A DNA stretch of 35,776 nucleotides from an uncultured Pseudomonadales bacterium (GTDB lineage: Bacteria; Patescibacteriota; Microgenomatia; UBA1400; PJMF01): assembly GCA_964554155.1 (NCBI GenBank), contig CAZKNL010000003.1:1-35776 (forward strand), written 5' to 3'. The first letter of the stretch is position 1. Every line of letters begins with the position of its first letter. Of the stretch, positions 1-35,776 are shown one piece after another. A program made the translations under genes and the position numbers. The notes beneath the pieces were generated by a model. The model did not search any database. It saw only the letters and a program-made list of their open reading frames with translations, and had not been told where the DNA came from.

Positions 1-62
1 ATCTGGTGTCCAGGGGAAATACAATAGGCCTATAGTAAGTGAAAAAATGATATTTAAGTGAA

Positions 63-1172
63 GTGAGTGGAAAGTGGATTATGATAGATTTGAGAGAGAC
101 TGATAAAACAAGAATTTTAGGTATTAATAAAAATATATTTTATCCTGTAGTTAGTCTTACGACCCTAAGCGGAGCAGTGATGGCTTGTTTGTTAGGTCAA
201 CCAGGTGATCGCACTCCAGCTACACTCACCGATGTAGCCCCTACCGGTACCCCAGCAGACGCAGCGGCAACTGTTACAAACCCTGCTGAAGCAGCAACCA
301 ACACGGCTGCCCCTACTGCTACTTCAAAATCAGTTGAGGCATCCCCAACAGCTCCTGCAACGGCAACAGAAATTTCCGACCCAGCAGAGGTAGCTGGAGA
401 TGGCAGAGTTACCGTAACAACCCTCGAACAAAAATTTCCCCATCAAATTACTGCGGTGGAAGTTCGAGCAACAGAACAGACAGTGGAAACCCCGTTAGAC
501 TTTAATACTCTCTCTCAATTACATGGAGTAGATGGTCAACCGATTCAATATGGCTACTTTAGCGCTGATAATCCTCCTCCTTTTACACCAGAAATTTGGG
601 ATTACAAAACCCATATGGGTTCAGGGATCGTTGAACCAGGTTATTTGGTGGGTGTTGTCTCAGATGTCTGGAAAAGCCTTCAGGGTGGGAGAATTACTTT
701 TTTGAGCATGGCATATCCAGTCGAAGCTACCGGGGAATGGGAGCAAGTAAACTTCCGTCTTCTTGGTGATCAAAGCGAAAGAGGTGTTTGGATGATTGAT
801 TCACAAGGTCAACTGGTGGGAGTCCCTCCAGGTCAAAAAATGCCGTGGCTGTTCGAGTCCCAACTTGGCACAACTAACTTCATTGGGGATGGTATAGAAC
901 ATACTTTACAGTTCCCAGCAAGCTTTCCAACAAGTGACGGCAAGCAAGTAATTATCCCACAAGTTATGAAACTTGGCACTCCAATTGTAGCAAGAATTAT
1001 CATGAACCCTGGAGACTTTAACTCAACGAAAACCTTACCAGATCCTAAACAATGGTTATCAAATCCCAATTACTTTGATACGATGTATGGTAAGATTAGA
1101 GTGGCAGAACCAGTTGGAATGGTTGTTCCCCAGGCTGCTGTTCATCCAGCAATTATGAAAGCGACGAATTAG
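63..1172 (+). CDS. Hypothetical exported/anchored protein with Thr/Pro/Ala-rich linker (possible lipoprotein); start uncertain
   Basis: 369-aa ORF. Hydrophobic stretch ending GAVMAC, then a long T/P/A low-complexity linker and a globular C-terminal region; a terminator follows. Confidence 0.7.
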   Translation: MSGKWIMIDLRETDKTRILGINKNIFYPVVSLTTLSGAVMACLLGQPGDRTPATLTDVAPTGTPADAAATVTNPAEAATNTAAPTATSKSVEASPTAPATATEISDPAEVAGDGRVTVTTLEQKFPHQITAVEVRATEQTVETPLDFNTLSQLHGVDGQPIQYGYFSADNPPPFTPEIWDYKTHMGSGIVEPGYLVGVVSDVWKSLQGGRITFLSMAYPVEATGEWEQVNFRLLGDQSERGVWMIDSQGQLVGVPPGQKMPWLFESQLGTTNFIGDGIEHTLQFPASFPTSDGKQVIIPQVMKLGTPIVARIIMNPGDFNSTKTLPDPKQWLSNPNYFDTMYGKIRVAEPVGMVVPQAAVHPAIMKATN

Positions 1173-1197
1173 TCTATTCGTTATAACAATGAAGATC

Positions 1198-1230
1198 ACA
1201 CCGACTGGTTTGTATCCATCGGTGTTTTTT
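1198..1230 (+). terminator. Rho-independent terminator
   Basis: ACACCGA-c-TGG / CCA-TCGGTGT stem followed by a T run, about 25 nt after the stop of 63..1172. Confidence 0.7.
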
Positions 1231-1276
1231 ATTGCATAGACAGTTTACACACCACTCCCAAACATGCTATTTTTAG

Positions 1277-1828
1277 TTGATGAAAAAAAATCACCAGTTT
1301 TTTCTTCTTGGAGTGCTCTTAATTTTGATTACAGTATCAATGATATTTTTGTTATCTCGTCGTCGTACTCAGAACCAATTCAAAGTATTAACAGATCTCC
1401 AGGTTGTTCAAGCGCAGTTTGCTAAGAAAGAAGATACCTCTCCAGATGCTCTCCAACTCAACCGTTTGGTCAGAGGCAACGTTATCCAAGTCAGTGGACT
1501 GAACTTGACTCTTGCCACTTTAGTTAATTGGCCAGATAAAACTGCTAAAAAAGAGGTTGTCTTTACGCTGACTGATCTGACTGAGTACTTATGTTGGCCC
1601 ACCACCATGAATGGTGCCAAAATTGAAGACTCTGGCTTCTTGCTGACCGATCAGACCAAGCTCCAACTTCAAGGTGAGAAGTACTTGACCAAAGATCAAG
1701 CAGAGGAGATGCTGAACAAACAGCATAGCTCAGTGATTCTGGCGTTGCAAAAAGTCTATGTTGAGGCTCCAGGACATCCAGAAGCAAATCAAGTCTTTCA
1801 AGTCGCTTTGATTGGTTGTCAACCATAA
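1277..1828 (+). CDS. Hypothetical single-pass membrane protein
   Basis: 183 aa with an N-terminal TM helix (FFLLGVLLILITVSMIFLL); its stop abuts the next ATG (TAAATG). Confidence 0.75.
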   Translation: MMKKNHQFFLLGVLLILITVSMIFLLSRRRTQNQFKVLTDLQVVQAQFAKKEDTSPDALQLNRLVRGNVIQVSGLNLTLATLVNWPDKTAKKEVVFTLTDLTEYLCWPTTMNGAKIEDSGFLLTDQTKLQLQGEKYLTKDQAEEMLNKQHSSVILALQKVYVEAPGHPEANQVFQVALIGCQP

Positions 1829-4702
1829 ATGCATAAACTGATGAAGTTCCTCCTCACTAGCATCTTTTTCTTGACTACTATGTGTGTGGTTGCTTCATCC
1901 TTCCCAGTCAGCGCTGCCTGCAACTACCCAGCCTTTTGTGATGCAGCTCCGGGAACCTGTGGCACCACATGTAATGGTGGACTAACATGTCAAATTGGGA
2001 ACACGGTTTGCGAATATAGTTCTTATAGCAATTGTCATTGTTCTGATTCCTTCGGAACAAGAGACTGTAGTAATAATCCCTCTCTCGCAGGATTAGCTTG
2101 TAGTAGTCAAGATGCCTATGGCGTCTGGCATGGGCCAGGGATTTGTCAATGTGACTTTGTGTACAACTGTAACGGCTGTACCGACACAGCTTGGGCCACT
2201 TGTTGTAGCCCCGGTGGCTGCGGTTGGAGCGATTGGTCCCAGTGCAGTGCCTCGTGTGGGAGTGGCACCCAAACGCGTACCAATAGCTGTAATGGCTCCA
2301 CTGAGTCCCAAGCCTGTAACACCCAAGCCTGTTGTGGGGTCTGGGGCTCTTGGAGTGCCTGTTCAGGGGGGTCGCAAAGCCGAACTGATAACTGTGGCAA
2401 TAACCAAAACCAATCATGTGGCGGTGGCTGTACTGATTGGTCAGAGTGTTCCGCCAGTTGTGGACCCGGCACCAAAACTAGAACGTGCAGTGGCACTATC
2501 GAGAGTGCCTCATGTAACAATGGTACCTGTTGTGGCTCCTTCGGAACCTGGAGCTCATGTAGCGCCACTTGTGGTGGCGGCACCCAAACTCGTAGCGACG
2601 CCTGCGGCAACAGTCAATCTCAAGCCTGTAATAGTCAAGAATGTACCTGCACTACTGGCTCCTGGTCAGCCTGTAGTGCCACTTGTGGACCAGGGACTCG
2701 TTCCCGGACCAACTCCTGTGCCAGTGGGGGAGTGGAGACTGAGTCTTGCGATACTTGTACCAATGCTTGTGCCTGTCCAACCGCTTGTGGTCAAGCCACT
2801 GTCTGTGGCACCTGTAATAACGGCGACTTTGGCCAAGCAGGCCCAATTACACTCACCCCATCTAGTGGCAATCTGACCGTCCCAACCAACCACCAAGTCA
2901 CAGTCTCCTGGACCTCAGCTCTCAAAGCTGATAACTATGATGTTCAGATTTACCCAACTGGCACCACTTCCGGTCAAGAGTGTACAGCTGTAAACACCTT
3001 CTGTACCACTGCTACCACCAGTTTAAACCGTACCTTTACCGCGCCAACCGGTGTGGCCAACTACACCTGGAGAGTCCGTCCCAACAACACAACCTGTGAC
3101 AGCGCAGCCACATTCATGACTGCCACCGCCTCTGATGAATATCTCATTTCTGAAGGAGCAGCCTATGACATGACTGCAAACTTAGCAGTCGATGGCAATG
3201 ACGCCACAGCCTGGAGCGCTGGGGCAGCGGCACCGCAGTGGATTGAGCTTGATCTCGGTACCGCCCGAACTGTGACGGGCATCCGAATCGCCACCAATCA
3301 CTTCCCAGCTGGCAATGCTGTTTACGAAATTTACGGAGGGGCAACTGCTAATCCAAGCACCTTGATTCACACTGTCAACCAAACCATCAACCCTGGCGAC
3401 ATTTTAACCATAACCTTCTCCAGTCCAGTTTCTGATGTTCGCTACATGCGTATCTTAACTACCTCCAGTAGCTCAAGCCAAGTCAGCTTTGCTGAACTGA
3501 CGCCAACCTACAGTGATGGCACTGGCAGTTGGACAAGTGGGACCTTCACCTTAGTTGGCCAAGTCTCTGGCAACTTCTACCTTGACCAGAACTTCAATGC
3601 TACCTTGAACCTTGGCACAGGTTTATGTGAAGTATCTGGTTCACCGACTGGTCAAAATCCAGGAGCCGGCTCAGGAATCCAAGCAACTTGGACGGGTGGG
3701 GGATCAGCAAATGGGAGTATTACCGGTTCGACCTACACCATTGATAACGTCGCCAACTATGCTAGCATCGGTGAAACACTTTCTCCTGATGCCACTCAAT
3801 GGCGGTGTACCTGTCCAGCTGGTTGTACCTACTCAGGGCGAACCATCCCCGAGAGCAGCGTCAATTACTTTTTAGCAGACGTCTCTCAACCATGGTGGCA
3901 ATCCACCAACGGAATGCTCTATGCCGGGAACACCAGCGGGAACGCCGTCGTCTCACAAATTCCTATCACTTGTAGTGGTAGTTGTCTCGGCGCTCTGTCT
4001 TATCAGAGTGCGGCGGGTAACAGCAGCAGCGGGATCACCATCACCGGTGGAGGAGATATCGACAGTGATGCTGACCCAACCTTGAAGTACACCAAGCTGC
4101 GTCAAGAGACCAGCCAATCTCGGGTAATTGGTTCTGTCTATAACGGTCCACGCGAGAACTATCAATACTTCTACAATTTGTTTAGTATGGGATCAAGCCC
4201 AACCGCAGACTTCAGTGGGGTGAAGCCTACATCTGCTCCAACGAATGGGCGCGCCTACTATGCAACTGGCGACATGACTTTATCCACACCATGGTCAGTG
4301 GCTTCTGGAGAAAAACTGGTCATCTTTGTCAACGGCAACTTAAACGTCAACACGACTATCACAGTGGCTGATGGTGGATTCTTAGCTTTTATCGTCAATG
4401 GAAACATCACCTTTAGTAATACCATCGGCAACTCATCGGCCAGTGACCTCACTCCAACTGTGGAAGGTGTCTTCATTGCCGATCAGATTATTGTCCAAGG
4501 TGGGTTGAGCGGTGGTGATCTCAAGTTTGTCGGACAAGGAACATTCGTCGGCTGGACCAGCGTCACTTTAGGGAGAGAGTATAACGATCCATTTAGTAAT
4601 GATAGCTATCCCACCGAAGTCTTCCAGTTCCGTCCGGACTTTGTCCAAAACGTTCCTACCCGAATGACTCGGCCACTGTATTCATGGCAAGAAACCAACT
4701 AG
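1829..4702 (+). CDS. Secreted Cys-rich multidomain adhesin-like protein (TSP1-like repeats, Fn3-like, F5/8 type C discoidin, beta-rich C-terminal domain)
   Basis: Signal peptide ending VSA-A. Repeats of WSxCSxxCGxGxxxR, Fn3-like VSW...YTWRVRP, discoidin motifs AVDGNDATAW / QWIELDLG / RYMRI. Confidence 0.85.
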   Translation: MHKLMKFLLTSIFFLTTMCVVASSFPVSAACNYPAFCDAAPGTCGTTCNGGLTCQIGNTVCEYSSYSNCHCSDSFGTRDCSNNPSLAGLACSSQDAYGVWHGPGICQCDFVYNCNGCTDTAWATCCSPGGCGWSDWSQCSASCGSGTQTRTNSCNGSTESQACNTQACCGVWGSWSACSGGSQSRTDNCGNNQNQSCGGGCTDWSECSASCGPGTKTRTCSGTIESASCNNGTCCGSFGTWSSCSATCGGGTQTRSDACGNSQSQACNSQECTCTTGSWSACSATCGPGTRSRTNSCASGGVETESCDTCTNACACPTACGQATVCGTCNNGDFGQAGPITLTPSSGNLTVPTNHQVTVSWTSALKADNYDVQIYPTGTTSGQECTAVNTFCTTATTSLNRTFTAPTGVANYTWRVRPNNTTCDSAATFMTATASDEYLISEGAAYDMTANLAVDGNDATAWSAGAAAPQWIELDLGTARTVTGIRIATNHFPAGNAVYEIYGGATANPSTLIHTVNQTINPGDILTITFSSPVSDVRYMRILTTSSSSSQVSFAELTPTYSDGTGSWTSGTFTLVGQVSGNFYLDQNFNATLNLGTGLCEVSGSPTGQNPGAGSGIQATWTGGGSANGSITGSTYTIDNVANYASIGETLSPDATQWRCTCPAGCTYSGRTIPESSVNYFLADVSQPWWQSTNGMLYAGNTSGNAVVSQIPITCSGSCLGALSYQSAAGNSSSGITITGGGDIDSDADPTLKYTKLRQETSQSRVIGSVYNGPRENYQYFYNLFSMGSSPTADFSGVKPTSAPTNGRAYYATGDMTLSTPWSVASGEKLVIFVNGNLNVNTTITVADGGFLAFIVNGNITFSNTIGNSSASDLTPTVEGVFIADQIIVQGGLSGGDLKFVGQGTFVGWTSVTLGREYNDPFSNDSYPTEVFQFRPDFVQNVPTRMTRPLYSWQETN
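2213..2760 (+). repeat. About five tandem thrombospondin type-1-like repeats (protein level)
   Basis: WSDWSQCSASCGSGTQTR, WGSWSACSGGSQSR (short), TDWSECSASCGPGTKTR, FGTWSSCSATCGGGTQTR, GSWSACSATCGPGTRSR. Confidence 0.8.
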
Positions 4703-5223
4703 TCAATCGATCTGGCTTTACTCTGATTGAGGTATTAGTGGCGATCACCCTGAGCGTGATGTTGATCGCTGCAGCAGCAGGTCTGTTTTTCACTACTCTG
4801 CGCAGTGATAGTAAACAAACTTTTGTTTCTGTGTTAAGAGATAATGGTGACTACGCACTTAGTCAAATGGAGTTTTTACTGCGCAATGCAGTGGCGCTCG
4901 ACCGAATTAATCCTGGTGACTCCACCTGCACCTCAGGCATGTCCCAAATTGTTTTTCGATCAGTTGATAATGGCGTCACGCGCTTATACCTTTCAAACAA
5001 TGCGATTGCCTCGGAATCGGTCCAGGTGGGAGTGACACGCTATTTAACTGGTGGCCCAACCACCGCCTCAAACTTGAGCTTTAATTGTTCTCAATCTGCA
5101 CCAAACACTGGGACATACGTTCGGATTAGCTTTGACCTGACCTATGCTACCACTAGTGGAACATTTTTTGAGGAATCTGGCTCTCAATCATTCAGTACAA
5201 CAGTGAATATCCGCAGTTTCTAA
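4684..5223 (+). CDS. Type IV minor pilin (PilW/GspJ-like)
   Basis: Class III signal SG|FTLIEVLVAI; start overlaps the adhesin gene end by 19 nt. Confidence 0.85.
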   Translation: MARNQLVNRSGFTLIEVLVAITLSVMLIAAAAGLFFTTLRSDSKQTFVSVLRDNGDYALSQMEFLLRNAVALDRINPGDSTCTSGMSQIVFRSVDNGVTRLYLSNNAIASESVQVGVTRYLTGGPTTASNLSFNCSQSAPNTGTYVRISFDLTYATTSGTFFEESGSQSFSTTVNIRSF

Positions 5224-5254
5224 CACCTAGTCTCGCACCGAGAACCTGCCCCTC

Positions 5255-5752
5255 CTAGTTTTGACTCTTCTGTTGTTCAATCGTTGCCGTAGAAGTAGTT
5301 GTTCGTCCAGAATCTGGCCAAGTGACACTCACAGTTATTGTGATCATATCTTGACCACTGACGTTGGTTACCGTTACGTCAGCTTTCCGCTGATATATAC
5401 TCCCAGTATCGACAAACTCACTACTTAAACAGGCTCGATTAGGCACACTGGCGAGTCCACCATTTTGGGTATAGGGCAGTGTCGCCAAGCAATATGTCGA
5501 GGAACTGCCTCCTTGTTGGATCTGTGCCAAAAAACTTTCCCAACCCATCAAGTTGCGTTGTGCGCGGAAGTACTCGACACCTTCTTGTGTGTACTTTGTC
5601 CCCAGTGCTTTCGCTTTCGCCCGAGCGGCATTTCTTAGAGAAACCGAAACTACCGCCACCACCGCTGTCATCACCAAACCAACCACTCCAGTAGCAATAA
5701 TTATTTCTACGATTGTTTGCCCCAGCTGATGTGAACGAGTTGTCTTTTTCAT
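5255..5752 (-). CDS. Type IV minor pilin (PilV-like)
   Basis: LG|QTIVEIIIA prepilin motif and C-terminal ITVSVTW strand; ATG at 5752 preferred to the track start at 5773. Confidence 0.8.
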   Translation of the reverse strand: MKKTTRSHQLGQTIVEIIIATGVVGLVMTAVVAVVSVSLRNAARAKAKALGTKYTQEGVEYFRAQRNLMGWESFLAQIQQGGSSSTYCLATLPYTQNGGLASVPNRACLSSEFVDTGSIYQRKADVTVTNVSGQDMITITVSVTWPDSGRTTTSTATIEQQKSQN

Positions 5753-5780
5753 AGTTTTCTTAGTCACTAACACCTAGAAT

Positions 5781-6281
5781 CTAATATTGTGAAACTGACG
5801 TCCCACTAATCGAGCCACCACCTTCAATAGTGAACTGACACTGGTAATTTGGCGATGCTGAACGAACAAAGACAGTCCCATTACTCTCTAATAATCCACC
5901 ATGCAACACTCTAAAGTTCATGGTTGTAATTGTTTGGACGGTGAAAAGAGTCGGGACTTCATAGCTTTCTTCAGTGTACGTTCCACTATCGCAGACAGCT
6001 TGCAGACTAATCACATCTGGACCAGTTGCAGTTCGACTGACGCGATATGCAGTTAACTTATCGCATCCGGTTGGTCGATCTCCAACCCGTGCCTTTTTTT
6101 GGGCGCTCCGTGCCATTTGTTCAATTTGCTTACAGACATTAATCAGAGATTGGCGGCGATCAAGATTTAAATAGGCAGCAATGCCCCCACCAAAAAGTAA
6201 AACCATGATCGCCACGGTCACCAGTAGTTCGATCATGGTAAAACCGGATTGAGTAGGGGAGACAGATCTATCAGAATACAT
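5781..6281 (-). CDS. Type IV minor pilin (FimT/GspH-like)
   Basis: SG|FTMIELLVTVAI motif and a long alpha1 helix ending ARSAQKKA. Confidence 0.85.
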   Translation of the reverse strand: MYSDRSVSPTQSGFTMIELLVTVAIMVLLFGGGIAAYLNLDRRQSLINVCKQIEQMARSAQKKARVGDRPTGCDKLTAYRVSRTATGPDVISLQAVCDSGTYTEESYEVPTLFTVQTITTMNFRVLHGGLLESNGTVFVRSASPNYQCQFTIEGGGSISGTSVSQY

Positions 6282-6328
6282 AGTTTGTAGTCACTAGTCC
6301 TAGTACCTAACACCTAGCCTCTAAAAAC
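6281..6328. repeat. Degenerate 7-nt tandem repeat filling an intergenic spacer
   Basis: tagtttg tagtcac tagtcc tagtacc taacacc tagcctc taaaaac; related units near 5221, 5761, 6721, 7200 and 14784. Confidence 0.7.
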
Positions 6329-6718
6329 TTACGGATTCGTCAAGCAGTACGACGAAGGAGTCGTTGCTTCTAGCGTAGCACAAATACTGAAGGTACTCCC
6401 ACTCCCACCCGAACTGTAGCTATATTGGGTATATGGACTAGGTAAGGGATCTGCAATAGAGGTTCCACTAATATACGACTGAATTGGCGCCATCGTGCTC
6501 CAAGTTAAAGAAACAGGATAACTGCCAGTATCTGTCCGATAGAGTACCAGGGCAGAACGAACTTGCTCTAAATCAGCTTTGCGTTTGCCGTCTCTGGCTT
6601 TTTTATTTGTCTGGGTGTAGCTAGCAACTCCAATCAGCGTTAATACGGCAATGATAGTGACCACCACCATTAACTCAATCACTGTAAAACCAAGACGAAG
6701 GGAACGATGCTTGCTCAT
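6329..6718 (-). CDS. Type IV pilin (GspG/PilA-like)
   Basis: LG|FTVIELMVVV, ARDGKRKADL...YP...DP, two C-terminal Cys; GGAG SD upstream. Confidence 0.9.
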   Translation of the reverse strand: MSKHRSLRLGFTVIELMVVVTIIAVLTLIGVASYTQTNKKARDGKRKADLEQVRSALVLYRTDTGSYPVSLTWSTMAPIQSYISGTSIADPLPSPYTQYSYSSGGSGSTFSICATLEATTPSSYCLTNP

Positions 6719-6746
6719 ATTTCTCCCTATTCCCTAAACCTAGCCG

Positions 6747-7187
6747 CTACTGCCGTTGGGATGCACAGAAGTAGTTGGCTCCGGAACCTGTCCCATACGT
6801 ACAGACACCAGAGGAGTTGCCAAGTGCTGTGGCGTTTCCTTTGCCAATTTTTTCCAGGGTAGCACAGACACAGTAGGCAGTCCCACCAGCACTTAACTTA
6901 ATATCATAACTGCCACTTTGAGGATCAGTGGGAGGTGTCCCAGCGGGAAAGTAGGTATTGATGTCAGAGGCCACTGTTGGGTAGGCGAAGGTATTATTAA
7001 AGTAATGCTGTTCAAGTGCTTTGGAAATAGCGTCGACATCTGCTCGACGACGAGCATCACGTGCATTTTGTTGGGCATTGGTGAAGGCAACAATCCCAGC
7101 AGCCATCAAGACACCAATGATTGCCACGACCACCATCAACTCAATCAAGGTAAAACCGAGGCGAAGAGGACGCTGCTTGTTTATCAT
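6747..7187 (-). CDS. Type IV pilin, paralogue B
   Basis: LG|FTLIELMVVVAIIG, ARDARRRADV, four C-terminal Cys. Confidence 0.9.
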   Translation of the reverse strand: MINKQRPLRLGFTLIELMVVVAIIGVLMAAGIVAFTNAQQNARDARRRADVDAISKALEQHYFNNTFAYPTVASDINTYFPAGTPPTDPQSGSYDIKLSAGGTAYCVCATLEKIGKGNATALGNSSGVCTYGTGSGANYFCASQRQ

Positions 7188-7220
7188 ATGAAACCCCCGG
7201 CCCCTAAAACCTCACTCCTA

Positions 7221-7646
7221 CTACTGCCGTTGGGACGCACAGAAGTAGTTTGCACCAGAACCTGTCCCATAGGTACACGCTGCACCAGAACCCAAGGCAG
7301 TGGCATTACCACGCCCGGTTTTTTCCATTGTGGCACAGACACAGTAGGCATTCGTTGCCAAACTTAAACTATAACTGCCACCTTGAGGATCTCCTGGAGC
7401 TGCTCCTGAAGGAAAGTATGTGCTGATTGCAGAAGCAGACGCTGGATAAGCAGAGTCATTATTTTGGTTATATTGCTCGAGTGCTTTAGAAATGGCATCG
7501 ATGTCTGCTCGACGACGAGCATCACGTGCATTTTGTTGGGCATTGGTGAAGGCAACAATCCCAGCAGCCATCAAAATACCAATGATGGCAACTACCACCA
7601 TTAACTCGATTAAAGTAAAACCTGCACGACGAAGGGCCAGTGACAT
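7221..7646 (-). CDS. Type IV pilin, paralogue A (candidate major pilin)
   Basis: AG|FTLIELMVVVAIIG; GGAG SD before the ATG at 7646; close paralogue of 6747..7187. Confidence 0.9.
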   Translation of the reverse strand: MSLALRRAGFTLIELMVVVAIIGILMAAGIVAFTNAQQNARDARRRADIDAISKALEQYNQNNDSAYPASASAISTYFPSGAAPGDPQGGSYSLSLATNAYCVCATMEKTGRGNATALGSGAACTYGTGSGANYFCASQRQ

Positions 7647-7761
7647 ATATTTCTCCATTAAAATATTCAATATAAAACCTTTGTCCTTCTATACTAAATG
7701 ATTTTTGAACAACTTGTAAAGGTCTTTTTGATTTTTACTAGGGGACCACTTCATCAATGCT

Positions 7762-8673
7762 TCATTGAAGAATCACTTTTAATTGAGTAACTGGCGTATT
7801 CGCTGACTCAACTCCAGCGGCTGTCTTGGCTGCAACTTTGACTAGATAGGTACATTTCCCCGCCGAGCATGCATATTGATGAGTCGTTCTCCCAGAGAGA
7901 GTGGTGAACTGTTGCTGCTGACCATCCCCAAAGTTTAAGGTAGTTGTCACAGGATCTTTTTTGCTTTCTTCATAGGAAGAAACAAACGTAAAAGTAATTG
8001 CTTGATCACGGGCAGCAGTAACTTGGCGCAATTCATCTGGAAAAGGATCAGCATTGACCGATAAAATGACTGGCCGTGGTAAACAGGCAGCGTAGCAGCT
8101 TTTTGGACAGTCACTGACATCAGCAAATGGTGTACCGACACCACTAAATGTCTCAGCTTGGCAGCATGAGTACCCATATCCTTGACAAGTGGTCTGAGGG
8201 GAGACCCCCAAACTGACACTGCCGCTTCCATACGACTTAATTTCCTCATTTTCAATTCCGATAATACTGCGCCGGCCAAATGTCTCGATCTCAATCGTAC
8301 TTCGTTCGTTTCCCCAAATAATTCCACCACTGCCTGGACGTTTATAAACCAAAGGAGGGAGTGTATATTTTCCAATTAAAATTGGATCTGATACAAACTG
8401 ACTGCAGACTACTTCTAAGACATACTCTCGGTTATTCAGAAAACGCAGTTGGAGTGCCCCAATTGTTGCTAGCTCTAGTGTGACTCCACCTTTTTCGCGA
8501 CATTGTCGGGCATACTGGAGATTATCTTTAGAGACACGCTGCAAAGTACTCAGCGAGCTACGAATCATCGATGATCCAACCATCAATAGAATTTCACGAG
8601 TCAACAAACCAACTCCAACACTCACAATGGCAATCACAAAAAAAGAACTTACTAGAAATTTAATAACTCTCAT
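7762..8673 (-). CDS. Membrane-anchored Cys-rich protein with C-terminal PKD-like domain
   Basis: N-terminal TM, Cys cluster CQGYGYSCC...CPKSCYAAC, PKD-like LNFGDG...THQY...YLVKV. Confidence 0.7.
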   Translation of the reverse strand: MRVIKFLVSSFFVIAIVSVGVGLLTREILLMVGSSMIRSSLSTLQRVSKDNLQYARQCREKGGVTLELATIGALQLRFLNNREYVLEVVCSQFVSDPILIGKYTLPPLVYKRPGSGGIIWGNERSTIEIETFGRRSIIGIENEEIKSYGSGSVSLGVSPQTTCQGYGYSCCQAETFSGVGTPFADVSDCPKSCYAACLPRPVILSVNADPFPDELRQVTAARDQAITFTFVSSYEESKKDPVTTTLNFGDGQQQQFTTLSGRTTHQYACSAGKCTYLVKVAAKTAAGVESANTPVTQLKVILQ

Positions 8674-8694
8674 ACTTGGCAGGCATTCGCTAGG

Positions 8695-9519
8695 TTAACG
8701 CAACAGATTTAAGTACCATTGCCAAACCTGGGTACCAAAAACTAATGTCACGATTGTACTCATAACCAGGAAGGGACCGAAAGGGACAGTTTGGCCTTGG
8801 CCAAACTTCTTTTTTTTGCAGAACATCAAAACTAACCCAACAATCGCTCCAAACAAAAACGCCAACAGTGTTCCCAAAAAAACATTTGGCCAGCCCAGCA
8901 GCAAAGCAAAAGGAACCGTAAACTTGACGTCTCCAAAACCCATCCCTTTGCCCTTGGTCACCCAATACAAAAAATAAAAAAATGAACTTACGACCAGCGC
9001 TCCCAAAATAGTATAGACAAAGTCAATCGGCCGCATTACATTCGCCAAAGTCAGCCCAATTCGATAGAGCAATGTCAAAACAGTTAGTAACCCGACCGCT
9101 TCATCAGGAATAATCAAGTACCGCAGATCGGCGAAAAAAATAACTAACAAACACAACCCAACCACCAACCAAAACATTGGTTGAATGACACTAAATGGGT
9201 GTTGAGTGAGTCGAAAAAAAAGTGAGCCCATCCAAAACCACCAGACAAACAACGTTCCACTCATACACTCAATTACCGGATGAGAAAGGGAAAGAACTGC
9301 TTTGCAGTATCGACACTTTCCACGAATCAGGAAATAGGACACCAACGGAATATTGTCATACCACTTGAGTTGTTTTCGACAACTGTCACACTTTGAGCGA
9401 CCGCGCACCCACGATTGATTGCGCACTGTTCGATAAATGACCACGTTCAAGAAACTGCCAATTGCGGCTCCCAAGGCAAACAACGAAAAACTCAAGAATA
9501 AAAAAAGTGGTCCAATCAC
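8695..9519 (-). CDS. pilD: Prepilin peptidase (A24)
   Basis: IGSFLNVVIYR, CxxC...RGKCRYC, DLRYLIIPD, GMGFGDVK, PFGPFL. Confidence 0.95.
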   Translation of the reverse strand: MIGPLFLFLSFSLFALGAAIGSFLNVVIYRTVRNQSWVRGRSKCDSCRKQLKWYDNIPLVSYFLIRGKCRYCKAVLSLSHPVIECMSGTLFVWWFWMGSLFFRLTQHPFSVIQPMFWLVVGLCLLVIFFADLRYLIIPDEAVGLLTVLTLLYRIGLTLANVMRPIDFVYTILGALVVSSFFYFLYWVTKGKGMGFGDVKFTVPFALLLGWPNVFLGTLLAFLFGAIVGLVLMFCKKKKFGQGQTVPFGPFLVMSTIVTLVFGTQVWQWYLNLLR

Positions 9520-9528
9520 CTCCTTAGC

Positions 9529-10731
9529 TTAGAAGCTACTGGTGATGTTGTAAATTGGCATGATGATGGCCAGAACCAGAATTGCCACTCCAAAGCCAAG
9601 TACAATCATAATCATTGGCTCAAAGGCTGCAGTTAAGTTTCGGACTGCTTGTTCACTTTCACTTTCAAAGTAAATAGACAACTTCAGTAACACTTCGTCA
9701 ACCTTACCCGTTTCTTCACCAACCGCAATCATTTGCGGTACGATTGGCGGAAAGAAGTCATACTTACTAATTGTCTGAGAGAGAGGAACACCTTTCTCAA
9801 CTTGGTCTGTGCTGGTTGCCAAAGCATTCCGATAGAGCATATTGTCTTGAGCGTCAGTTAGAATTTCCAAAGCCTGCAATACCGAAATCCCCGCACTCAA
9901 TAATAAACTCATGGTGCGGCAGAACTCAGTTAAAATCACCTTTTGACGTAAAAGGCCAAGAATGGGAATTTTTAACAAAAACCGGTCAAAGGCAATCCGA
10001 CCTTTTTCAGTGCTGTGCCAAGCGCGAAAGACAAATATTCCACCAATCCCTATGGAGACAAGTAACCACCAAAAATGGACGAAAAAATCTGATAGATCAA
10101 TAAGTAACTGGGTTAAAAAGGGAAGTTGTGCACCCAAGTCTTTATACATTTGGGTTAACTTAGGAATGACAAAAATCATCATCACAAACGCTACGATCAC
10201 CATCGCTATCACCACGATGAACGGATAAATTAAGGCACCGCGAACTTTCCCATTAAACTCTCGTTGTTTCTCCATCGTATCAGCCAATCGCGTTAAGACT
10301 GTATCTAACATTCCAGCTGTTTCACCTGCGCGCACCAACTGGATGTAGACCTGGCTAAACATCTTTCCTTGACTTTGGAGTGCTTTAGCAAATGTTGATC
10401 CTCCCTCAATTTCCCGTAATACAGCACCAGTCATGCGTTCCATAGCTGGTTTATTTTGTTGCTGCAAAATATGGAGTGATTCACTTAATGTCAAACCAGC
10501 AGTGACCATTGTGGAGAGCTGCCGAGTGAAACTGACAATTTCATCATTTTTGACACCGAACAACAATGTTTCCAGCGATGCAAATGGACTTTCGTTTTGT
10601 GGTTTAATCGCAATGACCAGCAGTGACCGATTTCGTAAAATGGCTGAGGCTTGTTCTTTAGTTTGTGCTTCAACACGACCGCGGATTGTTTCACCGTGCT
10701 CATTTTTGACTGTGTATTGATAAATTGCCAT
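9529..10731 (-). CDS. pilC: Type IV pilus inner-membrane platform protein (GspF family)
   Basis: FTRQLSTMVTAGL, AGETAG, ALIYP, VGEETG, EP motifs of two GspF domains. Confidence 0.95.
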   Translation of the reverse strand: MAIYQYTVKNEHGETIRGRVEAQTKEQASAILRNRSLLVIAIKPQNESPFASLETLLFGVKNDEIVSFTRQLSTMVTAGLTLSESLHILQQQNKPAMERMTGAVLREIEGGSTFAKALQSQGKMFSQVYIQLVRAGETAGMLDTVLTRLADTMEKQREFNGKVRGALIYPFIVVIAMVIVAFVMMIFVIPKLTQMYKDLGAQLPFLTQLLIDLSDFFVHFWWLLVSIGIGGIFVFRAWHSTEKGRIAFDRFLLKIPILGLLRQKVILTEFCRTMSLLLSAGISVLQALEILTDAQDNMLYRNALATSTDQVEKGVPLSQTISKYDFFPPIVPQMIAVGEETGKVDEVLLKLSIYFESESEQAVRNLTAAFEPMIMIVLGFGVAILVLAIIMPIYNITSSF

Positions 10732-11801
10732 TAAACTTTACTCCTATTCCCACCAGAAAGTCGGTCAAACTCTTCTGGCCGCAGTGAGTATTCACGGGCA
10801 CGTTCCCAGGAAATTGCCCCCCGTTGTACCCATTCAGCCAGGTTAGTTTCCATCAGCATCATTCCCACTTCTGCTGAGGTTTGAATCACATTATCGATTT
10901 GGTAACTCTTGCCCTCCCGAATCAAGTTTCTGACTGCCGGGGTTGCAATCAAGATCTCGGTAGCGGCAATCCGACCACCCCCATTCATTGGTACCAAACG
11001 CTGAGACACCACTGCTTGTAAAGAAGACGCCAACTGTTGACGAATTTGCGCTTGTTGATGTTCAGGGAAAACGTCAATGATCCGGTCAATAGTCTGGGCA
11101 GCATTGTTGGTATGCAATGTCGCAAACACTAAGTGACCAGTTTCAGCCACCGTCATAGCAGCTGCAATCGTTTCATAGTCACGCATTTCACCAACTAATA
11201 CCACGTCAGGATCTTCACGCAGGGCAGAGCGGAGGGCGATTTCCCAACCGTGCGTATCCTGATGGAGCTCGCGCTGAGAAATAATACTTTTGGCAGGCGC
11301 ATGAACAAACTCAATTGGATCCTCAATTGTCAAAATATGTTCTGAACGGGTCAAGTTAATTTCTTCCACCATCGCTGCCAAAGTCGTCGATTTCCCCTCA
11401 CCAGTTGGACCAGTCAATAACACCAGTCCTTGTTTGAACTGGGTAAAGTTATGCAAAACAGGCGGCAGTTGTAGCTCATCAAGGGTCCGAATCTTGCTGG
11501 GAATCAAACGGAGTGCAGCTGAAATCGCATTTTGTTGGAAATAGACATTGATCCGGAAACGGGCCAAATCTTTAAATTGATATCCAAAGTCAATCTCTTT
11601 GTTGACCGTCACATAGTCTTTTTGCTCTTGAGACATGATCGGGAAAACTAACAGCTCAGCATGTTCTTTTTTAAGGATCGGTGCACCTTCAATAGGAGTG
11701 AGCACACCATCAATTCTTAACATCGGTGGGGCACCGGTAACGATATGGAGGTCAGAGCCACTTCGATCAATCAGCATTTGCAACATGTCATGTATGTTCA
11801 T
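10731..11801 (-). CDS. pilT: Pilus retraction ATPase
   Basis: SDLHI, Walker A GPTGEGKST, TIEDPIE, LREDPDVVLVGEMRD, TLHT, AVRNLIRE; GAGG SD before 11801. Confidence 0.95.
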   Translation of the reverse strand: MNIHDMLQMLIDRSGSDLHIVTGAPPMLRIDGVLTPIEGAPILKKEHAELLVFPIMSQEQKDYVTVNKEIDFGYQFKDLARFRINVYFQQNAISAALRLIPSKIRTLDELQLPPVLHNFTQFKQGLVLLTGPTGEGKSTTLAAMVEEINLTRSEHILTIEDPIEFVHAPAKSIISQRELHQDTHGWEIALRSALREDPDVVLVGEMRDYETIAAAMTVAETGHLVFATLHTNNAAQTIDRIIDVFPEHQQAQIRQQLASSLQAVVSQRLVPMNGGGRIAATEILIATPAVRNLIREGKSYQIDNVIQTSAEVGMMLMETNLAEWVQRGAISWERAREYSLRPEEFDRLSGGNRSKV

Positions 11802-11817
11802 AATTTCCTCGCTCCGA

Positions 11818-13893
11818 CTACACCTCCGCAACTCTCAGCACTTCCTCAATAGTTGTAATCCCATCTAATACCTTAATGTATCCGTCTTGTTTCATTAACA
11901 ACATCCCATTCTGTTGAATAGAGACATCTTCAATCTCTTTCGAAGATTTTCGTTCAATAATCATTCTACTAATTTGTTCAGTGACTGGTAAGACCTCGAA
12001 AATGGCAATCCGACCTAAATACTCTGGTTCGTTCTCTGGCCGATTGGTGGTTGCTCGATAGAGCACCATTTTTTCTGGGTCTTTGTTATTTTGGGTACAC
12101 CATTGTTTATAAATTGGTCCCAAAACTTCTTGAATATCTTTAGCAACACTCGGTTCCGGGATGTATTCTTCTTTGTAACTTTGGTTAATCTTCCGCAAAA
12201 CCCGCTGGCCCATCACCATGGTTAAACTGGAAGCAAGTAAGAAAGGTTCAACTTCCATGTCAATCAACCGCGGTAATGCTCCCGCAGCTGAGTTAGTGTG
12301 GAGAGTAGAGAAGACTAAGTGCCCTGTCAGCGACGCTTGCACGGCCAAGGCTGCTGTTTCAGTATCACGAATTTCTCCAACCATGATGATGTTCGGGTCT
12401 TGTCGCAAGAATGAACGTAATCCTGATGCAAACGTTAACCCAACTTGTGGATTGACTTGAACTTGGTTGATACCAGGCATCTGATACTCAACGGGATCTT
12501 CGAGGGTGACGATGTTGACTTTGGGTGTGTTGACTTTATGTAAAATAGAGTACAAGGTAGTCGTTTTCCCTGAACCGGTGGGACCTGTAACCAGGATAAT
12601 TCCGTGGGGAATTTTAATTGCCTCTTCAACAGTTTTGAGTGCACGATCAGAAAGTCCTAGCTCGCCAAGGGTTGGGACTGTTGCGTTTTTCTTCAACAGC
12701 CGCATCACAATTTTTTCACCAAAGACCGTTGGTAAACTCGAGACACGAAGGTCAACTTCTTGACCTTCGGCTATAAACGTGAACCGACCATCTTGCGGCA
12801 CACGTTTTTCGTCAATCTTCATCTCAGACAAAATCTTGACACGGGAAACCACAGCTTCATGGACAGTTCGCGGCAAAATTAATTTTTCTGTCAAGATACC
12901 ATCGATCCGATACCGAACTCTCGTTCGATCTTCTTGCGGCTCAATGTGTACATCTGATGCACGCGACTTGACTGCAAATCCCAGAATCGTCTCAACGATC
13001 TTGGTGATTGGTGCTTCACGCACCACTTCTCGAGAAAAAACTGCAGTTTGGGTTTCTCTAGGTTGACCAATTGCTTGACCTGTTTCTTTGAGGGCGGCGT
13101 TCACTTCACTTGATAAACTCTGGGCATACCGCTCAGCAATCACCCGTTCAATTTCAGTTGGTGAGGCAAAGTGAGGAACGAGTTTGTAGCCAGTTTTCTT
13201 TTCAACAAAATCAATCGCTGACAAGTCCAGCGGATTTTTCATTGCCACTAAGAGAGAACGGTTGGTTTTATCGATTGCAAAAGGCAGAATCTGATAGCGA
13301 CGCGCTACACTTTCAGGAATTTGACTAATTGCTTCTGGTGAAGCTCCAGTATCAGCCAACGCAATGAAGGGAATGTTGTAAAAACCCGCCTTGGCTCTAG
13401 TCATATCTGATTCTTTGACCAGATGCTTTTCTTCAACCAATGTTTCCAAACTCTTGCCTGAGCTGGCTTGTTCAATCAACAAATCTTGATACTGTTCATC
13501 AGATAACTTGCCTTGTTGAATGAGTGTCGAAATAAACGAAGCACTGGGGAAAGAACCTGATTCCAAGTTCTCTGAAGTGGCCAAAGGCAGGGGTGCAGTC
13601 AAAGTCGCAGGAATCGGCGCCGACATGCTCGAGACTCCCTTTCCAGCAGCTGTTACAGCTGATACATTCTCCGCAATAGTTTGGAGCTCTGTCGGTGAGG
13701 GGGAAGGTAGAGGCGCTTGCGGCACTTGAGTGGCTGCACTCAGCGATACTGTTGGATTAGCAGCGATACTGACTGTCGCATTTTCCATTGCTCCAGTCAT
13801 CCCTGACGTCGCAATTTGAGGCGGCTGAGACTGTGGGACGGTGAGCGTTTTCCCTGATGGGGAATCCGATATATTCAATGGTTGATCAGACAT
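11818..13893 (-). CDS. pilB: Pilus assembly ATPase (PilB/GspE) with disordered N-terminal extension
   Basis: ASDVHIEP, PQDGR, GPTGSGKTT, LRQDPNIIMVGEIRD, TGHLVFSTLH; start chosen at the MSDQ ATG. Confidence 0.93.
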   Translation of the reverse strand: MSDQPLNISDSPSGKTLTVPQSQPPQIATSGMTGAMENATVSIAANPTVSLSAATQVPQAPLPSPSPTELQTIAENVSAVTAAGKGVSSMSAPIPATLTAPLPLATSENLESGSFPSASFISTLIQQGKLSDEQYQDLLIEQASSGKSLETLVEEKHLVKESDMTRAKAGFYNIPFIALADTGASPEAISQIPESVARRYQILPFAIDKTNRSLLVAMKNPLDLSAIDFVEKKTGYKLVPHFASPTEIERVIAERYAQSLSSEVNAALKETGQAIGQPRETQTAVFSREVVREAPITKIVETILGFAVKSRASDVHIEPQEDRTRVRYRIDGILTEKLILPRTVHEAVVSRVKILSEMKIDEKRVPQDGRFTFIAEGQEVDLRVSSLPTVFGEKIVMRLLKKNATVPTLGELGLSDRALKTVEEAIKIPHGIILVTGPTGSGKTTTLYSILHKVNTPKVNIVTLEDPVEYQMPGINQVQVNPQVGLTFASGLRSFLRQDPNIIMVGEIRDTETAALAVQASLTGHLVFSTLHTNSAAGALPRLIDMEVEPFLLASSLTMVMGQRVLRKINQSYKEEYIPEPSVAKDIQEVLGPIYKQWCTQNNKDPEKMVLYRATTNRPENEPEYLGRIAIFEVLPVTEQISRMIIERKSSKEIEDVSIQQNGMLLMKQDGYIKVLDGITTIEEVLRVAEV

Positions 13894-13961
13894 AGGGCAA
13901 GCACCTTTTATGGTGACATAGCCAACGCCGAGATGCAAGGGAAGACGTATAATCAAACAAG

Positions 13962-14708
13962 ATGTCCAGACTCACCCAACTCTATGTCTTTTCCCAACCA
14001 CTTTCGTTCAGTCAACAGCTGCAAAAAATCGCGCAGCTTTTTGACCAAGAATTTGTCTCTATTTTTGAGTCTGTTGACCTGACAATCGTCAACGGAGATC
14101 GAGAAAGTGAGTCTATTTCTCCTTTGCAAATTGAACAAGTTCGTGACCTACATCTTGAAGTGTTGCAAGCACCACTCCAACACTCACTCAGAATTTTTGT
14201 ACTGATGGATATTCAAACGGCTTCCCATCCCGCACTGAACGCAGTCCTCAAACTGCTCGAGGAACCACCCACTCATGTTCAGTTTGTGTTGACCACCAGT
14301 CAGTTGGACATGGTGCTACCCACTGTTCAATCTCGTTGCCAAATTATCCACGATTTTTCTGAAGATATTAGGCAAAAAGCTTTTTCTTTGCCAGCAAGTT
14401 TGGCGGACATTGTAGAGAACTTCCCCAATCGGCACCTAGAACCGGCAAAAGTGTTCCAAATTTCTGAAGAATATAGAGAAAAACCAAAAGCGATCGAACT
14501 CATCACTCATCTCATTCAGCAGATTCAACTGCACCAAACCACTCACCCTACACCGTTCTGGACTGCTTTCCTGCAATCAGCACTGCACTCACTTCAGCTG
14601 CTTGAGCAAAATGTACACACCCGCTTAGTTGTGGAAGAATTGTTGTTTGCCCTTAAAGACGCCGACACGCTAAAACTAGACAAACTAGATAAAACAAGTT
14701 ATAAGTGA
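13962..14708 (+). CDS. holB: DNA polymerase III delta' subunit (reduced form)
   Basis: IEQVRDL, ALNAVLKLLEEPP, LPTVQSRC; no P-loop or Zn module. Confidence 0.8.
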   Translation: MSRLTQLYVFSQPLSFSQQLQKIAQLFDQEFVSIFESVDLTIVNGDRESESISPLQIEQVRDLHLEVLQAPLQHSLRIFVLMDIQTASHPALNAVLKLLEEPPTHVQFVLTTSQLDMVLPTVQSRCQIIHDFSEDIRQKAFSLPASLADIVENFPNRHLEPAKVFQISEEYREKPKAIELITHLIQQIQLHQTTHPTPFWTAFLQSALHSLQLLEQNVHTRLVVEELLFALKDADTLKLDKLDKTSYK

Positions 14709-14735
14709 GTGCTCTCAACGGTAGTAAGGCTCATC

Positions 14736-14744
14736 TGATATACT
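14736..14744 (+). promoter_or_regulatory. Extended -10 element upstream of gyrB
   Basis: TGaTATACT about 80 nt upstream of the gyrB ATG. Confidence 0.5.
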
Positions 14745-14822
14745 CTTCGGACGATTTTGCTACCTTAAAAGGGCTTGGCATGTTGGTGACTAGTCACTCA
14801 CAACTAAGAACTAGAAACTATT

Positions 14823-16817
14823 ATGGTTGTTACATCGCAATACAAAGCTTCTGAAATTAAGGTTTTAGAAGGACTTGAGCCAGTTCGTAAACGTCCTGGA
14901 ATGTACATCGGGTCTACGGATGCTCGAGGTCTTCATCATTTAGCCAAAGAAATTCTCGACAATGCTGTTGACGAAGCTTTAGCTGGGTACGGCAAAATTA
15001 TCCAGTTGTTTCACACCCAAGCTGAAGAGCAAGAATCAGGAGTTGGAGCGATTACTGTCGTGGATAACGGTCGTGGCATCCCTGTCGATATTCATGAGAA
15101 GTCTGGTGTCTCTGCCCTTGAAGTGGTGATGACCAAGCTTCACGCCGGCGGCAAGTTTGAAGAAACTGCCTACCAAGCTTCAGGTGGTTTGCATGGTGTA
15201 GGTGCAGCTGCCGTCAATGCCCTGTCGATTGCAATGACTGTGATTGTGAAGCGGGAAAAAAAGTACTACATCCAAGAGTACTCAATTGGCATACCAAAGT
15301 ATGCTGTAAAGGAAATTAAAGAATCAGATGTTATCAAAACATTTCCTTTAGAGTCAAAATCATTCGTAATATACCAAACAGGGACACTCGTCCACTTTAT
15401 CCCAGATAAGAGTTTGTTTTCGACAACTGTCTTCAACCACACTACGTTGATTGAGATCATGCGTGATCGTGCTTACTTGATGGCAGGATTGTACTTCCAA
15501 TTGACTGACACAATTGCTGATGTTGAACAACACTACTACTTTGAAGGTGGCATTCGTTCATTGGTCGAGCACTTGAACATGAGCAAGAAACCACTTCATG
15601 AAGTGATCTACACTCAAGGAACCTGGACAGATGACGTCACTGGCAAAAAGATCGGCGTTGAAGTGGCGATGCAGTACAACGATAGCTACACAGAGAAGCT
15701 CGAGAGCTACGCCAATGTCATCAAAACTCCAGATGGTGGAACTCACTTAACTGGTTTCCGGATGGCTTTAAATAAAGTGCTGAAAGACTACACGTTGAAG
15801 AACGGTTTAGCCAAGGAAAAAGATTTGTTTGGGACTGAGGATCTCCGTGAAGGATTAACGGCAGTGGTCTTTATTAAGATGCCAGCAAATGACATTCAGT
15901 TTGAGTCGCAAACCAAGAGCAAACTGAACAACTCAGAGGCCCAGTCAGCCGTTTATTCTGTCTTTAAAGACGGCTTAGAAGTTTTTCTCGAGGAAAATCC
16001 ACGGGCGGCACGCATTTTAATCGAAAAAGTAATGTTAGCTGCCAAAGCTCGGATGGCTGCTCGCGCAGCCAAAGATGCAGTCATTCGCAAAGGCGCCTTA
16101 GAAGGCTCAACCCTACCTGGCAAACTGGCTGATTGCCAGAGTAAAGAAGCTGCCGAATCAGAAATCTACATTGTTGAAGGTGACTCAGCCGGTGGAACGG
16201 TCAAACAGGGACGTGATCGTCGCTTCCAAGCGGTTTACCCACTGCGGGGCAAGATCCTCAACACCGAGCGAGCGCGCCTAGACAAAATCGTTGCCTTTGA
16301 AGAACTCAAGAATTTAGTCATTGCACTTGGTGCTGGGATTGGTGAAACCTTCAAACCAGAGAAACTGCGTTACCATCGTATTATTTTGATGAACGATGCT
16401 GATGTAGATGGTGAGCATATTACAACACTTGGCTTAACCTTCTTTTATCGTCATTTACCAGAGGTAATTAAACAAGGTTTCTTGTATATCGCTATGCCAC
16501 CACTGTTTAAAGTTTCCTTTAATAAAGACAATCACTACGTCTACACTGAAGAAGAGCGGAATGCGCGCGTCCAAGAGATTCAGCAAAAGTTCCCAACTGC
16601 TCAACCAATCATTCAGCGCTTCAAGGGTCTAGGAGAGATGAACCCTGAACAGCTCTGGGACACGACCATGAACCCAGTGACCCGTATCTTGAAAAAAGTA
16701 ACTATCGATGATGCTACCAAGGCGGACCGGACATTTGAAACCTTGATGGGAGATGATGTCCCACCACGTAAAAAATTTATTCAAACCCATGCAAAGTTAG
16801 CAAACTTGGATATTTAG
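14823..16817 (+). CDS. gyrB: DNA gyrase subunit B
   Basis: LEPVRKRPGMYIG, DNGRGIP, GGLHGVG, EGDSAGG, PLRGKILN, DADVDG, RFKGLGEMN. Confidence 0.97.
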   Translation: MVVTSQYKASEIKVLEGLEPVRKRPGMYIGSTDARGLHHLAKEILDNAVDEALAGYGKIIQLFHTQAEEQESGVGAITVVDNGRGIPVDIHEKSGVSALEVVMTKLHAGGKFEETAYQASGGLHGVGAAAVNALSIAMTVIVKREKKYYIQEYSIGIPKYAVKEIKESDVIKTFPLESKSFVIYQTGTLVHFIPDKSLFSTTVFNHTTLIEIMRDRAYLMAGLYFQLTDTIADVEQHYYFEGGIRSLVEHLNMSKKPLHEVIYTQGTWTDDVTGKKIGVEVAMQYNDSYTEKLESYANVIKTPDGGTHLTGFRMALNKVLKDYTLKNGLAKEKDLFGTEDLREGLTAVVFIKMPANDIQFESQTKSKLNNSEAQSAVYSVFKDGLEVFLEENPRAARILIEKVMLAAKARMAARAAKDAVIRKGALEGSTLPGKLADCQSKEAAESEIYIVEGDSAGGTVKQGRDRRFQAVYPLRGKILNTERARLDKIVAFEELKNLVIALGAGIGETFKPEKLRYHRIILMNDADVDGEHITTLGLTFFYRHLPEVIKQGFLYIAMPPLFKVSFNKDNHYVYTEEERNARVQEIQQKFPTAQPIIQRFKGLGEMNPEQLWDTTMNPVTRILKKVTIDDATKADRTFETLMGDDVPPRKKFIQTHAKLANLDI

Positions 16818-16830
16818 AGAAAGGAATGTC

Positions 16831-17328
16831 ATGGCAGACACACCCACACTTCACATTCTGGTTGAAATCCCAGCCAACTCTTCTATTAAGTATGAACAAG
16901 ATGAAGAAACTGGCCGCATTTATGTTGACCGGTTTGTGCCCACCCCAATGGCATACCCTGAAAATTATGGCTCTGTTGAGGGTGCTCAAGGCAAAGATGG
17001 TGATTTACTCGATGCCTTACTGTTAACCGCTCAACCTGTTGCTCCAGGGGTGTGGATGAAAGCGAGAGTAATTGGCATGCTGGAAATGGAAGATGAAGAG
17101 GGGATTGATCACAAACTGATTTGCGTTCCAGCTAAGGCCAAACAAGACTATATCTGTGGTGCTTGGGAGGATTTAGCAGATGTTCCTCAATATCGTTTAG
17201 ATCGGATCAAACACTTTTTTGAACACTACAAAGACCTCGAGAAAGATAAATGGGTCAAGATTAATAAGTTTGTGGGCAAAGCTGAAGCACTTAAAGAGCT
17301 TAATGAAGCAATGAACAAAACTAAATAA
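16831..17328 (+). CDS. ppa: Family I inorganic pyrophosphatase
   Basis: VEIP...KYE...DR...YPENYG...DGDLLD...DEEGIDHK...HFFEHYKDLE. Confidence 0.95.
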   Translation: MADTPTLHILVEIPANSSIKYEQDEETGRIYVDRFVPTPMAYPENYGSVEGAQGKDGDLLDALLLTAQPVAPGVWMKARVIGMLEMEDEEGIDHKLICVPAKAKQDYICGAWEDLADVPQYRLDRIKHFFEHYKDLEKDKWVKINKFVGKAEALKELNEAMNKTK

Positions 17329-17340
17329 ACATAGGAAACA

Positions 17341-20229
17341 ATGGTGAAAGACAAAGACCAAAAACCAGAAAATCAAGAACTCGACCTCGACCCAGAAATG
17401 GCTGAAGAAGCAGTAGAGTTGGCTGAGACTGAAGAAGGTGAAACCGTTGGCGAGGCCAGAATGTCTGGTGAGACCAATGTCGCAGTTGAGGCTGAAGGAC
17501 CAAGCATCAACTCGATCACCGAGGATCGATTCGGCAAAGTCAAACATATCTCAATCATTTCAGAAATGGAAAAGTCTTACTTAGACTATGCCATGAGTGT
17601 GATCGTGGCTCGGGCTTTACCAGATGTCCGTGATGGTTTGAAACCAGTTCACCGCCGGATTCTGTACTCGATGTACAAAAGCGGCATTCACCATACCAGT
17701 ACCTACAAGAAATGTGCTCGTATTGTTGGAGACGTTTTGGGACGTTACCACCCTCATGGTGATTCAGCTGTCTACTCTGCGTTGGTTCGTTTAGCACAGG
17801 ACTTCAGCATGCGCTACATGTTGATCGATGGCCAAGGCAACTTCGGCTCAGTTGATGGTGACAGCCCAGCTGCCATGCGGTACACCGAGGCACGGTTGGC
17901 CAAAATTTCCAAAGAGCTGCTGGCTGATATTGATAAGAAAACTGTGCCATTTGAAAACAACTTTGATGGCTCAATTCAAGAACCAACTGTGCTGCCAACT
18001 AGACTACCCAACTTACTCTTGATGGGATCTGAAGGTATTGCGGTGGGTATGGCCACCAAGATTCCGCCACATAACTTGATCGAAGTAGGTAAGGCTATCT
18101 TAGCTACCCTAGAACAAGGTAAATCGACAGTGGGCACGCCGGTTGTTTCTGAAGAAGATGTCAAGTCAATTAAAGCCAAGGGTAAACCAGGCGAAACTAT
18201 CGAGGAGTTTAATAAACAGATCGATACCGTTTTAACTGCAGAAGCTCGAGTCTTAGCAGGTGTTTTTACCAGTGAAATTGCGATTGACGAGATCATGACC
18301 TTTATCCAAGGTCCTGACTTCCCAACTGGTGGCATCATGTACGACTTCCAGGCAATCAAAGAAGGCTATCACACTGGTAAAGGCAAAATTGTGGTCCGAG
18401 CCAAAACTGAGATTGTTGAAGACAAAAAAGGCAACTTTAAAATCTTGGTCACCGAGCTGCCATACCAAGTGAATAAAGCCAGATTAATCATGAAAATTGC
18501 CGATCTTGTCCGTAGTAAAAAGATCGATGGTATTAAAGACTTAAATGATGACTCTGACCGTCAAGGAATGACAATTACGATTGAGCTGAAACGCGATGCT
18601 CGACCAAAAGTAGTGTTGAACTTGCTGTTTAAGAACACTGAACTACAAAGTAGCTTTCCAATGAACATGGTTGCGTTGAATAGTGAAGGTACACCCCAAC
18701 TGATGAACATCAAGAATGTCTTGATCGAGTACATCAACCACCGTCAATTGATCGTTGTTCGTCGTGCTCAGTTTGAACTATCAGAAGCTCGTGCTCGCGC
18801 GCATATTCTGGAAGGATTATTGATCGCGCTCGCGCATCTCGATGAAGTTATCGAAACCATTCGCAAATCCGCTGACACCGACACCGCCCGGGACGCTTTG
18901 ATGAAGAAGTTTGGTTTATCCGAACTGCAAGCTCTGGCTATCCTGGAAATGCAGCTAAAACGGCTGGCTGCTCTTGAGCGTCAGAAGATTGAAGATGAAT
19001 ACAAAACCATCAAAGAACTGATGGATAAATTACTAAAACTCTTAATTAATCCAAAAGCAGTCTTGAAACAGATTGCCACTGAAACTGAAGAAATGATCGA
19101 ACAGTATGGTGATGATCGCCGCACCAAGTTAATCAAAGGTAAGATCGGTGAGTTCAGTGAACAAGACTTAATCGCCAATGAAGCAACTGTCATCACCCTC
19201 ACCCAAACTGGTTACATCAAACGGTACAGTCCAAGCGCACTGCGTTCACAACAGCGTGGGGGCAAAGGTGCGATCGGCATCAAGACCAAGGAAGAAGATA
19301 TTGTTCACAGTATCCTGACGGTCAACACCCATGACAGTCTGTTACTTTTCACTAACCAAGGTCGCGTCTTTAAACTCAAAGCTTTTGAGATTCCAGAAAG
19401 TGGTCGCCAGGCAAAAGGCACTGCTTTAGTGAACTTACTGAACCTCAAAACTGGGGAAACCGCCCGCAGTATCTTGATCCTCGACGAAATTAACGACAAA
19501 GACTGCTTTATCACTCTGGCAACCAAGAAGGGTCTTGTTAAGAAAACCGCTGTTAAGATGTACAGCAACATTCGTCAAAACGGGATTATTGCCGTCTTGC
19601 TTAAAGATGGAGACGAGCTTGTCTGGGGGAAAGTCACCAGTGGCAAAGATGACTTAATGTTGATCAGTCATCAAGGTAAATCAATCCGCTTCAGTGAAAC
19701 CGAAGTCAAGAGCTCCAACCGTGACACTCAAGGCGTCAAAGGGATTGAGTTGAAAAAAGATGACTACGTAGTAGGTGTTGAGGTACTGAGCGCTGAATCC
19801 GAGACCCGCCAGCTACTTTTAATCACTGAGAATGGTTTGGGCAAACGAACTGATCTTTCCCAATACCCAATTCAAAAACGCGCTGGTCAGGGCGTCAAAG
19901 TTGCTGAGATCACCAAGAAAACTGGTGATGTGGTCGCCGCCATGATGGTGACTGAGTTACACACAGAAGTAGTAATTACTACTGAATCTGGACAAATGAT
20001 CAAGCTGCCATTGACTGCCTCGAGTATTCCAGTCTTAACTCGCCCAACTCAAGGCGTTATCCTGATGCGTCCCAAAGCAGGCGATAAGGTGGTCGCTGTT
20101 GCCTTAACCACTGAATCTGAGGAAGAAGAAGCTGCTTCAGAAGGGGCAGAGGGAGAAAAGAAGACAGACGGGAAAGAGAAGCCCACAGCAAAATCCCAAC
20201 CGGCTGTGACCGAAGAAACGCTTGAGTAA
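17341..20229 (+). CDS. gyrA: DNA gyrase subunit A
   Basis: [36 protein letters not shown], GyrA-box QQRGGKG, beta-pinwheel repeats, acidic tail. Confidence 0.97.
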
Positions 20230-20316
20230 ATCTTGGGAACCTCAGAAGATCAAAAACAATCAAAGCGTATCTCTTACTCCTTGGTTTCCCACTGCTAATT
20301 TTTATAATCCTCGAAC

Positions 20317-20985
20317 ATGAACTTGCTGCTCGTCGAAGATCACCTCCTGACTGCTCAAACCGTCCGTCAAGTATTGGAACCAAAGTTCCAGGTCACTCAC
20401 GTGGATTCCTGCCAAGCAGCGTTTGACCAAGTTGCTCAGAAAAACTTTGAGGTGATAGTGGTCGATTTACATTTACCTGATGGGTCAGGCATGGAGCTCT
20501 GTCACTACTACCAAGAAGAAGCTGTTTCACCTCGAGTGATTATCTTGTCCGGGAAAGGTGACACCAAAACCAAAGTTGAGGCACTCCAAACTGGAGCTGA
20601 TGATTATCTGGTCAAACCGTTTGTGGCCAGTGAACTACAGGCTCGAGTCAGAGCGTTGTTACGACGATCAAAACACAAGCAACAGCAAACCTACCAGTTT
20701 GGCGACTTGATAATTTCCTTGAATAATCAAACTATTTTGTTGAAAAGTAGAACTGTCTCTTTAACTGGCAAAGAAACTGCTTTCCTTCAGTTCCTGCTTC
20801 GTTACCAAGCTCAGATTGTAGAAAGAAAACATCTCGAAGAAGTTATCTGGAACGGAGTAGAAAATCGAGCAGTCTTAGATACTTTGGTTAAAACGCTCCG
20901 CCAAAAACTCCAGTTACCCAGAAAAAATCGTTTTATTGAGACAGTTTATGGAGTAGGGTACCGCCTGAATCCTCAGTATGCCTAG
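20317..20985 (+). CDS. OmpR/PhoB-family response regulator
   Basis: LLVED, VVDLHLPDGSG, GADDYLVKPF, wHTH ending IETVYGVGYRL. Confidence 0.93.
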   Translation: MNLLLVEDHLLTAQTVRQVLEPKFQVTHVDSCQAAFDQVAQKNFEVIVVDLHLPDGSGMELCHYYQEEAVSPRVIILSGKGDTKTKVEALQTGADDYLVKPFVASELQARVRALLRRSKHKQQQTYQFGDLIISLNNQTILLKSRTVSLTGKETAFLQFLLRYQAQIVERKHLEEVIWNGVENRAVLDTLVKTLRQKLQLPRKNRFIETVYGVGYRLNPQYA

Positions 20986-21205
20986 AGATCTCAACCATTT
21001 GCACCACTCCCAACTCTCTGGACTGGTTCATGACCTAGCCGGCTCAATTACTGCCTTGAGCTTATGCTTGTCTGAGCTCGAGAAAAATCCGGCCAAGGAG
21101 GAGTTACTGTCTATTTGCCAAACTGCAGTGGAGCAGGCGAGAGGGATTATCAGCCAATTGCAAGATTTTGCCGCTGCAAACTTTGAAAAGGCTGTTCTAC
21201 GCTAG
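20978..21205 (+). CDS. Stand-alone HisKA/DHp-like small protein
   Basis: H-box-like SGLVHDLAGSITAL and second helix IISQLQDFA; overlaps the regulator stop. Confidence 0.65.
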   Translation: MPRDLNHLHHSQLSGLVHDLAGSITALSLCLSELEKNPAKEELLSICQTAVEQARGIISQLQDFAAANFEKAVLR

Positions 21206-21239
21206 CAGATCTTATAAATTTTTTAAAAGGGACTTTTTT

Positions 21240-21248
21240 TGCTATAAT
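21240..21248 (+). promoter_or_regulatory. Extended -10 element
   Basis: TGcTATAAT upstream of 21320. Confidence 0.5.
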
Positions 21249-21319
21249 AAAGTGTATCCGTTACTCACGATCCTCAGCACAGCGCTGAGGAAATCTTTCT
21301 CAAAGGAAGGAAAAAGAGC

Positions 21320-21526
21320 ATGAGCGGAGACAGACTTCGTGGACAGGGAGAGAGGCTGGCGTGGCGAAAAATGGCTGTGGGGTTTGGAGCTGGAGCGATC
21401 GCATTTTCTGTACTTACGATTTGCTTCATGGTTACATCCAAGCTTGATGGACTCAGCCTGTTGATTGCAGGAATCAGCTTTCTCATCTCTATCGGCGCGG
21501 GCAAGTTTTTATTCCTTAGAGAGTAA
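21320..21526 (+). CDS. Small two-TM hypothetical protein
   Basis: Two hydrophobic helices, AAGGA upstream, own promoter motif and terminator. Confidence 0.6.
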   Translation: MSGDRLRGQGERLAWRKMAVGFGAGAIAFSVLTICFMVTSKLDGLSLLIAGISFLISIGAGKFLFLRE

Positions 21527-21538
21527 TACCCGAGGCCG

Positions 21539-21571
21539 AAAAGCCTCCAACAGGTGTTGGAGGCTTTTTTT
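21539..21571 (+). terminator. Rho-independent terminator
   Basis: aaaagcctccaaca-gg-tgttggaggctttt with a T run. Confidence 0.85.
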
Positions 21572-21626
21572 GTTAAAAATGCCTATGATCAGGAGTTTTC
21601 TCTCGAGGTCTTTTTAGCCAATTAAC

Positions 21627-21635
21627 TGATATAAT
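21627..21635 (+). promoter_or_regulatory. Extended -10 element upstream of the receiver pair
   Basis: TGaTATAAT. Confidence 0.45.
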
Positions 21636-21731
21636 ATAGTCAATCTAGTGTTCTTACTGTCAAAACCCACCAACAGAATCATTTTTGTCTTGAAGCCTTA
21701 TCAATATAAATACTGGAGAAAGAGTTAACCG

Positions 21732-22187
21732 ATGTCAGAGTTCAAAGGTGCAGTCGTCTATGCAGATGATACATCTAGTAATAGATTTTTGATTGAAAGA
21801 TGGTTTAAATCTGTTTTTCCCAGATTACTTGAAACACGTATGGCTGAGGACGGCCAAGAAGCCTTAGCACTACTTCGTCAGGTTGTTAAAACATATCCTC
21901 ATAGAACCATCTTAATGTCAGATGTGCAGATGCCAATCATGGATGGCCTGGAACTGATTAGACGAGTCCGAGAGGATAAAAATCCGATCATTGCCCGAGT
22001 TCCCCTAGTAATGCATAGCTCTAAAAGTTTAGGAGAGGTGGGAGAAGCTATCAGAGCAGCACTGAGTGGCAAAGATGACTTCGAGTTCCTTGAGAAACCT
22101 TCCGAACTTGCAGTATTTGAAGCCATTCTTAGTCGAGTTCTTGCAAGATTGAACATACCAACTGGAGTAAACTCGCTACAAAAATAA
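21732..22187 (+). CDS. Single-domain response regulator (REC)
   Basis: YADD, MSDVQMPIMDG, MHSS, FLEKP. Confidence 0.88.
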   Translation: MSEFKGAVVYADDTSSNRFLIERWFKSVFPRLLETRMAEDGQEALALLRQVVKTYPHRTILMSDVQMPIMDGLELIRRVREDKNPIIARVPLVMHSSKSLGEVGEAIRAALSGKDDFEFLEKPSELAVFEAILSRVLARLNIPTGVNSLQK

Positions 22188-22204
22188 AAAGAAGGATCCG
22201 AGTT

Positions 22205-22639
22205 ATGACAGAGTCAGAGATTCAACCTGCAGTTCTGTATGTAGATGATGAGTTTTATCTTAGGGAGCTTTCTCAATTATTAATCATGAGTTATTTCCCT
22301 CAAGTCGTTTTTTACAGTGCTCCAGAGGGTCAGAGAGCTTTGAACTTATTACCCGAAGTTGTCAATAAACATTCTTTTCGCTTGGTTATTATGTCAGATG
22401 TGCAGATGCCAGGAATGAGTGGTCCTCAACTTGTCGAGCAGGTAAGAAGCTCAAAAGATCCAAGAATCGCTGAGGCCCGAATAATTATGCACACTTCTAT
22501 GGGGGGAAGTTTTGCGAGTGTACTCCAATTTCTACGAGATCAACTACAAGGCAGGACGGACTTTGAAGTTCTTCGAAAACCTTTTGATGAGACAGAATTC
22601 GTTGCTACAGTGACTCGAGCATTATCAGGATTAAGGTAA
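22205..22639 (+). CDS. Single-domain response regulator (REC), paralogue
   Basis: YVDD, MSDVQMPGMSG, MHTS, LRKPF. Confidence 0.88.
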   Translation: MTESEIQPAVLYVDDEFYLRELSQLLIMSYFPQVVFYSAPEGQRALNLLPEVVNKHSFRLVIMSDVQMPGMSGPQLVEQVRSSKDPRIAEARIIMHTSMGGSFASVLQFLRDQLQGRTDFEVLRKPFDETEFVATVTRALSGLR

Positions 22640-22682
22640 ACTTGAAGAAAAATCTTCTGTTATGGGAAACTTCAAACACTTG

Positions 22683-22756
22683 TGGACCTGAGGGGAATCG
22701 AACCCCTTACCTCTTCTATGCCATAGAAGCGCTCTAGCCAAGTGAGCTACAGGCCC
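22683..22756 (-). tRNA. tRNA-Ala(GGC); CCA not encoded
   Basis: GGGCCTGTAGCTCACTTGGCTAGAGCG-CTTCT-ATGGCAT-AGAAG-AGGTAAGGGGTTCGATTCCCCTCAGGTCCA; G3:U70 and A32-U38 present. Confidence 0.97.
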
Positions 22757-22765
22757 AGATGTGCC

Positions 22766-22852
22766 GGGTTTAAGAATTCATATTCTAAGCGTTCCCTACT
22801 TCATCTAAAATCTAAATTTTTCCCACCGCTTAAGATATGAATTCTTAAACCC
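22766..22852. repeat. 26-bp inverted repeat (24/26 match) with 35-bp spacer
   Basis: 22766..22791 gggtttaagaattcatattctaagcg versus 22827..22852 cgcttaagatatgaattcttaaaccc. Confidence 0.85.
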
Positions 22853-22968
22853 TTACGCAGGCGGGTATCAGCGGTAAATTTTACCATCTCCTCCTGGAAT
22901 TGCGAAGCGAGTCCCAGAGCAAGTAGTTAAGTTGTGGTACGCTATACGTACAAAAAGAGAGGACCTCA

Positions 22969-23754
22969 ATGACTAGCCCAAGCCCAACCCTCAAAAAACT
23001 GCCCAGCCTTTTCCTCCAAGCCGCCTTGATCGCTACAGCCACTGTTTTGGCCCTAGTAGTTGTCACGAAGTATGTCGCCCCAATTCCTTTGGCGATTACT
23101 GCTACCACCACCCAGAAGGCAGCTGCCTTTTCGGCAACCGGCCAAAGTGTGGTCACTACTGTGCCAGATAAAGTCGAAGTCTCCCTAGGCATTTCTCTTC
23201 GAGAAAATGATATCCAACAAGCCCAATCCCGAGCAAATGGGGTTGTTAACCAAATCAAATCTAACCTGCAGAACCTGGGAATCCCTAAGGATGATATCAA
23301 AACCCAGAATTACTCAATCTACCCCAACTACAATTACCAAACCGGTACCCCTCAAATTAATGGGTATATGGTTGATATTAGCCTAAATGTCAGCCTGACT
23401 GACTTCGAAAAGCTGAACAAAGTGGTAGATATGGCCACCCAAGCAGGCGCAAACCAAATTAGCGGCATTAAGTTCAAGCTGAGTGACGCTAAAGAACGGG
23501 AAGTCAGAGAGAAAGCTCGTGCTGAAGCAATCGAAGATGCAAAACAGAACGCTCAGCAATTAGCCCGACTGGCTGGGATGAAGTTGGGGAAGGTCATCAA
23601 TGTGACTGAGGAACCAAATCTGCCTTCATTCCCTGGTCCATACCTTGCTCAAGACCAAGTTGCCCGAGGTGGGAGTGGTGGACAACCTACTAATATCGTC
23701 CCTGGTTCAACAAGTTATACGTACAACGTCACAGTCAGTTACGAGACCTTGTAA
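22969..23754 (+). CDS. SIMPL (DUF541) domain protein
   Basis: N-terminal TM, ATGQSVVTTVPD, IKTQNYSIYP, AGANQISGI, ARAEAIEDAK...A...GMKLG, VTVSY. Confidence 0.9.
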   Translation: MTSPSPTLKKLPSLFLQAALIATATVLALVVVTKYVAPIPLAITATTTQKAAAFSATGQSVVTTVPDKVEVSLGISLRENDIQQAQSRANGVVNQIKSNLQNLGIPKDDIKTQNYSIYPNYNYQTGTPQINGYMVDISLNVSLTDFEKLNKVVDMATQAGANQISGIKFKLSDAKEREVREKARAEAIEDAKQNAQQLARLAGMKLGKVINVTEEPNLPSFPGPYLAQDQVARGGSGGQPTNIVPGSTSYTYNVTVSYETL

Positions 23755-24122
23755 TTTACTAAGTCAACGCACAAGTACTCCAAAAAAGATTGATAAATAG
23801 GATGAATTTTGTTTTTCTGGTATTTAGCAGTTAAACATGATGAATGCTAATTTCATCACTATAACGAACTGCATCATACATACTAAAAGGGTAGGGAAGA
23901 GAAGTTGATATCTCGCTTTGGTAGTTTTTTCTGCTCATATTTGTCAAAAAAGTTGATTTTCAGCAAAACTGTACACAAAAATACCTAATACATCCACGTC
24001 CTCTTTCATACGTGTGTTATATTGATCCATTTTGTTCCCCTCAACTTTTTATTCGGTAAGATATATCAATCCATTTTGAAATAGAACAAAAGATATCTAA
24101 AAGTATAATAATATCCTATAAC

Positions 24123-25079
24123 TCACTCTTCTTTTGGCTGTGAAAGGGTAGAGGAGTGGAACTTTTGATGGACTCTGCGGAGTTGTGGCTGAGTGACATG
24201 TGTATATATTTGAGTTGTTGCGATACTTTTATGACCAAGCATCTCTTGAACGTCACGCAAGCCTGCACCATTGAACAATAAATCCGTTGCAAAACTATGA
24301 CGTAAACCATGAGGAGTGATCTTGATGGGGAGTTTTGCTCGCCGGCAATATCGATCTACTAGGCGTTGAATACTTCGAGTAGTTAAACGCATTTCTTCTC
24401 CATCCGCCAAGAGATCTGGTTTCCGTTGGGAAAAGCGAATAAAGACTGGCCTCCAATTATCCTCTCGAGAAGAAAGCCATTTGTGCAACCATTCTGTCGC
24501 CCGATCACTTAAGAAAACTACTCGAGGATGGCGACCTTTCCCAATTACTCCAAACTCTTTTCGATCCAGATCAACTTGATCGCGGTTCAAACTCACCAAC
24601 TCACTTACCCGTAACCCAGTCGAGAACAGTACCTCTAGAATCGTGCGATCTCTCAATCCAATTTCTTTAGTCAGATCAGGCTGGGCAAAAAGTCTCTCCA
24701 GTTGCCCAAGATTTAAGAAACTCATCGAGTGAGACTCGGCTTTTGGCAAGTCGATTTTCTCAGGATGTAAGACTTGGAGGTCGTTTTTAATCAGCCACTT
24801 GAGCCATGATCGTAGAGCGATCATATGAAAGCTCTGAGTTTTTTTTGAAAGAGAACTCCCCTTTTGGTCAACTCGGTGAGCTAGAAAAAGACGGTATGAT
24901 CGCAATAAATCTTGGTCAAGATCCCTGATGTCGCTATGCCCTTGTTCTGCAAACCATTCTGTAAACCGACGCAGGTAATGACCATAGTTTCTAATGGTTA
25001 ACTGACTCAAGTTGCGCTCGACTTCTAAGTGTTCGAGAAAAGAGATGGTCGCTTGAGGTGCAGCAGTAGGTAAGGGCAT
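24123..25079 (-). CDS. Xer-family tyrosine recombinase (XerC/D-like)
   Basis: FLEHLEVERNLS..TIRNY, STGLRVSEL, GKG, TPHGLRHSFAT, LGHKSIATTQIYT; catalytic R-K-H-R-H-Y intact. Confidence 0.93.
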   Translation of the reverse strand: MPLPTAAPQATISFLEHLEVERNLSQLTIRNYGHYLRRFTEWFAEQGHSDIRDLDQDLLRSYRLFLAHRVDQKGSSLSKKTQSFHMIALRSWLKWLIKNDLQVLHPEKIDLPKAESHSMSFLNLGQLERLFAQPDLTKEIGLRDRTILEVLFSTGLRVSELVSLNRDQVDLDRKEFGVIGKGRHPRVVFLSDRATEWLHKWLSSREDNWRPVFIRFSQRKPDLLADGEEMRLTTRSIQRLVDRYCRRAKLPIKITPHGLRHSFATDLLFNGAGLRDVQEMLGHKSIATTQIYTHVTQPQLRRVHQKFHSSTLSQPKEE

Positions 25080-25812
25080 ACTTGAAATTAGCAGACACTC
25101 CAATTTACTGCTAAAAGGTTGCTGTGAAGATATAGCCTGAACAATCCACCTTTTTTAAGTCTTACATCAAGAAAATTTAGAACAAAAGAACAATGTGCCT
25201 ACACTATCTAGTTGGGCAGTAGTAATTTGTAGTTTTTCTACTGAAAATTGTGCGACATATAACAAATTTTGTAAAGTAGCAACAAAATAAGGTCAAAAAA
25301 TGCTTCAAAATTGAGCTCGTCAGACAATTTAAGTAGTCATTATCGTGCAGTTTTGACTACAACAGGGTCAATCATTGAGGTCCTTATAAAAATTAAGGGC
25401 AACTTTGAGTCATATCTGCATTCATTAGAACAAAAAGGGCTGATATATAAATCTTATTCTACTCACACCTCTTCAAAGCCTCAGAATCGGGTTTTCTGGC
25501 GTATTCGTCGGTAATCACCTTCATCTTGCCTGGGAACTTCCATAATTCTCTTCCTCAAATCCAACCGACTAGCCTCAAGACACTTTTGTATGAGAAGGTG
25601 GGGAAGTCAACGAAGAGTTGGAAGTTGAGTCCGTACAACATTAACTAACAATTGGTTGATCAGATACAAGTTAATTAAAGAATGAGCGTAGAAGAAAGGG
25701 GACAAAAATCTTTTACAAGTATCAATACATGCACATGTACAGAACAACTATAAATAAAAAGATAAACCAGAAAAAGCTACCAGGCGGAAACTTCACCTTT
25801 CCCTCATCTTCA

Positions 25813-25840
25813 ACTTCGCAAAAGTTATATTGTGCGACAT
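25813..25840. other. Candidate dif-like Xer recombination site
   Basis: ACTTCGCAAAA-GTTATA-TTGTGCGACAT has 11-6-11 geometry with inverted arms and lies about 730 bp from the recombinase start. Confidence 0.55.
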
Positions 25841-26415
25841 ATTTGATTTTAGATTGTAGACATGGCTTTTTACAGATCCTCTCCTCAGAAGAGAGTGGTT
25901 ACAAAGGGGTAAAATAGAATCCTTCACTGAGACACTTACTTTATTCTTTAAAAACAACTTTACTTAACCCTCTCTTATGGACCTAGATCCAGCGATATCT
26001 TCAGGTGTTGATCTGTTCTTTTTTATCTGGTACCAGATGTATTCGGGTTTTTCACGCTTTTCATTCTATCTTCCGCACTACACCTCTACTCGAGGAGTCA
26101 CTCTACGATAATTCCCGCAGGGATAATTTAAAAAAAGTATTGAAATATCAATTCTTTTAAGTATTTTTGAGTAAATTCCAGGCTAAAATAAAAAGTTTTC
26201 CACAATGTCGGAAAAAGTTATAGGCCTATAATTAGTCAGCTATTAAACATATCAAACTATATCATCCACTCTCTTCCCTGCCTGGAGACACCTATTTTGG
26301 CCATACCTCTACCCTTTTTTGCTTCTTTCACGGGGCATTGTTTCCGATTTATTTGCTCAAAAGCATTTACACTTTAAACTCTCAAGTGAGCTGTGAGTGT
26401 TTAAAGGAAAGAAAT

Positions 26416-27183
26416 CTACTTCCAGGGCAAAAGTACAAAAAACAGCACTGCTAAGAAAACCCCTACGCCTGAGTATTCCATCAAAGTGCTGTGAAATAAC
26501 CGATCTTGAAAGTAAGCTTGCAGAATTCCTAAAATGATATACAGAAAGGTCATTAAAAATAAGGCTATGTGCCAAACGGTCAGCGGCAAAAACGAAAAGA
26601 TCATTCCCAACTCAACCATAAAGAGAGTAAAAATAAGGGCTAAATGGACCACTTGGATGTCAATTTTCGGCTCCAATCGCACAGACCATAGGAAGAGAAA
26701 GATTAACGGGAAATGAACCAAACCAACAAACAAGCCGTTTAAGTAAAATGGTAAACGATGAGAAAAAATTGTGTTTAAGAAAAGTAGTGACGTTAATAGC
26801 GTGAACAATAGCCCTATGGCATGAGCCGCCCGTAAGAGTTGGATCGTTCTGCCTTTAGCGACTGAATAAATATTTGCCGTCAAGTAGAGAGCATACATTC
26901 CAATTCCAAAGAGTCCTAAGTCAAAAAACCGACTGGATAAACCTTCTGGTAACAGAAAATAAAATGAACCAACAGCACCAGCGTAAAAGGTTGGTAAAGG
27001 CAAAATTGTTAACCACTCTATTCGTTGCAGATCATCAGAAAGTGCCCATGCAGAAGCTAAATAGGTAAAGATAGAAAATACCAGTAAAAAAGGGTATCGC
27101 CAGTCTAAGGAAACGTACTGAATGCTCAAAAGTCCTAAACTTAATACAATAGCAACCAACACAAACTTCTCTCGGCGTCTCAT
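26416..27183 (-). CDS. Multi-pass membrane protein (possibly DUF5656-like)
   Basis: About 9 hydrophobic segments, TANIYSVAKGRTIQLLRAA loop; ATGA overlap with the yebC stop. Confidence 0.75.
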   Translation of the reverse strand: MRRREKFVLVAIVLSLGLLSIQYVSLDWRYPFLLVFSIFTYLASAWALSDDLQRIEWLTILPLPTFYAGAVGSFYFLLPEGLSSRFFDLGLFGIGMYALYLTANIYSVAKGRTIQLLRAAHAIGLLFTLLTSLLFLNTIFSHRLPFYLNGLFVGLVHFPLIFLFLWSVRLEPKIDIQVVHLALIFTLFMVELGMIFSFLPLTVWHIALFLMTFLYIILGILQAYFQDRLFHSTLMEYSGVGVFLAVLFFVLLPWK

Positions 27184-27758
27184 TGAGGTTCTTCCCCTCC
27201 TTCTTGCTGGCTTTCCCAAACCCCAGCGGTGTAGACATCTTCAATATCTTCATCGCCACGAATCGTCTCGATTAATTCTTCTAGTTGAATAATTTGCTGC
27301 GTATCCGTAATTTCCATGGGAATGGTCGGTTGATATTCTTCTCCCTGACGTTCAAACATAAACATCACACTACCCGGCCCACCCAATGACCCACCTGCTT
27401 TTGACAAAATACTACGAACTTCTCCAGCTGTACGTTGAGGATTATCAGTTTGAGCAACAATAATTAACCCCACTCCTCCGTCGGCATATCCTTCATAGAT
27501 AATTTCTTGGATTACCCCACTTTTACCCTTACCAAGTCCGCGATCAATCGCCCGTTGGATATTTTCTTTGGGCATATTGATGGCTTTAGCTTTTTCTAAA
27601 ACTAAACGAAGACTAGGATTGAACTTTGGGTCTCCAGATTTACCTTCTTTGACTGTTGACTTAATCAACTTCGAAAGTTGACTAAAAGCCCTTCCTCGTT
27701 GGGCATCTACTGCCCCTTTGCGATTTTTAATGTTGTGCCATTTACTATGTCCTGCCAT
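27180..27758 (-). CDS. yebC: YebC/PmpR family protein (short form)
   Basis: MAGHSKWHNIK, NPSLR, MPKENIQRAI, YEGY, TDNPQRT. Confidence 0.93.
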   Translation of the reverse strand: MAGHSKWHNIKNRKGAVDAQRGRAFSQLSKLIKSTVKEGKSGDPKFNPSLRLVLEKAKAINMPKENIQRAIDRGLGKGKSGVIQEIIYEGYADGGVGLIIVAQTDNPQRTAGEVRSILSKAGGSLGGPGSVMFMFERQGEEYQPTIPMEITDTQQIIQLEELIETIRGDEDIEDVYTAGVWESQQEGGEEPQ

Positions 27759-27865
27759 ATGACTAAATTGTACCACTTGAATCTGAAAGCTATGGTTGAC
27801 AATTCTCGAGATTCACCGTATTCTTCCGTCAATTTTGTCAGCCCGGCAAGATAGGAATTGAACAT

Positions 27866-28684
27866 ATGACAAATACTTCCCTGTGTTCTCAACTTGAAGA
27901 ACAAGCAATTCAAGCAGCTAAGAACCAAGATTGGCAATCGGCAATCAGGTATAACCAGAATCTGATTGAAGAAAATCCAGAAGATATCCAGGCTTATATT
28001 CGTCTCGGTGTTGCCCAAGTTCAGTTGAGTCAAGTCAAAGAAGCAAAACTGGCTTTTACTCAAGCACTTCAGCTTGATAAAACGAACCAACTGGCAAAAA
28101 AACATTTACAAAAACTGCAGAATAATCAGACAATTACGCTTTCAACCCTGCCGGCTGATGAACAGTTCATTGAGGAACCAGGTAAAACCAAGACCGTTGA
28201 GCTGCATCGTTTAGCTGGTAAAGATCAATTGGAAGGTCTTTCCGTCGGTCAAATCTGTGAGTTAAAAAGCAAAAATCGTTTTATTGCAGTTGAAGTAAAT
28301 AAAACCTATATCGGCTCTTTACCTGAAGACCTTTCTAGTCGGTTAACAAAGCTGATGAAGGGCGGAAATCAGTATATTTGTTACATCCGTTCAATTTCGC
28401 CATCTTCTTGTGTCTGCAGTGTTTTTATTAAGGAAATACTCAGGTCAAAAGATCAAGAATTTGTGAACTCCTTCCCTGTTGCTAAAAACCAGCTTGCCGC
28501 AATCAATGAGATGTACGCCGATGACAACTATGCCTTTGAGATCGAGAATATTCCCCTGCAAATGGTCGAAACCGACAATGATGAAGAAAAAACAGCTACG
28601 GACGCTTTCCCAATTGACGACGGCGAACGCACAGAAGAACCTACTGAAGACTCAGAACCAGAGAATAACGAGAACGATAACTAA
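27866..28684 (+). CDS. TPR protein with possible HIRAN-like domain and acidic tail
   Basis: TPR helices (AYIRLG...AFTQALQLD), FIEEPGKTK, YIGSLPEDLSSRL. Confidence 0.8.
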   Translation: MTNTSLCSQLEEQAIQAAKNQDWQSAIRYNQNLIEENPEDIQAYIRLGVAQVQLSQVKEAKLAFTQALQLDKTNQLAKKHLQKLQNNQTITLSTLPADEQFIEEPGKTKTVELHRLAGKDQLEGLSVGQICELKSKNRFIAVEVNKTYIGSLPEDLSSRLTKLMKGGNQYICYIRSISPSSCVCSVFIKEILRSKDQEFVNSFPVAKNQLAAINEMYADDNYAFEIENIPLQMVETDNDEEKTATDAFPIDDGERTEEPTEDSEPENNENDN

Positions 28685-28705
28685 GTTTTGTTCGCTGTAA
28701 GTTAA

Positions 28706-29635
28706 TCATTCTTGAAAGAACTCACCTAAATCTTCCCCAAGAATCAGTTCTGCTTCACTTCGTGTTCTAGCGAAAACATTTAAATCTTGACGATACTCAA
28801 TCTTGTTTGGAAACAAATCAGTTACATGTCGTCCTAAGTCCTGACAAGAAGTTACACCAGGTTGGACTGTGAACCGACTGGTTGGTTGCACTTGCGCTTG
28901 ATCTGTTAAACGCATAATGATAGCTCCACCTCGTTCTAAAACACGCGCTACTCTGCCTCCTAAACCCACTACAGCAGTACTATTCACAATTGTTAACCGA
29001 CAGTTCTTCCACTCTGCTGGCAGACGCTGGGCTTGCTTCTCTTGCCAGCTATCTAAGCTGGTAAACTGGTCTATTTTTGGTTGTTGCTGGCCAAAAAATT
29101 GAGCCAACTTAAACCTATCTTGGATTCCTAAACCTGTCTCAATTTTTTTCCACAAAATAGCTTGCGCGAACTTATTTGGGTCTTTTATCGAATCAAATAC
29201 TGTCTTGCTTTCTGTAGTCCACACCCCATCAACTGGGATGCCCAGTACATAACTATAGGTTGGAATCATTTCAGATAATTTTTTTTTATCTAATGACAAT
29301 AGAGATCGGATCGATTTGAGAGGGTATTCACCATACCCTCCAGGTACTTTGACCAGCTCTGTTGCAGGAATAGAATGAAGTAGTATAGTATGTTTCTCAT
29401 AGGATATTGACCCTACTATAATAGTATCTACCTTTCCGTCTATATTATTAGAAACGAGTATAATATTTTGGGTGGTTTCTAGGCCCCATTTTGCCGGAAC
29501 GAACCGCACCCACCAAACAATTCCCGCAAATAAGCCGAGAATTATAAGACTGAGAACAAGCAAAAACCTCTTCGGAAAGGAGAACGTTACAGTTTTACGA
29601 TTAGACTTGGATCGGGGGCGACGGGCTGGCCTCAT
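28706..29635 (-). CDS. LCP-like membrane protein with LytR C-terminal domain
   Basis: N-terminal TM, SIP...VPGGYG, C-terminal IVNSTAVVGLG...LILGED. Confidence 0.7.
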   Translation of the reverse strand: MRPARRPRSKSNRKTVTFSFPKRFLLVLSLIILGLFAGIVWWVRFVPAKWGLETTQNIILVSNNIDGKVDTIIVGSISYEKHTILLHSIPATELVKVPGGYGEYPLKSIRSLLSLDKKKLSEMIPTYSYVLGIPVDGVWTTESKTVFDSIKDPNKFAQAILWKKIETGLGIQDRFKLAQFFGQQQPKIDQFTSLDSWQEKQAQRLPAEWKNCRLTIVNSTAVVGLGGRVARVLERGGAIIMRLTDQAQVQPTSRFTVQPGVTSCQDLGRHVTDLFPNKIEYRQDLNVFARTRSEAELILGEDLGEFFQE

Positions 29636-30789
29636 TCATTAAGAATAGCTTGTCGAATCTGCTGTGACAATCTGACCATAAATCTGACGTTATGAATTGA
29701 CGCCAACCGATAGTAGGTTAACTCATTACCGCGATAGAGGTGATTTAAGTACGCTCTTGAGTACCCACGTTTGCAGGTTGAACAATCACAACCTTCTTGA
29801 ATAACTTGATTATCTTTCATGTACTGATTGTTCCCGATTTGCAGTCTACCCTTTGTTGAGGCTGAGCGAAAAATGAGTTGTCCGTTTTCTTGGTCTAACT
29901 CACCACTGTACAACGCGCCATTTCTGGCCAATCTGGTTGGAGCCACACAATCAAACATGTCATAACCGGCTTTGATTGCGTCCAACACATTTTGCGGATC
30001 ACGGCCCAATCCCATCGCATATCGAGGCTTATCAGCTGGTAAACATTCTTTCATCCAGTCCATAATCTCAACTGTTTTCGCCATGTTATAGCCGACCGTT
30101 TCTCCCCCAATAGCAATGCCATCGAATCCTAAACCAGCAATAACTTTAGCTGATTCTTTACGGAGTTCTGGATGCTGAGCGCCTTGGACAATGCCAAACA
30201 ATGCTTGGTAGTACCCATAGACACTTTGACGTTGTTTTTCTTCCCAATACTTCAGACATTGCTCAGCCCAACGATGAGTTCGATCGAGTGCTTCTCGGGC
30301 ATACTGCATATCAGCTGCGTCAGGAGTACATTCGTCAAAAGCCATGATTACGTCTGCCCCAATAACACGCTGAATCTCGATTGATTTTTCAGGAGTAAAG
30401 AAGTGTTTAGTCCCATCAAGATAAGAAGTGAAACCAACTCCATCTTCAGTAATTTTGGTCATTGAGTTTGCTGCCATTTGTTTTCCCAGTGAAAAGACTT
30501 GGAAACCACCAGAATCACTCAGCATCGGCCGACTCCAACCCATAAATTTGTGCACTCCCCCCTGCGATTGGAGAACTTCCAATCCTGGACGGAGATAGAG
30601 GTGATAAGTGTTAGCTAAAATAATCTCGGCATCAAGACTTTCCAAGTCTTGGGTATCGAGCGCTTTAACAGTGGCTCGTGTCCCTACCGGCATGAAAATG
30701 GGGGTCTTTACTTCACCATGAACTGTCTGGAAAACACCAGCACGACCATGAGTGGTTTCTTTCTCGAGTTGAAAACTAAACTTCTGCAC
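29632..30789 (-). CDS. tgt: tRNA-guanine transglycosylase
   Basis: TPIFMPVGT, NTYHL, DSGGFQVFSL, AFDEC, GIVQG, DMFDCVAPTR, CDCSTC, HN. Confidence 0.96.
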   Translation of the reverse strand: MQKFSFQLEKETTHGRAGVFQTVHGEVKTPIFMPVGTRATVKALDTQDLESLDAEIILANTYHLYLRPGLEVLQSQGGVHKFMGWSRPMLSDSGGFQVFSLGKQMAANSMTKITEDGVGFTSYLDGTKHFFTPEKSIEIQRVIGADVIMAFDECTPDAADMQYAREALDRTHRWAEQCLKYWEEKQRQSVYGYYQALFGIVQGAQHPELRKESAKVIAGLGFDGIAIGGETVGYNMAKTVEIMDWMKECLPADKPRYAMGLGRDPQNVLDAIKAGYDMFDCVAPTRLARNGALYSGELDQENGQLIFRSASTKGRLQIGNNQYMKDNQVIQEGCDCSTCKRGYSRAYLNHLYRGNELTYYRLASIHNVRFMVRLSQQIRQAILNE

Positions 30790-30841
30790 ACCCAGTATTG
30801 TAATCTAGATAACCAGTTTTTCTCAGGCATATAATCATTAA

Positions 30842-31960
30842 ATGTTTACCCTGGAGCAGTTCGATTATTCACTCCCACCGGAATTGATTGCCCAAGTCCC
30901 CACTCAGGAGAGGGATCTGTGTCGCCTACTTGTTTTTGACCGAGAAAGTAGTCAAATTCAAGATCGTCAATTTCGAGATCTCGTCGATCTTTTAGATAAA
31001 AACACAGTTCTGGTTCGCAATAACACCAAAGTGCTGCCGGCTCGTCTCTATGGTCACAAAGAAACAGGTGGAAAGTGTGAAGTTTTGCTTGTTCGCCAAC
31101 TATCAAGTGCTCGTCCTCTGACTACTACTCGTTGGGAATGTTTAGTTAAACCTGGTTTAAAAGACGGGCAAAGGGTTCTCTTCCCTCCTCCGAAAGATCC
31201 CAAAAACATACTTGTTGCTAGATGCTCTCCTGACGACGCTGACTTTACCCAATACACCAGAATTTTAGAGTTTGAATGCCCTGAAAAAAGCTTTTTCTCT
31301 ATTTTGCTTGAATTAGGTCATACCCCTCTGCCACCGTACATTACCGGGGCTCCTAAAGATGAAGAAACTCTCCGCCAACTTTATCAAACGACATTTGCCC
31401 AGTGCATTGGCTCTGTTGCCGCACCAACTGCTGGCCTCCACTTCACACCAGAACTGGATGAACGGCTGCGCCAAAAAGGAGTTGTGATTCAAGAAGTGAC
31501 GCTCCATGTCGGGTTAGGCACTTTTCTGCCTGTCCAGCCAGAACAAATTTTTCAAAAACAACTGCACGAGGAAGTTTTTATCTTGACTAACCAAACAGCT
31601 GATGCAATTAATCAGGCCAAGTCCCAAGGCAAAAAAATTATCACTGTCGGCACAACTACCACCCGTGTTTTAGAAAGTTGCATTGAAGATGGGGTTTTAA
31701 AGCCCCAGACTGGGGTGACCCAACTTTTTATTCAACCTGGGGATCGTTTTCAAATCGCTGACGGCTTGATTACTAACTTCCATCTTCCTCAATCAAGTCT
31801 GTTGATGTTGCTGTCAGCTTTTGTTTCCGCGCCAAACACTTCTCACTCTTTTACTTCCTTTACTGAATCAACTGCTGGCAAAGCGTACCAAGTTGCGATC
31901 CAACAAAAGTATCGCTTCTTTAGTTTTGGGGATGCGATGCTGGTGTTAAGTCGGTCCTAA
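30842..31960 (+). CDS. queA: S-adenosylmethionine:tRNA ribosyltransferase-isomerase
   Basis: FDYSLPPELIAQ, NNTKVLPARL, PLPPYI, AAPTAGLHF, TLHVGLGTF, TNFHLPQSSL, YRFFSFGDAM. Confidence 0.96.
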   Translation: MFTLEQFDYSLPPELIAQVPTQERDLCRLLVFDRESSQIQDRQFRDLVDLLDKNTVLVRNNTKVLPARLYGHKETGGKCEVLLVRQLSSARPLTTTRWECLVKPGLKDGQRVLFPPPKDPKNILVARCSPDDADFTQYTRILEFECPEKSFFSILLELGHTPLPPYITGAPKDEETLRQLYQTTFAQCIGSVAAPTAGLHFTPELDERLRQKGVVIQEVTLHVGLGTFLPVQPEQIFQKQLHEEVFILTNQTADAINQAKSQGKKIITVGTTTTRVLESCIEDGVLKPQTGVTQLFIQPGDRFQIADGLITNFHLPQSSLLMLLSAFVSAPNTSHSFTSFTESTAGKAYQVAIQQKYRFFSFGDAMLVLSRS

Positions 31961-32004
31961 AAATCAAGGGATCAGTGATTCCACGACTTTTTCATTTTTG
32001 TAGT

Positions 32005-32026
32005 AATTACCACAATTGTGGTAATT
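32005..32026. repeat. Perfect 22-bp palindrome between convergent genes
   Basis: aattaccacaa|ttgtggtaatt. Confidence 0.8.
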
Positions 32027-32071
32027 GTCATAAAACGTAAAAATTCCGAAAAAAGGGGCAGCCAAACCAAC

Positions 32072-32881
32072 TTATAGAGAGGAGCAAGCACTGAGTTGAG
32101 CGCAAGCATATCTTTCGCGACCAAATTGGTCCTCACAAATAGTGATTGAAAAACCTACCCGTTTTGCTAACTTCTTTATTTGTTTTGCTTGCCCTTGGCC
32201 GAACTCCAACCAAAGCTCTCCTCCTGTTTTGAGGTGATTTTTCGCTTTTAAAACAACTTCTTCAATCAATTTAATTCCAGACTTTTGAGCAAATAACGAC
32301 TCTGTAGGCTCGTGAAGTAAGCTGGGCGAAAAATCAGCGAATGGATCAAGGTAGGGCGGATTACTAAGAATGAAGTCATAGTGGTCTGTTACTGCAGTAA
32401 AAAGGTCAGACTGCAACAACTGCCAGCGTGAGGTGGGAAGATTGTTTTTACGGAGATTGAGCTGAGTTTGCTCGATTGCTTTGTGTTCAATATCCACAAA
32501 ATCTACTTGACTCATTGGCCAATACTTTAAAACAGTAGCCCCAATGCACCCTGAGCCACAACACAAATCAAGAACTTTGATGGGTGTGTTCGCAGTTTTT
32601 TTATCTTGATGTTGTTGCAAAAACTGGCTGACCCAATATTCTGTTTCCGGACGGGGGATTAAGGTTTTGTACGACAAATCAATTTTCAAATCAAGAAAAG
32701 GCGTCCACCCAATCACATATGCTAATGGTTCTCCTTTTTCTAACCGATTAAGATCAGCGTGAATTTCTGTGGGTAACTCAGTCACAGCTCCTGACCAACC
32801 ATTCAGAGCTGATAAAATACGTTGTTCCGGCCAGTCATATTTATCTCGTAGTAACCAGCGGATTTCTTGAGGTCTGCTCAC
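32072..32881 (-). CDS. prmC: Release factor glutamine methyltransferase
   Basis: GEPLAYVIG, LIPRPETE, DLCCGSGCI, SNPPY, LEFG. Confidence 0.93.
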   Translation of the reverse strand: MSRPQEIRWLLRDKYDWPEQRILSALNGWSGAVTELPTEIHADLNRLEKGEPLAYVIGWTPFLDLKIDLSYKTLIPRPETEYWVSQFLQQHQDKKTANTPIKVLDLCCGSGCIGATVLKYWPMSQVDFVDIEHKAIEQTQLNLRKNNLPTSRWQLLQSDLFTAVTDHYDFILSNPPYLDPFADFSPSLLHEPTESLFAQKSGIKLIEEVVLKAKNHLKTGGELWLEFGQGQAKQIKKLAKRVGFSITICEDQFGRERYACAQLSACSSL

Positions 32882-33285
32882 TTTTGACGATCTCCTCTTG
32901 TCCCGAGATGAGTCACTGTTGCGCCATCACCATTGGCTGCACCAAAAACTAAGTACTCTAAGGGTTCTGTTCCAGTATTTTTCATCTGGTGAGGTGCGTG
33001 TCGAGGAATGAGCACTGCCATTCCTGTTGAGATGGGTTGGGTTTCTTCGCCAATAGTGATCTCAGCTTGGCCTTTTAAAATATAAAAAACCTCTTCAAGA
33101 GTTTCATGATGATGCAGTTGAAATGACCGGCCAGGTTGAATCACCGCATAGTTCAACATTTTCATCCGACACTCGGGATCAAAGTCGCGAACGTTAAAAA
33201 GAACTTTTTTTAATACACCGGGATCTTGCGGATCTTCATGGCTGGCAGGTTCAAGCTGGTGTACTTCTAAAGTAGTAATTTTCAT
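32878..33285 (-). CDS. Cupin domain protein
   Basis: HHHETLEEVFYILKG...IPRHAPHQMKNTG. Confidence 0.88.
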   Translation of the reverse strand: MKITTLEVHQLEPASHEDPQDPGVLKKVLFNVRDFDPECRMKMLNYAVIQPGRSFQLHHHETLEEVFYILKGQAEITIGEETQPISTGMAVLIPRHAPHQMKNTGTEPLEYLVFGAANGDGATVTHLGTRGDRQK

Positions 33286-33292
33286 GGTTCTC

Positions 33293-34144
33293 CTAAATAT
33301 TTACGTATTTAAGCGCATTTTTCAGATCTGCTGGTAAGGGTGCCTCAACACTTCGTATCTCACCAGTCAGAGGATCATGCCACTTCAACCACTTTGCGTG
33401 TAAGAACAACCGTGGGCACCAGAGTTGGTCAAGTTGAAGTCTCTTGATACCTACATACATTGGATCTGCCACCAAAGGATGTCGTAAATGAGTAAAGTGG
33501 ACCCGAATTTGATGAGTCCGCCCTGTCTTCGGCCAACACTCGACTAAAGAAAAACCTTGGTACCCTCGTTCGATTTTTTGTCTGAGTTGGCGGACTTCTT
33601 TGGCTGCTGATGCCAGTTCCGCTAATAACTTTTCCAGGTCAAAATGTGGATAGAACTGTTGAACTTTATAGTGCGTTTCTGCCACTCTACCATCTGGGAC
33701 CACCTGAAACTTCATCCGTTGAACTGTTGAACGGGCAATTGGCAGCTGGACAGTATCTTCCAAAATTTGGAACTTGCCATGGACGAGACAAAGATATTGC
33801 TTTCCCGTTTGTCGTTGCCGGAATTGGGTCAATAGATTGACTAAACTGCCAGGATTTTTGGCAAGCAACAGCGCACCGCTGGTTTCTTTATCTAATCGAT
33901 GGACAATTCCTCCTCTTTCGGCAAAAATCGCCTCTGGAGTTCCGAATTCAGGACTAAAATCGGCTGGAATTAGCTTTTGCCAGCCTGGAGGGAACACAAA
34001 GGTACCATCTTGTGTACGCAGCTGCTGCGACCACCACTCCTGAATAGTAGGTCCCGTGACTGTCTCAGCAGTATTAACTACCATCCCCGGTGGTTTTTGA
34101 ATCACCGCCACATCTTGATCTTCGTAAAGGACTTGAATATCCAT
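33293..34144 (-). CDS. RluA-family pseudouridine synthase
   Basis: KPPGMVV, GIVHRLDKETSG, TGRTHQIRVH, LFLHA; no S4 domain. Confidence 0.93.
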   Translation of the reverse strand: MDIQVLYEDQDVAVIQKPPGMVVNTAETVTGPTIQEWWSQQLRTQDGTFVFPPGWQKLIPADFSPEFGTPEAIFAERGGIVHRLDKETSGALLLAKNPGSLVNLLTQFRQRQTGKQYLCLVHGKFQILEDTVQLPIARSTVQRMKFQVVPDGRVAETHYKVQQFYPHFDLEKLLAELASAAKEVRQLRQKIERGYQGFSLVECWPKTGRTHQIRVHFTHLRHPLVADPMYVGIKRLQLDQLWCPRLFLHAKWLKWHDPLTGEIRSVEAPLPADLKNALKYVNI

Positions 34145-34154
34145 AGCTGGTATT

Positions 34155-34607
34155 CTACTTGATGGACTGTGATGGCTTTGTTGTCTTCGCTACTTTTCGC
34201 AAAGGTGCAGTTACCACCCAGACAGCAGCAATACAAATCGCCCAGTCCGCCAGATTATTTTTAATTGAAAAAATTCCTACAGGCAACCAATCTCGAACTC
34301 CACCGTACTGTACTCTATCAACAATATTTGAGAGTGCTCCGCCAATAAATAAACCCGTTGCAATTGGATGTTGTCGCCAGTTTTTTTGAATTACACATAC
34401 AACCAATATTCCTAAGACAAGTAATAGCAGTGTTGAAATCAGTAAATGGTTTGAACGTAATAACCCAAATGAAACCCCCGTATTAATTACGATTGACCCA
34501 AAAAAACGGGAAAAACCAACAATGAACTTGCTGAATTGATCAAGCAAAAAGATAATGCCTGCCACCAGCATACATTGATACAAGAGAGTGTTCTGACGTT
34601 GCATCAC
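34155..34607 (-). CDS. lspA: Lipoprotein signal peptidase II
   Basis: DQFSK, NTGVSFG, GGALSNIVDR, VRDW, NLAD. Confidence 0.9.
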   Translation of the reverse strand: MMQRQNTLLYQCMLVAGIIFLLDQFSKFIVGFSRFFGSIVINTGVSFGLLRSNHLLISTLLLLVLGILVVCVIQKNWRQHPIATGLFIGGALSNIVDRVQYGGVRDWLPVGIFSIKNNLADWAICIAAVWVVTAPLRKVAKTTKPSQSIK

Positions 34608-35395
34608 CGACGTTTTCTGAACGAGAAACTTCGCCCCGAACGTTGAAATAGTAAAGTAATTCCGTAAAGTATTAATCCAACTCGAATTAAGATATCAATT
34701 GGGACTCCAAAGAAGAAAACTTGGGTGGGACTAAATATCCACAAAAAAGAACCAATCAATCCTGTAAAAATACAAAACATACAAAACAAGAAACCAGACT
34801 GCGCACTATCTTTTCTTGCCCGATACCAAGAAAAGGTTCGATAGCGAGACTCTGCCCAAAACAAAAAGATATATAGCAACAAGTACAACCCAAACCCATA
34901 GAGTTGCAAAGGATGCCGACGGTCAAAGACTGAAGCAAACTGAACACCCCATGGTAAGTGTGTTGGTGTACCAAACTCTGCTCCTGAAAAAAAATTGCCT
35001 AGCCATAAAATGGCCATGGTTAATGTTAAAGAAAGTGCTCCAAAATCTAAGACTTCAAACTCATCCCACTTTTCCTTTTGCGCAGAACGATACAATGACC
35101 ACACTACTGCAAGTACACCAAATAAGGGCACGAAACCTGGAAAACGAAACAGGTTGATCCAACTCAAAGGATGCAATCCAAATTGACTAAAGTGTAGAAC
35201 GACAAACCCAACTCTACTCCACACCACCCCCCAAAACGTTGCCTTTAAAAATATATCAAAGAGCTCGTCCTCAGGATAGTGTTCTTCTCTACCTTTTCGC
35301 CAAAAGATATGTGCACTCGTCAAAAAAGCGGCTATCAGAAATAGAGTGAAGGTATAAAACTTGACAGGACCGATCGCAAAAAGAACTGGGAACAT
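34604..35395 (-). CDS. lgt: Prolipoprotein diacylglyceryl transferase-like protein (divergent)
   Basis: MFPVLFAIGP start, LGNFF...G.PT.LPWGV, RHPLQLY; adjacent to lspA. Confidence 0.8.
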   Translation of the reverse strand: MFPVLFAIGPVKFYTFTLFLIAAFLTSAHIFWRKGREEHYPEDELFDIFLKATFWGVVWSRVGFVVLHFSQFGLHPLSWINLFRFPGFVPLFGVLAVVWSLYRSAQKEKWDEFEVLDFGALSLTLTMAILWLGNFFSGAEFGTPTHLPWGVQFASVFDRRHPLQLYGFGLYLLLYIFLFWAESRYRTFSWYRARKDSAQSGFLFCMFCIFTGLIGSFLWIFSPTQVFFFGVPIDILIRVGLILYGITLLFQRSGRSFSFRKRR

Positions 35396-35447
35396 AACAA
35401 CTATGAAGTATAACCCACACTGGGAATGGGATATAATCTGAGGCCGT

Positions 35448-35776
35448 ATGCTGTCGATTTCCCATTCGTTAACCGGGGCATTTATCGCTACCAAAGTTGC
35501 AGACCCCCTGGCTTACACCCCATTGGTTATGGCTTCACACTACTTAGAAGACTGGATTCCTCATTGGGATGTCGGAACGGGTCTAAGCACTGGCAAACGG
35601 AAACGGGTGACTGCAATTATTTTAGAGGTTGGTGAGCTGGTGATTACTTTTGGGTTGATTTACTTCTTTTTTCAATATGGGCACAGCACCATTCAGTATC
35701 ATGCTTGGATCGGGGCGTTTTTGGCTCTTCTGCCCGATTTTTTAGAAGCACCTCGGAATTTTTTGAAGTGGGAACC
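35448..35776 (+). CDS. Membrane-bound metal-dependent hydrolase-like protein, runs off the window (not in the ORF track)
   Basis: Own translation MLSISHSLTGA...SHYLEDWIPHWD...ALLPDFLE; frame is open to the window end; TATAAT upstream. Confidence 0.7.
   Translation, partial: MLSISHSLTGAFIATKVADPLAYTPLVMASHYLEDWIPHWDVGTGLSTGKRKRVTAIILEVGELVITFGLIYFFFQYGHSTIQYHAWIGAFLALLPDFLEAPRNFLKWE

Follow-up and report, generated by a model that had tools for sequence, protein, structure and literature searches.

A secreted thrombospondin-repeat protein coupled to a minor pilin gene: a candidate type IV pilus adhesin in Patescibacteria

At the edge of a type IV pilus (pil) locus, the end of one gene overlaps the start of a minor pilin gene. 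The product of the first is predicted to be a Sec-exported, disulfide-rich and modular adhesin, in which a head with thrombospondin type 1-like repeats (TSRs) and a discoidin domain is joined to a conserved C-terminal module (C-module) of about 400 residues. The same module recurs in related genomes under other heads. The adhesin may well be displayed at the tip of the pilus, for which we judge the chances to be about even.

The window, i.e., the whole stretch of 35,776 nucleotides that was analysed, is from an ultrasmall soil bacterium whose genome is 89.7% complete. It contains the following features:

63..1172, plus strand: first gene of the plus-strand cassette, an open reading frame (ORF) of 369 aa with a hydrophobic N-terminal segment, an Ala/Thr/Pro-rich linker and a globular domain
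1277..1828, plus strand: small single-pass membrane protein of 183 aa (from the translation), with an N-terminal hydrophobic helix and two conserved Cys near the C-terminus
1829..4702, plus strand: adhesin gene (P0001), an open frame of 957 aa plus stop
1829..1915, plus strand: Sec-type signal peptide, residues 1–29, junction VSA-A, read by eye from the sequence
1916..2218, plus strand: Cys-rich N-terminal cap, residues 30–130, with 16 Cys, kept in close homologues
2219..2758, plus strand: five TSRs, residues 131–310 (Pfam TSP_1 and TSP1_ADAMTS above cut-off)
2759..3118, plus strand: Cys knot and Fn3-like β domain, residues 311–430, where the conserved family core begins (family HMM)
3122..3484, plus strand: F5/8 type C (discoidin) domain, residues 432–552 (Pfam PF00754)
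3551..3886, plus strand: predicted CnaB/SdrD-B-like β sandwich, residues 575–686 (AF2 model, structure match)
3887..4699, plus strand: predicted triangular β-solenoid, residues 687–957, with a DUF7305 match at 805–887 within it (AF2, VIA)
4616..4699, plus strand: conserved C-terminal tail RPDF..N.P..M......W.E.N (alignment of 66 sequences)
4684..5223, plus strand: pilinX, a predicted GspJ/XcpW-class minor pilin of 179 aa (N_methyl, AF2, VIA)
5255..7670, minus strand: five prepilin genes of the pil operon, namely two major-pilin-like paralogues, a small GspG-like, a ComGD/GspH-like and an XpsI/GspI-like gene
7762..8673, minus strand: membrane-anchored PKD-domain protein (weak PKD matches)
8695..13956, minus strand: pilD, pilC, pilT and pilB (Pfam A24_N_bact/Peptidase_A24, T2SSF, T2SSE, and T2SSE with MshEN)

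The adhesin gene is present in one copy in the genome, and its ATG is abutted, with no gap, by the TAA of the membrane-protein gene. An AxA-AC leader junction is common to the adhesin and its close homologues. Of its 59 Cys, 16 lie in residues 30–130, 26 in 130–305 and 7 in 305–345. The frame, the leader and these counts confirm the secreted 957-aa protein with a Cys-rich N-terminus that had been read in an earlier note on this DNA. The public gene call for the ORF, on the other hand, is 528 aa only and starts at an internal Met. If this call were the true gene, the TSR half would be untranslated and the TSR signal a product of chance in a Cys/Gly-rich open frame, and the G+C content of the 5' half is indeed higher (0.56 in the TSR part against 0.42–0.47 in the neighbouring genes). 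However, the excess is located in codon position 2 and thus reflects amino-acid composition. The frame is open from the ATG that abuts the upstream stop, where there is a signal peptide, while there is none at the internal start. The HMM matches exceed their thresholds, and the full frame is backed by homologues of 898–1146 aa, in which leader, cap, TSRs and knot all recur. A co-occurring strain variant differs mostly at the third codon position of the adhesin frame (34 of the 40 differences listed), and the same is true of 19 of the 22 differences between 2782 and 2917, 5' of the internal Met start. The shorter gene is already contradicted by this evidence, and we consider it extremely improbable.

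TSRs are usually regarded as an adhesion module of animals and apicomplexans (PMC3417536). Pfam TSP_1 (PF00090) matches the adhesin in two stretches, with an E-value of 6.1e-8 and 33.2 bits (cut-off 21.6), and TSP1_ADAMTS matches with 25.1 bits (cut-off 23.8). About five WxxWxxCSxxCGxGxxxR repeats had been claimed, and the motif counts do give five units of 33–38 aa (residues 131–310), but not five perfect motifs. The strict pattern WxxWxxC...CGxGxxxR has one exact match, at residue 133. Repeat 1 (residues 131–168) has the full W..W / CS..CG.G / R motif with six Cys, and the core C[ST][AG][ST]CG.G occurs in four of the five units, at residues 139, 207, 244 and 282. The fifth unit (169–200) is degenerate and lacks the second Cys.

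The best matches of the TSR region outside the family are eukaryotic TSR proteins, with E-values down to 8e-42 against those of animals. The above-threshold TSP_1 match and the six-Cys pattern of repeat 1 are what the adhesin has in common with thrombospondin, ADAMTS, SCO-spondin and the apicomplexan MIC2/TRAP proteins. It differs from the eukaryotic proteins in its bacterial context, its Sec leader and the departure of four of its five repeats from the full motif. The description “eukaryote-like” in the earlier note must be tempered, since 16 of the 286 genomes of the window's order have TSRs, and proteins of Myxococcota, Desulfatibacillum and Wolfebacteria are already listed as TSR proteins in public records. 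The C-mannosylation and O-fucosylation of TSRs are eukaryotic modifications and are not expected in a bacterial adhesin.

The discoidin domain, also claimed beforehand, is a clear Pfam match (F5_F8_type_C; E = 1.3e-12, 48.4 bits against a threshold of 28.2, profile positions 2–122 of 127). It sits as an insertion after the Fn3-like domain and ahead of the C-module, a place where most family members lack it. The family HMM matches 2891–3226, and most homologues have the Fn3-like domain directly before the C-module. The Fn3-like reading of the earlier note is unconfirmed: Pfam fn3 gives nothing at E ≤ 0.1 for this stretch of the adhesin (about 345–430); at the equivalent place in the homologue P0047 it reaches 23.7 bits, below its cut-off of 25.

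An AF2 model of the C-terminal 398 residues (pLDDT 93.7) predicts that the C-module consists of a CnaB-like sandwich followed by a triangular β-solenoid, a model-based assignment that is new here. The best structural match of the sandwich (VIA) is 10ps_A (Z 9.6, rmsd 2.8, 102 residues aligned). The solenoid matches ice-binding proteins with Z-scores of 12.3–13.7 over 161–178 residues, highest for 3wp9_A (Z 13.7, 178 aligned), and the pilin ComZ (6qvi_A) with Z 12.0 and rmsd 3.8 over 221 residues. Foldseek gave no match at E ≤ 0.001, and a search of the solved chains with the family sequence profile found none. The DUF7305 profile (PF23981) matches the adhesin with 28.9 bits against 27, covering only positions 47–129 of 185; six family members match it at E ≤ 1e-4, one of which passes the cut-off. 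Since the solenoid fold also occurs in ice-binding proteins and in other adhesin-like solenoids, the fold alone cannot assign a location on the pilus. The best fold match is to the DUF3494-type ice-binding proteins (3WP9, 6BG8 and 4NU2), but the adhesin is multidomain, lies in a pilus-gene context, and nothing in it points to ice binding. Membership of that family was rejected, as Pfam Ice_binding is absent at E ≤ 0.1 and what the two share is the fold alone.

In the tail, residues F373, R376, P377, D378, P384, W394 and E396 (module numbering) are conserved in at least 90% of the 66 aligned sequences. This conservation holds also in loci that lack a downstream pilin gene. The tail has a pLDDT of 76–96 in the monomer model, so it may merely cap the solenoid, and its conservation would then be explained without docking.

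The C-module defines a large unannotated family, with 1524 representatives and a presence in 229 of the 286 genomes of the window's order. No paper on this family was found in the literature. The heads vary and include TSR, F5/8C, PA14 and Ig-like modules; among 50 members scanned, TSP_1 was found in 7, F5/8C in 9 and PA14 in 3. The survey proposed in the earlier note, for the same C-terminus with swapped N-terminal modules, thus found just such an arrangement. Family genes can occur as two to three paralogues, each preceded by a partner gene of its own.

The adhesin gene overlaps the start of pilinX by 19 nt. PilinX has an N_methyl match (E = 8e-7, 28.8 bits against 21.2) and a prepilin leader G11 F12 ... 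E16, and 66 sequences show no variation at its residues G11, F12, T13, L14, E16, C82 and C135. The AF2 model (pLDDT 86.7) has a helix at 14–67, followed by β strands. Its structural matches (VIA) are TTHA1219 (Z 10.9), XcpW (10.5), EpsJ (10.2) and GspJ (9.6), with the next unrelated chain at 6.9, and the model places pilinX in the GspJ/XcpW class, an assignment likewise new here. The pil operon (5255–13956, minus strand) is convergent with the adhesin–pilinX pair, tail to tail. The earlier reading of a pilin overlap at the edge of a pilB/T/C/D locus is borne out by the overlap, the N_methyl match and the adjoining operon. The GspH and GspI assignments of pilin4 and pilin5 are based on sub-threshold NCBIfam matches. 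N_methyl (PF07963) matches in the genome amount to six prepilins, all in the window and all with Glu+5; no GspK/PilX-type cap pilin was found by PF07963 in the 89.7%-complete genome.

The linkage between adhesin and pilin is a feature of the window's own family. Of the 65 genomes of that family with both adhesin and pilin genes listed, 43 have a pilinX orthologue immediately 3' of the adhesin gene and in the same orientation. Three others have it in that orientation no more than 1.5 kb away, and in a further two it is close by in the opposite orientation. The –19 overlap recurs in four other loci from three genera, and a fifth (L009, from G148) has an overlap of –23. In coupled loci, the pair is within 6 kb of the pil operon in 14 of 14 and abuts it tail to tail in 13. 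Where the pilinX orthologue, a single match in most genomes searched, is uncoupled, it is the last gene of a pilB-T-C-D-pilin operon (in all three loci of this kind). Among 31 genomes from the order's other families, none has the orthologue adjacent (27 have it on another contig and 4 more than 10 kb off), and in a phylum-wide sample, a prepilin gene directly follows the module gene in 1 of 29 loci. The claimed coupling to a minor pilin and pil locus thus stands for the window's family but not beyond it.

The upstream membrane-protein gene is a more constant neighbour than the pilin. Of the 20 family genes examined, 12 are immediately preceded (gap –20 to +2 nt) by a gene for a protein of the same layout and 170–245 aa, but no more than 5 of the 140 family genomes yielded sequence homologues. 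Inspection by eye found no G-1/E+5 prepilin motif in the window's protein.

In the role that we propose, the variable head (Cys-rich cap, five TSRs and discoidin domain) would most likely bind a glycan or protein on the surface of a partner cell. The constant base, made from the Fn3-like domain, the CnaB-like domain, the solenoid of ice-binding-protein/ComZ type and the conserved tail, would be the attachment module of the family. Its docking site would be the priming complex of the type IV pilus, formed by the GspH-like, GspI-like and GspJ-like minor pilins, where the base would replace the solenoid-bearing GspK-type cap pilins (ComZ and cyanobacterial PilX) or the PilY1/PilC proteins of other bacteria, and the head would thereby be borne outward on the pilus tip. 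The part in setting host specificity that the earlier note suggested for the adhesin is putative.

Docking is favoured by the start/stop coupling of the membrane-protein, adhesin and pilinX genes, with the pilin coupled in 43 of 65 genomes, and by the evidence that the pilinX orthologue belongs to the pilus, being an operon member where it is uncoupled. The match of the solenoid to ComZ, the GspJ class of pilinX and the lack of a cap pilin among the six prepilins point the same way, as do the swapped binding heads, a conserved tail that recalls those of PilC/PilY, and the precedent of Saccharibacteria. The tip pilin ComZ is described as having a triangular solenoid, as are all cyanobacterial PilX homologues, in which it is proposed as a replacement for PilY1 (PMC6561018, PMC13759059). 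PilC/PilY tails are described as docking on PilX by β-strand augmentation (PMC13711793), and the lectin-bearing pilus proteins PilX1 and PilX2 of Saccharibacteria are reported to bind host cells (bioRxiv 10.64898/2026.10.06.756255, PMC11623550). What counts against docking is that the pilin adjacency is lineage-limited, that the adhesin has no pilin helix, that Foldseek gave no match, and that the constant upstream membrane-protein gene fits a cell-surface anchor equally well.

Such an anchor would make the protein a non-pilus adhesin of the cell surface, held or handed on by the single-pass membrane protein, with the pilin brought alongside by local rearrangement for co-expression. The start/stop-coupled membrane-protein gene is the commonest neighbour (the 12 of 20 plus the window), paralogues have partners of their own, family genes lie 25–70 kb from the pil operon in three genomes (G157, G235 and G238), and the 31 genomes of other families lack the adjacency. 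Wall-anchored adhesins, SdrD and UafA among them, typically have CnaB-like and solenoid stalk domains as well. However, the recurrent –19 overlap and a GspJ-class pilin behind the adhesin in 43 of 65 genomes are hard to account for unless the two genes share a function, the solenoid matches a tip pilin across 221 residues, and a cap-type pilin was not found in the genome. We regard a surface adhesin as possible, but the less probable reading. A good deal less probable still is that the two proteins are a split cap pilin, in which the membrane protein would supply a pilin-like helix and sheet and the adhesin the solenoid and last strand, together rebuilding a ComZ/GspK-type tip subunit. The gene order (a helix-bearing small protein, then a solenoid protein with a conserved tail) and the missing K-type pilin fit this, and the small partner accompanies the family even without the J-type pilin. 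However, a prepilin cleavage motif is missing from the small protein, homologues came from just 5 of 140 genomes, its wider alignment is poor, the Atlas gave no named look-alike, and a fused pilin-plus-module form was seen in none of 184 proteins and 29 frames.

The tip adhesin that we favour is closest to ComZ of Thermus thermophilus (6QVI) and to cyanobacterial PilX, which have the same triangular solenoid of ice-binding-protein type as the predicted base. Its gene lies beside GspI/GspJ-class minor pilins, and the best match of pilinX is the Thermus type IV-like pilin TTHA1219. In cyanobacterial PilX, additional lineage-specific domains are described as grafted onto the solenoid (PMC13759059). 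In ComZ and PilX, however, the solenoid is part of a pilin, inserted in a GspK-like pilin fold, whereas the adhesin starts with a Sec leader, lacks a pilin helix and has no detectable sequence similarity to them. ComZ binds DNA, while the head of the adhesin has TSRs and a discoidin domain. A pilin of ComZ/PilX type was rejected on the Sec leader and the absence of a prepilin motif or a fused pilin-plus-module form from the 184 family proteins and the 29 module-bearing frames across the phylum.

PilY1 and PilC, the tip-associated adhesins of type IVa pili, are like the adhesin large, separately exported non-pilin proteins with a variable N-terminal adhesive part and are thought to ride on the minor-pilin complex. 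The conserved C-terminal tail of PilC1 and PilC2 is described as their docking element (PMC13711793). The adhesin has a predicted solenoid instead of the PilY1 β-propeller, and its own docking is putative. Membership of the PilY1/PilC family was rejected, since PF05567 is absent at E ≤ 0.1 and the 398-residue model is a sandwich and solenoid; the earlier description “non-PilY1” was therefore apt. The adhesin is also comparable to PilX1/PilX2 of Nanosynbacter lyticus and PilB/PilC of Streptococcus sanguinis, pilus adhesins with lectin-like or vWA modules. PilX1 and PilX2 of this Patescibacteria relative are reported to bind host cell-wall components experimentally (bioRxiv 10.64898/2026.10.06.756255, PMC11623550). 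In these proteins, however, the binding module is fused to the pilin “lollipop” body, while the adhesin that carries the modules here is a secreted protein in its own right and belongs to another family.

A more far-reaching version, speculative and in our view rather unlikely, is that the pilus of this Patescibacteria branch lost its cap pilin and is capped in trans by a Sec-secreted solenoid protein, whose conserved tail would plug into the minor-pilin complex. The membrane protein would possibly be the missing half of the pilin. TSR, discoidin, PA14 and Ig heads would be exchanged on a single universal socket among paralogues and strains, and the family would serve these episymbionts as a swappable device for recognising hosts.

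Ultrasmall Patescibacteria presumably lead an attached life on other microbes, and to our knowledge, almost nothing is known about partner recognition outside the oral Saccharibacteria. With its constant base and exchangeable heads, the C-module family is a concrete and widespread candidate for this function. If the base docks on the pilus, host range in uncultured lineages would be directly predictable from the heads, type IV pili would have a third kind of cap alongside PilY1 and the solenoid-bearing pilins, and TSRs would gain a role in bacterial cell–cell contact. If it does not, a large unannotated adhesin family remains.

Two further genes frame the locus. The 369-aa product of the first cassette gene has no Pfam or NCBIfam match, and its homology was seen only with two loci of the same genus, but a gene of 370–690 aa is found at the same position ahead of many family members. 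The PKD-domain protein of the pil operon is in the same place in all 17 fetched loci with pil operon genes.

The adhesin is encoded in a plus-strand cassette that meets the minus-strand pil operon tail to tail, with a gap of 31 bases between the two:

63-1172, plus strand: a 369-residue gene, upstream in the adhesin cassette
1277-1828, plus strand: a small single-pass membrane protein of 183 residues, directly before the adhesin
1829-4702, plus strand: the adhesin, an ORF of 957 open codons
4684-5223, plus strand: pilinX, a 179-residue prepilin whose gene overlaps the adhesin's last 19 bases
Minus strand: the pil operon, with pilB, pilT, pilC, pilD, a membrane-anchored PKD protein and five prepilins

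The source assembly comprises 940,664 bases in 97 contigs, with an estimated completeness of 89.7%. Close homologues of pilinX are labelled “Patescibacteria group bacterium” in public sources. Two runs contain the window stretch, both DNA only and both soil metagenomes from one study; no RNA runs containing it are listed.

A public collection calls the adhesin ORF as a protein of 528 residues that begins at an internal methionine. The full 957-residue frame is most probably real and is taken as such on five grounds: its ATG abuts the stop codon of the upstream gene; it opens with a leader peptide, by eye of the Sec type (VSA/A); homologues of 898-1146 residues have the same leader, Cys-rich cap, TSRs and Cys knot; the raised G+C of the 5' half sits in codon position 2; and 34 of the 40 listed differences in related-strain contigs from the same soil study fall at third codon positions of the adhesin frame. 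Between 2782 and 2917 of the window, this is the case for 19 of 22 strain differences. In the TSR half, the G+C at codon position 2 is 0.78, and the GC3 is 0.51 versus 0.32-0.47 in the neighboring genes. As a feature of codon position 2, the excess would reflect the content of Cys, Gly, Ser and Thr; a foreign origin of the TSR half, suspected from the G+C, was set aside on this reading of the excess as amino-acid composition. Many family members in the databases begin within a conserved Fn3-like domain, like the 528-residue call (window 3116-4702). Gene callers thus seem to cut the Cys-rich heads off this family systematically, hiding the TSR modules from annotation.

The head carries 49 of the 59 cysteines of the adhesin before residue 345. 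The TSRs and the discoidin domain that the earlier note had read from the sequence were both recovered by Pfam profiles, TSP_1 with 33.2 bits (cut-off 21.6) and F5_F8_type_C at residues 432-552 with 48.4 bits (cut-off 28.2). TSP1_ADAMTS (25.1 bits versus 23.8) and DUF7305 (residues 805-887, 28.9 bits versus 27) matched as well, and the Fn3 domain that had also been proposed found no confirmation in the Pfam scan. Five TSR units of 33-38 residues are indeed present between residues 131 and 310, but the full W..W..CS..CG.G...R motif occurs in only one of them; three more have the CS..CG.G core and one is degenerate. When residues 30-345 were searched alone, family members ranked first, followed by animal and protist TSR proteins with E-values down to 8e-42 and by a small number of bacterial proteins that already bear the TSR name. 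Homologues have roughly three to six TSRs each, counted by eye. At a depth of 2, one contig from a soil run connects position 2590 of the window to the earlier position 2313 through 28 other letters, and loose contig ends occur within the TSR region at 2343 and 2568. The joint could come from a strain whose TSR count differs, or from a tangle in assembling the repeats.

The C-module (adhesin residues 560-957, numbered 1-398) was modeled with AlphaFold2 from a 66-sequence alignment with a pLDDT of 93.7 and a pTM of 0.83. A family profile gave no match to PDB sequences at E ≤ 10. Foldseek found no PDB match at E ≤ 0.001 for the models of either the C-module or pilinX, and the fold assignments of both therefore rest on VIA-align comparisons, which for the C-module covered 48,161 chains. 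In the model, residues 16-127 form a sandwich similar to CnaB and SdrD-B domains (10ps_A, Z 9.6, rmsd 2.8, 102 aligned residues), followed at residues 128-398 by a triangular β-solenoid that resembles ice-binding proteins (3wp9_A, Z 13.7, 178 aligned residues; 6bg8, 7bwx and 5uyt, Z 12.3-12.9) and ComZ of Thermus (6qvi_A, Z 12.0, rmsd 3.8, 221 aligned residues). The Atlas look-alikes of the module, DUF7305, pAdhesive_15 and DUF4900, all score below 0.9 and are leads only.

A word-indexed search with the C-module found 55 proteins, and an exhaustive search gave 1524 representative clusters at E ≤ 0.001, 249 of them at E ≤ 1e-30. The module is present in a single copy in its own genome, in 229 of the 286 genomes and 117 of the 138 genera of the order, and in 50 of 301 genomes of an even sample of the phylum, where the distant matches cover mostly its last third only. 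Listed matches end no more than a few residues from the C-terminus, and the N-terminal parts vary widely in length. As the earlier note had anticipated, the same C-terminus is combined with swapped N-terminal modules: among 50 family members surveyed with Pfam at E ≤ 1e-4, seven carry TSP_1, nine F5/8C, three PA14, one Big_7 and one Big_2, and 32 have no Pfam match. Across the order, TSP_1 was found in 16 of 286 genomes (14 above the cut-off), representing 11 of 138 genera and two families, often sharing a reading frame with the module; 14 control genomes gave no match. The close homologues P0012, P0013 and P0019 have a second F5/8C domain inside the solenoid, so that the module match falls into two parts. 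A binding domain can therefore be grafted into the solenoid, in line with descriptions of cyanobacterial PilX. Searches at the level of listings found no literature on the module family or naming DUF7305, and none of relevance linking thrombospondin type 1 with Patescibacteria or the candidate phyla radiation with solenoids and pili.

The genome has only six N_methyl matches, corresponding to the five prepilins of the pil operon and pilinX. In all 66 aligned homologues, pilinX retains G-1, F+1, E+5 and a disulfide pair. Its model (pLDDT 86.7) best matches the type IV-like pilin TTHA1219 of Thermus (Z 10.9), XcpW (10.5), EpsJ (10.2) and GspJ (9.6), and the first unrelated chain follows at Z 6.9. 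The coupled pilin is of the GspJ class, retains Glu+5 and is not a cap-type pilin. The two pilins preceding it resemble ComGD/GspH and XpsI/GspI through weak NCBIfam matches, and Glu+5 is present in all six pilins. With these assignments, the locus reads as major pilins followed by H, I and J, lacking a K-type cap and with a solenoid protein coupled to J.

A GspJ-class pilin was found in 250 of the 286 genomes of the order, with one match in most. The placement of the module and pilin genes was compared in 96 genomes that have both among the best 149 matches listed per gene.

Placement of the GspJ-class pilin gene relative to the module gene, among the matches listed; counts include related, non-independent genomes and one unpublished genome (G148)
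Own family, directly downstream, same strand, ≤300 bases: 43/65 genomes
Own family, within 1.5 kb, same strand: 3/65
Own family, nearby, opposite strand: 2/65
Own family, 1.5-10 kb off: 1/65
Own family, >10 kb off, same contig: 3/65
Own family, on another contig: 13/65
Other families of the order, adjacent: 0/31
Other families of the order, >10 kb off: 4/31
Other families of the order, on another contig: 27/31

In 20-kb regions around 14 coupled loci, selected for the module-pilin pair and not for the pil operon, pil genes lie beside the pair as in the window in all 14 and directly abut it in 13. In the uncoupled genomes G157, G235 and G238, the pil operon ends, on the same strand, with the gene of the GspJ-class pilin, and the module genes are found 25-70 kb off as two or three paralogues. 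A phylum-wide sample had a prepilin gene directly after the module gene in one of 29 loci. Linkage to pil loci, which had been expected of homologues generally, thus holds for the family of the window but not for other families or the phylum at large. The coupling is real and conserved, but confined to one family, and is not a property of the protein family as a whole.

ComZ is described as a GspK-like tip pilin that binds the neighboring minor pilin PilA2; its ice-binding-type solenoid interrupts the pilin fold between the final two strands (PMC6561018). According to a 2026 study, every cyanobacterial PilX homologue has this solenoid, in some cases with lineage-specific domains grafted onto it; the study proposes that it serves as the cap instead of PilY1 (PMC13759059). 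In the most likely reading, to which we give about an even chance, the adhesin would be secreted and its constant base would dock on the H-I-J minor-pilin complex, substituting for a cap pilin or PilY1 and displaying the TSR-discoidin head on the pilus tip. It would differ from the known pilus adhesins of Saccharibacteria, in which lectin modules are fused to a pilin body. A PilY1-family search was uninformative, with no match in the window's own genome or in 14 control genomes. The last 25 residues of the module, RPDF..N.P..M......W.E.N, are among its best-conserved positions, and PilC1 and PilC2 of Kingella are reported to use a terminal tail of this kind for docking on PilX (PMC13711793). 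The module tail is conserved also where no pilin gene overlaps it, and it is confidently placed in the monomer model; it may therefore do no more than close off the solenoid. A complex prediction for C-module 1-398 with pilinX 30-179, using alignments, scored 0.00 in two runs made without controls and weighs neither way.

The main competing explanation, which we consider rather unlikely, is that the protein acts as an adhesin on the cell surface, where the membrane protein encoded upstream would hold it, and that it shares no more than its expression with the pilus. Of the 20 module genes examined, 12 have immediately 5' (gap of -20 to +2 bases) a gene for a protein of 170-245 residues whose N-terminal segment is hydrophobic, and these include module genes far from any pilin. 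The small membrane protein of the window itself has homologues in five of 140 genomes. A positional alignment of 15 such proteins had no conserved columns, pairwise phmmer linked them in small groups only, and the Atlas gave no named cluster for the window's protein; the upstream proteins diverge fast. A bolder variant, in which the small membrane protein and the solenoid protein would together make up a split cap pilin, is quite improbable. A fused pilin-plus-module form was sought through the prepilin motif, which occurred in none of 184 family proteins, many of them truncated gene calls, and in none of 29 module-bearing frames across the phylum.

One locus, L047 (G238:C1:96000-115500), has three module paralogues within 12 kb, and another, L048, has two within the same distance. 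Two of the L047 paralogues and one L048 paralogue are each accompanied by a small membrane protein and an upstream gene of 370-470 residues; for the paralogue left over at either locus, the preceding gene is site-2-protease-like. This arrangement looks like a duplicating three-gene cassette.

The membrane-anchored PKD protein of the pil operon (7762-8673, minus strand, 303 residues) has a weak PKD domain, and its gene is flanked by pilD and the pilins. All 17 fetched loci with pil operon genes have it at the same site; it is a constant, as yet unstudied component of this pilus operon. In most relatives (L037-L042, L044-L046, L049, L050 and L052), pilC and pilD are separated by an additional short prepilin-like gene, which is missing from the window and its nearest relatives (L033-L036). 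About 10 kb past the pil operon is a XerC/D-like tyrosine recombinase (24123-25103, minus strand; Phage_integrase with a SAM-like N-terminal domain). The gyrA gene (17341-20229, plus strand) encodes a product of 962 residues in which the DNA_topoisoIV domain is matched in two stretches, which may indicate an insertion in the catalytic domain of GyrA.
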